From: Flavobacteriales bacterium
GTDB lineage: Bacteria; Bacteroidota; Bacteroidia; UBA10329
Direction of reading: 5' to 3'
Length of the DNA: 64,000 bases
Assembly: GCA_021741075.1 (NCBI GenBank)
Contig: JAIOYO010000004.1
Span: 23,908-87,907, forward strand
The notes beneath the pieces were generated by a model that did no database searches, was not told where the DNA came from, and saw nothing but the letters and a program-made list of their open reading frames with translations. Every line of letters starts with the position of its first letter. Position 1 is the first letter of the stretch. A program made the position numbers and the translations under genes. Of this stretch, positions 1 through 64,000 are shown piece after piece.

Positions 1-362
1 TAATCAACCAATTCGTAGGTCACGAGTTCAGAAGGTTGGAGGTCAGCATACATGGTCAACTCTTCAACAGAAAGAGAAGCCAGAACAGTGTCAAATGTTG
101 GAGTAAGGTTTTCGCTTTGATTCAAAAAAAACCAAGAGGCAAATGCAATAGCCGCAATTCCAAAACTTGGAACAAGAATTCTGCTCCATGAAAATGTTGG
201 GCGACTCGTATTCTGCTCCGATGCTCGAACACTCGCCATCACCCGTGGTGTTAGGTTTTCAAAGTAACCTTCGGGTGTTTTGAAAGCGTTCCGTTTAAGG
301 TCGGCTTCCGAAAATCCTTTGAGATTCAATTTGGGCTCGTTATGGTTTTCTGTGTTTTTCAT
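1..362 (-). CDS. putative anti-sigma factor / single-pass membrane protein (3' end runs off the window)
   Basis: Own translation from the ATG (complement of 360-362): MKNTENHNEPKLNLKGFSEADLKRNAFKTPEGYFENL...ILVPSFGIAAIAFASWFFL.... The frame stays open to the window edge and has one hydrophobic helix. It starts 34 nt after the ECF sigma stop. It is absent from the ORF track because it is truncated. Confidence 0.5.
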   Translation of the reverse strand, partial: MKNTENHNEPKLNLKGFSEADLKRNAFKTPEGYFENLTPRVMASVRASEQNTSRPTFSWSRILVPSFGIAAIAFASWFFLNQSENLTPTFDTVLASLSVEELTMYADLQPSELVTYELVD

Positions 363-395
363 CACGATGGATTGACAACTGTCTTCTTAAAAGGT

Positions 396-947
396 TTAAA
401 ACATCTGTTTAATGTAGGCTTCAATTTTCTTGACCGCATGATGGTAAGATGCTTTCAAAGCGCCAACGGACGTGCCAGTCACTTCAGCGATTTCCTCATA
501 CTTCATCTCATCAAAATATTTCATATTGAATACTAGCCGTTGCTTGGTTGGCAACGTAAGAATGGCTTGTTGTAATTTGAGTTGAATGGCATCGCCACTT
601 AGCCCAGGGTCTTCCTCCAACTGGCTTGAAAGCGTATGCGAAACATCATCCAGCGAAGCAAAAATGTTGCGCTTTTTCCTCTTCAGAAAAGTGAGCGCCT
701 CGTTTGTTGCAATGCGATAAAGCCACGTAAAAAGTTGACTGTCCTCTCTGAAACCCTCAAGGTTTTTGAATGCTTTGATGAATGTATTCTGAAGCACATC
801 ATCTGCATCATCATGGTCAACCACAATTCTTCGGATATGCCAATAAAGTCGTTCTTGATAACGATTGACCAGCTCGGTAAACGCCATATTCCGAGACGAA
901 GGGTCTCTGAAGCGTTTCAGTAAGTCCTTGTCTTGGTCGTCTGTCAT
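396..947 (-). CDS. RNA polymerase sigma-70 factor, ECF subfamily
   Basis: 183 aa. Region 2 (ERLYWHIRRIVVDHDDADDVLQNTFIKAFKNLEGFR..FTWLYRIATNEA) and region 4 (QRLVFNMKYFDEMKYEEIAEVTGTSVGALKASYHHAVKKI) are typical of ECF sigmas. Confidence 0.9.
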   Translation of the reverse strand: MTDDQDKDLLKRFRDPSSRNMAFTELVNRYQERLYWHIRRIVVDHDDADDVLQNTFIKAFKNLEGFREDSQLFTWLYRIATNEALTFLKRKKRNIFASLDDVSHTLSSQLEEDPGLSGDAIQLKLQQAILTLPTKQRLVFNMKYFDEMKYEEIAEVTGTSVGALKASYHHAVKKIEAYIKQMF

Positions 948-956
948 TTGCGAGTT

Positions 957-1910
957 TTACTTCCTCGCGATGGCTTTTAATGCTGCTTCAACGATGCTTT
1001 CTGTGTTCAATCCGTACTTTTCTAACAGTTCTTCGGGCGTGCCGCTTTCCCCAAAACTGTCATTTACTGCCACCATTTCTATGGGAGCTGGATTGTTTAA
1101 AGCCAACGTTTGAGCTACACTATCACCGAGTCCGCCATTTCGTTGGTGTTCCTCGGCAGTCACCGCGCAACCTGTTTTGTTAACGGAAGTTAGGATGGCA
1201 TCCACGTCCAAAGGTTTAATCGTATGGATGTTGATTATTTCAGCGCTCACGCCTTTCTCGGCCAAAATGGCTTGCGCCTCAATCGCTTTCCAAACCAAAT
1301 GACCTGTAGCAAAGATGCTCACATCAGAACCTTCAGCGATTTTCCAAGCCTTTCCAATCTCAAACTTCTGATCTTCAGGAGTGAAATTTGGAACCTTCGG
1401 ACGACCAAATCGGAGATAAACGGGGCCGTCTAAATCGGCAATGGCTTTGGTTGCAGCCTTGGTCTGGTTGTAATCACATGGGTTGATAACGGTCATATGT
1501 GGCAACATTTTCATCATGCCGATATCCTCCAGAATCTGATGCGTGGCGCCATCTTCTCCCAATGTCAAACCAGCGTGTGAAGCGCAGATTTTCACGTTCT
1601 TGCCTGAATACGCTACACACTGACGAATCTGGTCATACACTCGACCGGTACTGAAATTCGCGAATGTTCCTGTGAATGGGATTTTTCCTCCAACAGTCAT
1701 TCCAGCAGCAATGCTAATCATGTTTGCTTCGGCAATTCCAACTTGGAAGAATCGTTCTGGGTTTTCCTTTTCAAATGCATCCATTTTGAGCGAACCAGTG
1801 AGGTCGGCACAAAGCGCCACAACATTCTTGTTCTCTTGTCCCAATTCTTGGAGACCAGCTCCAAATCCAGAACGTGTATCGCGGTCTTCAGTTAGTTTTT
1901 CTATTACCAT
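957..1910 (-). CDS. transketolase, C-terminal (pyrimidine-binding) subunit
   Basis: 317 aa. [18 protein letters not shown] and a [15 protein letters not shown]-type motif; the size fits the split bacterial transketolase B chain. Confidence 0.9.
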
Positions 1911-1928
1911 GATGAGTTATGATTTTTT

Positions 1929-2508
1929 AGCCACAGAGACACAGAATGCACAGAGATTTTCACAGAGAAAAATAGAAGTATGTCTGTTCATTGTCCAGCG
2001 AAGATTCTGCGGTCTGATCATGTTTTGTTAAAGTGTGAGTCGTTTTATTCCGAGTGTTGCTCGGCCAAAGTTCAGAATGAGGCCGATTTTACAACCAGAA
2101 CATTTTAAATAGTTAAGGGTTTGTGCGATGTCCTCGTGTGCAATGTCTGACTTTGCCTTTATTTCAAGAATCACATTTTCAAATACCACAAAGTCTGAAT
2201 AGAACGAATGCGGCAATGTTACTCCTTTGTAAACGACAGGGTATTCCTTTTCCCGTTCAAATGAAATTTTTCTATTCGCGAATTCAAGTTCCAGCGCGTC
2301 TTTATAAACGATTTCCAAGAAACCCGCTCCAAGTGCTTTATGTACTTCAATACCAGACCCAATGATGGTATCAGTCTCTTTTTGAAATGGGAAGTCTCTT
2401 TCGGAATAATTCTTCATGACATTTTCTTCCCAACGTAAGACCAAGTTTCAACAGCATAAAAAGTCATTTTTCTGTGAAACGCTCTGTGCATTCTGTGTCT
2501 CTGTGGCT
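1929..2508. repeat. inverted-repeat-bounded cassette carrying the GxxExxY gene
   Basis: AGCCACAGAGACACAGAATGCACAGAG at 1929-1955 is the exact reverse complement of 2482-2508 (27/27). Imperfect extensions (TTTCACAGA..AAAAAT) give arms of about 45 bp. The arms enclose only ORF 2028-2417. Confidence 0.9.
2028..2417 (-). CDS. GxxExxY family protein (PD-(D/E)XK nuclease-like)
   Basis: GFLEIVY matches the GxxExxY signature; DFVVFENVILEIKA matches D..E.K; the C-terminus is GLILNFGRATLGIKRL. The start is placed at the internal Met (MKNYSERDF); the ORF track begins 27 nt upstream at 2444. Confidence 0.85.
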   Translation of the reverse strand: MKNYSERDFPFQKETDTIIGSGIEVHKALGAGFLEIVYKDALELEFANRKISFEREKEYPVVYKGVTLPHSFYSDFVVFENVILEIKAKSDIAHEDIAQTLNYLKCSGCKIGLILNFGRATLGIKRLTL

Positions 2509-2520
2509 TATCCAAACTTT

Positions 2521-3915
2521 TCATCGTAATTCAACCAGTTGTGATTTGCCTGAGAAAATTGTGAAATCCTGTTCAATTGTATAAAATGCCCTTTTCGACC
2601 CTGTTGGTCGGAATACTACTTTGTAACTTCCAGGTTGAAGCGGAACGCTTTCGGATGTGAGGTTCGGGTCAAGGGAATAAATCCAATTAAGGTTAGCTCC
2701 ATCTTTCACGAAAACATCGCCAACTCCTTTTGAAATTCGCATGATATGCGCCATTCCAGGCTGCGGAATTTCTACCGTGGTGGTATGGCTCTGCGCCACA
2801 TTCACGCCCGAAACATACATGCGAGGTAGTGTCTGAATTTCGAGGTCGTAGGTTCCGACCAAATAGCGTTGTTTCTTGCTCACTTTTTGCAGGTTCAACG
2901 TATTTGTTTCACCACCTTTTCTCACAATCGCCTGAAGATTCTCATAATCGTGCTTTCCCTGTACTTTCAGAATCAAATCACCTTGAGGAGCATCTATAGC
3001 GATGATATTGTGAATGCCGGGAATGAGTTGGATGCTGTCTTTTGTAACTGACGGCACCGTGTGCACCTTCATTCGGTATGTGGTAAGTGGGTCGATACTC
3101 AAGGTGTCTGGCAAACCACGATGATTCATGGTATGAATGATATTGTAAACCATTTGGCCCGAAATAGCATCATAAAACGTCATATTCACGTCTGTCTCTG
3201 TTGGATTGCTATTGATATCAAGCAGATTTACTTGCACTGAGGTTGGGTTCAATGCTTGAGAGATAACCACATTTAATATGTCTTTGAAGGAACGCTCATT
3301 CTTCGCATTGAAATAGCTCCCGATACACTTGAATCGGTCAATTAATTCGAGGTCGAGACCTATGCCGATTACAAATGGTTTTAAAACGATGCCTTTCGAT
3401 TGCAATGCCATCGAAATGGCACACGGGTCGCCATCGCATTCTTCAATCCCATCGGTAATCAGAATAATCATGTTCCGACAATTTGCACAGGGTGGGAAAT
3501 CCTTAGCAGATTGTTCTAAACTATAAGCAATTGGGGTTGTTCCTTTTGGCTGTATTTTACCTAACGCTTTCTTAATGGCTGGTACACCACCACCACCGAA
3601 AGGAACTTCTAGTCGCGTGTCTTTACAATCTCGTTGCGTGCTGGAAATGTATTGGCTTTGATGCCCGTATGCACGGAAGGCCATTTCAAGGTTGTCCACG
3701 TTTTTTAGACTGTCCAAAAGCTCGTTGAGCAATTGCTTCGCGATGTCAATTTTCATCCCGCTTTCCCAATGCCCGAACATGCTTTGGGAGCCATCGAAAA
3801 CAAAAAGAATCCGATTGAGCGGCTTTTCTTTTTCCTGCGCAGTGGTAGTGTTGCTGAAACCGAGCAAAAGCCCAAGCGCCAACATCAAGACAGAAATATG
3901 CTTTCTAAAATTCAA
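2521..3915 (-). CDS. secreted von Willebrand factor type A (VWA) domain protein
   Basis: 464 aa with a signal peptide (LMLALGLLLGFSNTTTAQ). MIDAS-like residues: DGSQSM, TPIAYSL, ITDGIEEC. Confidence 0.8.
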   Translation of the reverse strand: MNFRKHISVLMLALGLLLGFSNTTTAQEKEKPLNRILFVFDGSQSMFGHWESGMKIDIAKQLLNELLDSLKNVDNLEMAFRAYGHQSQYISSTQRDCKDTRLEVPFGGGGVPAIKKALGKIQPKGTTPIAYSLEQSAKDFPPCANCRNMIILITDGIEECDGDPCAISMALQSKGIVLKPFVIGIGLDLELIDRFKCIGSYFNAKNERSFKDILNVVISQALNPTSVQVNLLDINSNPTETDVNMTFYDAISGQMVYNIIHTMNHRGLPDTLSIDPLTTYRMKVHTVPSVTKDSIQLIPGIHNIIAIDAPQGDLILKVQGKHDYENLQAIVRKGGETNTLNLQKVSKKQRYLVGTYDLEIQTLPRMYVSGVNVAQSHTTTVEIPQPGMAHIMRISKGVGDVFVKDGANLNWIYSLDPNLTSESVPLQPGSYKVVFRPTGSKRAFYTIEQDFTIFSGKSQLVELR

Positions 3916-3968
3916 TTAAGAATAATGAATGAATAATTTAAAATCATTGCCTTTTGCATATCGTCTCC

Positions 3969-4012
3969 CTGAACTTGTTTCAGGGTCTAAACAAATGCTG
4001 AAACAAGTTCAG
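3969..4012. repeat. perfect 15-bp palindromic hairpin (REP-like) 3' of the transketolase N gene
   Basis: CTGAACTTGTTTCAG (3969-3983) and CTGAAACAAGTTCAG (3998-4012) are exact reverse complements with a 14-nt loop. No U-tract follows on the minus strand. Confidence 0.85.
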
Positions 4013-4033
4013 CATGACTCAGGATTTCCCTTT

Positions 4034-4879
4034 TTAATAATCTCCCAACGTTTCTTCCAGCTGGCTAAGTGCATCATCCAATTGCTCTGCATTGGGAAAG
4101 ATGCCGTGCCATTTGTGGCTTCCCATCATGTAATCAACTCCCATGCCCATTTCGGTTTTCATCAGGTTTATCACAGGAACGCCTTTGCCTGTTGCCGCTT
4201 TACATTCTGCCATGGTTTTGAGCAAATCCTCCAAGTTGTTGCCATCGCATTCAAATACCTTCCAACCAAAAGCCTCAAATTTTGCACGAAGACTTCCAAG
4301 CGCAATTACATCATCGGTATCACCATCAATTTGTCTTCCGTTAACGTCAACCGTAGCAATGATATTGTCAACCTTCTTAGCTGCTGCATACATAGCGGCT
4401 TCCCAAATTTGACCTTCTTGCAGCTCGCCATCGCCATGAAGCGTATAAACCAACTTGCTCTCGCCATTCAGTTTTTTTGTCAACGCAGCTCCAATTCCGC
4501 AAGAAAGTCCCATGCCCAAAGAGCCCGAAGCCATTCTCACGCCAGGCAATCCTTCATGCGTGGTTGGGTGTCCTTGCAAACGCGTGTTGAGGAATCGGAA
4601 CGTTGATAATTCCTTCACTGGAAAATATCCGTAACGTGCCAAAACGCTATACCAAACTGGTGATATATGGCCGTTTGATAGAAAGAAAACATCCTCGCCT
4701 TTGCCATCCATTGTAAAGTTGGAAGAATCAGGCTTCATAATCTCATGATAGAGAGAAACGAAGAATTCTACGCAACCCAACGAGCCTCCTGGGTGCCCCG
4801 ATTTGGGTGCCGCTACCATTCGTACAATGTCTCTTCGGGTCTGTGAACAGATGTGTTTTAGTTCTTCTGTTGATGGCAT
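4034..4879 (-). CDS. transketolase, N-terminal (TPP-binding) subunit
   Basis: 281 aa. SGHPGGSLG and GDGELQEGQIWEA are TPP-binding motifs. Confidence 0.9.
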   Translation of the reverse strand: MPSTEELKHICSQTRRDIVRMVAAPKSGHPGGSLGCVEFFVSLYHEIMKPDSSNFTMDGKGEDVFFLSNGHISPVWYSVLARYGYFPVKELSTFRFLNTRLQGHPTTHEGLPGVRMASGSLGMGLSCGIGAALTKKLNGESKLVYTLHGDGELQEGQIWEAAMYAAAKKVDNIIATVDVNGRQIDGDTDDVIALGSLRAKFEAFGWKVFECDGNNLEDLLKTMAECKAATGKGVPVINLMKTEMGMGVDYMMGSHKWHGIFPNAEQLDDALSQLEETLGDY

Positions 4880-4902
4880 GGAGTGGCTGATTGGTTCAGC
4901 CT

Positions 4903-4933
4903 CAAAAGTACCTTAACCTCAAGGGCAGGCAAA
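4903..4933 (-). promoter_or_regulatory. Bacteroidota-type promoter (-33 TTTG / -7 TACTTTTG) for the transketolase operon
   Basis: The minus strand reads TTTG-N19-TACTTTTG, and the -7 box ends 24 nt before the ATG at 4879. This matches the TTTG/TAnnTTTG consensus described for Bacteroidetes. Confidence 0.5.
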
Positions 4934-5031
4934 GCCGCGTTGAAAACATTTGATAAGTCGAAGCGACCATCTTTTTCCTTGCTTTACAGTGTCTATTCGT
5001 CTCAAAAGGATAATTTTCGCAGCTAGTAAAA

Positions 5032-6534
5032 ATGAAAGCCACACCAGTGAAAAACAATCTTTTAATCGTTCTCCTTGTCTTTGTGCTTTGCTTCCTATCG
5101 CGGTTGCTGTTCGTTAATTCTAACGTGTTCTTTTTTGATGGAGATGAGGCCATTGTGGCACTTATGGGACTCGATATTTTGGATGGTAATTTTCCACTCT
5201 ACTTCTACGGTCAGAATTATGGGCTCTCGATAGTCGAAGCTCTGCTGATAAGCGTGGGCATACTTCTTTTTGGGACGACAATGCTTGCCGTGAAACTTCC
5301 AATGCTACTCCTTTGGTCAGGGGCAATTTCGCTCATGGCCTTGTCTTTTTTCAAACTATCGAAGCAGAATAAGATCGCCACAATCCTTTTCATTGCGGTT
5401 ATGATTCTTTCGCCAACCTGGCTGGTCTGGTCTATGAAGGCGAGGGGCGGTTATCTCACCAGTTTCTTCTTTGCTTCCCTTGTCACCTTTCTTCTGATTC
5501 AATATCAAGAACGCCTGAATGCAATTATTTGGCTGGTCATTGGCCTATCGTTGGCCTTGGTCTATGAAGCACAACCAATTTGGTTGCCATGTCTGTTGCC
5601 AGTAATGGCTTATTTCCTCTTGCAGCAGGAAGGTAAATTATCGGAAAAAGTAAAATCAGCAGGAGCATTTGTGTTGGGTGCTGGAATTCCCTTGGCAGCA
5701 TTTGCTTACGTCAAATCCACCATTGAAGTAGCATGGGACACGCCTAAACCGAATTTCGTGAAGCGATTAGAACTACTAGGTGATTTGCCGGATTTGCTTC
5801 TTAAAAATCTTGGCGGCAACTACTTTCTTTCTACAAATTACGAGCCTTCAAACAAGTCCTATGCAACCATTTTTATAGTGGTCTTTTTGGCTCTGGCGGC
5901 TTTGGGTATCTACAGAGTTGTAAAGGAAAGGAGACTGAACCTGTCCTCAGTTTTTTTGCTTGCATCCATGTTTTCCTTTTCTGGCTTCTTGGTGAAATCG
6001 GAACCACGTTATCTGCTTCCTTTTTTCGGCTTTGCCCTCTTTACAATGGTTGCTGTTTTCACAGAAACGGAGAATGGAAACATCCGAAAGGGAATGCTTG
6101 GTGCTTCGGTTATTCTGTGTTTGATGGGGCTGGCGGCCTTGCCTAATTTCAACAAATATTCGTTTGTGAACATGTCTTTGACGGAGGTGGATAGACAGAT
6201 AAAGAATGATGAGGCGGTGATGGATAAACTCATCCGGAAGTTCAAGGCGGATGGAGTGAAGTATGTATTCACGACAAATGAATTTCTGCAGCATCAGCTT
6301 AATTATATGAGTAATAAGGAGCTATTGGTTATTGGACGAAAGGATCGTTGCCGAACGCCAGAGAATGTGGAAGCTATCATGGCGGCATACCCAGAACATG
6401 CCAGCGAATTTGCCATCATCGGCTATAATTTTCGCTATGGATACACGGGCAAAATTCCCTTGGTTGACAATAAGATATTCTACATCATCCGACCTGATAA
6501 GCAAACTCTCGAGCAGGTTGGGTTTTTTAAATAG
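5032..6534 (+). CDS. polytopic membrane protein, GT-C (ArnT/PMT, family 39-like) glycosyltransferase candidate
   Basis: 500 aa with many N-terminal TM helices, an early acidic loop (FFFDGDEAIV) and a soluble C-terminal domain. Assigned by architecture only. Confidence 0.45.
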   Translation: MKATPVKNNLLIVLLVFVLCFLSRLLFVNSNVFFFDGDEAIVALMGLDILDGNFPLYFYGQNYGLSIVEALLISVGILLFGTTMLAVKLPMLLLWSGAISLMALSFFKLSKQNKIATILFIAVMILSPTWLVWSMKARGGYLTSFFFASLVTFLLIQYQERLNAIIWLVIGLSLALVYEAQPIWLPCLLPVMAYFLLQQEGKLSEKVKSAGAFVLGAGIPLAAFAYVKSTIEVAWDTPKPNFVKRLELLGDLPDLLLKNLGGNYFLSTNYEPSNKSYATIFIVVFLALAALGIYRVVKERRLNLSSVFLLASMFSFSGFLVKSEPRYLLPFFGFALFTMVAVFTETENGNIRKGMLGASVILCLMGLAALPNFNKYSFVNMSLTEVDRQIKNDEAVMDKLIRKFKADGVKYVFTTNEFLQHQLNYMSNKELLVIGRKDRCRTPENVEAIMAAYPEHASEFAIIGYNFRYGYTGKIPLVDNKIFYIIRPDKQTLEQVGFFK

Positions 6535-6566
6535 AGGCTAAAACAAACCTAATTACAAATTAAATT

Positions 6567-6583
6567 TCTCCCCCTTGGGGAGA
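6567..6583. repeat. C/G hairpin TCTCCCC-CTT-GGGGAGA
   Basis: 7-bp perfect stem. Same family as 54315-54330, 59304-59320 and 59381-59397. Confidence 0.7.
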
Positions 6584-6605
6584 TTAATAGGGGCTGTTAC
6601 CTTTG
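6575..6605 (+). promoter_or_regulatory. Bacteroidota-type promoter (TTG-N20-TACCTTTG) for ychF
   Basis: TACCTTTG at 6598-6605 lies 20 nt upstream of the ATG at 6626. This supports the shorter start. Confidence 0.45.
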
Positions 6606-6625
6606 CCGCCTCAAAAAATCGAGCT

Positions 6626-7723
6626 ATGGCTTTACAATGTGGTATCGTAGGACTTCCAAATGTTGGGAAGTCAACACTTTTTAACTGTCTTTCTAATGCA
6701 AAGGCGCAGGCTGCAAACTTTCCGTTCTGCACCATTGAACCGAACGTGGGTGTAATCACTGTTCCAGACGAGCGTTTAGAAAAATTGGAATCATTAGTGA
6801 AACCAGAACGCGTGGTTCCTACAACTATCGAAATCGTTGATATTGCTGGTTTGGTGAAAGGTGCCAGTAAGGGCGAAGGATTGGGAAACCAGTTCCTCGG
6901 TAACATTCGCGAGACCGATGCCATTATCCATGTACTGAGATGTTTTGAAGATGGAAATATCGTTCACGTGGATGGTTCTGTGAATCCTATTCGCGATAAG
7001 GAAGTGATTGATACCGAACTACAGTTCAAGGATCTGGAGACGGTTGATAAGCGTATCGTAAAGGTGAAGAAGGGTGCTGAGATCGGACAGAAGGAAGCGA
7101 AAGCTGAATTTGATGTGCTTACTATTTTGAAAGCAACTTTGGAGCAAGGTAAATCTGCTCGAAGTGCTGAATTGAATGATAGCCAACTGGAATTGGCGCA
7201 GTCATTCCAGTTGTTAACACTTAAGCCAGTGCTGTACGTATGTAATGTGGATGAAGCTTCTGTGGTTACTGGAAATGAGTTTAGTAAGAAGGTAGAAGAA
7301 GCAGTGAAGGATGAGAACGCGGAGGTGATCCTTATCTCTGCTGCAGCAGAAGCCGATATCGCAGGATTGGATACCTACGAAGAGCGTCAAGAATTTTTGC
7401 AGGACATGGGATTGTCTGAGGCTGGGGTGAACAAATTGATTCGTTCTGCCTACAAACTACTGAAGCTTCAAACGTATTTCACAGCAGGTGTAAAGGAGGT
7501 CCGCGCGTGGACCATTGAAAAAGGAATGACCGCGCCACAGGCAGCTGGAGTTATTCATACCGATTTCGAGAAAGGCTTTATCCGCGCAGAGACCATCGCT
7601 TACAATGATTTCGTAACCCTTGGCTCAGAAGCTGCTGTGAAAGAAGCTGGCAAGATGAAAGTGGAAGGCAAGGAATACGTGGTGAATGACGGAGATGTGA
7701 TGCATTTCCGTTTCAACGTTTGA
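6626..7723 (+). CDS. ychF: redox-regulated ribosome-binding ATPase YchF
   Basis: MALQCGIVGLPNVGKSTLFN and a C-terminal TGS-like region. 365 aa from the internal Met; the track start at 6575 adds 17 atypical residues. Confidence 0.9.
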   Translation: MALQCGIVGLPNVGKSTLFNCLSNAKAQAANFPFCTIEPNVGVITVPDERLEKLESLVKPERVVPTTIEIVDIAGLVKGASKGEGLGNQFLGNIRETDAIIHVLRCFEDGNIVHVDGSVNPIRDKEVIDTELQFKDLETVDKRIVKVKKGAEIGQKEAKAEFDVLTILKATLEQGKSARSAELNDSQLELAQSFQLLTLKPVLYVCNVDEASVVTGNEFSKKVEEAVKDENAEVILISAAAEADIAGLDTYEERQEFLQDMGLSEAGVNKLIRSAYKLLKLQTYFTAGVKEVRAWTIEKGMTAPQAAGVIHTDFEKGFIRAETIAYNDFVTLGSEAAVKEAGKMKVEGKEYVVNDGDVMHFRFNV

Positions 7724-7792
7724 TAATTAGCGAATTAGAGTAATAAGCGAATAAGCTAATGATGGATGTCAATTAGCTGCTGCGCAATTCCA

Positions 7793-8704
7793 TTACCTTT
7801 TCTTCTCAAACACTTCGTTCAAATAATCGTGGTCAACCTTGCCTTTTTTATCGGCTTGGGCGAAGCGTTCTGTTAATCGTTTTCTAACTGTTTCTTTCTT
7901 TTTTTCGCCAAGGCGAAAAATGCGCAGCAAGAGGCTTGGAAAGAACCGTTTCATGAAAAACATGAACTTGGCATCGGCTGGCAGAATTACATGAAAACGG
8001 CCTTTACCTGCTTTTTTAAGAACGTAAGCGGCTACCCGTTCGGGAGTGAGCTGTGACGTGGCAAATATCATCTTAGACATTTCCACTTCATCTTGATTTC
8101 CTCTAGCACTTTGCATCACCTTTGTTTTGAAGAAAGTGGGCATCACACATGTTACTTGAACTCCGTGAGAATGAAGCTCAGCCGACATGGTTTCGGATAA
8201 TGACCGAACACCTGCTTTACTTACGTTGTATGCGGCCATTCTCGGGAGGCTTGTAAAGGCAGCTGCACTAGCAATGTTGATGATAGCACCCGATTTCTGC
8301 TTCTTGAACTGAGGAATGAACAGCACATTTCCGTAGATCACGCCATGGAGGTTGATACTGAGCAGCCAATCCCAATTATCGAGGCCGTATTCTTCCACAT
8401 AACCGCCATCGCCAACACCTGCGTTGTTTACGAGGAGGTCGATGCCGCCAACTTCGCTCAAGAACTTCTCCGAAACGATGCGGTAGGCGTCTTTGTCGGA
8501 AACATCTAACCCATAGGTCAGTGGATTTCCACCTAGCTGTTTGATCTCCGTGGCTGCCTTTTCCAGAGCTACTCCGTTGATGTCGCTCATGCCAATGGTC
8601 CAACCGTCAGCGGCAAGTTCTTTACAGAGACAGAGCCCTAATCCTGAACCAGCGCCTGTAATGAAGGCGCGTTTTTGGGGAAATCGTTTGGTGAGTTGTA
8701 GCAT
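7793..8704 (-). CDS. short-chain dehydrogenase/reductase (SDR) family oxidoreductase
   Basis: ITGAGSGLG (TGxxxGxG), NNAG, and YNVSKAG (YxxxK). Confidence 0.85.
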   Translation of the reverse strand: MLQLTKRFPQKRAFITGAGSGLGLCLCKELAADGWTIGMSDINGVALEKAATEIKQLGGNPLTYGLDVSDKDAYRIVSEKFLSEVGGIDLLVNNAGVGDGGYVEEYGLDNWDWLLSINLHGVIYGNVLFIPQFKKQKSGAIINIASAAAFTSLPRMAAYNVSKAGVRSLSETMSAELHSHGVQVTCVMPTFFKTKVMQSARGNQDEVEMSKMIFATSQLTPERVAAYVLKKAGKGRFHVILPADAKFMFFMKRFFPSLLLRIFRLGEKKKETVRKRLTERFAQADKKGKVDHDYLNEVFEKKR

Positions 8705-8748
8705 TTGGGCAACAAGATAGTTGCCACGAACGAGAAACTAAAGCACTA

Positions 8749-9147
8749 TTAATGTATCCAGCGGGTGATGTAGAATCCTGCTGTGCTTACGGCTCCAGTA
8801 AGTACGATTCCCCAGATGATGTCCACGAATACTACTTTGAGAGGAAAGCCTTTGAGCGTTGCAAGGTTGGTGAGGTCGTAGGTGGCGTAGCAGAAAAAAC
8901 CGAAGAGTGCACCATATAGCATGGCGTGTTTGACTGAATCGTTCTCTACCGCAGGAAGGATGGAAAAGATGAAAATACCCACGATGTATATGAGGTAGAA
9001 GATCAATGCAGCAGCCCAATTCACGTTCTCTTTAAGGAGTCCGCCCAACTGTTCCCAGTAGAATTTCTTGGCCACGAGGCCAATCCAAGTGAGGTCGATG
9101 GCGAAGAAGACAACGGTGGTGAGGAGGTAGCTGATAAGGAGTTTCAT
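8749..9147 (-). CDS. DUF2177-like integral membrane protein
   Basis: 132 aa from MKLLISYLLTTVVFFAIDLTWIG, with four hydrophobic helices. The 190-aa track ORF extends through a GC-rich non-coding stretch and is unlikely to be real. Confidence 0.6.
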   Translation of the reverse strand: MKLLISYLLTTVVFFAIDLTWIGLVAKKFYWEQLGGLLKENVNWAAALIFYLIYIVGIFIFSILPAVENDSVKHAMLYGALFGFFCYATYDLTNLATLKGFPLKVVFVDIIWGIVLTGAVSTAGFYITRWIH

Positions 9148-9378
9148 GTGTTTGGTTTTGAGAAATAACACGAATAGCGCAAGAGTGTTTTTGGTAGGGA
9201 GAGGATTTGCAGACTGCGCCCGCGTGAGGGGTGGGAGCGGCATCCCCCGAACGCTTTCGGGGATATAGCGGACGGCCCGACCCCTTGCGTAGCTTGGGGG
9301 CACGCCCATATCATGCTTCAAATTTGCTTTGGCACGCCAATTGGTTTAGGCTAGATGAACCTTTAAAAACTAGAAGCC

Positions 9379-10137
9379 ATGAAAACTTTTACTGCAACTT
9401 TAGCGCTTGTGTTGACTGCTACCGTTATGATGGCGTATCCGAGTGCTTCCAGACTAACTGTTGAGTTGGCTGGACACAGACCGAACACAATGATTGTGAT
9501 CGATGGGCAGAGCTATAATGCTTCCAACAACTCCGTGAGATTGGAAGGAATGATGCCGGGCGACCATCAGGTTCAGTTGATGCGACCAAGCAGCTGGGGA
9601 GATCACGGAGTGCTTTTCAAAGGGGTGATACGCGTTCCGCAGCGGTCGAATGTGACTGCGGTAATCACTCCACAGGGAATGAAGGTGAACGCGCAGCCAT
9701 TGGCCCATAACGGTGGTAGCTACTGGGATGGGAATGGTCATGGACATGGAGCGACCGTGACTCCGAACCCGAACGGAAACGGTGGTTTTGTGAGCATGCG
9801 ACCACACCACCAACCAGTATTTGAACCAGTAGTTTGCGCACCAATTGTGATAGGAATGCACCCTGATGTTTTTGCAAGTGCGATGAGAAGCATTGAGATG
9901 CAATCGTTCGACTCGGATCAGGTGCGTGTTGCGAAACAGATTATCAGATTGAACGGTGCGTCATCCCATCAGATAGCGCGGATCATGCAGTTGGTGAGCT
10001 TTGAATCGAGCCGACTGGAGATTGCGAAATTCGGATATCAGTTTGTAGGCGATCCTGAGAACTACTTCGTTGTGAATGATGTGTTCTGGTTCTCGAGCAG
10101 TGTTCGGGAGTTGGACAGATTCATCAATGGCCATTAG
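9379..10137 (+). CDS. secreted DUF4476-like protein
   Basis: Signal peptide plus C-terminal FDSDQVRVAKQII...SHQIARIMQLVSFESSRLEIAKFGY...NYFVVNDVF, which resembles DUF4476. Confidence 0.6.
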   Translation: MKTFTATLALVLTATVMMAYPSASRLTVELAGHRPNTMIVIDGQSYNASNNSVRLEGMMPGDHQVQLMRPSSWGDHGVLFKGVIRVPQRSNVTAVITPQGMKVNAQPLAHNGGSYWDGNGHGHGATVTPNPNGNGGFVSMRPHHQPVFEPVVCAPIVIGMHPDVFASAMRSIEMQSFDSDQVRVAKQIIRLNGASSHQIARIMQLVSFESSRLEIAKFGYQFVGDPENYFVVNDVFWFSSSVRELDRFINGH

Positions 10138-10229
10138 GAATTAGCTGTTAGCTATTAGGAAATACCGAGAAATCTCCTAGCAAATTCAGACAGATTGCTT
10201 CAGTCGTACCTCCTTCGCAATGACGAAGC

Positions 10230-11684
10230 TTAAAAGTCCCGGCCTTGGTCGGGACTTTTTTTGTACTCAATCAGCTTATCCTTTTTGTTTTTGCTCAGGT
10301 AGTTGCGAATGATCTTACGTGTATCAGGATTATCGTTCTGCCTGCGGATGAATTCCAGGATGTTCTCAAGCGGTTGATTGGCTTCTACCTTTTCAATGAA
10401 ACCGTAGCCCACGTATTTTCCGTCTTCAATCTGAACGAGCGAATATTCTTCTTCCGTTCGGCCTGCCCCGATCACAAGGGTATTGTTCATGGTCATGCCT
10501 AAGGAATTCTTGGCCGCGTTCATACGCTTGTTATATTCCTCGGGTGTTTCGAGCTCCATCTTCGTACCCCGACAGTTCTTTATCTGGTATTGAAAGCAGT
10601 TGCCTTTTGGGCTTTGAAGTCCGAGCAAACACTCACACAACTCGTGTTTCTTGGCCTGTTTTAGCAGCAGACGCTTGCCTTCAAAATAAGAGCGCACTTC
10701 TACCAGTGGTTCGCCTTCTGCAAACTTTTTTCGCTTGATGGCAAGGTTGATGTAACCCTTATCATCCACCTTTTCATAAATACCGTAGGAGAAATAAGGC
10801 TGTTTCTGCGAGTGATTGATGGGTGGTTGCAGCTTCTTAATTTCCTGCGATTCGAGTAGCAATGCTACAAGTTCGCTGCCTGTTTCTTCAAAGGAAATGG
10901 AATGCACCGCTTTCCACAAATCTGCCCACTTTTTCTTCTCCTTTGGATGGAAATGAGTGAGCACCCGTTTCTTTATGTTGATGCTTTTTCCCACATATAG
11001 AATCTGCTCATCGCCATCATACATGTAGTAGATGCCCGTTCCTGTGGGTAGCTTTTCGAGTTCGGAAGGCGGAAGATTGGGAGGGATGCGCACATCTGGC
11101 ATGTCGGGTTTTATCCGACTAAAAACCGTTGTCGGGTCTTTTTGAAACAACAGTTGGAAGAGCGTTGCCGTGGCAGCAGTATCGTCCAAGGCACGATGGT
11201 GACTGTCCATCTCAATGCCGAGCGTAGCACATAATTTTCCGAGGCTGTATGATGGCAGACCAGGAATGATTCTACGGCAGATGTCAATGGTGTCCAACGT
11301 TTCGCGTTTGAACTCCATCTTGAGGTTGGCGAACTCCTTCTTCAGGAAACCATAGTCGAACGAAACGTTGTGCGCCACGAATACGCGGTCTTTGGTCATC
11401 TCAAAAATGCGTTCGGCATGTTCGGCAAAGAGCGGTGCATCGGCAACCATGTGGTCGGTTATTCCGGTGAGCTTCACTACATAGTAATCTATTTTCCGCT
11501 GTGGGTTGAATAGCGTGGTAAATCGTTCCAACTCCTTTTCTCCGTCATGAACGATTACGGCAATCTCGGTAATCTTACCATCGTGGATGGTTCCGGTGGT
11601 CTCAATATCTACAATCGCGAACTGCGTGAGAGGTAATGAAAGTTGGTCTTCACCCGGTTTTGACATTGGTTCAAAAATATGCAA
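10230..11684 (-). CDS. DnaQ-like 3'-5' exonuclease fused to a GIY-YIG (UvrC/Cho N-terminal-like) nuclease domain
   Basis: Exo motifs: FAIVDIETTG, HNVSFDYGFL, HRALDDTAATA. GIY-YIG motif: GIYYMYDGDEQILYVGKSINIKKR. The start could also be Met7 (11666). Confidence 0.8.
   Translation of the reverse strand: MHIFEPMSKPGEDQLSLPLTQFAIVDIETTGTIHDGKITEIAVIVHDGEKELERFTTLFNPQRKIDYYVVKLTGITDHMVADAPLFAEHAERIFEMTKDRVFVAHNVSFDYGFLKKEFANLKMEFKRETLDTIDICRRIIPGLPSYSLGKLCATLGIEMDSHHRALDDTAATATLFQLLFQKDPTTVFSRIKPDMPDVRIPPNLPPSELEKLPTGTGIYYMYDGDEQILYVGKSINIKKRVLTHFHPKEKKKWADLWKAVHSISFEETGSELVALLLESQEIKKLQPPINHSQKQPYFSYGIYEKVDDKGYINLAIKRKKFAEGEPLVEVRSYFEGKRLLLKQAKKHELCECLLGLQSPKGNCFQYQIKNCRGTKMELETPEEYNKRMNAAKNSLGMTMNNTLVIGAGRTEEEYSLVQIEDGKYVGYGFIEKVEANQPLENILEFIRRQNDNPDTRKIIRNYLSKNKKDKLIEYKKSPDQGRDF
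10232..10262 (+). terminator. rho-independent terminator (usable in both directions)
   Basis: AGTCCCG..CGGGACT stem (10235-10241 / 10250-10256) followed by a T7 run and preceded by an A-run. It overlaps the last codons of the minus-strand gene 10230-11684. Confidence 0.7.
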
Positions 11685-11732
11685 TTGCTTGTAGGGTCAA
11701 CCACAAGATTGAAACATGTTTATTATTGCAGC

Positions 11733-12185
11733 ATGAGAGTGGTTCTACAGCGCGTAAAGAGGGCATCAGTAAAGGTTGAAGGCGAGGAGGTTGGTAGCAT
11801 TGGTGCTGGTGTGCTCATTCTTTTAGGTATTGAAGCGGCTGATACCGAAGAAGACATTGATTGGCTATGCGGTAAGATCTGTCGCATGCGCATTTTCAAT
11901 GATGCCCAAGGCGTGATGAATGTTTCGCTAGAAGAGAATGGAAATGAGGCATTGGTGGTTTCTCAGTTCACCTTGCATGCCAGCACCAAGAAGGGCAACC
12001 GCCCTTCCTATATAAAGGCCGCACGACCCGAACAGGCCGAACCGATGTACGAACAGTTTAAAACCAAACTATCTGGCATGCTGATGAAACCCGTTGCCTC
12101 AGGTGTTTTTGGTGCCATGATGGATGTGGAACTGGTAAACGATGGCCCCGTTACGATTTTGGTGGATTCGAAGGAGAGGGAGTGA
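11733..12185 (+). CDS. dtd: D-aminoacyl-tRNA deacylase
   Basis: MRVVLQRV..., SQFTL, GNRPS; 150 aa from the internal Met. Confidence 0.9.
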   Translation: MRVVLQRVKRASVKVEGEEVGSIGAGVLILLGIEAADTEEDIDWLCGKICRMRIFNDAQGVMNVSLEENGNEALVVSQFTLHASTKKGNRPSYIKAARPEQAEPMYEQFKTKLSGMLMKPVASGVFGAMMDVELVNDGPVTILVDSKERE

Positions 12186-12192
12186 GATAGCT

Positions 12193-12525
12193 TTAGTAAA
12201 TCTCTAGAATTCCAAGACTGTCAGATTGAATCATCTCCATTATTTGTGGACGATTCCTAAGTAGCGCTTCCACAACCGCATTGGTCGGCTTATTTCCGAT
12301 TTTCATCAAAATGACTTTAGGAGGGAAGCCTTTTTGAAATAACAAATGGAGAAAATCCTCATCATTGGTGACGATTGTGAGCTTGTGTTCTTTGGCATAG
12401 TTCCAGATATTAACATCGCTTATTGGAGAACTCAGACCAATTGAGTTAACGTGAGTCACCTTTTGAAATTCAGATTCTAACGCACGAATCAATCTCCAAG
12501 ATAGATTTTCATCCATCAAAAGCAT
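12193..12525 (-). CDS. DUF5615-type PIN-like toxin candidate
   Basis: MLLMDENLSWRL...IVTNDEDF pattern. Begins 2 nt after the upstream DUF433 gene. Confidence 0.65.
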   Translation of the reverse strand: MLLMDENLSWRLIRALESEFQKVTHVNSIGLSSPISDVNIWNYAKEHKLTIVTNDEDFLHLLFQKGFPPKVILMKIGNKPTNAVVEALLRNRPQIMEMIQSDSLGILEIY

Positions 12526-12527
12526 TA

Positions 12528-12755
12528 CTAAGCTGCGCTAATCTTGGTGATATGATCTCGATTGGCTGCAAATTCTAACGCAGCTTGAATTTGTTCCTGT
12601 TTTAAGGCTGGGAAGTCGAGAAGTATTTCATCATTCGTCATGCCTGAAGCAAGCCAACCTAAGATATCGGCCACCGAAATCCGTGTTCCTTTGATGCAGG
12701 GTTTACCGAATCGAATTGCTGGGTCGATAGAAATGTATTTTAAATAGCTTTCCAT
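12528..12755 (-). CDS. DUF433-type antitoxin candidate
   Basis: RFGKPCIKGTRISVADILGWLASGMTNDEILLDFPALKQEQIQAALEFA matches the DUF433 pattern. Confidence 0.7.
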   Translation of the reverse strand: MESYLKYISIDPAIRFGKPCIKGTRISVADILGWLASGMTNDEILLDFPALKQEQIQAALEFAANRDHITKISAA

Positions 12756-12807
12756 GGTATGGGATATTTACAAAGATAACGAACTCCCAAAGCGATTATT
12801 CGAATGA

Positions 12808-15800
12808 TTAGTGTTTCCTAATCACATGAATATATCCACTTCCCTTATAGAACTTAACGCCACCTAGGTGGTTTCCTTTGGCCACCACTTCGTAGAGGTA
12901 GCGGTCTTGTTGCACGGGGTTTCCTTTGTAGGTGCCATCCCAAAATGGGTCGTCAATGGAGGTCATGCGGTAGATCTTGTGTCCCCAACTGCTGGAAATG
13001 AGCATCTCAAATTCCACCACTCCTGTTGATACGATCTCAAACACATCATTTAAGCCATCGCCATCGGGTGTGAATGAATTGGGTATCCATAGGGTGAACT
13101 CAGGTTCTACGCAAACATCAAACTGAAACTCATCTGTACAGGTGCCCATTTCGTTTTCTACATAAAGGGTAACGGTGTAGGTGCCTGTATCTCCATATTC
13201 GTGCGAAGGATAAACTCCGTAGATGTAATCTTCGGTTGTTCCATCGCCAAAATCCCATGTGCCACGGGCAGCACCTTGACTAAGATCGATAAACTCGGCA
13301 TTAGGATCTGATTCTCTCATGCAGGGCCCGTTTGGGTTAGGTGTGAAATAGGCCGATACATTGGGAAATGACGGAATGGTGATGCTGGTATCGAAGGTGC
13401 ATTCGCCATCGTGGAGGTTGGTAATGGTTACCGCGTAGGTCTGCGCCACTTCGCCATAATAGGTATCTCCGAAAAGGGGTGGTGCCGTGTGCCATTCGTA
13501 CACGTAATTGGGAGAATAAGGAGTGCCTTCTACGGTGGCAAAGCCTGTATTTCCATAGCAAAGCGAGTCGCTGGTAACGAAGGTGGCGCTAATCTTAGGA
13601 TGGACAAACATTTGTACTACATCCGTCACAGGGTCGGAGCAACCATCTGAAGTTACAATAGTAAATGTGGTAGAAGAATCGGGATAGAGCTCTATGGAAG
13701 AGAACCAGGTAACATTGGGATTCCATTGGTAGGAGAAAGGTGTTCCATCTCCACCCGAAGCTTGAACGCCCACGGTTATTGCATCTCCTGCACAGATGGC
13801 TTCTCCTTGCCCTATGCGGGTAGTGATAATGGGCGCACTAATAGAAACAAGCACGTTTTCGTGCACTTCGCAGCCTGCACTTCCTTGATTGTAACTTATG
13901 GTGTGTATTCCTTCTCCGGCAAGGGAAGGATTAAATATGGTGTCTGTAATTCCGTTGCCAGAGAACACGCCTCCTTCAGGTAATCCAATAAGCGAAATGG
14001 CCGAATCTACGAAGCAATACGTGTTTGCCAGTCCGATAATGTCTGCTGGTTGAAGTTGATACACATCCACCATGGCAGAATCCCAACAACCGCTTGGAGC
14101 TTGGTAATATACCCAGTTGATACCTGCCGAAACTTCTTCGGGGTCAAACATTCCGCTTGGAGTTGTTATTCCGTCTCCTGCCCAAGTACCTCCAACAGGA
14201 GTTGCGAGCATCTGAATGGGATTTCCCATTTCGCAAATAGCAGTATCGACCATCATGTTCTCGTGCACAATCATCACGGTGCTATCCATACAAGTGTTGG
14301 CTTCGTAGTAGATGGTGTGCATTCCTGCTCCCGCGATGGCAGGGTTGAAATGGCCATCTCCGTTGTTGTCTGTTCCCGGACCGCTCCACGTGCCTCCTCC
14401 TGGATAGCGGTGTATTCCGGCCCAATTCAAGGTCAAAGCATCATCATACAAACAGAAACTAAGGTTACTCCACTCGATGGTGGTTTGCCTTACGTAGATA
14501 ATTCGCGTATCCGAACAACCATTGACCGTATATGTAACCACATCATCTATATATATAGGTGTAGTTGTGGGATCGTACAATCCCGAAGGGGAAACTCCGG
14601 TGCCGCTCCATGTACCACCTGCTGGACTTCCAGTAAGTTGGATGGGTGCTTCTTGGGGGCAGATTACATAGTCGCTACCTGCATTGATTCCCGTTACGGT
14701 AACATCCATGCTGGCAGAACATCCATTCAAATTATAGGTAATGGTGTGTGTTCCTGCTCCGGCAGTTTCGGGATTGTAAGAACCCCAATACCAATTGGTA
14801 ACACCCGGCCCGTTCCAAGAGCCACCAAATGGTGTTGCGCTAAGATTGAACGGAGGGGCGGATTCACACACCGTCATATCGGGTGGTAGGATGATATCTT
14901 CTACCCGAACGTTCTTGGTATCGGTGCAGCCGTCTGTTGTGGTGTAGGTAATGAAATGAATACCGGGAGTAGTTGGGTCAAATATGCCAGCAGCAGTAGT
15001 AAATGGGCCAGACCATGTTCCTCCTGCTGGAAACCCGTTTGTTAACTGGAAAGGTGCTGTTCCGGGACAGGCTGCTTGATCATAGCCCGCCCATATTTGA
15101 TTGACTTGCGATTGAACTGAATCTGAACAACCATTAAGATCGGTATAGTAGGTCCATGGCGTTCCATCTCCCGAATCGGGATGAAAGATACCAGCGGGGT
15201 CGTTAATGTGCGTTCCGCTCCAATCTCCTCCAGAAGGAATTGCGGTAATAGGAAAAGGAGCCACGTTTTCGCAAACATCTGGAATAGGGTCTATAACGGG
15301 CGATAAGTGAACGGTAATAATGGTTTGGTCTGTGGCAGATGGGGCAGGACTTGCATCGCTTACCGTTACCGAGTACGTGGTTGTTGCACCTGGACATACC
15401 ACGTGCGGTCCTGCGGAGTTGGGAAGGCCATTGCTCCATGCATAGTTATAGGTATTGGCGTTTCCTCCGGTTACTTCGGCCCAAATCTCTACACATTCGC
15501 CAAGGCAGAGCGCATCTTCATCTTCAAAGATCTCTACGTCTAACGGACAATCGTTCACCACTAAGTTTCCTTCCACTTCGAGGGTGAATTCGTTCTCACA
15601 CTCATCAGCATAGTGGTAAATGAACTCAAGATTGTAGGTAGTGCTTTCATCCAAGCCAGGACTGAATGTCAATTGGTATTGCGTTGCCATTCCTCCAGTA
15701 CAATTAAGTGGAGAAATGTTGCTTATGGTTTGTCCGCCCGAAACAGTAAATGCTCCCGGGTAAACCGAATCGCAGGGAACAGGCGCATCAAAGGTGATTA

Positions 15801-16341
15801 CCACAACCTCTGTACTACAGGTGGGTGCACTTGGATTGAATGTGACCAAAGGAGCATCTGGTTCTTCTACTTCTACTTCCCAGTATGCCGACCATCCTCC
15901 GCATGCCACACCAAATACATCCGATTGCCAATGAATGGTTAAACATCCCGAAGTAGCTACGATGGTTGGCGGCAGATCTTGACCAGAAACAGGCGCACCA
16001 ATCTGTGGCGAGTTCACACTTGGTCCATCATAGAAGGTCATGATATCATATCCTCCTTCCGAACAAAATTGGAAGAAGGTCATCTCTATGCTGATGGCAT
16101 TAGGCACACATATCTGCATGGTATAATCCTCTCCATGGCTATAATCTTCTCCATTCTGCCCGCCATTGCTGTCGGTAAAATAGCCTTCGCAATCATCGGT
16201 AGTAATGTTTCCTACGAGAGGGAAGGTGGTCTGTGAAAAAGAGGAAAAAGGAAGAAGGAAAAAGAGAAAGAGAAACGAAAAGGATAATCTGACAATTCTT
16301 AGTGAGACGCTTCGTTCCTCAGCGAAGCAAGTAGCATGCAT
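12808..16341 (-). CDS. giant cell-surface protein: CUB-like N-domain, about 8 Ig-like repeats, PKD domain, T9SS type-B sorting domain
   Basis: The C-terminus PNSFTPDGDGLNDVFEI...WDGTYKG...YLYEV is a gliding-motility-associated / type-B sorting domain. PKD domain: WDFGDGTTEDY..YGDTGTYTVTL. Repeated GGTWSG.G....G.F.P..AG.G.H.I.Y modules. The start is placed at ATG 16341 (MHATCF...LSFSFLFLFFLLPFSSFSQ); the upstream part of the track ORF reads through a repeat element. Confidence 0.8.
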   Translation of the reverse strand: MHATCFAEERSVSLRIVRLSFSFLFLFFLLPFSSFSQTTFPLVGNITTDDCEGYFTDSNGGQNGEDYSHGEDYTMQICVPNAISIEMTFFQFCSEGGYDIMTFYDGPSVNSPQIGAPVSGQDLPPTIVATSGCLTIHWQSDVFGVACGGWSAYWEVEVEEPDAPLVTFNPSAPTCSTEVVVITFDAPVPCDSVYPGAFTVSGGQTISNISPLNCTGGMATQYQLTFSPGLDESTTYNLEFIYHYADECENEFTLEVEGNLVVNDCPLDVEIFEDEDALCLGECVEIWAEVTGGNANTYNYAWSNGLPNSAGPHVVCPGATTTYSVTVSDASPAPSATDQTIITVHLSPVIDPIPDVCENVAPFPITAIPSGGDWSGTHINDPAGIFHPDSGDGTPWTYYTDLNGCSDSVQSQVNQIWAGYDQAACPGTAPFQLTNGFPAGGTWSGPFTTAAGIFDPTTPGIHFITYTTTDGCTDTKNVRVEDIILPPDMTVCESAPPFNLSATPFGGSWNGPGVTNWYWGSYNPETAGAGTHTITYNLNGCSASMDVTVTGINAGSDYVICPQEAPIQLTGSPAGGTWSGTGVSPSGLYDPTTTPIYIDDVVTYTVNGCSDTRIIYVRQTTIEWSNLSFCLYDDALTLNWAGIHRYPGGGTWSGPGTDNNGDGHFNPAIAGAGMHTIYYEANTCMDSTVMIVHENMMVDTAICEMGNPIQMLATPVGGTWAGDGITTPSGMFDPEEVSAGINWVYYQAPSGCWDSAMVDVYQLQPADIIGLANTYCFVDSAISLIGLPEGGVFSGNGITDTIFNPSLAGEGIHTISYNQGSAGCEVHENVLVSISAPIITTRIGQGEAICAGDAITVGVQASGGDGTPFSYQWNPNVTWFSSIELYPDSSTTFTIVTSDGCSDPVTDVVQMFVHPKISATFVTSDSLCYGNTGFATVEGTPYSPNYVYEWHTAPPLFGDTYYGEVAQTYAVTITNLHDGECTFDTSITIPSFPNVSAYFTPNPNGPCMRESDPNAEFIDLSQGAARGTWDFGDGTTEDYIYGVYPSHEYGDTGTYTVTLYVENEMGTCTDEFQFDVCVEPEFTLWIPNSFTPDGDGLNDVFEIVSTGVVEFEMLISSSWGHKIYRMTSIDDPFWDGTYKGNPVQQDRYLYEVVAKGNHLGGVKFYKGSGYIHVIRKH

Positions 16342-16381
16342 CCAAGTTGTCCGTTTGTTTCCCTGAGGAACGAAGGGTCTC
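16304..16381. mobile_element. MITE/REP-like palindromic element, copy A (78 bp)
   Basis: Terminal inverted repeats GAGACGCTTCGTTCCTCAG / CTGAGGAACGAAGGGTCTC (18/19). Its reverse complement closely matches copy B at 17865-17941. Confidence 0.8.
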
Positions 16382-16445
16382 CATTTCCTTGGGAAGTCTG
16401 TGGAAAGTTGAGAATCTACTTTAAGCATGTCTTCACTCGTGTGTT

Positions 16446-16880
16446 TCACGGGCGATAAACGGTGATGGTATCGCTTTCTACCAATTCGCTCCAATGCCCA
16501 TCTCTATCACGTATCATTACCTCAAACTGAAGTCGCTCTACCGAATCATTTCCAAGGATGAAAAGGTTATTCAACTTTACCGAAAGCCTTCCTTTTATTG
16601 GCACATTGGCATCAATGGGAGCCAAGGGTTGCACATGATAAAGGTCTTCGAATTGAAGACGGCTGTCCTTTACACTTAATGACGTTACATTCGGATCGAG
16701 GTGGCCGAGGTCGCCATTGTAATCATAGTAATCGAAGCTAATGGTGACGGTATCGGTAAATTCCTCTACCAACATTGGTTCTACCACGAGGTTAGTAATC
16801 TCTGGAAAGTCGGAGTGCTCTTCTTTACAGGAAGCTATGAGCACCACAAGAAGAATCATTATCAGTCTACGAATCTCCAC
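16446..16880 (-). CDS. small lipoprotein, unknown function
   Basis: 144 aa with lipobox LIASC. Overlaps the upstream gene by 19 nt. Confidence 0.5.
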   Translation of the reverse strand: MEIRRLIMILLVVLIASCKEEHSDFPEITNLVVEPMLVEEFTDTVTISFDYYDYNGDLGHLDPNVTSLSVKDSRLQFEDLYHVQPLAPIDANVPIKGRLSVKLNNLFILGNDSVERLQFEVMIRDRDGHWSELVESDTITVYRP

Positions 16881-17842
16881 GAGAAGTACTTTTTGATGTA
16901 TAACTGACTTCCATCTTGCGGGATGATGGTTGGGTCAGGTTGTGCATCGGTTTTTAGATGAACACGCACATAATAGGTGCTATCCTGTGCAAACTGCGAA
17001 GGATTGAATGTAAATTGATGGGTAAACTCAACAGGTTCTCCGGTAAACCCTGGTTGAATGTTGCCCGTGGTTTGATTCTGAAACAGATCGTATGTGGTAA
17101 TGAGCGAGTCGGTTTCGAAACCGATCTGCCCGCTCATTTTTGCCTTGGCATAGGTATAGGAATTCAGGTCTGTGTCATTATCGTAGATGGCAAACCACAC
17201 CTGCACCGATTGAGTGCCAATAGGAACATCCATCTGTGATCCGCTATTGCAATGTACGCCATCGGCAGTGGCGTAAATGCCTCCAATACCGGGTTGCTGG
17301 TTATTCTCGTTTGGGGCATTGCCAAACATATCCTTGGCACCATTCATAATCCAAGTGCTAATGTTGCTAAGATGCTCGGCCTTCTTGGCATTCCATTCCG
17401 ACTCGGGATCATAAAACGCATCTAGCGGCATAATGCCCGAAATGCCATCTATGTCTTCATTCAGGCGCAGCCACAAAATGGATTCAGACAATGAACCCGG
17501 CTTTACACGGTATTCATACGTTGCTGCAGGGTTGTTCTTTACGATGGGATGCAGCACCAATGTGTTGTAGGTGCTTTCGATGGTGCGGAAGTCGGGCTCA
17601 AACGTGCCATCATGGCATCCCGAATTGGCGCAAGTGGGTTTGAAAATGTTCTGGTGCAATCCTACAAAGCTTGTAGGGTCTACATTTTCAATTGCAGTGG
17701 TGTCTTGGGGCGGAAGATTGTCTGGATTATCAAACGGGTTCTTCTCATCCTTGCTGCAACTGCTTATGGAGAGGAGGAAAAGAGATAAGAGACAGAGAGA
17801 TAAGGTGGGGCGCAATGCAAGAATCGCAGATAACTTAGGCAC
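16862..17842 (-). CDS. lipoprotein with a PSCyt1-like (planctomycete cytochrome c-like) domain carrying C-x4-CH
   Basis: A GTG start at 17842 gives (M)PKLSAILALRPTLSLCLLSLFLLSISSC (lipobox). IFKPTCANSGCHDG...VKPGSLSESILWLRL...MP...ISTWIMNGA parallels the PSCyt1 layout. The longer track ORF reads through MITE copy B. Confidence 0.55.
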   Translation of the reverse strand: MPKLSAILALRPTLSLCLLSLFLLSISSCSKDEKNPFDNPDNLPPQDTTAIENVDPTSFVGLHQNIFKPTCANSGCHDGTFEPDFRTIESTYNTLVLHPIVKNNPAATYEYRVKPGSLSESILWLRLNEDIDGISGIMPLDAFYDPESEWNAKKAEHLSNISTWIMNGAKDMFGNAPNENNQQPGIGGIYATADGVHCNSGSQMDVPIGTQSVQVWFAIYDNDTDLNSYTYAKAKMSGQIGFETDSLITTYDLFQNQTTGNIQPGFTGEPVEFTHQFTFNPSQFAQDSTYYVRVHLKTDAQPDPTIIPQDGSQLYIKKYFSWRFVD

Positions 17843-17864
17843 ATAAGAGGCAAATTGAAATAAA

Positions 17865-26307: not shown

Positions 26308-27252
26308 ATGAAACACACCCTAACTACATGCTTTATAGTATGCACAACAGTTTTGTTGAGCCTTGGTCAAACTGCTAAAAAACCAACCATCATGATCGCA
26401 CCAGCAGATGACTGGATGACATCTAAAGGTTTTATGGACAAGGTCGATAATCAAGGAACCGTAGAATATGTTCCCAATTACGACAAAGCATTTCATGAAT
26501 ATCCACAACTCAATAATATCATCACAGCTATAGATAGAGCAATGATTGATAGAGGATTTCCAACGCAACGCCTAAAGGAAACACTCGATGAAATGAAAGA
26601 ACAAGCAGCAGAAGACAACTACCTCCAATCAAAAACAGGAGACGGCATCAGCGAAAACATCATCGATCAACTAGCCAAAACAGCCAAAGCAGATATTTGG
26701 ATGAAAGTATTCTGGGAAGTAAAAACCATTGGACCTAAAAAACAAGTAACCTTCAGGCTTGATGGAATAGATTCCTATACAAATAAAGCCGTTGCAACCG
26801 AACTAGGAACCGGGGCAGCTTCATTTTCTGCCACCGAAGACGTTTTGGTTGAAGAAGCCGTCATAGCAAACATGGACGGATTCAATTCACGACTACAAGC
26901 AACATTCGATAAATGGTTTACCGAAGGAAGAGAAATATCCTTGAGAATTAAAACATGGAGTGCTTGGGAATATGATCTAGAAAGCGAAGATTTTGGCGAT
27001 GCCGAATTGAATATCCTCATCGAAACATGGATTGAGAACAATGCCAACAATTCCCCCAACATTTCAGTCTCAACCCAAAACCAGATGGTGATAAAAGAAT
27101 TGCGAATTCCCATGTTAGATGAAAAAGGAAAAGGAAACGATGCCAAGAAATGGGCAAGAGGACTTACAAGCTACCTCAAAGGACTCGGTATTGAAGCCAA
27201 ACTCATGACCAAAGGCTTGGGTCAGGCACAATTGGTTCTCGGAGGTAAATAA
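26308..27252 (+). CDS. secreted protein, unknown function (314 aa; possibly DUF6175-like)
   Basis: Signal peptide, then KKPTIMIAPADDWM. The DUF6175 resemblance is from memory only. 17-nt gap upstream. Confidence 0.55.
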   Translation: MKHTLTTCFIVCTTVLLSLGQTAKKPTIMIAPADDWMTSKGFMDKVDNQGTVEYVPNYDKAFHEYPQLNNIITAIDRAMIDRGFPTQRLKETLDEMKEQAAEDNYLQSKTGDGISENIIDQLAKTAKADIWMKVFWEVKTIGPKKQVTFRLDGIDSYTNKAVATELGTGAASFSATEDVLVEEAVIANMDGFNSRLQATFDKWFTEGREISLRIKTWSAWEYDLESEDFGDAELNILIETWIENNANNSPNISVSTQNQMVIKELRIPMLDEKGKGNDAKKWARGLTSYLKGLGIEAKLMTKGLGQAQLVLGGK

Positions 27253-27271
27253 CAATCAAATAAGGAAAAGA

Positions 27272-28252
27272 ATGAAAAAGCAACTCATCATAACCATCTG
27301 TGCCTTTTTATGTGGTTTCACCTCCACAAAATCTCAAGCCCAGAATACACTAGGCAAGACCGAAGACCTAGGCCGTATTGTAATTACAAGTTACGTTTCC
27401 CCACAAATAGAGGGCTTGCCTGCATCCGCAGAAAGCATGTTGATCAGTAAAATGAGTCAAATTGCTTCCGCTAATGGCCTTGGAGGAAGTGCACTGAATT
27501 CAAGATTCATCATCACCCCAAACATCACCGTCATTAACAAGGATATTACACCAACCGCACCCCCCATGCATGCCTATACCTTAGAAGTAACCTTCTTCAT
27601 AGGCGATGGTATTGACGGAACCAAGTTCGCAAGCACATCCTTGGAGGTAAAAGGGGCAGGCACCAACGAGACCAAAGCTTACATAAGTGCATTAAAACAA
27701 ATAAACCCCAACAACTCCGATTTATTGGCATTGGTAGAAAAAGGAAAGGTTAAAATAGTCGAATACTATAATTCTCGCTGCGATTTCATCATCAAAGAAG
27801 CTCAAGCTCTTGAAGGACAACAGAAATTCGATGAAGCCATCTACAAACTTACAGGCGTACCAGAAGTTTGTAAAGAGTGTTTCGACAAAAGCATGGATGC
27901 CGTTGCTCCCATCTATCAGAAACAGATAGATAGAGATTGCGAAATACAATTAACCAAAGCACAAAACGCCTGGAACAGTGGACAAGACACTCGTTCAGCT
28001 GATGAAGCAGCAAGCTATTTAGCACATATAGAGCCTGCAGCAGCTTGCTACACAAAGGCAGGGGCACTATCAAAGACAATAGCAGCCAGAGTGAAAGAAT
28101 TAGACCAACGAGAATGGAACTTCAAACTCAAGGAACAACAAGATGAAGTAAACATCAGAAAAGCCACCATTGCTGCAGCCAGAGATGTGGGCGTTGCATA
28201 CGGAAACAATCAACCAAAATCGGTTACTTATAATGTGAGTGGGTGGTGGTAG
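27272..28252 (+). CDS. secreted protein, unknown function (326 aa, six Cys including CKEC)
   Basis: Signal peptide ICAFLCGFTSTKSQAQ. Cys pattern C..VPEVCKEC..C..AAAC. Ends GWW. 19-nt gap upstream. Confidence 0.6.
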   Translation: MKKQLIITICAFLCGFTSTKSQAQNTLGKTEDLGRIVITSYVSPQIEGLPASAESMLISKMSQIASANGLGGSALNSRFIITPNITVINKDITPTAPPMHAYTLEVTFFIGDGIDGTKFASTSLEVKGAGTNETKAYISALKQINPNNSDLLALVEKGKVKIVEYYNSRCDFIIKEAQALEGQQKFDEAIYKLTGVPEVCKECFDKSMDAVAPIYQKQIDRDCEIQLTKAQNAWNSGQDTRSADEAASYLAHIEPAAACYTKAGALSKTIAARVKELDQREWNFKLKEQQDEVNIRKATIAAARDVGVAYGNNQPKSVTYNVSGWW

Positions 28253-28400
28253 GCACTGAGTAACAGATACATATGTTGAATTTGCCATTGCCAATATGTT
28301 TGGTCATTCTCGCTCCAAATAGCGTTCACTCGTAAGCGAAAGAACCTTACTTGCCACTTCCCTTCTTTCTTCGTTCCTTTCGGTCAAATCGTTAGACACT

Positions 28401-28727
28401 ATGACCATAGAACAAGCCCAAAAAACCGTTGACGAGTGGATCAACAGCGTAGGAGTAAGATACTACAGCGAACTCACCAACATGGCCATCCTGACGGAGG
28501 AAGTGGGAGAAGTGGCACGCATTATTGCCAGACGTTACGGAGAACAATCAGAAAAAGAAAGCGACAAAGACAAAGACCTAGGCGATGAAATGGCCGATGT
28601 GCTGTTTGTACTGCTATGTCTTGCCAATCAAACAGGAGTAGATCTTACAGAAGCATTGAACAAGAACTTGGAAAAGAAGACAGTTAGAGATGCCGAACGA
28701 CATCAAAACAATCCAAAACTGAGGTAG
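28401..28727 (+). CDS. MazG-like nucleotide pyrophosphohydrolase
   Basis: LTEEVGEVARII...LGDEMADVLFVLLCLAN shows the EExxE/D-type MazG motifs; 108 aa. Confidence 0.8.
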   Translation: MTIEQAQKTVDEWINSVGVRYYSELTNMAILTEEVGEVARIIARRYGEQSEKESDKDKDLGDEMADVLFVLLCLANQTGVDLTEALNKNLEKKTVRDAERHQNNPKLR

Positions 28728-28750
28728 AGACGCGATGCTTCGCGTCTCTA
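28725..28750. repeat. perfect 11-bp palindrome between convergent genes (terminator-like, no U-tract)
   Basis: TAGAGACGCGA-TGCT-TCGCGTCTCTA. It shares the GAGACGC stem start with the MITE-like element. Confidence 0.8.
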
Positions 28751-28754
28751 CAGA

Positions 28755-29501
28755 CTAATATTCCTTCTTAACAGATTGAACAAAATTTATGAGCTGAACC
28801 CAATAGTCCGTTTCGCCATCTGTTCCTTTTTCTAAGCAAGCTGCTCCATGCGCCCCGCCTTTTGGAGGAGCAAAGTAGATTTTCTTCTTACTTCTAATAG
28901 CATTCGCAATAGGGTCGGTGTATTTCTTCTCATCCGAACCACAAGCAATAAATGTTGGCTTGGTTAGTGCACTTGCGGTCTTCTCTACATCAAGTTTATT
29001 CCCAAAATATTCTCCCGGACTAAAAGCTATTACGGCCTTTACTTGCGACATTTCGCTACCAAGCTTAATAGCCAGAGAAGCAGAATAAGAACTTCCAAGA
29101 ACAATTACAGGCTTACGAGCAATAAGGTACGCCTTTTCAATGGCGGCTTTCATGTCAATTTCAGAATCCAAGTATTCTGTTCCTAGTCCAGTCTCCTTAG
29201 CAAGAACATAGGTTTCATTTACAATAAAGTTGGCTTCTTTTCCCGAGCGGAGGTCAACCGCCATGCAATTCAATTCCAGTTTATTCAGTTTGATAGCAAT
29301 CTTCTGATATTCGCCACGGCTTGATTGCGCTTTATGAAACAATACAATCCAAGGATAACTTGGGTCTGCTTCATACATATCTGCTGTAATGGTTACGCCA
29401 TCCTTTGAAGGAAACTTTACACGTCTTGCAGTCTGTGCTTCAACGTTAAGAGTGCCCAACAAGGAAATCATAAGCACGCTTACAAAACTTAATCTCATCA
29501 T
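28755..29501 (-). CDS. secreted alpha/beta-fold hydrolase candidate
   Basis: 248 aa with a signal peptide. VLGSSYSASLAI is a possible nucleophile region and GGAHGAA lies near the C-terminus. Weak assignment. Confidence 0.45.
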   Translation of the reverse strand: MMRLSFVSVLMISLLGTLNVEAQTARRVKFPSKDGVTITADMYEADPSYPWIVLFHKAQSSRGEYQKIAIKLNKLELNCMAVDLRSGKEANFIVNETYVLAKETGLGTEYLDSEIDMKAAIEKAYLIARKPVIVLGSSYSASLAIKLGSEMSQVKAVIAFSPGEYFGNKLDVEKTASALTKPTFIACGSDEKKYTDPIANAIRSKKKIYFAPPKGGAHGAACLEKGTDGETDYWVQLINFVQSVKKEY

Positions 29502-29569
29502 TTTCGAAAATTACGATTGCTTACGCTCCGATATCAATATATGTTCCATTTTTTCCAACAGGCTATTAT

Positions 29570-29602
29570 TAAAAAGCCCCGTTCGTACAAACGAACAGGG
29601 CT
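29570..29602 (-). terminator. rho-independent terminator of atpDC
   Basis: The minus strand reads AGCCCTGTTCG-TTTGTA-CGAACGGGGCT followed by TTTTT, 25 nt after the atpC stop. Confidence 0.75.
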
Positions 29603-29627
29603 TTCAATTGTTTAAATAAGATTCAGA

Positions 29628-29867
29628 TTACTTTTCTGCTAGAACAATAACCTTATTGTTATTCATTTCTACAACGCCACCACCAATATCAAAGTATTGA
29701 ACATCTCCGTCTGTAGCTTCCACCTTCACTCTTCCTTTTACCAATGTGGCAACAATAGGAGCATGATTGTTAAGAATACCAAAAAGACCTTCTTTTCCTG
29801 GCAATTGCACGTGGCGCGCTTCGCCTTCAAAAACCTTTTCGTCTGGTGTTACTATTTCTACTTGCAT
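29628..29867 (-). CDS. atpC: F0F1 ATP synthase subunit epsilon (short form)
   Basis: 79 aa, MQVEIVTPDEKVFEGEA...HAPIVATL, located directly downstream of atpD. Confidence 0.85.
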   Translation of the reverse strand: MQVEIVTPDEKVFEGEARHVQLPGKEGLFGILNNHAPIVATLVKGRVKVEATDGDVQYFDIGGGVVEMNNNKVIVLAEK

Positions 29868-29900
29868 CTTGGTTTGTTAAGATTCAAAGTTTAAAGCTGA

Positions 29901-31406
<1,506 letters not shown>

Positions 31407-31452
31407 TTATTCTTCTTTTTATATCGTATTAATAGGCTCGATTTTCGGAGCG

Positions 31453-31480
31453 CAAAAATAGGTCATACGTTCTGCACCAA
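31453..31480 (-). promoter_or_regulatory. Bacteroidota-type promoter (TTG-N17-TATTTTTG) for atpDC
   Basis: The minus strand reads TTGGTGCAGAACGTATGACCTATTTTTG, about 47 nt upstream of the atpD ATG. Confidence 0.4.
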
Positions 31481-31719
31481 CAACACCTGTTCAGAATTTG
31501 TTAACAAGCCTTGATAAACGTCAGTTTTTCAACTCAAAATCAGTGGTTTTTGGGCGGTCAGTCTGTTCGCTGTATCTTTTTTTCAGCCTTCATTGAGCAC
31601 TGCCGAAATAACGGCAGAGGAAAAATAGATGCCGCTTCCATCCTTAACGCAAAGCTGTCTACAAACATTGGCAAAGTCCTTCATGGTTTTCAAAACCCAC
31701 TAGGTCTAGTTTCAATAGA

Positions 31720-31727
31720 TATTTTTG
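31720..31727 (+). promoter_or_regulatory. -7 box TATTTTTG upstream of ribF
   Basis: Matches TAnnTTTG and lies 20 nt before the TTG start at 31747. No clear -33 element. Confidence 0.3.
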
Positions 31728-31746
31728 TCAACCCAAAACAACACGG

Positions 31747-32670
31747 TTGAAGGTTTATCACTCCATAGACGAATTCCAAACAGTAAAAGACGCGGTTGTC
31801 ACCACGGGCACTTTTGACGGTGTGCATGTGGGACACCGTAAAATCATTTCTCGATTAAACGAAATTGCAGATAAGATTGGTGGTGAAAGCGTATTGCTTA
31901 CGTTTCATCCGCATCCGCGAATGGTTCTTTTCCCAGACGATCATGATTTGGAACTCATCACAACTATGGATGAGAAAATTCAACTTTTGAAAGAAGCTGG
32001 AGTTCAGAACCTAATCATTCATCCGTTTACCAGAGAATTTTCGCGCATTAAATCCATCGATTTTATCCGCGATATTATTGTAGAGAAACTTGGTACATCT
32101 GTTCTTGTCATTGGCTACGACCATCATTTTGGCCGAAACCGAGAAGGCAGCTTCGAGCATTTAAAAGAATCGGGCCCACTGTACGGTTTTCAGGTTGAAG
32201 AAATTTCGGTTCATGATGTAGATGATGTGGCCGTAAGCTCCACAAAGATTAGAAAGGCATTGCAAGAAGGAGACGTGCTTACAGCCAGCAGGTATTTGTC
32301 GCATAGCTATCAACTGTCAGGAACGGTCATTCATGGAGATAAACTAGGCAGAGAACTTGGTTATCCAACCGCCAATATTCAGATTGAAGACAGAAATAAG
32401 GTTATTCCAGCCAACGGTGTCTACGCATGTTACGTCATACTTAATGAAGAAAAATTTAAAGGCATGCTCAATATTGGCACTCGTCCTACCGTTAAGGGAC
32501 AAGTTAGGCGAATTGAAGTCAATATCTTCGATTTTGAACAGGAGTTGTACGATAAGCGATTAGTAGTGGAGTTGAAGGATCGAATCAGAGACGAAAGAAA
32601 GTTTGAAAATGTGGAGCAACTGAAACAACGATTAGCGATTGATAAAAACTTAGCTTTAAGAATACTATGA
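31747..32670 (+). CDS. ribF: bifunctional riboflavin kinase / FAD synthetase
   Basis: TGTFDGVHVGHRKI (FAD synthetase) and GDKLGRELGYPTANI (riboflavin kinase). TTG start. Confidence 0.9.
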   Translation: MKVYHSIDEFQTVKDAVVTTGTFDGVHVGHRKIISRLNEIADKIGGESVLLTFHPHPRMVLFPDDHDLELITTMDEKIQLLKEAGVQNLIIHPFTREFSRIKSIDFIRDIIVEKLGTSVLVIGYDHHFGRNREGSFEHLKESGPLYGFQVEEISVHDVDDVAVSSTKIRKALQEGDVLTASRYLSHSYQLSGTVIHGDKLGRELGYPTANIQIEDRNKVIPANGVYACYVILNEEKFKGMLNIGTRPTVKGQVRRIEVNIFDFEQELYDKRLVVELKDRIRDERKFENVEQLKQRLAIDKNLALRIL

Positions 32671-33266
32671 GGTTTGTTTTCGGAGTCATATTTATGCTAA
32701 TTAGTTCAGTTTCTTATGCCCAAAACTGGACATTAGATGCACTCGAAAATCAGATATATCAATACACATCACTAGAAGAAGCATTGGCTGCACCACGCGA
32801 TAGCGTTTACAGTCTTAAACTGAAAAACCGTTTGAGAGAAGTTCCGCCCGAAGTGTTTACAGCTTTCCCTAATCTTCAATGGCTGGATTTGAGTAAAAAC
32901 AGGTTGGTTGACATTCCGTCCAATATTGGTTTGTTAAAAAACCTTAAAAAACTCATTCTGTATAAGAATAAAATAGAGTCGCTTCCACCCCAAATCGGTG
33001 AGCTAGAAAACCTGCAAGAACTCATTATTAATCAGAATGAACTAGTGACCTTGCCGGAGGAAATCGGAAACCTCAAAAAGCTCCGATATTTAGATATGTG
33101 GAGCAATAATATAACACGATTACCAGGTTCTATGGCGGAAATGTATGCCTTGGAAGAAGTGGATCTTCGGGTTATAGTTATGACCCAATCTGAACAAGAA
33201 GACATCAAAATTTTGCTCCCAAATGCAGAAGTGAAAATGGACAACCACTGCAATTGCGGCAATTAA
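32667..33266 (+). CDS. secreted leucine-rich repeat (LRR) protein
   Basis: Signal peptide plus about 5 LxxLxxLxLxxNxLxxLP repeats. 4-nt overlap with ribF. Confidence 0.8.
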   Translation: MRFVFGVIFMLISSVSYAQNWTLDALENQIYQYTSLEEALAAPRDSVYSLKLKNRLREVPPEVFTAFPNLQWLDLSKNRLVDIPSNIGLLKNLKKLILYKNKIESLPPQIGELENLQELIINQNELVTLPEEIGNLKKLRYLDMWSNNITRLPGSMAEMYALEEVDLRVIVMTQSEQEDIKILLPNAEVKMDNHCNCGN

Positions 33267-33319
33267 CCATTGTTGCTAGTTGCTTCTGTGTTTTCTATTT
33301 TCAACGCAAATTCACCATC

Positions 33320-33679
33320 ATGAAAAATCGTCACATTAAAACACTGTTGCTTTTCTGCGTTTTTGCGAGCTGGGTTGGACTCAGTTCTTGGACTGGAGGA
33401 CCTGCACCAGAGTGTAAAAATGACAGTCTCGCCATAATTCGCGTAGTGAAGCCTACTAACGAGTTGTTTAAGATTAAGCCTGTGGTATTCATCTCAAAGG
33501 GATTTGGCAAGATTGATCAAGTAAAGGTGAATGATGCAGATTATGGCAATGGCGACCTCGTGCTAAAGCAGACGCTCACCGAACTTCTTTCTAACGGTTA
33601 CACCATTCAAACGGCTACTGAAAGTTCAGAATCGGGTATGCAATTGAATACCTATTACTTAAGGAAAAAAGTCATTTAA
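33320..33679 (+). CDS. small secreted hypothetical protein
   Basis: 119 aa from MKNRHIKTLLLFCVFASWVGLS; no recognised domain. Confidence 0.4.
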   Translation: MKNRHIKTLLLFCVFASWVGLSSWTGGPAPECKNDSLAIIRVVKPTNELFKIKPVVFISKGFGKIDQVKVNDADYGNGDLVLKQTLTELLSNGYTIQTATESSESGMQLNTYYLRKKVI

Positions 33680-33697
33680 GTAATGCTTATTCTCAGC

Positions 33698-34168
33698 TTA
33701 AAAAAGCAAACCTTGCGCACTTTCGTGCTCCAGCAACCATTGCTTCCTCTTTAAACCACCAGCGTAACCAGTCAAATTACCATCACTGCCAACAACTCGG
33801 TGGCACGGAATAATAATGGCAATCGGATTTTTTCCATTTGCAGTTCCTGCAGCACGAATCACTTTTGGGTCTCCCAAACGTTTTGCCATATCCATGTAGG
33901 AAATGGTTTTTCCAAATGGAATGTTCTGCAATTCTGCCCAAACAGATTTCTGAAAGACGGTTCCGTTAGGATTTAAAGGAAGATCGAATTCGGTTCTTTT
34001 TCCATCAAAATATTCGTCCAGTTGCTGAAAGCAATCTTTGAGGATACCATTGAGATTCTTGGATTCAGGAAAAGAACCATCCTCTAAAAATTTGAGTTCT
34101 ACGATTGAGTTGTTTTCCTCAATTATTTCTAACCAACTGATTGGCGATTTGTAGCATGCCGTATTCAC
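33698..34168 (-). CDS. ogt: methylated-DNA-protein-cysteine methyltransferase
   Basis: Active site IIPCHRVV and helix-turn-wing KTISYMDMAKRLG. Confidence 0.9.
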   Translation of the reverse strand: MNTACYKSPISWLEIIEENNSIVELKFLEDGSFPESKNLNGILKDCFQQLDEYFDGKRTEFDLPLNPNGTVFQKSVWAELQNIPFGKTISYMDMAKRLGDPKVIRAAGTANGKNPIAIIIPCHRVVGSDGNLTGYAGGLKRKQWLLEHESAQGLLF

Positions 34169-34191
34169 AATTCAAGAATACGGATGTTAAT

Positions 34192-36567
34192 CTAGAACTT
34201 CAGCATAAGCATGGTCATAAAATTGAACCCAGCTTGCGGATAATAGTAGTTCTCCGAGGTCTGTTCTCCACCATATATATAGGAGAAAGTATATCCGTTT
34301 GATTCGTAAAATTGATTAAAAATGTTGTTCAACTGAACACCAATGCCAATCTCGCGGAAGAATTTCCAGCCGAAACTGTATCGCAAACTCAACTGACCGT
34401 TTACATAGTCGTTCAACATTCGGTCGCGGTTGGAGGCGTTGTCTAAGAATTGTTCCCCAACATACTTCGTGATAAATGAGCCTTTCAAATTCTTGATAGG
34501 TTCGTAGGTTAAATTTGCTGCGACTATATAATTGGGCGAAAATGCGATGTCGGTCAAGCCGTGATGAATCGCTACTTGGCCGCCATTGTCGAAATCGTCC
34601 ATGTATTCGGTGAAATCCCAGATTTTGCTTTGGCTCCAAGTAAAGTTTCCTGCCAGATTCAAGTTCTTGAGAATGTTTACGCTCCACATCAGTTCAATAC
34701 CATAGCGGTCGCTCCAATCTACATTTTGACTTGTGTAAGCGCCCACATCGTTGATTTCTCCTGTTGGCACCAATTGATTCTGATAAATCATCCAAAAAGC
34801 GTTGAGCCCGATGGAGTAGGAACGCGATTTTCGTTCATAGCCCAATTCCCAATCATATAACGTTTCATGCTTCGGACGAGAAATTTGTGTTGCTTCCACC
34901 AAGTCTTTTCTGGCCGGTTCGCGGTTTCCTATAGCTAATGAAGTGTAAACTCGATTTCGGCTGTTTAAATCGGAGTTGAAACCAACTTTTGGGTTGAAAA
35001 ACAGCCAATTCAGTCGTTGCTCACTGGTGCTGATTCTTCCAAAAATATCGGCCTCAGGGCCTTCAAATATGTATTCAATCGAACGCACTTGCAGGTCTGC
35101 AAACAGATTCACTTTTGAATGAGCTTGGTAATTCGCACGGATAAATGCGCTGATGTCGGTTTTGCGCGCATCGTCTTCGTAATAGCGTTGGTCAAGCGCT
35201 TCGTATTTGGTGAATTCGGTTTGAATAACCTCACCAAAATGTTCTCCTACGTATTGATTCCAGCCACCGCCAATCGTGGCGTTTACCTTCTTTCCAGTAT
35301 AATTTACGGCATAGGTGAAGCCATAGAAATGATTGTCCAACCAGCGTCTTCTTACCAGGTCACCAATGGCAAAAAGCGAATCGCCAACCAAAACTGGTTC
35401 CAACCCATAATTTGCGAGTTCGTCTTGTTCACGAAACTGTTCGAAGTACCCCTTTCCTCGTGTGTAATGTCCGTTTATGTTGATGTTCCAGTTGCGGTCA
35501 AACTCGTGCGCAATTATGAGTTGATAATGGTCTTGACCGTAATTGTCAACCTCATTTTCGTAAGTGTAATAGTTGTAGGTTCGGTTGGTAGCAAGCGAAT
35601 CTTGTGGCGTTCCGTACCAAGCTTGATAGGTTCGTTCTCTTCCGCCAAGGGCGTTGAATCGAATCATAGTTTTTTTGCCATGATAAGCTGCCGAACCATA
35701 CCACGACCAGAGATCTGAAGTTGCTCTATCAATATAACCATCGGAAGAAATCCGACTGAATCGACCATCAATTGTGAATTTGTTGGCAATAAGTCCTGAA
35801 CCTGCCGAAACGGTGTGTCGCCATGTGTTGAAGGAGCCATATCCATTCATCGTTTCTACGTACCATTTCTTACGAACGGTATTGGTTTGCATGTTGATGC
35901 TGGCGCCAAAAGCTGCAGCGCCATTGCTGCTTGTCCCTACTCCTCGTTGCACTTGGATATTATCTAAACTCGAAGCTAAATCGGGCATATTTACCCAGAA
36001 AACGCCATGCGATTCCGAATCGTTAATCGGAATTCCGTTCAACGTAACGTTGATGCGCGTTGGATCGGTTCCACGGATTCTAATTCCGGTATAGCCAACT
36101 CCTGCGCCCGCATCCGAAGTGGAGACAACACTCGGTTCTAACTCTAATAAGACGGGAATATCCTGACCGAAATTTCGGCTTTCAATGGTTTCCAAATCTA
36201 CATTGGTGTATGCGGTAGCTGTGTTCCTATTTGCTCGGGTTGAACTAACAACAACCGCATCTTTCTCGTAAGAAGTTGGAGTTAGGTAAACTTGAATCGC
36301 CTCATTCTGACCTGCAAACACCGCCACTTCCTGCTCGATAAATCCAATAAAGCTTAGGTTAATTTTTACCGAATCAGGCTTGCCGTAGCGAATTTCAAAC
36401 TTGCCTTCAGAATCTGTATACGTTCCGCTAAATGTTCCCGATACGGTGATATTTACGCCAGGAATAGCCAAGCTGTCCGAAGCCGAATAAACATTCCCTA
36501 AAATTGACTGAGCCTGAATTTGTAAAGCGCATAGGCATAGCGCCACAATTGAAATTTGTTTTTTCAT
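34192..36567 (-). CDS. TonB-dependent receptor with an N-terminal carboxypeptidase-regulatory-like domain
   Basis: Signal peptide. Plug motifs (VVVSSTRA..., IQVQRGVGTSSNGAAAFGASINMQT). Ends with the aromatic terminus ...MLMLKF. Confidence 0.9.
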   Translation of the reverse strand: MKKQISIVALCLCALQIQAQSILGNVYSASDSLAIPGVNITVSGTFSGTYTDSEGKFEIRYGKPDSVKINLSFIGFIEQEVAVFAGQNEAIQVYLTPTSYEKDAVVVSSTRANRNTATAYTNVDLETIESRNFGQDIPVLLELEPSVVSTSDAGAGVGYTGIRIRGTDPTRINVTLNGIPINDSESHGVFWVNMPDLASSLDNIQVQRGVGTSSNGAAAFGASINMQTNTVRKKWYVETMNGYGSFNTWRHTVSAGSGLIANKFTIDGRFSRISSDGYIDRATSDLWSWYGSAAYHGKKTMIRFNALGGRERTYQAWYGTPQDSLATNRTYNYYTYENEVDNYGQDHYQLIIAHEFDRNWNININGHYTRGKGYFEQFREQDELANYGLEPVLVGDSLFAIGDLVRRRWLDNHFYGFTYAVNYTGKKVNATIGGGWNQYVGEHFGEVIQTEFTKYEALDQRYYEDDARKTDISAFIRANYQAHSKVNLFADLQVRSIEYIFEGPEADIFGRISTSEQRLNWLFFNPKVGFNSDLNSRNRVYTSLAIGNREPARKDLVEATQISRPKHETLYDWELGYERKSRSYSIGLNAFWMIYQNQLVPTGEINDVGAYTSQNVDWSDRYGIELMWSVNILKNLNLAGNFTWSQSKIWDFTEYMDDFDNGGQVAIHHGLTDIAFSPNYIVAANLTYEPIKNLKGSFITKYVGEQFLDNASNRDRMLNDYVNGQLSLRYSFGWKFFREIGIGVQLNNIFNQFYESNGYTFSYIYGGEQTSENYYYPQAGFNFMTMLMLKF

Positions 36568-36650
36568 CTCCTTCCGCCAGCATTACCTGGATCAAGTTGT
36601 AGGGTATTATCTCAGCCCGATTTTCGGGCACCCCTGATTGGCGGCAAAGT
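36568..36650 (-). promoter_or_regulatory. TPP (THI-box) riboswitch
   Basis: The minus strand reads GCCGCCAAUCAGGGGUGCCCGAAAAUCGGGCUGAGAUAAUACCCUACAACUUGAUCCAGGUAAUGCUGGCGGAAGGAG immediately before the receptor ATG. It contains the conserved GGGGUGC, CUGAGA, ACCC and (A)CYUGAUC..GGUAAUGC..GCG elements. Confidence 0.85.
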
Positions 36651-36672
36651 TAATGTGAAAAGAATAGAAGAA

Positions 36673-37932
36673 TCAAATGAATTTGACGTAACAGAAGTAC
36701 AAGGCAAATCCCGATAAGAAAATGATGCCAGCCCAACTCAATACTTTCAACCACAGGCTAGGCTGGTGCTCTAGCTTGACATGGTTACTTGTGACCAGCT
36801 TGAAGTTGACAATAGCAATCAATGGACCTATCAGGAAACTGATGGTAGTTGCAAGGTCGACCAACGTTTTCATGTGTTTTCCAAAAAAGAAGATGATCAG
36901 AAACGCTCCAAGGCCAATAATTGCCAACGAAAAATTGTAGGTCTTTTTTGAATCGTTGTTCCGATGTTCAGAAATAAAAAGCAATTCAATTGTTCTTTCA
37001 AAACTTCGGGCAAAGCCGTCAAAAACGGCAATGCAGGTTCCAAACATGATGCTAAATGCCGCTGTGGCAATAATGATGTAACTCCAATCGCCAATGTAAT
37101 TGGTGTAAAGTCCTACAACCGCATGCGCAAACGCACCGCTACTTTCGGGAAGTTCAGTTCCAGTTCCATAAAGCATGTATGAACCCAGCGTTACAAAGCA
37201 AATGGCAAGCACGGCCGAAACGATGTATCCGAAGTTAAAATCGGCCAAGGTTTCTTTCATGGTTGGTTTGTAACCAGTCTGTTTGATTCGTTCTAAGGTC
37301 CACAGGCTATTCCAAGCGCTGAGGTCAACGGCAGTCGGCATCCAACCCATCAGCGCAATGATAAAAAGCACACTTCCGTCTTCCCAAATACTGGGCGGAT
37401 TGAATGCTGGAATTTGCGGATTTGGACCTTTCAGCAAGGCTAAAACAAATGCAAAAACCGTTGAAAGCAACAGGATAGAGCCGATAATTTTTGTCAGTTT
37501 ATCTAGCAAGCCATAACGGCCACTCATGAGAATTGCGCTGCAAAAAACGAACAGTGCCACGGTGGCGTAAATCCCCCAAGATGTGATTTCGAAAAGGTTT
37601 TGAAGAAAACCAGAAGTAACCGCGCCAACGGCCGCTGTGACGAAAAGCATACTGATAATTGTGATGAGAAAATAGAGCCACAACATCCAATTTCCGATAC
37701 GTTTGTAGCCATCAATCAGGCTTTCGCCAGTGGCATTTGCGTAGCGACTTCCGTATTCAAAAAATGGGTATTTGAATAAGTTGGCGGCAATGATGAATCC
37801 GACCAATGCAAAACCAAAATTGGCCCCAGCTCGGGTGCTTTGTACTAAATGAGAGACTCCGATTGCCGTACTGGCAAAGAGAATTCCTGGGCCGAGGGTT
37901 TTAAGAAAGTTGACAAGCTTGGAGTTGTTCAA
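36673..37932 (-). CDS. Nramp-family-like transporter (non-canonical TM1 motif)
   Basis: 419 aa, about 11 TM helices. LGPGILFASTAIGVSHLVQSTRAGANFGF aligns with the MntH TM1 region but lacks DPGN. Confidence 0.6.
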   Translation of the reverse strand: MNNSKLVNFLKTLGPGILFASTAIGVSHLVQSTRAGANFGFALVGFIIAANLFKYPFFEYGSRYANATGESLIDGYKRIGNWMLWLYFLITIISMLFVTAAVGAVTSGFLQNLFEITSWGIYATVALFVFCSAILMSGRYGLLDKLTKIIGSILLLSTVFAFVLALLKGPNPQIPAFNPPSIWEDGSVLFIIALMGWMPTAVDLSAWNSLWTLERIKQTGYKPTMKETLADFNFGYIVSAVLAICFVTLGSYMLYGTGTELPESSGAFAHAVVGLYTNYIGDWSYIIIATAAFSIMFGTCIAVFDGFARSFERTIELLFISEHRNNDSKKTYNFSLAIIGLGAFLIIFFFGKHMKTLVDLATTISFLIGPLIAIVNFKLVTSNHVKLEHQPSLWLKVLSWAGIIFLSGFALYFCYVKFI

Positions 37933-37972
37933 AGTGAGTTTATTACTGACGCAAAGAAAAAATTCGAGAAAA

Positions 37973-38093
37973 GGAGAGACACAGAGTTTTTAGATGACAA
38001 ATCGTTTGACGCCATTCTTTAAAAGTTTGACATTGAAATTAATCAGAAGCCCCGTTATAAACGACTGACATAGGTACTTCTGTGCATCTCTCC
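37973..38093. repeat. CACAGAG-type imperfect inverted repeats around a GxxExxY gene remnant
   Basis: GGAGAGACACAGAG (37973-37986) faces CTTCTGTGCATCTCTCC (38077-38093). Same repeat family as 1929-2508. Confidence 0.75.
37990..38076 (-). pseudogene. C-terminal fragment of a GxxExxY family gene
   Basis: The minus strand translates to YLCQSFITGLLINFNVKLLKNGVKRFVI*, matching the C-terminus of GxxExxY proteins (compare NYLKCSGCKIGLILNFGRATLGIKRLTL at 2028-2417). There is no upstream coding part. Confidence 0.7.
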
Positions 38094-38116
38094 TTCTCAA
38101 ATTAATCTCGGTGAAA

Positions 38117-39505
38117 TCAAAATAACAGTAAAACAGAAACAAAAATCATCACTCCAACTCCCATCAAAGCCACCGTGTAAGGCAAGATTTCTTTGGCTTT
38201 TAAACCAGTGATTCCGAGCAGGGGCAACGCCCAGAAAGGTTGAAGCATATTGGTAAGCTGATCGCCATAAGCCAGGGCCATGATACTTTTAGGAATATTC
38301 ACACCAAGTTCGGATGCAGCTTGGAGAATAATTGGTCCCTGAACACCCCATTGTCCACCGCCACTTGGTACGAAAATGTTAATTATCCCAGCACTGATGA
38401 AAGTGAAAATCGGAAAGGTCGTTTCGTTGGAAATATTCACGAAAAAGCCGGAAAAAAGCTGAACCAAGCCAGAGCTGGTCATAATTCCCATGATGCCGAA
38501 ATACAATGGAAATTGAATGAGAATTCCGGACGCGCCACCGATTGCTTCGTCAATCGCTTTTAGGAATTTGAAGAAGCTTCTGTGTAGCAACAAACAAAGG
38601 CCCAAGAGCAAGAGGTTGATGAAGTCTGGTGTGATGAATCCAAATCTGCTGACCGAGAAATTATTGATAGCTGAATAAGAACAGTAAAGAGTAATTATCA
38701 ATCCAATTCCTAATCCGAAAAAACGCGAATGATCCAGTTTTTCTGCTCCAGAAACATCTACAGATTCCAACGCCAAATCGGGTTTCGTTAGCGGAAGAAA
38801 TGCACTCATTGGTGAGCGTTTTCCCATAAAAAACATGAAGGCTGGTAGCAGGATAATCACCAGAATTGTTGCTGCCATGTTCATGGAGCTAAACACCGTT
38901 TCGGAGAATGAAACAGGGTCGGGAAGGTGCTGAAGTTGTTCGGGAGAAACAATGTTTGACATCAAGGTTGAAATATGACCTTCTTCGGCCACCTTGATGG
39001 GCGCTGAACCCGAAATGCCGCCATGCCAAACCATTAATCCTGAATAACCAGCAGCCCCTATCAACGGATAGTTAAGTTCGAGCTTATTTCTAACGGCATG
39101 TTCGCCCACTTTTCGTGCGAGAATAGCACCGAAAATGAGTCCCAATCCCCAATTGAAAAGGGCCACCAAAACGGTAAGAAACGTAACAATGGCCGCAGCA
39201 TTGGCTGTGTTGTTGCAAAATCGTGTGGCGAAGCTGATGAATGTATCGACTGGTGTTGTCAACGCCAAGGTGTGACCCAAAACCAACATCAACATCATTT
39301 GTATGGCGAAAACCAATAAAGGAGCATTCCCAAATCCTGATTCCCAAAATCCGAATACCTCAATTACACGTTCAATTCCAGTGGATTGAGATGAGGTTAA
39401 TGTAAAAGCCAAAATCATTGTAAAAATGGTCAGCAAAACCGCAATCGTGAACGGTGCTGGTAATAAAGTCTTGAAGGTTTTTTCGATAGCCGATGAGAAA
39501 CTCAT
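38117..39505 (-). CDS. atoE: short-chain fatty acid transporter (AtoE family)
   Basis: Co-linear with my recollection of E. coli AtoE, e.g. ILIQFPLYFGIMG, FVPSGGGQWGVQGP, MALAYGDQLTNMLQPFWALPLLGI. Confidence 0.75.
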   Translation of the reverse strand: MSFSSAIEKTFKTLLPAPFTIAVLLTIFTMILAFTLTSSQSTGIERVIEVFGFWESGFGNAPLLVFAIQMMLMLVLGHTLALTTPVDTFISFATRFCNNTANAAAIVTFLTVLVALFNWGLGLIFGAILARKVGEHAVRNKLELNYPLIGAAGYSGLMVWHGGISGSAPIKVAEEGHISTLMSNIVSPEQLQHLPDPVSFSETVFSSMNMAATILVIILLPAFMFFMGKRSPMSAFLPLTKPDLALESVDVSGAEKLDHSRFFGLGIGLIITLYCSYSAINNFSVSRFGFITPDFINLLLLGLCLLLHRSFFKFLKAIDEAIGGASGILIQFPLYFGIMGIMTSSGLVQLFSGFFVNISNETTFPIFTFISAGIINIFVPSGGGQWGVQGPIILQAASELGVNIPKSIMALAYGDQLTNMLQPFWALPLLGITGLKAKEILPYTVALMGVGVMIFVSVLLLF

Positions 39506-39552
39506 GCTTCAAATATGCAGAGTTTATTGCACAGATTTTATTTGGAGAACGC

Positions 39553-39567
39553 GAGATGCACAGAGAA
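39553..39567. repeat. solo CACAGAG-type repeat arm
   Basis: GAGATGCACAGAGAA, same core (ATGCACAGAG) as the arm at 1946-1955. No partner arm was seen nearby. Confidence 0.5.
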
Positions 39568-39606
39568 AAGGCTTCGGTAATAAATATCTATCTGAATCTC
39601 CGATTC

Positions 39607-40140
39607 TCAACTTTCACTCTGGGTAAAAGCAGAAACTGCCTCGATGGCGTTTGTCAATCGATTATTTCCTTGTCCTCTAATTATGCGATAGTCGGCTCCA
39701 ATCGTTTTTAACGCCATTTCGTACAGCTCAAAAAGTTGCACTAGGTCATTTGGATTTTGGCGCAATGGGTCTGGCTTCCATTCCAAATCCGGAAAAGTGA
39801 GCAAATAATTGCGTGGCTGTTGCTGCTCGAAAAGTTTTTCAATTTCCTGGTTTCGCTTTCTGTATTTGAATTGCTGCCAAATGAGAATTACCAAAATGTC
39901 AGTATCGCAGAATACGGGGCCATTTGCATCAGCAATGGTTCTGTTCTCAAGTTCAAGTTGGCTTTTGGCAATAATCATCAGGTCGTTTTGGTGATAAATG
40001 CCTTTTCTAGCAGTCAGATATTCTCGCGAAAATTCAGGAACGACAACTCCATTAAAATGCGTTGCCAGCTGATTGCAAAGCGTGGTCTTACCTGTACTTT
40101 CTGGGCCTACGATTGCAAAAATTTCCTTTCCTTCTTCCAT
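39607..40140 (-). CDS. NadR C-terminal-domain-like ATPase (ribosylnicotinamide kinase-like)
   Basis: Walker A GPESTGKTT, VPEFSREYL, and CDTD. Overlaps pnuC by 34 nt. Confidence 0.7.
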   Translation of the reverse strand: MEEGKEIFAIVGPESTGKTTLCNQLATHFNGVVVPEFSREYLTARKGIYHQNDLMIIAKSQLELENRTIADANGPVFCDTDILVILIWQQFKYRKRNQEIEKLFEQQQPRNYLLTFPDLEWKPDPLRQNPNDLVQLFELYEMALKTIGADYRIIRGQGNNRLTNAIEAVSAFTQSES

Positions 40141-40694
40141 TCTTTGTGCCAGCTCAAAAATCCGAACACTGCAAGGATAGTGTACAAGAAGTAAAGTCCT
40201 GCGCTTGGCTCTAATCCTCGACTCCAGTAGAGGTAAATGTTGACGGCATCAATCACAATCCAGTAAATCCAATTGGAAAGGATTTTGCGAGTAACCATAA
40301 AAGTGGCGATGAGACTGAAAGAGGTGGTAAATGCATCTAAATACGGCATGGCAGAATCGAATATTAACTCAAAGCTTTTTCCTAGTACTCCAGCAGTGAC
40401 TAATCCGAGAAGGATGATGCGAACATGGAGAGATGTGTTCCATTCGGCAATTTTGAGAAGTTCATCTTTTCGCCTTCCAAAAGTCCATTGCCACCAACCA
40501 TAAACGGCCATTATTACATAGAAAAGGCTGATGAAGGATTCGCCAATGAGGTTGGCCGAAAACGTGAGATACACGTAAATTCCAGAACTGATGAAGGCTG
40601 GATACCAACACCAAATACTTTCTCTAGCGGCAAGAATTACGTAAAGCAAGGCCAAAATGATGGCCGCGTATTCCAAACTGGAATTCAAGTCCAT
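40107..40694 (-). CDS. pnuC: PnuC-family vitamin (nicotinamide riboside-type) transporter
   Basis: 195 aa, 7 TM helices, AVYGWWQW motif. The substrate cannot be read from the sequence. Confidence 0.75.
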   Translation of the reverse strand: MDLNSSLEYAAIILALLYVILAARESIWCWYPAFISSGIYVYLTFSANLIGESFISLFYVIMAVYGWWQWTFGRRKDELLKIAEWNTSLHVRIILLGLVTAGVLGKSFELIFDSAMPYLDAFTTSFSLIATFMVTRKILSNWIYWIVIDAVNIYLYWSRGLEPSAGLYFLYTILAVFGFLSWHKEWKKERKFLQS

Positions 40695-40960
40695 TGGCTC
40701 GTATTCCAGCGGTTGGGCGGAAGATGGCTGTTTATGATCTTAGAAACTGCGGCAATTGGAGTGCCTGATTCCATCGAAGGTTTTAATGCTTGCATGTAAG
40801 CCGACATTACTGCGTCATATTCTCCAAAAACTTGGGTGCTTACTCCGTTAGTCAGGACTTCGATGTTCTCAAACTTATTCAATCTTCGAAGGAAATCCTT
40901 TACAGCTTCTTTGTATCCATCGGTCAATGGATACATCGTTATTTCGAGGGTGACTTTCAT
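40685..40960 (-). CDS. MTH1187/YkoF-like (DUF77) small thiamine-binding-type protein
   Basis: 91 aa. MKVTLEITMYPL...STQVFGEYDAVM fits the DUF77 beta-alpha-beta pattern. Moderate assignment. Confidence 0.45.
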   Translation of the reverse strand: MKVTLEITMYPLTDGYKEAVKDFLRRLNKFENIEVLTNGVSTQVFGEYDAVMSAYMQALKPSMESGTPIAAVSKIINSHLPPNRWNTSQWT

Positions 40961-40962
40961 CG

Positions 40963-41694
40963 TTAGAATTTGGCACTTGCCAATTCTTGAAGTAGCGAAC
41001 CGTCTTTTTCGATGGCATTTCCAACAACAACTACCGTTGCGCCTGCTTCAAAACGTTCACGAGCCATTTCTGGTGTTTTTAATCCACCGCCAACAATTAT
41101 AGGAACATCAACGTGGTCAGAAACGCGCTTAATCATGCTTGTAGAAACCGCGTTTTGCGCTCCCGAACCTCCATCCATAAAAATGGTTTTTAGTCCAAGC
41201 ATTTCTCCAGCCATTGCTGTACAAGCAGCAATGTCATCCTTATCGTGAGGCAATGGATTGGTATTGCTCATGTAAGAAGCGGTAGTTGGTCTTCCGCTAT
41301 CAATAAGCATATAGCCAGTAGGAATAATTTCCAATCCTGAGTTTTTCAGTCTTGGTGCTGCAACTACATGCTTGCCAATCAACATTTCGGCATTTCTTCC
41401 CGAAATGACCGATAAAAGAAGAATGGCATCAGCATTGGGAACCACCTGCATATTGTCTCCAGGAAAAAGCACCACAGGAATATCGCAGTTAGTCTTAATA
41501 ATCTGAACACAGTCGAAAAGCGAGTTGCTCACGAGTAAACTTCCACCCACAAAAAACATGTCTACACCAGCATTTTGTGCTGAAATAACGGTTCGTTCCA
41601 ACTCATTTCCGCCTGTTTTGTCAGGGTCTATAAGTAGAGAAAACAACTTGCGTTGTTCCTGTTTAGCTTGATGTAGATGGTTTAGTACGTTCAT
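40963..41694 (-). CDS. geranylgeranylglyceryl phosphate synthase family protein (PcrB/GGGPS)
   Basis: LIDPDK, MFFVGGS, VLFPG, IIVGGGLKTPEMA; 243 aa. Confidence 0.8.
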   Translation of the reverse strand: MNVLNHLHQAKQEQRKLFSLLIDPDKTGGNELERTVISAQNAGVDMFFVGGSLLVSNSLFDCVQIIKTNCDIPVVLFPGDNMQVVPNADAILLLSVISGRNAEMLIGKHVVAAPRLKNSGLEIIPTGYMLIDSGRPTTASYMSNTNPLPHDKDDIAACTAMAGEMLGLKTIFMDGGSGAQNAVSTSMIKRVSDHVDVPIIVGGGLKTPEMARERFEAGATVVVVGNAIEKDGSLLQELASAKF

Positions 41695-41934
41695 CTTTCG
41701 CGGTGCAAACTTAACGAATGAACGTGGTTTAATGTCTTTTTTGGTCGATGAATTGATGCACTACCTAAAACTTTCAACCTGATAGGATCCTCGGTTTAAT
41801 TGCAGCAACCATCTTTTCATAACCCCGTTTATAAAACTGGTCGAATGGTGCACTGATTGATTTGCATAACCTACAACCAATGCCGAACTTGCACCCCGCA
41901 TTTGAAATCAAATGAAATTAAAGTAGAGACACAG

Positions 41935-44900
41935 TTGAATCTAACTTACAAGGCATCCCTTTTTTTTGTTGCTCTTTTGCTTCCCTTCATCGGTTTCGGA
42001 CAAAGTTGCACGGGACTCGGAAGTCAACAATTCTCAGATGTTATACATGTTTCCGTATCAGGAACATCAAGCAGTACTGGAACCGCTGCTGATCCTGTGG
42101 ATCTTTTAACAGGAATAGCCATGCTTGGCGGAAATGCCGACAAGGTTTATTTACAAGGAGGAACATATGTTTTGACTGCTCCTTTGGTCATACCCAATAA
42201 TGCACAATTGATTGGAGGATTCAATGCTAGTTGGGTTAAGGACAATGGGGCAGTTTCTACATTATTTAGAGACCCAGCCAATCCTCAAATGGGTCCGCCA
42301 AGGCTAATAGCGGTTGAATGTATTGGGAAATCGAATTTCAGACTTCAAGATCTCACCATCCGAACTTCCAATGCCTTAGGCCAGGGCGTTTCTGCGTATG
42401 GCGTCTATCTCAATAATTGCTCTGATTATCAGTTGGTGAGATGTAAAATTATCGCTGGTAACGGTGGAAACGGTGTGCCAGGATCACCTGGTGGTTCTGG
42501 TCCGGCAGGAGCCATTGGTGACAACGGACAACCAGGAGAGGAAGATTCAAGTGGAAACAATCAAGGTGGAGCAGGCGCTTGCTGTTCATTTCCAGGAAGT
42601 AACCGCGGGGGAGATGGTGGAAATGGCGGACAACGCGGAACCTATGAGTTTCCAGCGGGTGGCGAAGCGTTTCCTGGACTTAATGGAGGCGATGGTCAAG
42701 GTCCGACATCTGGCTACGGAGGAACAGGTGGGCAAGAGTTGTTTACCACGGTTATTTCTACACAATGCGATAGAACCCCTGCCAATGATGGCGAATTTGG
42801 GGCCGATGGTGGTAATGGTGTGACCGGATTATCTGGAGTGCCTGGAGCTTACTCTTTTGGTGGTGGCTATTTTACTCCAGGAGCTGGTACTTCTGGTTTA
42901 ATAGGTGGAAATGCTTCTGGAGGTGGAGGCGGAGGCGGAGGCGGTTCGCAAGGAGGAATTGTTTGGATTGCTATTCCAGAGATTCCGCCATTCATTTCGG
43001 CAGATACGATACCGCCTAACAGTAACGGAACTGGTGCCGCAGGAGGCGGAGGTGGAGAAGGTGGAGGCGGAGGCCTTGGCGGAGGTGGAGGCCAAGGAGC
43101 AGGTGGTTCATTCGGAGTTTTTGTTTGGAATAACGGCTTCAATGGAGTGATGAAAGATTGTGAACTTCAATCCGGATTGGCTGGTTTTGGTGGGCCAGGA
43201 GGAGCTGGTGGTAACGGTGGACAAGGTGGGGCTGGAGGCGAAGGTGGATCGTTGTTTACGGCATGCGATATTGGTGCTGGCGGCAGTGGTGGCAGAGGAG
43301 GTGATGGTGGTGATGGAGGTCAAGGTGGGCCAGGTTCTAATGGAATATCCGAAGAATTATACCAGCAGCCGAATGGCCAAGCGATGGTGCTTCAGAATAT
43401 CTATGGATTATCTCAGCCGCTAGTCAATGTGGATTTTGGAGGCTGCACAAACGCGCCAGTTACTTTCTCAACAGATGCTACAGGAACGCTTCAGTGGTTT
43501 TTTGGAGCAGGTTCATCACCTTCAACGGCTTTTGGACAAACAGCAGTTGCCAGTTTCTCAACTCCAGGGTTTAAAACATTTACATTGGTAGTTAACGGAA
43601 TTGCCTTTACCTACACAGATTTTATTGACATTCATGCTGTGGTTCCGGCCTTAGATCCGCAGATACAAACTGGACCAACGCAGCTTTGCGAAGGAGATGT
43701 TGCCGATTTCAATAGCTCCATTTCGGCCAATAATTACATTTGGACATTAAACAACATCGTTGGTGATACGGTAGTTTACAACGGGCCTAGTTATTTCAAT
43801 TTGCTAGGGGTTGCGTTTGATTCAGCAGGCGTTTATCAGTTAACGCTTACTACAGAAACGGAATGTTGCGGGCAATCTTTTACAGATACGATAATGATTG
43901 TGGTGGATTCAATCATTTTGCCTGCAACAGCCATTCAAACCGAATTTGCGGATACGACAAACACTGTTTGCGAGCAGACAGAGGTGACCTTCACAGCAAC
44001 AGCTCAGAATGTAGGCTCTACCCCAACTTACGCATGGCAGATTAACGGAAATCCAGCAGGTGGAAACGCACCTGTTTTTACTACCAATCAGCTTCAAGAT
44101 GGCGATCAGGTTACCCTTGAAGTAACGTCTTCTTTGGGATGTGCAACTGGCGAAGTTGCCATGTCTAATGCGATTACCATCAATGTGATTCCACCACCCG
44201 AGATTACTTGTCAAGCAGACTCTTTTTTATCAAACGAGCCCACTTATTTTCAGGTAGCAGTAACAACAGGTGGATTAGCTCCATTTGAATATTTCTGGTC
44301 CTTTGGTGATGGTTCGTTGGGTTTTGGAGAAACGGTTGAACACATCTATCAAAATGCTGGAGTTTACACGGCAACGGTTAATGTTTTTGATTCTCTTGGA
44401 TGTAATGTTTCATGTCAAACATTTATGACGATTTCGCCAAGTTTGTCTGCGGCATTTGTCGTTGACACGGTAGTTGGCTGTGCACCGTTTGAAGTGCAGT
44501 TTAGCAACTTAAGTCAGAATGCCGTAACTAATTTTTGGGATTTTGGAGACGGGAATTCTTCTACACAAATTAGCCCATTGCACACCTATCAAACAGCTGG
44601 AACCTACGATGTGGCGCTTTGGGTTTATGCTGGAAATGGAAATGATTCGGTGTCAGTGTTCAGTCAAATAGTAGTCAATCCAACCCCAGTTGCAAACTTT
44701 CAGAGTTATGAGTTGAATGCTTCCACCGGTAGCGATTCAGTTCAATTTGCAGACAACTCGTTGTTTGCCGATAGTTGGCTTTGGGATTTTGGCGACCCAG
44801 CTTCAGGAGCCGATAATTCTAGCACTGAGCAAAACCCGTTACACGTATTTCAGTCAAATGGAGTATATAATGTGTCACTTACTGTTTCAAACACGTATGG

Positions 44901-45213
44901 CTGTTCAGGTCAAATTACACTATCGTCACCAGTAAACGTTGGTATCGAAGATTTGACCGCAGATTTGCAGACAATCCTGTTTCCAAATCCAGCAACAGAG
45001 TCAATTGAGATAGTTGTTTTTTCGGAGACAAATCGCACAGCAGAAATTCGAATCGCTGATGTCGTAGGTAGGACAGTTCATTCGCAACAATTGAACTTAA
45101 TTGTCGGAATGAATGGGAATAGATTTGATTTAACGCAACTCGCCACAGGGCCATACGTTCTCACCATGCGTACGGACAGGACTGAACAATCTTTCCTGTT
45201 TATTGTCAAATGA
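41935..45213 (+). CDS. T9SS cargo: beta-helix N-domain, Gly-rich modules, PKD/Ig domains, type-A (Por secretion tail) CTD
   Basis: Likely TTG start at 41935 (NLTYKASLFFVALLLPFIGFGQ signal); the track ORF starts at 41857. DVIHVSVSG...GGTYVL beta-helix cap. GGxGG runs including G9. Three PKD motifs (F/WDFGDG...Y...G.Y.V.L). The C-terminus LFPNPATESIEIVV...GPYVLTMRT...FIVK is a type-A CTD. Confidence 0.8.
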   Translation: MNLTYKASLFFVALLLPFIGFGQSCTGLGSQQFSDVIHVSVSGTSSSTGTAADPVDLLTGIAMLGGNADKVYLQGGTYVLTAPLVIPNNAQLIGGFNASWVKDNGAVSTLFRDPANPQMGPPRLIAVECIGKSNFRLQDLTIRTSNALGQGVSAYGVYLNNCSDYQLVRCKIIAGNGGNGVPGSPGGSGPAGAIGDNGQPGEEDSSGNNQGGAGACCSFPGSNRGGDGGNGGQRGTYEFPAGGEAFPGLNGGDGQGPTSGYGGTGGQELFTTVISTQCDRTPANDGEFGADGGNGVTGLSGVPGAYSFGGGYFTPGAGTSGLIGGNASGGGGGGGGGSQGGIVWIAIPEIPPFISADTIPPNSNGTGAAGGGGGEGGGGGLGGGGGQGAGGSFGVFVWNNGFNGVMKDCELQSGLAGFGGPGGAGGNGGQGGAGGEGGSLFTACDIGAGGSGGRGGDGGDGGQGGPGSNGISEELYQQPNGQAMVLQNIYGLSQPLVNVDFGGCTNAPVTFSTDATGTLQWFFGAGSSPSTAFGQTAVASFSTPGFKTFTLVVNGIAFTYTDFIDIHAVVPALDPQIQTGPTQLCEGDVADFNSSISANNYIWTLNNIVGDTVVYNGPSYFNLLGVAFDSAGVYQLTLTTETECCGQSFTDTIMIVVDSIILPATAIQTEFADTTNTVCEQTEVTFTATAQNVGSTPTYAWQINGNPAGGNAPVFTTNQLQDGDQVTLEVTSSLGCATGEVAMSNAITINVIPPPEITCQADSFLSNEPTYFQVAVTTGGLAPFEYFWSFGDGSLGFGETVEHIYQNAGVYTATVNVFDSLGCNVSCQTFMTISPSLSAAFVVDTVVGCAPFEVQFSNLSQNAVTNFWDFGDGNSSTQISPLHTYQTAGTYDVALWVYAGNGNDSVSVFSQIVVNPTPVANFQSYELNASTGSDSVQFADNSLFADSWLWDFGDPASGADNSSTEQNPLHVFQSNGVYNVSLTVSNTYGCSGQITLSSPVNVGIEDLTADLQTILFPNPATESIEIVVFSETNRTAEIRIADVVGRTVHSQQLNLIVGMNGNRFDLTQLATGPYVLTMRTDRTEQSFLFIVK

Positions 45214-48200
45214 TGATGTCAAAGAAAGGATATGTGTTGATGTTAATTTGGGTGCTGTGCTCGGCATTCGTATCAGCGCAAGAATGCGACATTATCTACG
45301 TAACTCCGAACGGATTAGGAAGCGGAACCCAAGCAGGTCCAACCAATTTCCTGAACGCATTGACGTTAGTTTCTCCTAGTGTAAATCACATCCGAATGGC
45401 GGAGGGCACTTACCCCATTTCAAATACGATTGATTTAATTGGAGGTGTCACCATTGAAGGAGGGTTTGACCCAGTAACTTGGATAAAGTCGAATAATGCA
45501 CCAACACTCATTCATCGCGACAATTCCAACGTTACTCCTGCACCAGATAGGATAGTTGCTATTTCCGCAGTTGGGCTGACTGATTTTCATCTGCATGACC
45601 TTTCTGTGCTTGTTGATGACGCTGGGGGAAATGGAATAACCACATACGGAATACACATTGACGGCTGTTCCAATTATTCGCTAAGTAGGGTTAGGTCCAC
45701 TGCAGGCAATGGCTCGAATGGAATTGATGGAGGACCAGGAATAGACGGTGTTTTTGGAGTAGACGGAGGTATTGGACAAGATGGAAACGACTGTGGAGAT
45801 GGAAACTACGATGGCGGAGTAGGTGGTAGTTCTTGGGGCGGAGGTATTTCGGCAGGAGGAGATGGTGGAGATGGTGGCCCGGAAGGTCGGGAAGCAGATT
45901 TTTGGCCACCTTGGAATATCGACCTCGGAGATGGTTATGCAGGGCAACCAGGTCAAATTGGTTTAGGTCCAAATCCTGGTACTGGTGGACCTGGTGGACC
46001 AGGTTGGAGAAATGCTACGCCAAGTCCGTGTGTTTGGTTAGTTGGATCATGTACAGCTGCACCTAATAATTTTGGTCAGCTTGGTGTTGATGCGGCACCT
46101 CCTGGAGCAGACGGTTTGGATGGAATTGATGGAATTCCTATGCACACTGGAGGCTTTTTTGTACCTGGAGATGGCCTAAATGGCGAAGATGGCGAACATG
46201 GTTCTGGAGGCGGAGGCGGAGGCGGTTGCGGCTCACATGGAGGTGCACTTTTCGGTGATAACGGTTCTGGTCCAGGCGGTGGCGGAGGTGGAGAAGGCGG
46301 TCAAGGTGGGTCTGGCGCTACGGGCGGAACCGGTGGTGGTGGTTCATTCGGACTTTATATTTCGAACAATGGCGCTGGCGGAGTTTTGAATGATTGTGTT
46401 CTCAATTCGGGTCTTCCAGGAATTGGTGGCATTGGCGGCTTTCCAGGCGGATTGGGCGGTCAGGGAGGTCTAGGCGGTTGGGGCGGACAAGGTTGTGGGT
46501 CTGGTGGAAACGGTGGAGATGGTAGCGCAGGTGGCGATGGAGGTAACGGTGGAAATGGTTCTCCCGGAATCAGCCAACCGTTGTACGAAGAACCAACAGG
46601 AATTCAAACTATACAGACCAATTTGGCAGCTAATGTTGAACCAAACATTACGCTTGGCTCTACTGGATGCACCTTTTCTGATATTTACTATTCAACTAAT
46701 TCAAGCGGAATTATTGAATGGTTTTATGAAGGAAGCACAGTTCCGGTAAATACAGTAGGTCAAAGCACGTTGGCTCAATACACAGGAATGGGAGCTTTTG
46801 ACCTAACTATGGTTTCAAATGGAGTGCCTTATTTTCTATCCGAATTTGTAAACATTTTCATTGATGGAACTCCCTATTTACCTACAATTCAAGCGGTAGA
46901 CACGATTTGTCCTGGAGATGTGGTAAACTTCTCAGCTACTTGGCCTATCAGTTTTAACGTTCTAGGATACCGATGGAATTTTGGAGACCCATCAACAGGC
47001 GCGGCCAATACAAGTTCTCAAGGAGCGCCATCACATACATACGCGAATGTGGGTACGTACATGGTGACGCTGCAAACCGAATCCCCTTGCTGTGGTTGGG
47101 CCAAGATTGATACGCATTACGTGGTTGTAATGCCAGTGGTTGAACCAGATGTGTTTATTACAGCAACATCAACAGAAATTTGTGAAGGAGAATCAATCAC
47201 TTTTGGTGCTATTCCTTACGCTGGTGGACCAAGTCCAACATACCAATGGTTTCAGAATGGAGTGAGTGGAGGAACGGGGCCATCGTTTACTCCAAACTTC
47301 ATCAACAATGGCGATCAGATTCGAGTTCGAATGACCAGCTCGTATCCATGTCCTATCACACCAACGGTAAATTCCGAAACCATAACGGTTATTGTTCATC
47401 CCATTCCAGTGGTTGATTGCAGTAACGTAACCGCAAGCTATTTGGGGGCAAACACTGGTTTGAATGCAGCTGTTTCAGTAGGCACAGCCCCTTATGAGTT
47501 TTTCTGGCAATTTGGTGATGGGGGTTCAGATACAACTCAAAATCCAACCCATCTTTATGGAGGAACAGGAGTTTACAATGCAAGCGTAGAAGTGACTGAC
47601 ACTTTTGGATGTTCAATTACATGCGATGTGCCAGTCGATATTGTTCTTCCGCCTTACGTTTATGCTGGATTTCTTATAGACACAGTTGTCACCTGTGGGT
47701 CAACAACAGTAAACTTTACGGATACGAGTTTTGGAAATCCGATTGAATGGTTGTGGGATTTTGGAGATGGCAATCAATCTACTCTTCAGAGTCCGAGCCA
47801 TACTTATACAAGTGGAGGCCCGTACACCATTACACTCACTTCTTCCAACGGAATATTCGCAGACACGTTGGTTGTACCGAATATGATTGAGCCATGGCTT
47901 GTTCCAACCGCTGAGATAATGCTTACCGATTCTACTGCGTGTGATTCCACAGCTATTCGGTTTTATGATAATTCTGTCAATGCGGCCGCTTGGGAGTGGG
48001 ATTTTGGTGATGCCAATTCAGGTGTCGAATCGAATACCAGTAATCTTCAGAATCCATATCACATTTACAATGACTCTGGTTCATACGTAGTCACACTCAC
48101 GGTTTTTTCTGTTGATGGATGTTCATCACAAGCAACGCCAGTAAATATTGAGATTTACGCTTCTCCTGTAGCTGGATTTTGGGTAGATACCAATGTGGTT

Positions 48201-48965
48201 TGTTCTGAATTGCCAATTTTCTTCAATGATACCTCAGAACACGATATAAACATCACCAATTGGTATTACCATTTTAGTGATAAGGACACCATTATTGAAG
48301 TGAATGGTAGCGTGGTTGATGTAATTGAATACACATTTGAGGAGGAAGGATGGTACGTAGTCACACAACACGTAGTCAATCGTATTACGGGTTGTGAAGA
48401 TTCAACTTCTATTTTTATGGAAGTAAGGGCACATCCAGTGGCAGATTTCTATCCAGATAGTGTGGCGCTTCAGTTACCAGACACCACAATGGAATTCTGG
48501 AACACGAGTTACAATGTCGTTCCTGATTCTTCCTATTGGGATTTCGGAAATGGTTACACAGTCGATAATCAATACGATGCCGTGGGAGTTTTCCAAGATT
48601 CGGGATTGTTTGACGTTCAGCTTATTGTGATGAGAGAGATTGGTTGCCCCGATACGCTAGTCATTCCTTATCGAGTTTGGGAGCAGGAGACCTTCTTCAT
48701 TCAAACAGCCTTTACTCCTAATGGAGATGGAACCAACGATGTGTTTGAGATAAAGCAAAAAGGAATCGTTGAGTGGCACTTACAGATTTACGACCGGTGG
48801 GGAAAGCTTCAATGGGAGACATTTGATGTAAACGAGTTTTGGGATGGCACCCAGATGAAAACTGGCAAAGTTTTGCCTCAAGGAGCGTATTCTTATCAGA
48901 TAGATTTGGTTTGGTACACAGGGAAGAGTTTCAACAAAATGGGAACCATTACCATTTTCAGGTAG
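45210..48965 (+). CDS. T9SS cargo, paralogue of the previous gene, with a type-B (gliding-associated) C-terminal sorting domain
   Basis: Signal MMMSKKGYVLMLIWVLCSAFVSAQ. Blocks shared with the upstream protein (TAGNGSNG..., GGSFGLYISNNG...DCVLNSGLPGIGG). PKD motifs. The C-terminus TAFTPNGDGTNDVFEI..IYDRWG..WDGT is a type-B domain. Its start ATG overlaps the upstream TGA (ATGA). Confidence 0.85.
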   Translation: MMMSKKGYVLMLIWVLCSAFVSAQECDIIYVTPNGLGSGTQAGPTNFLNALTLVSPSVNHIRMAEGTYPISNTIDLIGGVTIEGGFDPVTWIKSNNAPTLIHRDNSNVTPAPDRIVAISAVGLTDFHLHDLSVLVDDAGGNGITTYGIHIDGCSNYSLSRVRSTAGNGSNGIDGGPGIDGVFGVDGGIGQDGNDCGDGNYDGGVGGSSWGGGISAGGDGGDGGPEGREADFWPPWNIDLGDGYAGQPGQIGLGPNPGTGGPGGPGWRNATPSPCVWLVGSCTAAPNNFGQLGVDAAPPGADGLDGIDGIPMHTGGFFVPGDGLNGEDGEHGSGGGGGGGCGSHGGALFGDNGSGPGGGGGGEGGQGGSGATGGTGGGGSFGLYISNNGAGGVLNDCVLNSGLPGIGGIGGFPGGLGGQGGLGGWGGQGCGSGGNGGDGSAGGDGGNGGNGSPGISQPLYEEPTGIQTIQTNLAANVEPNITLGSTGCTFSDIYYSTNSSGIIEWFYEGSTVPVNTVGQSTLAQYTGMGAFDLTMVSNGVPYFLSEFVNIFIDGTPYLPTIQAVDTICPGDVVNFSATWPISFNVLGYRWNFGDPSTGAANTSSQGAPSHTYANVGTYMVTLQTESPCCGWAKIDTHYVVVMPVVEPDVFITATSTEICEGESITFGAIPYAGGPSPTYQWFQNGVSGGTGPSFTPNFINNGDQIRVRMTSSYPCPITPTVNSETITVIVHPIPVVDCSNVTASYLGANTGLNAAVSVGTAPYEFFWQFGDGGSDTTQNPTHLYGGTGVYNASVEVTDTFGCSITCDVPVDIVLPPYVYAGFLIDTVVTCGSTTVNFTDTSFGNPIEWLWDFGDGNQSTLQSPSHTYTSGGPYTITLTSSNGIFADTLVVPNMIEPWLVPTAEIMLTDSTACDSTAIRFYDNSVNAAAWEWDFGDANSGVESNTSNLQNPYHIYNDSGSYVVTLTVFSVDGCSSQATPVNIEIYASPVAGFWVDTNVVCSELPIFFNDTSEHDINITNWYYHFSDKDTIIEVNGSVVDVIEYTFEEEGWYVVTQHVVNRITGCEDSTSIFMEVRAHPVADFYPDSVALQLPDTTMEFWNTSYNVVPDSSYWDFGNGYTVDNQYDAVGVFQDSGLFDVQLIVMREIGCPDTLVIPYRVWEQETFFIQTAFTPNGDGTNDVFEIKQKGIVEWHLQIYDRWGKLQWETFDVNEFWDGTQMKTGKVLPQGAYSYQIDLVWYTGKSFNKMGTITIFR

Positions 48966-48972
48966 CCAACTG

Positions 48973-50817
48973 ATGAGGAATTCACTCATCGTATCATTAT
49001 TACTACTTCAAGGATTTTCAAGTTTTGCTCAGCCCGTATTGACGGAAGTTTCCGAATCTATAGGGCTTTCGCATCATGCTGTAATGTGTGATTTTCAGAT
49101 GCCAGCACAAGGCGGTGCTGCATGGTTCGATTACGATAATGATGGTTGGTACGATCTTTACCTCACGGGAGGTAGCGTCCCTGATGCTCTTTTTCGCAAC
49201 AATGGAGATGGAACTTTTACTGATAGAACGGCAGACGCAGGCATCGGTGTAATTGCAAATGTTTTTACAGACGGAGTAACCACTGGCGATGTTAATCGTG
49301 ATGGCTGGGATGATATTCTTGTTACCACATTTAAAACCGCTGGCAACTATCTCTTTTTGAATAACGGTGATGGAACTTTTGCTGTTCAACTTAATTGGGC
49401 TGGAGCAGTAGATTCTGCCAATAGCTTTTCTGCCACGTTTGGCGATCTTAACATGGACGGATGGTTGGATTTATATATCTGTAATTGGTCTCGCTATATG
49501 CAAGTAACTGTTAATGGTGGAAATGTATCAGTCGATTCTGAAGCCAACTATTATTATCAGAATAATGGTGATGGTACGTTTACCGAAAGGGCAGAAGACC
49601 TTGGCTTAGATGATCCATTAGGATGTGGACTTGGTGTAATGATAACCGATTTTGACAACGACTTTGACCCCGATCTATTTGTTGCCAACGACTTCGGGCA
49701 ATTCTATGGCAACAGTCCAAATCGGTTATATAGGAATGATTCTCCACTTGAAAGTTTTGTAGAAGTGAGCAACGATTTCGGACTCGATTCTGAAATAAAT
49801 GGCATGGGGGTGGCTAAAACGGACGTGAACTTTGATGGCGTGTTCGACTATTACACCACCAATATTAGGAACGATAAGTTCATGGTCAGTTCAGTTTCAG
49901 GATATGAAGACGAACTGGTTGACCGTGGAATGAAGAACGACTCCGTATGGCTTCAGAATTTGACTGTTCGACATTGGAATGTAGGTTGGGGTGCAGGTTT
50001 TCTGGACATTGATAACGACATGGACGAAGATTTGATGGTGGCCAACGGCTCGTTGAGATACGATTATCCTTGGCCGGCATTGGATTCGAATAGATTGTTT
50101 TTAAACGATGGAAATGGAGATTTTGTGGATGTTTCGTTTGAAACGGGAATTGCAGATACCTACGTTTCTCGCGCCTTGGCTTATTGTGATTATGATTTGG
50201 ATGGCGATTTAGATGTTTTCGTTGGTATCACCGATTCCATCAATGGAACCTCGCATAGCTTTTTATTTAGGAACGATTCACCTCCGAAAAACTGGTTGCA
50301 AGTAAAAGCTGTTGGAGTTGAGAACAACACAAACGGAATTGGTGCTAAGGTGGTTGTCTATATAAATGGTCAATCTCAAATGCGGGAAATTGGTGGGCAG
50401 AGTAGCTTCAATTCGCAGCATTGGCACGTGGCTCATTTTGGCTTAGGAAACAACTTGCTGGTTGATTCGCTTCAAGTTATATGGTATGGAGGTGGAATTG
50501 ACCGCTATTACCATTTAAACGCTAATCAATTTATGGAAGTAACAGAAGAGCAAGGTTTGATTACTGGTATCGGCAGAGCGAATGAACTTGAATTTCAGGT
50601 TCATCCTAATCCTTTTACCCACGAAATCAACCTAACGGGTTCTCCTGTTGAAAAGCTGGAATTATATGATTCAAAGGGAAGTCTTGTTGTCAGTTCATCA
50701 GTTAAACTTGGTGAAGCAAAGAGAATTGAAACATCTCACTTACCAGCAGGAAATTATCTGCTCAAAATTGAACTAACAGGCGGAGTATCTGTTATGCGTA
50801 AGCTGATAAAGGAATAG
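48973..50817 (+). CDS. T9SS cargo: FG-GAP/VCBS repeat + ASPIC/UnbV (CRTAC1-like) protein with type-A CTD
   Basis: Repeated DYDNDGW.DL / NNGDGTF motifs. UnbV-like NGIGAKVVVYINGQSQMREI. The C-terminus VHPNPFTHEINL...GNYLLKIEL is a type-A CTD. Confidence 0.85.
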   Translation: MRNSLIVSLLLLQGFSSFAQPVLTEVSESIGLSHHAVMCDFQMPAQGGAAWFDYDNDGWYDLYLTGGSVPDALFRNNGDGTFTDRTADAGIGVIANVFTDGVTTGDVNRDGWDDILVTTFKTAGNYLFLNNGDGTFAVQLNWAGAVDSANSFSATFGDLNMDGWLDLYICNWSRYMQVTVNGGNVSVDSEANYYYQNNGDGTFTERAEDLGLDDPLGCGLGVMITDFDNDFDPDLFVANDFGQFYGNSPNRLYRNDSPLESFVEVSNDFGLDSEINGMGVAKTDVNFDGVFDYYTTNIRNDKFMVSSVSGYEDELVDRGMKNDSVWLQNLTVRHWNVGWGAGFLDIDNDMDEDLMVANGSLRYDYPWPALDSNRLFLNDGNGDFVDVSFETGIADTYVSRALAYCDYDLDGDLDVFVGITDSINGTSHSFLFRNDSPPKNWLQVKAVGVENNTNGIGAKVVVYINGQSQMREIGGQSSFNSQHWHVAHFGLGNNLLVDSLQVIWYGGGIDRYYHLNANQFMEVTEEQGLITGIGRANELEFQVHPNPFTHEINLTGSPVEKLELYDSKGSLVVSSSVKLGEAKRIETSHLPAGNYLLKIELTGGVSVMRKLIKE

Positions 50818-50823
50818 GCCGAA

Positions 50824-50854
50824 TTGCCTAAGTCTAAGCTATGGCGTACCTTTG
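50824..50854 (+). promoter_or_regulatory. Bacteroidota-type promoter (TTG-N20-TACCTTTG) for ahcY
   Basis: TACCTTTG at 50847-50854 lies 28 nt before the ATG at 50883. It sits inside the longer track ORF, which argues for the shorter start. Confidence 0.45.
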
Positions 50855-50882
50855 CGGCCGTTTCAATAAGAAAACATATATA

Positions 50883-52196
50883 ATGAGCAATACAACAGAA
50901 CAATTGAAATACAAGGTAAAAGACATCAGCCTCGCGGCTTATGGTAGAAAAGAAATCAAATTGGCTGAGGCAGAAATGCCAGGTCTAATGTCGTTAAGAG
51001 AAGAGTTTGGTGCTAGCAAACCTCTCAAAGGAGCGCGCATTGCAGGATGTCTTCACATGACCATTCAAACAGCAGTTCTCATTGAGACCTTGGTTGAACT
51101 AGGTGCTGATGTTACTTGGTCTTCATGTAATATTTTCTCTACTCAAGATCATGCTGCTGCGGCCATTGCTGCTGCTGGTGTTCCTGTTTTTGCTTGGAAA
51201 GGTTTGAGCGAGAAAGATTTCGATTGGTGTATTGAGCAAACGCTTTTCGCGTTCAAAGACGGTCAGCCGTTGAACATGATTCTAGATGATGGAGGAGATT
51301 TGACCAACATGGTTTTGGATCGTTTTCCTGAATTGGTGAAAGATATTAAAGGAATTTCTGAGGAGACTACAACGGGAGTTCATAGATTGTATGAGCGTGT
51401 GAAAGCTGGAACGCTTCCAATGCCTGCCATCAATATTAACGACTCCGTTACTAAGTCTAAGTTCGATAACAAATACGGTTGTAAAGAGTCGTTGGTAGAT
51501 GCCATCCGAAGAGCAACTGACGTTATGATGGCAGGTAAAGTGGCTGTTGTTGCTGGATACGGAGATGTTGGTAAAGGTTCTGCTGCTTCACTTCGTGGTG
51601 CTGGTGTTCGTGTAATTGTTACTGAGATTGACCCTATTTGTGCGTTGCAAGCTGCCATGGACGGATTTGAGGTTAAGCCAATGTCTTCTGCAATTCCACG
51701 TGCTGATATTGTTGTTACTGCTACAGGAAACAAAGACATTATTAGAGGAGAGCACTTCAAATTGATGCACGACAAAACCATTGTTTGCAACATCGGTCAC
51801 TTCGATAATGAGATTGACATGGCTTGGTTGAACAAGAATTATGGTTCTACAAAAGATGAGATTAAGCCTCAAGTAGATGTTTACAATGTAGATGGAAACG
51901 AGATAATCGTTTTGGCCGAAGGCCGATTGGTGAATCTTGGATGTGCTACAGGTCATCCATCATTTGTAATGTCAAACTCATTCACCAACCAAACATTGGC
52001 GCAATTAGAGCTTTGGACAAATGCGAAGGCGTACAACAATGATGTTTACATGCTACCTAAGCATTTGGATGAGAAAGTTGCTCGTTTGCACTTGGCCAAG
52101 ATTGGTGTGGAGTTAGAAGAACTTACTCCAGAGCAAGCAAAGTACATTGGTGTAACGGTTGAAGGACCATACAAACCGGACTACTACAGATACTAG
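50883..52196 (+). CDS. ahcY: adenosylhomocysteinase
   Basis: [30 protein letters not shown] site [15 protein letters not shown]. Confidence 0.95.
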
Positions 52197-52216
52197 TAGC
52201 ATTATTTTTATGTGAT

Positions 52217-52248
52217 GAAAGCCCCTTTCGAGGGGCTTTCGTTTTTTT
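52217..52248 (+). terminator. rho-independent terminator of ahcY
   Basis: GAAAGCCCCT-TTCG-AGGGGCTTTC (10-bp perfect stem) followed by GTTTTTTT. Confidence 0.85.
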
Positions 52249-52290
52249 GGCAACTACTTTCTTTATTTTGTGACCAATTAGTAAAAGCAG

Positions 52291-52965
52291 ATGAGTTTAG
52301 ACTTTGAAATGGAGTACAACACGGCACGCGAGGAAATGCAGATTCCCGAGTATGGTCGTAATATTCAGAAGATGATTGAATTTGCCAAGACATTGGCAGA
52401 CAAGAATGAGCGGAACAAGGCTGCAAATTCCATCATAAAGGTGATGGGGCAGGTTAATCCTTACCTTAAGGCGAATGAGGACCTCACACACAAGTTGTGG
52501 GATCACATGTTCATCATTTCTGGGTTCGATTTTGATGTTGATTCCCCTTTTCCTAAACCAGTAAAAGAAGATTTTGAGAAGGGACCAGATAAGATTCCTT
52601 ATCCCGAGAACGAGATTGCTCATCGTCATTATGGACGAACCATTGAGGCACTAATAAAGAAAGTTGCTGCTGTCGAAAATGAAGAAGACCGTCTGAAAAT
52701 GGGTGTGGCGCTTGCCAATACCATGAAGCGCGCTTATTTGAATTGGAATCGTGATACGGTAGAAAACCGCGTTATTCTCAAGAATCTGAGAGATATGTCG
52801 GGCGGAAAGATTAACCTTTCGGAAGATACGGAACTTGAGCATTCGCGCGATCTTATCGATACAACGCAGCAGGCTAGCAACAATCAGAATCGCCAACGAA
52901 AAGGAGGCCGATCAGGCGGAAAGCGCAAGAAAAACAATTCAGGCAGAAGAAATCCCAGAAACTAA
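52291..52965 (+). CDS. DUF4290 domain protein
   Basis: MEYNTAREEMQIPEYGRNIQKMIEFA and a basic C-terminal tail. It sits in the conserved position directly upstream of murA seen in Bacteroidota. Confidence 0.7.
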   Translation: MSLDFEMEYNTAREEMQIPEYGRNIQKMIEFAKTLADKNERNKAANSIIKVMGQVNPYLKANEDLTHKLWDHMFIISGFDFDVDSPFPKPVKEDFEKGPDKIPYPENEIAHRHYGRTIEALIKKVAAVENEEDRLKMGVALANTMKRAYLNWNRDTVENRVILKNLRDMSGGKINLSEDTELEHSRDLIDTTQQASNNQNRQRKGGRSGGKRKKNNSGRRNPRN

Positions 52966-52967
52966 GC

Positions 52968-54272
52968 ATGGCATCATTCGAGATTATTGGCGGAAACAAA
53001 CTGAAAGGAGAATTGGTTCCTCAAGGAGCCAAGAATGAAGCTTTACAGATTCTGTGCGCAGTTCTGCTCACTCCAGAAAAAGTCACCATTTCAAACATTC
53101 CCAATATTAGGGATGTGAACAAGCTTATTGACCTTTTGGCCGATTTGGGTGTAAAGGTCAAACAATTGGCGGAAGACACCTACGAGTTTCAGGCAGATAA
53201 TGTCAATCTGGAACATCTTTATTCTGATGAGTATAAGAAAAAAGGAGGAGGGCTTCGCGGATCCATCATGATTGTTGGGCCAATGTTGGGCCGCTTTGGA
53301 AAGGGATACATCCCTCAACCTGGAGGAGATAAGATCGGTCGTAGAAGACTGGATACGCACTTTATCGGGTTTCAGAAACTGGGGGCTAAGTTTGAGTACA
53401 ATTCTGAGCAACAATTCTATAAAGTAGAAGCCAGCAATCTGAATGGTTGCTACATGTTGCTTGACGAAGCGTCTGTTACAGGAACTGCCAATATTGTAAT
53501 GGCTGCAGTGCTTGCCAAAGGACGCACCACCATTTACAATGCAGCCTGCGAGCCGTACCTGCAACAGCTTTGTAAGATGCTGAACCGAATGGGAGCGAAC
53601 ATTTCGGGCATTGGCTCCAATTTACTCATCATTGATGGGGTTGATTCATTGAAGGGAACGGAGCATCGTTGTCTGCCTGATATGATTGAGATTGGCTCGT
53701 TTATCGGATTGGCAGCAATGACCAAATCGGAAATCACCATTAAGGATGTGAGCTATCCCGACCTTGGGATCATCCCGACCATTTTCAGCAAACTGGGAAT
53801 TCAGATGGAACTGCGAGGCGATGACCTTTACATTCCATCGCAGGAGCATTACGAGATCGAGTCCTTTATTGATGGTTCTATCCTGACAATTGCCGATGCA
53901 CCTTGGCCTGGCTTTACGCCCGATCTTTTGAGTATTGTATTGGTGGTGGCTGCACAGGCAAGGGGAAGTGTGCTCATTCATCAGAAGATGTTTGAAAGCC
54001 GCTTGTTCTTCGTGGATAAACTGATTGACATGGGTGCCAAGATCATCCTTTGCGATCCGCACCGTGCCACAGTCATTGGTCTGGACCATCAAATTCCGCT
54101 TAGAGGAATTCAGATGACCAGTCCAGATATTCGTGCGGGAGTTTCGTTGCTTATTGCGGCACTTTCTGCCGATGGTAAAAGTTTGATTCACAATATTGAA
54201 CAAATTGACCGTGGGTATCAGAACATAGATACGCGGTTGAATGCCATTGGGGCGAATATTAAGAGGCTTTGA
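52968..54272 (+). CDS. murA: UDP-N-acetylglucosamine 1-carboxyvinyltransferase
   Basis: GNKLKGELVPQGAKNEALQILCAVLL. The active-site loop PQPGGDKIGRRRLDTH has Asp where E. coli has Cys115. Confidence 0.95.
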   Translation: MASFEIIGGNKLKGELVPQGAKNEALQILCAVLLTPEKVTISNIPNIRDVNKLIDLLADLGVKVKQLAEDTYEFQADNVNLEHLYSDEYKKKGGGLRGSIMIVGPMLGRFGKGYIPQPGGDKIGRRRLDTHFIGFQKLGAKFEYNSEQQFYKVEASNLNGCYMLLDEASVTGTANIVMAAVLAKGRTTIYNAACEPYLQQLCKMLNRMGANISGIGSNLLIIDGVDSLKGTEHRCLPDMIEIGSFIGLAAMTKSEITIKDVSYPDLGIIPTIFSKLGIQMELRGDDLYIPSQEHYEIESFIDGSILTIADAPWPGFTPDLLSIVLVVAAQARGSVLIHQKMFESRLFFVDKLIDMGAKIILCDPHRATVIGLDHQIPLRGIQMTSPDIRAGVSLLIAALSADGKSLIHNIEQIDRGYQNIDTRLNAIGANIKRL

Positions 54273-54314
54273 CAATTAGCAAATTAGGGGATTAGGAAAA
54301 TAGGACGCTGATTT

Positions 54315-54330
54315 CCCCTCCTTGGAGGGG
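54315..54330. repeat. C/G hairpin CCCCTCC-TT-GGAGGGG with a GTCAGGGGTGGG tail
   Basis: Member of the hairpin family. The context GATTTCCCCTCCTTGGAGGGGTCAGGGG resembles GATTTCCTCCCCTTTGGGGAGGTCAGGAG at 59375-59403. Confidence 0.7.
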
Positions 54331-54495
54331 TCAGGGGTGGGTCGGATATTGAGTATGGAACCGATTGTTCTAGAATCAACTTGTCAACCTATCTCTTGGC
54401 AACTATCCAACTGGTATGGTTGTTGCATTTGAGGGCTGTCAGTCGAGTACCTTAGAAATTTAGAGGCTGATATTAACTTTGTACAAAATTCAGAC

Positions 54496-55026
54496 ATGAA
54501 AAAATTAGGATTTATTGTTGCATTCGGATTGTTGATGGTCGGTTCATCTGCTTTTGCAGGTGGTGGCGATGGCGACAAAACCGAAGTACAGGATAAGAAA
54601 GTAGGATTGAACATCGGTGACATTGCACCAGACCTTAAGTTCAAGAACCCACAGGGGAAGGAAGCGAGCCTTTCTTCGTTGAAGGGAAAGGCTGTATTGA
54701 TTGACTTCTGGGCATCATGGTGCAGACCTTGCCGCATAGAGAATCCGAATGTGGTTGCTGCATACAACAAGTTTAAAGCTAAGGGTTTCGAGATCTATGG
54801 TGTGTCGTTGGACAAAAGCCAAGATGCGTGGGTGGCTGCCATTCAGCAGGATGGTCTTGATTGGGTGAACGTGAGTGACCTCGGTGGTTGGAACAGTGCA
54901 GGAGCGGCTACCTATGGCGTGCGCTCCATTCCTGGAAACTTTCTTTTGGATAAGAATGGGGTTATTGTTGCAAAGAACCTTAGAGGTGCGAATTTGCACG
55001 CGGAGTTGGAGAAGTTGGTGAAGTAA
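54496..55026 (+). CDS. TlpA-like thioredoxin-fold thiol-disulfide oxidoreductase (exported)
   Basis: Signal peptide, WASWCRPC active site, AhpC/TSA-like fold motifs. Confidence 0.85.
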   Translation: MKKLGFIVAFGLLMVGSSAFAGGGDGDKTEVQDKKVGLNIGDIAPDLKFKNPQGKEASLSSLKGKAVLIDFWASWCRPCRIENPNVVAAYNKFKAKGFEIYGVSLDKSQDAWVAAIQQDGLDWVNVSDLGGWNSAGAATYGVRSIPGNFLLDKNGVIVAKNLRGANLHAELEKLVK

Positions 55027-55050
55027 ACGTTCTAGTAAACGATTGAATGA

Positions 55051-55081
55051 AAGGCAGGGTGGCGCACACCCTGCCTTTTTT
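55051..55081 (+). terminator. rho-independent terminator
   Basis: GGCAGGGTG-GCGCA-CACCCTGCC followed by TTTTT. Confidence 0.8.
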
Positions 55082-55218
55082 ACTTTTGCACCCGCTTAAA
55101 ACGGTTATTGTCTGCCAATTTGTCCCAAGTTGGGCTAAGGCAGATTATTTGATAGGGGCAGCAGGTTAACGGTAACGTCATAAATTGGAAATCTGTAATA
55201 GGAAAAACGAAATTCGAA

Positions 55219-55776
55219 ATGGGAAGTAAGAAGGAAGAAGAGTTGAACGCTGAGTGGCCGACAGACGCGGTGGAAAACGAGAGCACAGACAATCAGGCTG
55301 GAGCTGAAGGAACGTTAGAGAAAACCGACCCGCTCGAAGTATTGCAAGAAGATTACAAAGCGCTGAACGATAAATACTTGAGACTGTATTCTGATTTTGA
55401 GAATTTTAGGAAGCGAACTACCAAAGAGCGCATCGATTTATTGAAGTCGGGAGGGGAAGATATTTTCAAATTGCTTCTACCGATAATCGATGATTTTGAG
55501 CGTGCACGTGCCAACATGGAAATGGCCACGGATGTGCCAAGTGTGAAGGAAGGCGTGGAGCTTATTTATCATAAAATGGTGAAGGAATTGGGCAACAAAG
55601 GACTGAAGCCAATGGAAACCAAAGGCGAAGTGTTTGACTCCGAAATTCATGAGGCCATTACTCAATTTCCTGCACCAACGGAAGATATGAAAGGGAAAGT
55701 GGTTGATGAATTGGAAAAAGGATATTACCTGAACGATAAAGTGATACGGTTTGCCAAAGTGGTGGTAGGCTCGTAA
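55219..55776 (+). CDS. grpE: nucleotide exchange factor GrpE
   Basis: [15 protein letters not shown] and the C-terminal FDSEIHEAI...[13 protein letters not shown]. Confidence 0.9.
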
Positions 55777-55786
55777 GAACAGAAAT

Positions 55787-56944
55787 ATGGCAAAACGCGA
55801 TTATTACGAAATACTTGGCATTAGCAAGAGTGCTGATGCTGCTGAGATAAAAAAGGCTTATCGCAAGATGGCTGTAAAGTATCATCCTGATAAGAATCCG
55901 GATGATGCTAGCGCTGAAGCGAAGTTTAAGGAAGCTGCCGAGGCATACGAAGTACTAAGCAATGCCGACAAGAAGGCCCGCTACGACCAATACGGCCATG
56001 CTGGAATGGGAGGTGCTGGAGGCTTTGGCGGAGGTGGCTTTGGTGGAGGTGGGATGAGTATGGATGACATCTTTAGCCAGTTCGGAGATATATTCGGAGG
56101 TGGCGGATTTGGTGGTGGCTTCGGTGGTGGAAGCAGAGGCGGAAGACGCGTTAACAAGGGCTCTAACCTTCGTGTTCGTGTCAAGTTGAATTTGGAAGAA
56201 GTTGCCAACGGTGTCACCAAGAAACTGAAGGTGAATAAGTACGTTGGTTGCACAAAATGTACAGGAACCGGTGCGGCAGACGGCAAAATGAACACTTGCC
56301 AAACGTGCGGTGGCCGTGGTCAGGTTACGCGGGTGATGAACACACCTTTAGGTCAGATGCAAACGGCATCTACTTGTCCTTCATGCAGCGGACAAGGACA
56401 GACCATCACTAACAAATGCACAAGTTGCTATGGTGATGGCATTGTGAAAGGCGAAGAGGTAATTGAAGTGAAGATTCCTGCAGGTGTGGGGAACGACATG
56501 CAACTTTCTGTTCGCGGAAAGGGAAATGCAGGTGCCAAAAGTGGTGTTCCGGGCGACTTGATTGTGCTTGTAGAGGAGGAAGAACATCCAGAATTGAAAC
56601 GCGATGGAACAGACCTACACTACGAACTCTACATCAGTTTTGTAGATGCTGCTTTGGGAACTTCGGTTGAGGTTCCTACCATTGAAGGAAAAGCTCGCAT
56701 TAAAGTAGAACCTGGAACGCAGAGCGGAAAGCTTTTGCGCTTGCGTGGAAAGGGACTTCCCGATCTTGATTATGGAAGAAAAGGCGATATCTTGGTTCAC
56801 GCCAACGTTTGGATTCCGAAGAAGTTGAGTAGGGAAGAAAAGGATGCCTTGGAGAAACTGAAAGATTCTGAAAATTTTAGACCTGACCCGGGAAAGAGCG
56901 AAAAGAGTTTCTTTGAAAAGATGAAAGACTATTTTCATAACTAG
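55787..56944 (+). CDS. dnaJ: molecular chaperone DnaJ
   Basis: J domain with HPDKN, G/F-rich linker, four CxxCxGxG zinc motifs. Confidence 0.95.
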
Positions 56945-56997
56945 TGAATAGTGACCAGCGAATAGTGATTAGAAATTAACGCTAACAACTCAGAATT

Positions 56998-57939
56998 TTG
57001 AACCATCCCATTTTTCGTGCAGAAAATGTAAGCAAGGCTTATGCCGGTCATGTTGCCATCGAAGACATCAGCATCTCCGTTCCCGAAGGTTCCATCTTTG
57101 GTCTTTTAGGCCCAAATGGTGCAGGAAAGACCACCTTTATTCGCATCATCAATCAAATAACTGGTCCAGATACAGGCAAACTTTGGTTCAATGGTGAACG
57201 ATTAGAAGAGAAGCATCTTGGCTTGATTGGTTATTTGCCAGAGGAGCGCGGACTTTACAAGAAAATGAAGGTGGGCGAACAGGCCTTGTATCTGTGCCAA
57301 CTCAAAGGTCTTAGTAAGAAAGAGGCGCTTTCTCGATTGAAATACTGGTTTGAGAAGTTTGGCATTCAGGCGTGGTGGAACAAAAAAGTAGAGGAACTTT
57401 CCAAGGGAATGGCTCAAAAGGTACAGTTCATCGTTACCGTTTTGCACGAACCAAAACTGCTCATTCTGGATGAGCCATTCAGTGGTTTTGACCCCATCAA
57501 TACCAATCTGATTAAATCCGAAATCTTAGAGTTGAAAAAGAAAGGAACAACCATCATTTTTTCTACTCATAACATGGGTTCTGTGGAGGAATTGTGCGAC
57601 CATATTGCTCTCATCAATAATTCTAGAGTTATCTTGGAAGGGGAAGTGAAAGAGGTGAGAAGCCGTTTTCGCACCAATACGTACAACATCGATTTTCAAG
57701 GTTCGATGATGCAATTGAGCGCATCGTTAGGTACATATGGCGAGTTGATTGAGCATGAGCCAGAAGGCGACCACATGGATGCCACAGTACGTTTGGTAAA
57801 TGGCGCAACTACAAATCAATTGCTTGGGAATATTATGCGAACTGTGGAGGTGAAAGGCTTTCACGAAGTGATTCCGAGCATGAACGATATTTTTATTGAG
57901 GCAGTTGAGAGGTACAACCGAGAAAACCTGAAACCATGA
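56998..57939 (+). CDS. ABC transporter ATP-binding protein (ABC-2 type)
   Basis: Walker A GPNGAGKTT, signature LSKGMAQK, Walker B LLILDEPFSG. TTG start. Confidence 0.85.
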   Translation: MNHPIFRAENVSKAYAGHVAIEDISISVPEGSIFGLLGPNGAGKTTFIRIINQITGPDTGKLWFNGERLEEKHLGLIGYLPEERGLYKKMKVGEQALYLCQLKGLSKKEALSRLKYWFEKFGIQAWWNKKVEELSKGMAQKVQFIVTVLHEPKLLILDEPFSGFDPINTNLIKSEILELKKKGTTIIFSTHNMGSVEELCDHIALINNSRVILEGEVKEVRSRFRTNTYNIDFQGSMMQLSASLGTYGELIEHEPEGDHMDATVRLVNGATTNQLLGNIMRTVEVKGFHEVIPSMNDIFIEAVERYNRENLKP

Positions 57940-59276
57940 ATAAGATTGGACTAATAATTCAGCGGGAATACCTAACACGCGTTCGGAAAAAGTCGTTTAT
58001 CGTGATGACAATTTTGGGACCGATTCTAATGGCGGCTCTGATGATTGTTCCCGTTTGGATGGCCATGAATGACGAGGATGAAGCCAATATCTTGGTGATT
58101 GATGACAGTTTTCTGTTCACGGAGCGGATGACCGACACAGAAAATATCCACTTCTTTTTTCCAGAAGTAGGATTAGATAGCGCTAAAAGTCAAATGGTGG
58201 CAAGCGATGATTTTGATGCGGTGCTTTACATTCACAAGAACATCATGTCTAGCCCGAGTGGCATTCAACTCATTTACGACAAACAGCCCGGAATCAGTGT
58301 AATCCGCTACATCGAAAACACGATTGAGAACGACATTGAGAAGTTCAAATTGGCCAAATCGGGCATCGATCAAGCAACGATTGAATCTGCTAAAACCAAC
58401 ATTCGTTTGGTTACAACCAAGCTGGATGAGGTAGGAGCGGAGAGCAAAAGCAACACCGAGCTCAGCATGATTGTAGGCATGTTTAGCGGTATTCTCATTT
58501 ACATGTTCATATTCTTATACGGTGTGCAGGTAATGCGTGGCGTAATTGAGGAAAAGACAAGTCGAATCATCGAAGTAATCATTTCATCTGTCAAACCATT
58601 TGAATTGATGATGGGTAAAATTGTTGGTATTGCGTTGGTCGGTCTTACACAGTTTTTATTGTGGATTGCACTGTCAACCATGTTCGTTTCGGGTGGCAAG
58701 GCATTAATTCAGGACCACTTTGCTAAAGATGCCCCAACGAGCATAGAACAGGCGGTGAATTCTACCGAACAGCTTGTTCCAGAAGGTGAAGAAGCCGTTT
58801 CTGCAGAACTCAATCAAGAGGCAATTGATGAAGTTTTTGCTAGTATGCAGCAGATTGATTTCCCTATAATTCTATTTAGCTTCTTGTTTTATTTCCTTGG
58901 TGGATATTTGATTTATTCGGCACTTTTTGCGGCCGTTGGTTCTGCAGTTGATAATGAGGCAGATTCGCAGCAATTCATGCTACCAATTACAGCACCAATC
59001 ATCTTTTCATTTGTAATGGCGCAAGTGGTCATCAACAATCCAGAAAGCCCTATGTCGTTTTGGCTTTCCATAATTCCGTTCACATCTCCAATTATCATGA
59101 TGGTTCGTATTCCGTTCGGAGTTCCGTATTGGGAATTGGGGCTATCAATGGCGTTGCTTATTATCGGTTTTATTGGCACTACGTGGCTTGCTGGCCGCAT
59201 TTATCGTACTGGAATTTTAATGTATGGTAAGAAAATCAGCTACAAAGAATTGTGGAAGTGGTTGCGGTATCATTGA
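57936..59276 (+). CDS. ABC-2 family permease (NatB/YhaP-like)
   Basis: 446 aa. N-terminal TM helix, large extracytoplasmic loop and a C-terminal TM bundle. 4-nt overlap with the ATPase gene. Confidence 0.75.
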   Translation: MNKIGLIIQREYLTRVRKKSFIVMTILGPILMAALMIVPVWMAMNDEDEANILVIDDSFLFTERMTDTENIHFFFPEVGLDSAKSQMVASDDFDAVLYIHKNIMSSPSGIQLIYDKQPGISVIRYIENTIENDIEKFKLAKSGIDQATIESAKTNIRLVTTKLDEVGAESKSNTELSMIVGMFSGILIYMFIFLYGVQVMRGVIEEKTSRIIEVIISSVKPFELMMGKIVGIALVGLTQFLLWIALSTMFVSGGKALIQDHFAKDAPTSIEQAVNSTEQLVPEGEEAVSAELNQEAIDEVFASMQQIDFPIILFSFLFYFLGGYLIYSALFAAVGSAVDNEADSQQFMLPITAPIIFSFVMAQVVINNPESPMSFWLSIIPFTSPIIMMVRIPFGVPYWELGLSMALLIIGFIGTTWLAGRIYRTGILMYGKKISYKELWKWLRYH

Positions 59277-59303
59277 AACGGCAACCCCTCTGTCCTGCGG
59301 ACA

Positions 59304-59320
59304 TCTCCCCAAAGGGGAGA
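59304..59320. repeat. C/G hairpin TCTCCCC-AAA-GGGGAGA
   Basis: 7-bp perfect stem; same stem sequence as 6567-6583. Confidence 0.7.
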
Positions 59321-59380
59321 AAACTGCTGCGAAGTAAGACTTGGATGGAGTTGAAGCCTATTGTCATCACTCACGGATTT

Positions 59381-59397
59381 CCTCCCCTTTGGGGAGG
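59381..59397. repeat. C/G hairpin CCTCCCC-TTT-GGGGAGG
   Basis: 7-bp perfect stem, 60 nt from the previous hairpin, in the same intergenic region. Confidence 0.7.
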
Positions 59398-59412
59398 TCA
59401 GGAGCAGTTGTT

Positions 59413-60345
59413 ATGCGCGTAGCTGTAATCGACCTCGGAACCAACACGTTCAACCTTCTCATTGTAGATGTGTTGTCTTCTGGCGAGTATCGCTCCGTAT
59501 TCAACACCAAGATTGCTGTCAAGATTGGAGAGGGTGCAATGATTGCTGGAAAGTTGCTCCCCAAACCCATGCAGCGAGCCAAAGATGCGTTGGCCGAATA
59601 CTTAGAAATTATTAGAGAACACAACTGCGAGAAAACCTTGGCTTTTGCCACTTCGGGCATCAGAAGCACATCCAATGGTGCTGATTTTGTGGCTGAGGTA
59701 AAGTCTGAATTCGGTTTGCAAATCAATGTGATTGATGGATTGGAAGAAGCCAGGCTGATTTACGAAGGGGTTGACCTAGCCATTCCGTTTGGAGAAGAAC
59801 CCATGCTAATTATGGACATTGGAGGAGGCAGTACCGAGTTCATTATTGCTGATAAAACGGGTGTGCTATGGATGAAAAGCTATCGCCTAGGTATTTCGCG
59901 CGTGTTACAAATGCTGGAGCCAAGTGACCCCGTGACAGACGCAGACATCCAGAATTTGAACAAGCTTTTTACCGAACAACTTTCTGAATTAATTCAGAAG
60001 TCGCAAGAATTTCAGGTGAAAACCTTGATTGGGTCATCTGGGAGTTTCGATAGTTTTATTGAAATGATTTGGGCGAAAAACGGAAGTACGCAATTGGCAA
60101 GTTCCGTCATTCGCGAAGAGTTCAATTTAGACGAATTGAAGTCGCTTCACAACAAGCTTATTACTTGTAATTATGAATTGCGTAAGACAACACCAGGCTT
60201 AATTGAAATGAGGGTAGATACCATTCATCTAGCGTCTTATATGGTGCAATGGGTATTGAGCCAGTGCAAATTGGAAAGGTTATTGCTTTCGAGTTATGCA
60301 TTGAAGGAAGGAGTGTTACATCGGGTCATGGACAATCGCATTTAA
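59413..60345 (+). CDS. Ppx/GppA-family phosphatase (exopolyphosphatase-like)
   Basis: MRVAVIDLGTNTFNLLI and DIGGGSTEF. The start is placed at the internal Met; the longer track ORF reads through the hairpin repeats. Confidence 0.8.
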   Translation: MRVAVIDLGTNTFNLLIVDVLSSGEYRSVFNTKIAVKIGEGAMIAGKLLPKPMQRAKDALAEYLEIIREHNCEKTLAFATSGIRSTSNGADFVAEVKSEFGLQINVIDGLEEARLIYEGVDLAIPFGEEPMLIMDIGGGSTEFIIADKTGVLWMKSYRLGISRVLQMLEPSDPVTDADIQNLNKLFTEQLSELIQKSQEFQVKTLIGSSGSFDSFIEMIWAKNGSTQLASSVIREEFNLDELKSLHNKLITCNYELRKTTPGLIEMRVDTIHLASYMVQWVLSQCKLERLLLSSYALKEGVLHRVMDNRI

Positions 60346-60443
60346 GCGAAGATCTAAGCACGAAAAACCTAAATTCGAAACTTGTTGAATTGGTAAGTGG
60401 ATTTTCTCTAAAACCTCATACCTAAAACCTCATACCTAAAGAA

Positions 60444-61601
60444 ATGGCTAAGATTCTGATAATTGATGACGAGAGAAGTATTCGCAACGCGATTCGCGAA
60501 ATACTTGAATACGAGAAATTTCAGGTAGATGAGGCCGAGGATGGTCTTTCGGGTGTGGTGAAAGTGAAGAGCGGAAAGTATGACGTCATTCTTTGCGATA
60601 TCAAAATGCCGAAAATGGATGGCAATGAGGTGCTTGAACGCATTATGCTTTTAGCGCCAGACACTCCCGTGGTGATGATTTCGGGTCATGGCGATATTGA
60701 AACAGCCGTTGATTTGTTAAAGCATGGCGCATACGATTACATCCCGAAGCCACTTGATTTAAATCGATTATTGGTTTCAGTTCGTAATGCGCTGGATAGA
60801 ACTGAGATTGTTGCTGAGACAAAGAAATTGCGCAAGAAAGTCAGCAAGAATTACGAAATGATCGGTGAGTCTGACGGCATCAAGAAGGTGCTAGATATGA
60901 TTGAAAAAGTTGCTCCTACCGATGCACGAGTGCTTGTGACTGGTCCGAATGGAACAGGAAAAGAGCTGGTTGCAAGAGCCATTCATGAAAAAAGTGAGCG
61001 TTCGGATAATGCCTTAGTGGAGGTGAACTGTGCGGCAATTCCATCTGAATTGATAGAGAGCGAACTTTTCGGTCATGAGAAAGGTGCGTTCACATCAGCC
61101 ATCAAACAGAAGAAGGGAAACTTTGAAACAGCCACAGGTGGTACACTTTTCTTAGATGAAATTGGCGATATGAGCCTATCCGCACAAGCGAAAGTGCTAC
61201 GCGCGCTTCAAGAGAATAAAATCACACGAGTAGGAGGAGAAAAGGAAATTGTGATTGACGTTCGTGTGATTGCGGCAACGAATAAAGACCTTAGGAAGGA
61301 GATTGAAGCTGGGAATTTCAGAGAGGATTTGTATCACCGATTAGGTGTAATTCTAATCCAAGTTCCAGCATTGAACGATAGGAGGGATGATGTTCCTTTA
61401 TTGACCGAACATTTTCTCGCAATGATCTGTGATGAGCAAGGGATTGCCAAGAAAAACGTAGAGGCAGATGCTATGAAGGAACTTCAGGAATACAACTGGA
61501 CAGGAAATATCCGTGAACTTCGTAACGTAGTCGAACGCTTGGTCATTCTTTCTGGAAAAACCATTACTAAGAAGGACGTTGAGCAATTCGTTAAACTGTA
61601 A
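60444..61601 (+). CDS. sigma-54-dependent response regulator (REC + AAA+), no C-terminal HTH
   Basis: REC (ILIIDDE...DVILCDIKMP), Walker A GPNGTGKE, GAFT loop EKGAFTSA, NIRELRNVVER. It ends about 25 aa later. Confidence 0.85.
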   Translation: MAKILIIDDERSIRNAIREILEYEKFQVDEAEDGLSGVVKVKSGKYDVILCDIKMPKMDGNEVLERIMLLAPDTPVVMISGHGDIETAVDLLKHGAYDYIPKPLDLNRLLVSVRNALDRTEIVAETKKLRKKVSKNYEMIGESDGIKKVLDMIEKVAPTDARVLVTGPNGTGKELVARAIHEKSERSDNALVEVNCAAIPSELIESELFGHEKGAFTSAIKQKKGNFETATGGTLFLDEIGDMSLSAQAKVLRALQENKITRVGGEKEIVIDVRVIAATNKDLRKEIEAGNFREDLYHRLGVILIQVPALNDRRDDVPLLTEHFLAMICDEQGIAKKNVEADAMKELQEYNWTGNIRELRNVVERLVILSGKTITKKDVEQFVKL

Positions 61602-61604
61602 AAT

Positions 61605-62936
61605 CTAGAATAGCTTCCAGGTTTTGGCGGCTTGATTGCTCGTAAGTCGCAACAGTTTTAAACCTACGTAATTTGGCTCTTCAATGGTAATGCTGTTGTT
61701 GGCGGTCATTGTTGAAACAGCGATGCTGGCTACCAATTTTCCCGAAAGGTCAAACCATTCCAGTACTACATTATCAAGTTTATCGCGGCTCTTTAGTTGA
61801 ATTCTTTCACCATAAGTGGATAGGTTTATCTCTCGTTCAACGCCCCCCGTTATTTGCACCACAATTTCGTTCGAAAGCGTAGGGCAATTACCTAAAGTGG
61901 TAGTGCCAACCTGGTATGTTCCAGATTGAGCGTATACATGCGTTTGCGCATTCTCGTTAGGGACTTCGCTTCCGTTCAAATACCATTGATAGTTCGATTG
62001 TTGGTCGCTTTCTAACGTTCCGTTGTTGTCAGAAATAACAGGTGCATCGTTCACACAATCAGAATTGATGGTTCCTAAATCGGTTTCAGTTGATAAAGCG
62101 GTTAAATAATCATCCCAAGCATCACAATCATCCTTCAAAAAGTAATCGAACCACGGATGGCAAACCGCATAGCTCACAGCCTGTTGATCTGCAGCTGAGA
62201 GGCTTCCGGGAATAAATTCTCCGACTGTGCACAGACCGGGATTTGAGGCGAAGCGGCAATGCGAACCATCTTGAATATTCACGAAATACTTGCAAGCCGA
62301 ACCAACACCATTATAGATGGGAATATGGTGGTCTGCTGGTGGGGTCACGCCATCGGAAGTTCCAGATAAAACCATCGTAGGAGCAGAAACATTCGCAGCC
62401 GCAGAAACTGCAGAAGGATTTGTTTCGGCAGGAGCTAGACCTACAATGCAATCGACTCCCGCAAAGCCCGATGCTGCCAAAAAAGCCGATCCACCACCCA
62501 TGCTGTGCCCCATCATTGCTGTTCGGTTTGAAACACGTTGATAAAATGGAGAAGAACTATTCTGACCTTCTGCTTGCATCTGATTTGCTAAAAAACGTAT
62601 ATCGAGTCCAAAGGCTTCGTGACTAGGGCTGAACGATGTTTCAGTTCCGGGAAAAATCATAATGTACCCATCTGGAACAAACTCATCTTTCCAATTCGGA
62701 TATGCGGTAGGTTGCATGGTAAAACCATGTCCGAAAATGATGATAGGAAATTCTCCAGTGGCAACAACAGCATTATTGCCAGCAGAAACTCCGGGGTAAT
62801 ACACTTCGCATTGAATAGCGCGGTTATTTCGAGCCGGGTCGTTGAAGGTAATCGTTCGATTTCCTATCGGAAACTGACCGAATGCATTGGACCAAGCAGC
62901 TAAAAAAAGAATTAGGAGTAGTTTTTTCATTTTCAT
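61605..62936 (-). CDS. secreted cutinase/polyesterase-like alpha/beta hydrolase with a T9SS type-A CTD
   Basis: MMGHSMGGGSAF (Ser), LSGTSDGVTP (Asp) and QDGSHCRF (His) are co-linear with actinobacterial cutinase / PET-hydrolase-like enzymes. The C-terminus ...VLEWFDLSGKLV...LKLLRLTS...KTWKLF is CTD-like. Confidence 0.7.
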   Translation of the reverse strand: MKMKKLLLILFLAAWSNAFGQFPIGNRTITFNDPARNNRAIQCEVYYPGVSAGNNAVVATGEFPIIIFGHGFTMQPTAYPNWKDEFVPDGYIMIFPGTETSFSPSHEAFGLDIRFLANQMQAEGQNSSSPFYQRVSNRTAMMGHSMGGGSAFLAASGFAGVDCIVGLAPAETNPSAVSAAANVSAPTMVLSGTSDGVTPPADHHIPIYNGVGSACKYFVNIQDGSHCRFASNPGLCTVGEFIPGSLSAADQQAVSYAVCHPWFDYFLKDDCDAWDDYLTALSTETDLGTINSDCVNDAPVISDNNGTLESDQQSNYQWYLNGSEVPNENAQTHVYAQSGTYQVGTTTLGNCPTLSNEIVVQITGGVEREINLSTYGERIQLKSRDKLDNVVLEWFDLSGKLVASIAVSTMTANNSITIEEPNYVGLKLLRLTSNQAAKTWKLF

Positions 62937-62980
62937 ACAAATCGAATCTGAACCTAAACAAATAAAGTCAACTTTGTTTC

Positions 62981-63955
62981 ATGAAGTATTTTTTTTATCT
63001 GGTATTTAGCGCTGGTTTGACTGTTGCTGCTTTTGCTCAAGCACCAATTGAGCGGATTGCTTTCGGTTCATGCGGACATCAAATTGGTGAGCAGTTCATT
63101 TGGAATTCTGTAATTGCTATGAATCCAGAATTGTGGATTTGGTTGGGTGATAATATTTACGCTGATACCGAAGACATGGAAGTTCTACGGAGGAAGTATC
63201 AGCAGCTTGGAGATAATTACAATTATCAATTGTTAAAGGAAAAATGCCCAATTATTGCTACATGGGACGACCATGATTATGGGGTGAATGACGGGGGAAA
63301 GGAGTACCCGAAAAAGGCGGAAAGTCAGAAGGTTTTCTTAGAATTTTTTCAAGAGCCAAGTGGAAGCCCCAGATGGAATCAGGAAGGAATTTACACCAGC
63401 TATGAATATGGTGTAGATGATAATCGCGTAAAAATAATTCTGCTTGATCAGCGCTTTCATCGAGATAAGCCAGACACAGATGGTGATGTTTTGGGCGAAG
63501 CGCAATGGCTTTGGTTGGAGAATGAATTTAGAAATTCAACGGCAAAGGTGGTGCTGGTTGGTTCTAGCTACCAGTTCGTTTCAGATCAACATCCGTTTGA
63601 AACGTGGGGGCACTTTCCAACCGCTCGTGAGCGAATGTTGAAGTTGATTAAAGATACAGGCGTGAAAGGTGTAATCTTCATTTCGGGCGACCGGCATTTT
63701 GCAGAGATATCCAAGTTGAAACGGGATGATTTGGCCTACCCAATTCATGATTACATGTGCAGTGGTCTAACACATGCCAATAATGTGATGATTGAAAAGA
63801 ACCCGCATAGGATGCGAGGTAAAACGTACTACCACCGCAATTTTGGGATGATTCTATTCGATTGGGAGAAGCAATCAGTCACACTTCAAAATCGAAAGGT
63901 GAATCAGAAGGTGAGTTTTGAGTTGGAGATTCCGTTTTCGGAGTTGGGGTGGTAA
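62981..63955 (+). CDS. PhoD-like metallophosphatase (alkaline phosphatase D family)
   Basis: Signal peptide. WIWLGDNIYAD, TWDDHDYG, ISGDRHFAE. Confidence 0.7.
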   Translation: MKYFFYLVFSAGLTVAAFAQAPIERIAFGSCGHQIGEQFIWNSVIAMNPELWIWLGDNIYADTEDMEVLRRKYQQLGDNYNYQLLKEKCPIIATWDDHDYGVNDGGKEYPKKAESQKVFLEFFQEPSGSPRWNQEGIYTSYEYGVDDNRVKIILLDQRFHRDKPDTDGDVLGEAQWLWLENEFRNSTAKVVLVGSSYQFVSDQHPFETWGHFPTARERMLKLIKDTGVKGVIFISGDRHFAEISKLKRDDLAYPIHDYMCSGLTHANNVMIEKNPHRMRGKTYYHRNFGMILFDWEKQSVTLQNRKVNQKVSFELEIPFSELGW

Positions 63956-64000
63956 CCGTTAAATTAAATTATGGTCGAACATAACGGCACGCTTTTGGTT

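What the first reader, a model, noticed from the sequence alone, without database searches (positions are those of the whole stretch)
41857..48965. Tandem giant paralogues with a beta-helix cap and long (GGx)n modules
Two adjacent proteins (about 1093 and 1251 aa) share co-linear blocks:
- DVIHVSVSG..GGTYVL / DIIYVTPNG..EGTYPI
- FRLQDLTIRT..YGVYLNNCSDYQLVRCKIIAGNGGNG / FHLHDLSVLV..YGIHIDGCSNYSLSRVRSTAGNGSNG
- GGSFGVFVWNNG..DCELQSGLAGFGGPGGAGGNGGQGG / GGSFGLYISNNG..DCVLNSGLPGIGGIGGFPGGLGGQGG

Between and after these blocks lie hundreds of residues dominated by GGxGGxG, including an uninterrupted G9 encoded at 42919-42945. PKD/Ig domains follow.

The pattern looks like a right-handed beta-helix whose later rungs are replaced by polyglycine-type repeats. 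That recalls PGRS or polyglycine-II-like modules seen in adhesins, antifreeze proteins and phage receptor-binding proteins. I do not know a characterised Bacteroidota family with this layout. The near-identical GGAGGCGGAGGCGG DNA repeats in both genes are also plausible sites for in-frame slippage or inter-paralogue recombination.
Basis: partly seen in the sequence, partly recalled or inferred. Interest (0 to 1): 0.65.

Follow-up and report, generated by a model that had tools for sequence, protein, structure and literature searches.

The report
Beta-helix plus polyglycine surface protein pair
Two neighbouring genes encode large secreted surface proteins whose tips combine a short beta-helix with strictly conserved glycine-triplet segments that most likely fold into a rare polyglycine-II bundle, and this tip belongs to a large, unnamed family with no known function.

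Summary
Two overlapping genes (41935-45213 and 45210-48965) encode paralogous T9SS cargo proteins. Each has a signal peptide, a ~450-aa Gly-rich head, an Ig/PKD stalk and a CTD (type A in the first, type B in the second).

No Pfam, NCBIfam, PHROG or PDB sequence match covers the head. It is nevertheless a conserved composite domain: a cap profile finds 5,165 cluster representatives, and the Gly module follows the cap in 103 of 105. Relatives also occur in Myxococcota.

AF2 and Foldseek show a right-handed beta-helix cap. The Gly segments have period-3 glycines. Their predicted structure is confident but has neither helix nor strand. Their length does not vary: the G9 run is exactly nine Gly in 11 orthologues although the codons differ. 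Three ~25-residue segments covary as antiparallel neighbours.

The best reading is beta-helix rungs interleaved with a polyglycine-II bundle, displayed on the cell surface as a binding module. The ligand is unknown.

Its slippage/recombination idea is not supported, and the disordered-linker rival is rejected. I class this as a new variant of a known kind, with moderate to high interest.

The parts
41935..45213 (+). Gene A, 1092 aa from TTG 41935 (the ORF is open from 41857). T9SS type-A cargo and the first member of the tandem pair.
41935..42000 (+). Signal peptide of A. The predicted cleavage GFG|QSC leaves an N-terminal Gln, which fits the Bacteroidetes Q-rule.
   Evidence: Sequence. The Q-rule is from the titles and abstracts of PMC5837995 and PMC10653852 listed. 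The cleavage site is inferred.
42001..42456 (+). Cap of A (residues 23-174): a short right-handed parallel beta-helix of DUF1565-like type.
   Evidence: AF2 strands at model residues 17-154 with pLDDT about 86-97. Foldseek matches to beta-helix lyases, tailspikes and DUF1565 proteins. The cap profile finds 5,165 cluster representatives.
42457..43029 (+). Gly region 1 of A (residues 175-365). It holds (G-x-y)9 at 177-201, shorter triplet runs, the G9 run, and an A-specific Pro/Ile-rich insert (about residues 341-362).
   Evidence: pLDDT is 96-66 over the first run and about 52 over the insert.
42919..42945 (+). Uninterrupted G9 run (A residues 329-337). It is exactly nine Gly in all 11 orthologues, with synonymous codon differences.
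43030..43350 (+). Gly module 2 of A (residues 366-472): segment 5 (365-391, nearly all Gly), a beta-helix rung SFGVFVW..VMK..ELQ (392-413), segment 6 (GGx, 414-438), a turn (439-446) and segment 7 (GGx, 447-470).
   Evidence: Alignment A4 has conserved lengths. pLDDT is 84-95 with strands only in the rung. Covariation supports antiparallel pairing of segments 5/6 and 6/7.
43351..44976 (+). Stalk of A: a conserved Ig-like region that matches no Pfam model (residues about 473-700), followed by three PKD domains.
44977..45210 (+). T9SS type A C-terminal sorting domain of A (Por_Secre_tail / TIGR04183).
45210..48965 (+). Gene B, 1251 aa. T9SS type-B cargo and the second member of the pair. Its ATG overlaps the TGA stop of A (ATGA at 45210-45213).
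45279..45704 (+). Cap of B (residues 24-165), after the signal peptide MMMSKKGYVLMLIWVLCSAFVSA|QEC. B keeps the family's near-invariant Glu in the IEGGF motif.
45705..46574 (+). Gly region of B (residues 166-455). Its triplet runs are co-linear with those of A: 168-192 (9 triplets), 354-381 (10), 401-428 (10) and 432-453 (8). It has a G7 run at 46206-46226 and the rung SFGLYIS at 379-400.
46575..48698 (+). Stalk of B: a conserved Ig-like region followed by five PKD domains.
48699..48953 (+). T9SS type B C-terminal domain of B (CHU_C / TIGR04131).
48973..50817 (+). Downstream gene on the same strand: FG-GAP/VCBS repeats, UnbV_ASPIC and a T9SS type A CTD. It is syntenic with the A-B pair in related genomes. 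A functional link is unproven.

Best explanation
[quoted passage not shown] Each has a Sec signal peptide, a head of about 450 aa, a stalk of Ig/PKD domains and a C-terminal sorting domain. A carries the type A domain, which is known to be linked covalently to anionic LPS. B carries the type B domain, which is known to be anchored through PorP/SprF-like proteins. The head therefore sits at the far end of the stalk on the cell surface.

The head is one conserved composite domain. It starts as a short right-handed beta-helix. After the last cap rung the chain leaves as a (G-x-y)9 segment and makes further glycine-triplet segments, including an all-Gly G9. It returns through a nearly all-Gly segment into another beta-helix rung, leaves again as a GGx segment, turns, and comes back as a third GGx segment into the next strand.

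The glycine-triplet segments are extended 3-residue-per-turn (polyglycine-II / polyproline-II) helices packed antiparallel into a bundle. GXY segments would lie at the edge, GGX segments in layers, and all-Gly segments in the core, where no side chain fits.

Shown here: the gene structure, the T9SS signals, the beta-helix cap, the period-3 glycines, the length invariance, the antiparallel covariation, and the obligate coupling of cap and Gly modules.

Inferred: the PGII backbone conformation, surface display, and the function. I take the function to be binding of an extracellular ligand, most likely a glycan or another periodic or flat surface, by the rigid head. The two paralogues would be anchored by two different T9SS routes.
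For: - T9SS cargo: PKD plus Por_Secre_tail in A and PKD plus CHU_C in B. PorP/SprF genes lie 14-130 nt downstream of family genes in 7 related loci, and PorQ lies upstream in 6. Anchoring modes are from PMC9143113 and PMC12618676.
- Operon: ATGA start/stop overlap. The A(type A)|B(type B) order is conserved in L001-L012 and in more distant loci. 25 of 76 loci hold 2-4 tandem members.
- Cap: AF2 pLDDT about 86-97 with stacked strands. Foldseek best hits are all right-handed beta-helices: PL9 lyase 5olr at E=1.4e-3, CBA120 TSP1, and DUF1565 phage proteins at E=2e-5.
- One composite unit: 103 of 105 diverse representatives have the Gly module 35-209 aa after the cap.
- Folded, not linker: Gly lag-3 z=8.5. 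Triplet runs are co-linear in A and B. Segment lengths are conserved across phyla. G9 is invariant in number despite synonymous codon changes. Gly columns are 94-96% identical among orthologues against 66-71% for other columns, and module 2 has no gaps.
- Neither alpha nor beta: segments 5-7 have pLDDT 84-95 and no DSSP element. The isolated module has pLDDT 71 and no DSSP element. Its only two PDB neighbours are snow flea AFP entries 3bog and 2pne.
- Topology: in mfDCA, 11 of the top 50 pairs lie on the segment 5 x segment 6 antiparallel diagonal (1.2 expected, P=2e-8, 0 after swapping segment 6 among sequences). 7 of the top 50 lie on the segment 6 x segment 7 diagonal (P=9e-4). Rung contacts 41-57, 42-52 and 57-120 are also recovered.
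- The scheme of one, two or three Gly faces for edge, layer and core PPII helices follows the review 10.1101/2023.11.25.568672.
Against: - I could not read model coordinates, so PPII phi/psi angles and inter-helix distances were never checked.
- The Foldseek match to snow flea AFP is not significant (E=1.5-2.5, TM about 0.2) and may reflect Gly content alone.
- PGII helices of about 25 residues would be roughly twice as long as those I recall for solved PGII bundles. That comparison rests on my own knowledge and was not checked here. The segments may be kinked or arranged differently.
- pLDDT in Gly region 1 is only 49-87.
- The diagonal windows in the covariation test were chosen after seeing the data. 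The segment 6 x segment 7 signal would be borderline after correction.
- Nothing tested here bears on the ligand. Near-invariant polar residues in the cap (E93, K102, R112, N116, D139, Y155, Y165, R169) would fit an enzyme active site as well as a binding site.
- Orthologues show no hypervariable region, unlike many adhesins and phage receptor-binding proteins.
- No PorP/SprF gene lies in the window next to B.
- Expression is untested.
Confidence: 0.55

Rival explanations
1. The head is a carbohydrate-active enzyme, a polysaccharide lyase, hydrolase or esterase of the beta-helix class. The cap carries the active site, and the Gly bundle is only a structural buttress.
For: All significant structural neighbours of the cap are glycan-cleaving or glycan-binding beta-helices: PL9, PL6, GH136, GH87, CE8 and tailspike depolymerases. 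Eight polar or charged cap residues are 92-100% conserved in 141 diverse representatives. Many T9SS cargos are glycan-degrading enzymes (abstract of PMC11205867).
Against: No CAZyme-related Pfam or NCBIfam model matches, even at E<=10. The cap has only about 5-6 rungs. The Foldseek alignments cover 150-180 columns at TM about 0.2. The A-type subfamily has lost the 96%-conserved Glu yet is itself well conserved. No polysaccharide-utilisation genes are adjacent.
Confidence: 0.2
2. The Gly-rich stretches are intrinsically disordered or elastic linkers (low-complexity spacers) between a beta-helix domain and the PKD stalk.
For: The Gly content is very high (0.36-0.38). Pfam and PDB sequence searches find only artificial GGS linkers. 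Some stretches have pLDDT of about 50-65.
Against: Segment lengths are invariant among orthologues and nearly so across phyla. Gly positions are more conserved than other positions. G9 is fixed at nine residues despite codon turnover. Beta-helix rungs are embedded between the Gly segments. pLDDT is 84-95 in segments 5-7. There is long-range antiparallel covariation.
Confidence: 0.05
3. The (G-x-y)9 runs are collagen-like and drive trimerisation into a triple helix, as in phage fibres and bacterial collagen-like proteins. A and B might form mixed trimers.
For: Run 1 (GVPGSPGGSGPAGAIGDNGQPG) is a perfect G-x-y repeat with 4 Pro, and it is conserved in position. The top BFVD hits include phage proteins annotated 'Collagen triple helix repeat' that also carry a beta-helix.
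Against: The longest runs are 9-10 triplets. There is no Pfam Collagen hit. Pro makes up only 6-7% of the region. Most segments are GGx or all-Gly rather than G-x-y. Covariation indicates intramolecular antiparallel pairing, whereas collagen chains run parallel. The top 'collagen' Foldseek hit has rmsd 67 A.
Confidence: 0.07
4. The repeated Gly codons make these genes a contingency locus. In-frame slippage or A/B recombination would vary repeat length and so vary the surface antigen.
For: Short GGAGGC tandem arrays occur at 42919-42944, 43042-43092 and 46206-46225, and A and B share an identical 20-nt stretch.
Against: There is no length variation in any Gly run among 11 orthologues at 63-92% cap identity. 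Codons within the runs are mixed (GGA, GGT, GGC) and differ between orthologues, which indicates purifying selection on the exact residue number. A and B are only about 31% identical.
Confidence: 0.03

Closest known systems
Snow flea antifreeze protein (sfAFP; PDB 2pne, 3bog), a Gly-rich PPII/PGII helical bundle
   Same: Both have Gly at every third residue in GXX/GGX runs and small polar residues at the x positions. Both have neither alpha nor beta structure, antiparallel neighbouring segments, and disulfide-capable Cys. sfAFP gives the only two PDB Foldseek matches of the isolated module.
   Different: sfAFP is an 81-residue stand-alone arthropod protein. From my own knowledge it has six short helices. 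Here the segments are about 25 residues long, are fused to and interleaved with beta-helix rungs, and sit in 1,100-1,250-aa bacterial surface proteins. No homology is detectable. The structural match is not significant.
Mycobacterial PE_PGRS proteins (the PGRS domain is predicted to be a two-layer PPII bundle)
   Same: Both are surface-exposed bacterial proteins with long GGx repeats that AlphaFold predicts as PPII bundles (PMC13243192, read). NCBI names a Sorangium relative of this family 'PGRS family protein'.
   Different: There is no PE domain and no ESX secretion. GGAGG occurs only twice in A and never in B. Lengths here are strictly conserved, whereas PGRS domains are described as highly polymorphic (PMC10216338 abstract). 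Here the Gly segments are tied to a beta-helix.
Glycine-rich domain of ALK/LTK receptor kinases (honeycomb of PGII helices)
   Same: Uninterrupted poly-Gly stretches (G9, G7, and G5-x repeats) would fit core helices of a multilayer PGII lattice, as described for ALK in 10.1101/2023.11.25.568672.
   Different: ALK and LTK are metazoan cytokine receptors. No Pfam glycine-rich model matches here. The flanking folds differ. This comparison rests on the literature description and was not tested structurally here.
Phage S16 gp38 adhesin (PGII sandwich at the tail-fibre tip)
   Same: In both, a Gly-rich PGII scaffold sits at the distal, ligand-facing end of a long fibre or stalk. This is the functional analogy behind the binding hypothesis. 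gp38 is listed among PGII bundles in 10.1101/2023.11.25.568672.
   Different: No PHROG match and no Foldseek match. From my own knowledge gp38 has hypervariable loops, and I saw no hypervariable region here.
Right-handed parallel beta-helix proteins with a DUF1565-type N-terminus (PL9 rhamnogalacturonan lyase 5olr, CBA120 TSP1, pectin methylesterase, phage DUF1565 proteins)
   Same: The N-terminal motif xIYVxxxGxxxxxGTxxxPxxxxxxAxxxAxxGDxIxxxxGxY is shared. The rungs stack in the AF2 model, and these are the best Foldseek neighbours.
   Different: Only about 5-6 rungs come before the chain departs into Gly segments. No beta-helix Pfam model matches. Known members have no interleaved Gly-triplet segments.
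T9SS cell-surface adhesins of Flavobacteriia/Cytophagia (SprB, RemA, CHU_C proteins)
   Same: They share the signal peptide, the Ig/PKD-type repeats, a type A or type B CTD, and a PorP/SprF gene next to some family members.
   Different: The head domain is unrelated. No gliding or adhesion phenotype is known for this family.

Membership tests
T9SS cargo proteins | N-terminal Sec signal peptide | tested here: met
   Hydrophobic leaders are followed by Gln (GFG|QSC in A, VSA|QEC in B), read from the sequence. No dedicated signal-peptide predictor was available.
T9SS cargo proteins | C-terminal sorting domain matching TIGR04183 (type A) or TIGR04131 (type B) above the curated cut-off | tested here: met
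   A: Por_Secre_tail 40.2 bits (cut-off 27) and TIGR04183 27 bits (cut-off 23). B: CHU_C 57.8 bits (cut-off 27) and TIGR04131 45.2 bits (cut-off 35).
T9SS cargo proteins | Type B cargo has a cognate PorP/SprF-like gene nearby | tested here: not met
   No PorP or PorQ homologue anywhere in the 64-kb window. One is present 14-130 nt downstream of family genes in 7 related loci. This is a frequent feature, not an obligatory one.
T9SS cargo proteins | T9SS-dependent secretion and surface attachment | not testable with these tools
   Needs a secretome or surface proteome of wild type against a T9SS mutant.
Right-handed parallel beta-helix (pectate-lyase-like, DUF1565-type) | Stacked parallel beta-rungs in the structure, with structural similarity to known members | tested here: met
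   AF2 gives strands at model residues 17-154 with pLDDT about 86-97. The later rung 373-393 repeats the strand pattern of the last cap rung 134-154. Foldseek neighbours are exclusively beta-helix proteins, but E is only 1e-3 to 2e-5 and TM about 0.2.
Right-handed parallel beta-helix (pectate-lyase-like, DUF1565-type) | Match to the Pfam Beta_helix, DUF1565, Pectate_lyase_3 or PbH1 models | tested here: not met
   No Pfam family at E<=10 on either N-terminus.
Gly-rich PPII / polyglycine-II helical bundle domains | Runs with Gly at every third position (GXX, GGX or GGG) | tested here: met
   Lag-3/6/9 z=8.5/7.1/4.1 for A and 7.4/5.4/3.2 for B. Seven co-linear runs of 4-10 triplets occur, and none beyond residue 560.
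Gly-rich PPII / polyglycine-II helical bundle domains | Ordered structure without alpha-helix or beta-sheet in those runs | tested here: met
   Segments 5-7 have pLDDT 84-95 and no DSSP element. The isolated module has pLDDT 71 and no DSSP element. This rests on prediction only.
Gly-rich PPII / polyglycine-II helical bundle domains | Backbone phi/psi near -75/+150 and helix-helix spacing of about 4.8-5 A | not testable with these tools
   Model coordinates are not returned. Needs inspection of coordinates, or CD, NMR or crystallography.
Gly-rich PPII / polyglycine-II helical bundle domains | Neighbouring helices packed side by side, mostly antiparallel | tested here: met
   mfDCA antiparallel diagonals: segment 5 x segment 6 has 11 of the top 50 pairs (P=2e-8, lost on the swap control), and segment 6 x segment 7 has 7 of the top 50 (P=9e-4).
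Gly-rich PPII / polyglycine-II helical bundle domains | Significant structural similarity to a solved PGII bundle | tested here: inconclusive
   The only PDB hits of the isolated module are sfAFP 3bog and 2pne, but E=1.5 and 2.5, prob 0.04, TM about 0.2.
PE_PGRS | N-terminal PE domain and tandem GGAGGX repeats | tested here: not met
   There is no PE domain; the N-terminus is a beta-helix. GGAGG occurs twice in A and not at all in B.
Collagen-like triple helix | Long uninterrupted (G-X-Y)n, Pro-rich, matching Pfam Collagen | tested here: not met
   The maximum is 9-10 triplets, Pro is 6-7% of the region, and there is no Pfam Collagen hit at E<=10.
RTX calcium-binding beta-roll | Tandem GGxGxDxUx nonapeptides | tested here: not met
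   No match in A and a single isolated match in B.
DUF3494 / IBP-1 bacterial ice-binding proteins | Match to the DUF3494 Pfam model | tested here: not met
   No such hit in the Pfam scans.

The most novel reading that the evidence does not exclude
The head is a previously undescribed protein architecture. Successive rungs of a right-handed beta-helix would act as the connectors of a multilayer polyglycine-II bundle. That bundle would be built from unusually long (about 25-residue) antiparallel helices and would include a buried all-glycine core helix, the invariant G9. This rigid, flat, side-chain-poor blade would be displayed on bacterial surfaces, by T9SS in Bacteroidota and by other routes in Myxococcota, to bind a periodic surface such as ice, crystalline polysaccharide or mineral. 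It would be the first large bacterial PGII family outside mycobacteria, and the first with strict length conservation.
Probability: 0.35. Interest if true: 0.8.

Novelty: new variant of a known kind. Interest (0 to 1): 0.6.

Why it matters
Folded glycine-rich PPII/PGII bundles are known from only a handful of protein classes: springtail antifreeze proteins, Obg, acetophenone carboxylase, a phage adhesin and ALK/LTK, with PE_PGRS known from prediction only. They are of interest for protein design (10.1101/2023.11.25.568672).

This finding adds a large bacterial family that no domain model covers. The cap profile finds 5,165 cluster representatives at E<=1e-3. In this family PGII-type segments are fused to a beta-helix and are under strict length and Gly conservation.

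The family offers several uses:
- a natural series for studying what stabilises long PGII helices;
- a candidate domain model for Pfam or NCBIfam, which would replace 'hypothetical' or 'PKD domain-containing' annotations on thousands of T9SS and myxobacterial surface proteins;
- a tractable target for finding what these abundant environmental Bacteroidota bind at their surface.

It also shows that poly-Gly coding repeats are not necessarily hypermutable contingency sites.

Tried and rejected
- Sequence searches of the head against Pfam, NCBIfam and PHROGs (including E<=10) found nothing. Searches against PDB sequences, by single sequence and by profile, returned only chance matches and artificial GGS linkers.
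- Foldseek of the whole head was dominated by the cap. It gave no PGII neighbour in PDB or BFVD.
- Foldseek of the isolated Gly module gave only two non-significant sfAFP hits.
A narrower alignment worked, but it used the single pattern [ND]FRLQDLTI. The 102 loci are therefore a biased subset of Bacteroidota.
- Promoter and terminator scans and a search for the Bacteroidetes -7 motif TAnnTTTG gave nothing informative upstream of A.
- Plain mutual information was dominated by subfamily markers and was replaced by mean-field DCA with controls.
- A census of neighbouring genes across loci found mostly lineage-specific synteny with housekeeping genes. The exceptions were PorP/SprF, PorQ and the FG-GAP/ASPIC gene.
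- Considered and rejected on motif or model tests: RTX beta-roll, collagen triple helix, PE_PGRS membership, DUF3494 ice-binding protein.
- Rejected on comparative data: contingency-locus slippage and disordered linker.
- The other giant T9SS protein in the window (12808-16494, minus strand) is not a member of this family.

Full report
**1. The observation**

Two long ORFs lie on the plus strand at 41857-45213 and 45210-48965. The first has no in-frame ATG near its 5' end. An in-frame TTG at 41935 gives a 1092-aa protein that starts with a typical leader, MNLTYKASLFFVALLLPFIGFG|QSC. The second protein (1251 aa) starts with an ATG that overlaps the first gene's TGA stop (ATGA at 45210-45213), so the pair looks translationally coupled.

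BLASTP with composition adjustment aligns the N-termini at 31% identity over 317 residues, E=4e-25. The second Gly module of A matches B at E=1.5e-19. Glycine makes up 36-38% of residues from about 165 to 500 and falls to background afterwards. The G9 run is encoded exactly at 42919-42945.

**2. Domain layout**

Pfam and NCBIfam recognise only the C-terminal halves. A has three PKD domains and a T9SS type A sorting domain (Por_Secre_tail, TIGR04183). B has five PKD domains and a type B domain (CHU_C, TIGR04131).

Nothing matches the first 450-500 residues of either protein in any of these searches:
- Pfam, NCBIfam or PHROGs, even at E<=10;
- PDB sequences, where a profile search finds only engineered GGS linkers.

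Both leaders end just before a Gln, as expected from the Bacteroidetes 'Q-rule' (PMC5837995 and PMC10653852, listed).

**3. The head is a conserved family, not low-complexity noise**

A search with the head of A returned 115 proteins. Almost all are unnamed or called 'hypothetical' or 'PKD domain-containing', and a Sorangium one is called 'PGRS family protein'.

The alignment shows a fixed order:
- a Cys right after the leader;
- an xIYVTxxG...GT..DP....A...A..GD.IR...GTY motif;
- IEGGF, W.K, FRLQDLTI;
- a rung S.YG.HL.NCS.Y..VRC...GN;
- a (G-x-x) run of about nine triplets;
- more Gly-rich sequence ending in a poly-Gly run;
- the module G.G.GGGGGGGGG.GG.GG.GG.GGGGSFG.YL.NN.....I....I..G.GG.GG.GG.GG.GG.GG.GG.G...E.G.GG.GG.GG.GG.GG.GG.G..G.S..I.

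A profile of the cap alone finds 5,165 cluster representatives at E<=1e-3 among 1.84 billion (927 at 1e-10, 242 at 1e-30). They range from 155 to 5,362 residues, with the cap either N-terminal or at about residues 550-720. In 103 of the 105 representatives that are long enough, the Gly module follows the cap within 35-209 residues. Cap and Gly segments therefore form one composite unit.

The same cap-plus-module order occurs in proteins named by NCBI as from Myxococcaceae, Kofleriaceae, Sorangium and Bradymonas. These have cap-profile E values of 1e-10 to 1e-21 and several rung-plus-GGx units. They lack T9SS domains.

**4. Genomic distribution**

A pattern scan of species-representative genomes, which is biased by the single motif used, returned 102 loci. 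All are Bacteroidota MAGs: Flavobacteriales including Crocinitomicaceae and Cryomorphaceae relatives, Chitinophagales, Saprospiraceae and Sphingobacteriales. The closest is a Flavobacteriales MAG with 92% cap identity.

The order A-like (type A CTD, about 1,100 aa), then B-like (type B CTD, about 1,250 aa), then an FG-GAP/ASPIC gene is conserved in the ten closest loci that reach far enough. More distant genomes have two to four tandem paralogues. In all, 25 of 76 loci carry at least two.

In seven loci a PorP/SprF gene follows the family gene by 14-130 nt, and PorQ lies upstream in six. This fits what is known of type B cargo anchoring (PMC9143113, PMC12618676). The window itself has no PorP/SprF gene. 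The exact B protein is otherwise found only on one 7-kb metagenome contig.

**5. Structure of the cap**

AlphaFold2 on the 503-residue head of A with a 31-sequence alignment gave mean pLDDT 79.5 and pTM 0.67. The cap (model residues about 17-154) has pLDDT of about 86-97 and a series of short strands.

Foldseek against the PDB returns only right-handed parallel beta-helix proteins: PL9 rhamnogalacturonan lyase 5olr at E=1.4e-3, phage CBA120 TSP1, GH136, PL6, pectin methylesterase and PfbA. Against BFVD it returns DUF1565 and right-handed beta-helix phage proteins down to E=2e-5. The alignments are only 150-250 columns long with TM about 0.2, so only the cap is matched.

The later strands at model residues 373-379, 386-388 and 391-393 (A392-412, SFGVFVW..VMK..ELQ) repeat the pattern of the last cap rung at 134-141, 147-149 and 152-154 (SAYGVYLN..QLV..KII). 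The beta-helix therefore resumes after about 220 residues of Gly-rich sequence. The rungs are interleaved with the Gly segments, not replaced by them.

**6. Nature of the Gly segments**

Five independent lines argue for a folded structure with three residues per turn.

(a) Periodicity. Glycine autocorrelation peaks only at lags 3, 6, 9 and 12, with z up to 8.5 against shuffles. Uninterrupted triplet runs are co-linear in the two paralogues:

| | Run 1 | Short runs | Segment 5 | Segment 6 | Segment 7 |
|---|---|---|---|---|---|
| A | 177-201 | 226-235, 286-304, 331-340 | 367-394 | 414-438 | 447-470 |
| B | 168-192 | 217-226, 299-308, 322-344 | 354-381 | 401-428 | 432-453 |

No such run occurs in the rest of either protein. 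There is no RTX nonapeptide array.

(b) Length conservation. In a 46-sequence alignment spanning several phyla, the three segments of module 2 have almost no indels and about 40 Gly columns are at least 90% conserved. Among 11 orthologues of A there are no gap cells in module 2. 92 of 117 glycines are invariant. Gly columns are 94-96% identical against 66-71% for other columns.

(c) Selection on number. The G9 run is nine residues in every orthologue, while its codons differ (GGA, GGT, GGC, GGG) from genome to genome.

(d) Prediction. Segments 5-7 have pLDDT 84-95 and the first (G-x-y) run has 96-66, yet DSSP assigns neither helix nor strand. The isolated 121-residue module, modelled with 46 sequences, has pLDDT 71 and no DSSP element at all. 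Its only two Foldseek hits among 350,542 PDB chains are the snow flea antifreeze protein entries 3bog and 2pne. These hits are not significant (E=1.5 and 2.5).

(e) Covariation. I ran mean-field DCA on 315 module sequences (effective number 263).
- It recovers contacts within the rung (profile columns 41-57 and 42-52) and contacts from the rung to the next strand (57-120 and 59-119).
- It shows two antiparallel diagonals. For segment 5 x segment 6 (i+j=100-104), 11 of the top 50 pairs fall on the diagonal against 1.2 expected (P=2e-8). This drops to 0 when segment 6 is swapped among sequences, and the best unrelated window holds 3 pairs.
- For segment 6 x segment 7 (i+j=175-180), 7 of the top 50 pairs fall on the diagonal against 1.6 expected (P=9e-4) (mapping to residues).
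- The windows were chosen after seeing the data. The second signal is therefore modest and the first remains strong.

Extended segments that pair antiparallel over about 25 residues, have period-3 rather than period-2 sequence, and lack beta-ladders in the model are what a polyglycine-II/PPII bundle would give.

The three kinds of run also match the published scheme. One Gly face (GXY) suits edge helices, two Gly faces (GGX) suit layers, and all-Gly suits a core helix surrounded on all sides (10.1101/2023.11.25.568672). This would explain why the G9 run tolerates neither substitution nor length change.

I could not inspect model coordinates. The PPII backbone geometry itself therefore remains an inference.

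**7. How it probably works**

A and B are exported by Sec and translocated by the T9SS. By analogy with characterised cargos, they are then retained on the cell surface: A through its type A domain and B through its type B domain. The C-terminus is the anchored end, so the Ig/PKD stalk holds the head outwards.

The head is rigid, rich in disulfide-capable Cys, and evenly conserved among orthologues. Cap, Gly region and PKD region are each about 55-92% identical, with no hypervariable stretch. I take it to be a ligand-binding module, most likely for a glycan or another periodic surface. Three things point that way: its cap belongs to the glycan-associated beta-helix class; PGII bundles in sfAFP and phage gp38 serve surface recognition; and the family expands in tandem arrays.

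This functional step is inference only.

The main rival is that the cap is catalytic. Eight polar residues (E93, K102, R112, N116, D139, Y155, Y165, R169 in A numbering) are 92-100% conserved in 141 diverse representatives.

A-type proteins have Ile or Leu in place of the 96%-conserved Glu, while B keeps it. The two paralogues are therefore not equivalent.

**8. What is rejected**

- Disordered or elastic linker: rejected by items (b) to (e) in section 6.
- Slippage or recombination hot spot: rejected by the invariant lengths and mixed codons. A and B share only a 20-nt Gly-codon stretch.
- Collagen-type trimerisation is unlikely: runs are short, Pro content is low, there is no Collagen model hit, and covariation indicates antiparallel intramolecular pairing.
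- RTX, PE_PGRS and DUF3494 membership fail their defining features.

**9. Comparison and novelty**

In mechanism the Gly part resembles known PGII bundles: sfAFP, ALK/LTK, gp38 and the predicted PGRS fold. The cap resembles DUF1565-type beta-helices. The whole protein resembles T9SS adhesins.

It is not a demonstrable member of any named family. No domain model covers the head, and three full-text searches found no paper describing it.

The fusion of a beta-helix with interleaved, length-invariant, long Gly-triplet segments appears to be new. So does its wide distribution in Bacteroidota and Myxococcota.

I classify it as a new variant of a known kind: a surface protein with a PGII-type module. 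Interest is 0.6. About one chance in three remains that it is a distinct architecture with a surface-binding role, which would deserve more.

Noticed in passing
window 42229-42243 (A residues 99-103 region) and the IEGGF motif: A residues 91-96 = 42205-42222; B residues 80-85 = 45447-45464: A-type proteins (the window copy and all 10 orthologues) have Ile or Leu (xLIGGFN / xIIGGFN) where 96% of 141 diverse family members, including B, have Glu (IEGGF). A-type proteins also carry a 9-residue insertion after the N-terminal Cys. The two paralogues of the conserved pair may therefore differ in ligand or activity.
   Followed up: partly
window 43351-44034 (A residues 473-700) and 46575-47429 (B residues 456-740): The region between the Gly head and the Pfam-recognised PKD domains has no significant Pfam hit. 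The only match is a sub-threshold Ig_7 hit in B. Yet it is the most conserved part of both proteins among orthologues (69-98% identity). It is probably one or two unmodelled Ig-like domains.
   Followed up: partly
window 42955-43020 (A residues 341-362): A-type proteins carry a Pro/Ile-rich insert (IVWIAIPEIPPFISADTIPPNS) between the G9 run and the next Gly segment. Most of the family has a Q.C.FC.DG motif there. The insert has low pLDDT (about 52) but is conserved among the A orthologues.
   Followed up: no
window 48973-50817: The downstream gene encodes FG-GAP/VCBS repeats, UnbV_ASPIC and a T9SS type A CTD (CRTAC1-like). It follows the A-B pair in L001, L002, L004, L008, L010 and on the Logan contig L081. 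Whether it works together with A and B is unknown.
   Followed up: partly
window 12808-16494 (minus strand): This is another giant T9SS type B cargo (1228 aa; PKD, SprB repeat, CHU_C, many Cys-containing Ig-like repeats). It is not a member of the Gly-rich family (10% Gly, no cap).
   Followed up: partly
L053:11729-12832, L046:11830-12861, L038/L039/L042/L043/L061; PorQ at L042:2315-3397 and others: In seven related loci a PorP/SprF family gene lies 14-130 nt downstream of a type-B family member, and PorQ lies upstream in six. The window has neither gene.
   Followed up: yes
proteins P0127-P0262 (e.g. P0174 5362 aa, P0163 4813 aa); loci L046, L054, L057, L060, L063-L067, L071-L080: A sub-group of the family has the cap at about residues 470-850 (mostly 550-720) of much longer proteins, so an N-terminal extension of roughly 550 aa of unknown nature precedes the head. 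One protein (P0144) has three caps.
   Followed up: no
window 45210-45213: The start of B (ATG) overlaps the stop of A (TGA) as ATGA, and B begins with three consecutive ATG codons. This suggests translational coupling of the pair.
   Followed up: yes
window 38117-41694 (minus strand) and 50841-54272: The flanking genes are ordinary housekeeping genes. Upstream lie an SCFA transporter, an AAA_28 NadR-like protein, a PnuC-type NMN transporter and PcrB. Downstream lie AdoHcy hydrolase, DUF4290 and MurA. The gene pair is not inside a polysaccharide-utilisation locus or a mobile element. GC content rises locally to 0.48 because of the Gly codons.
   Followed up: yes
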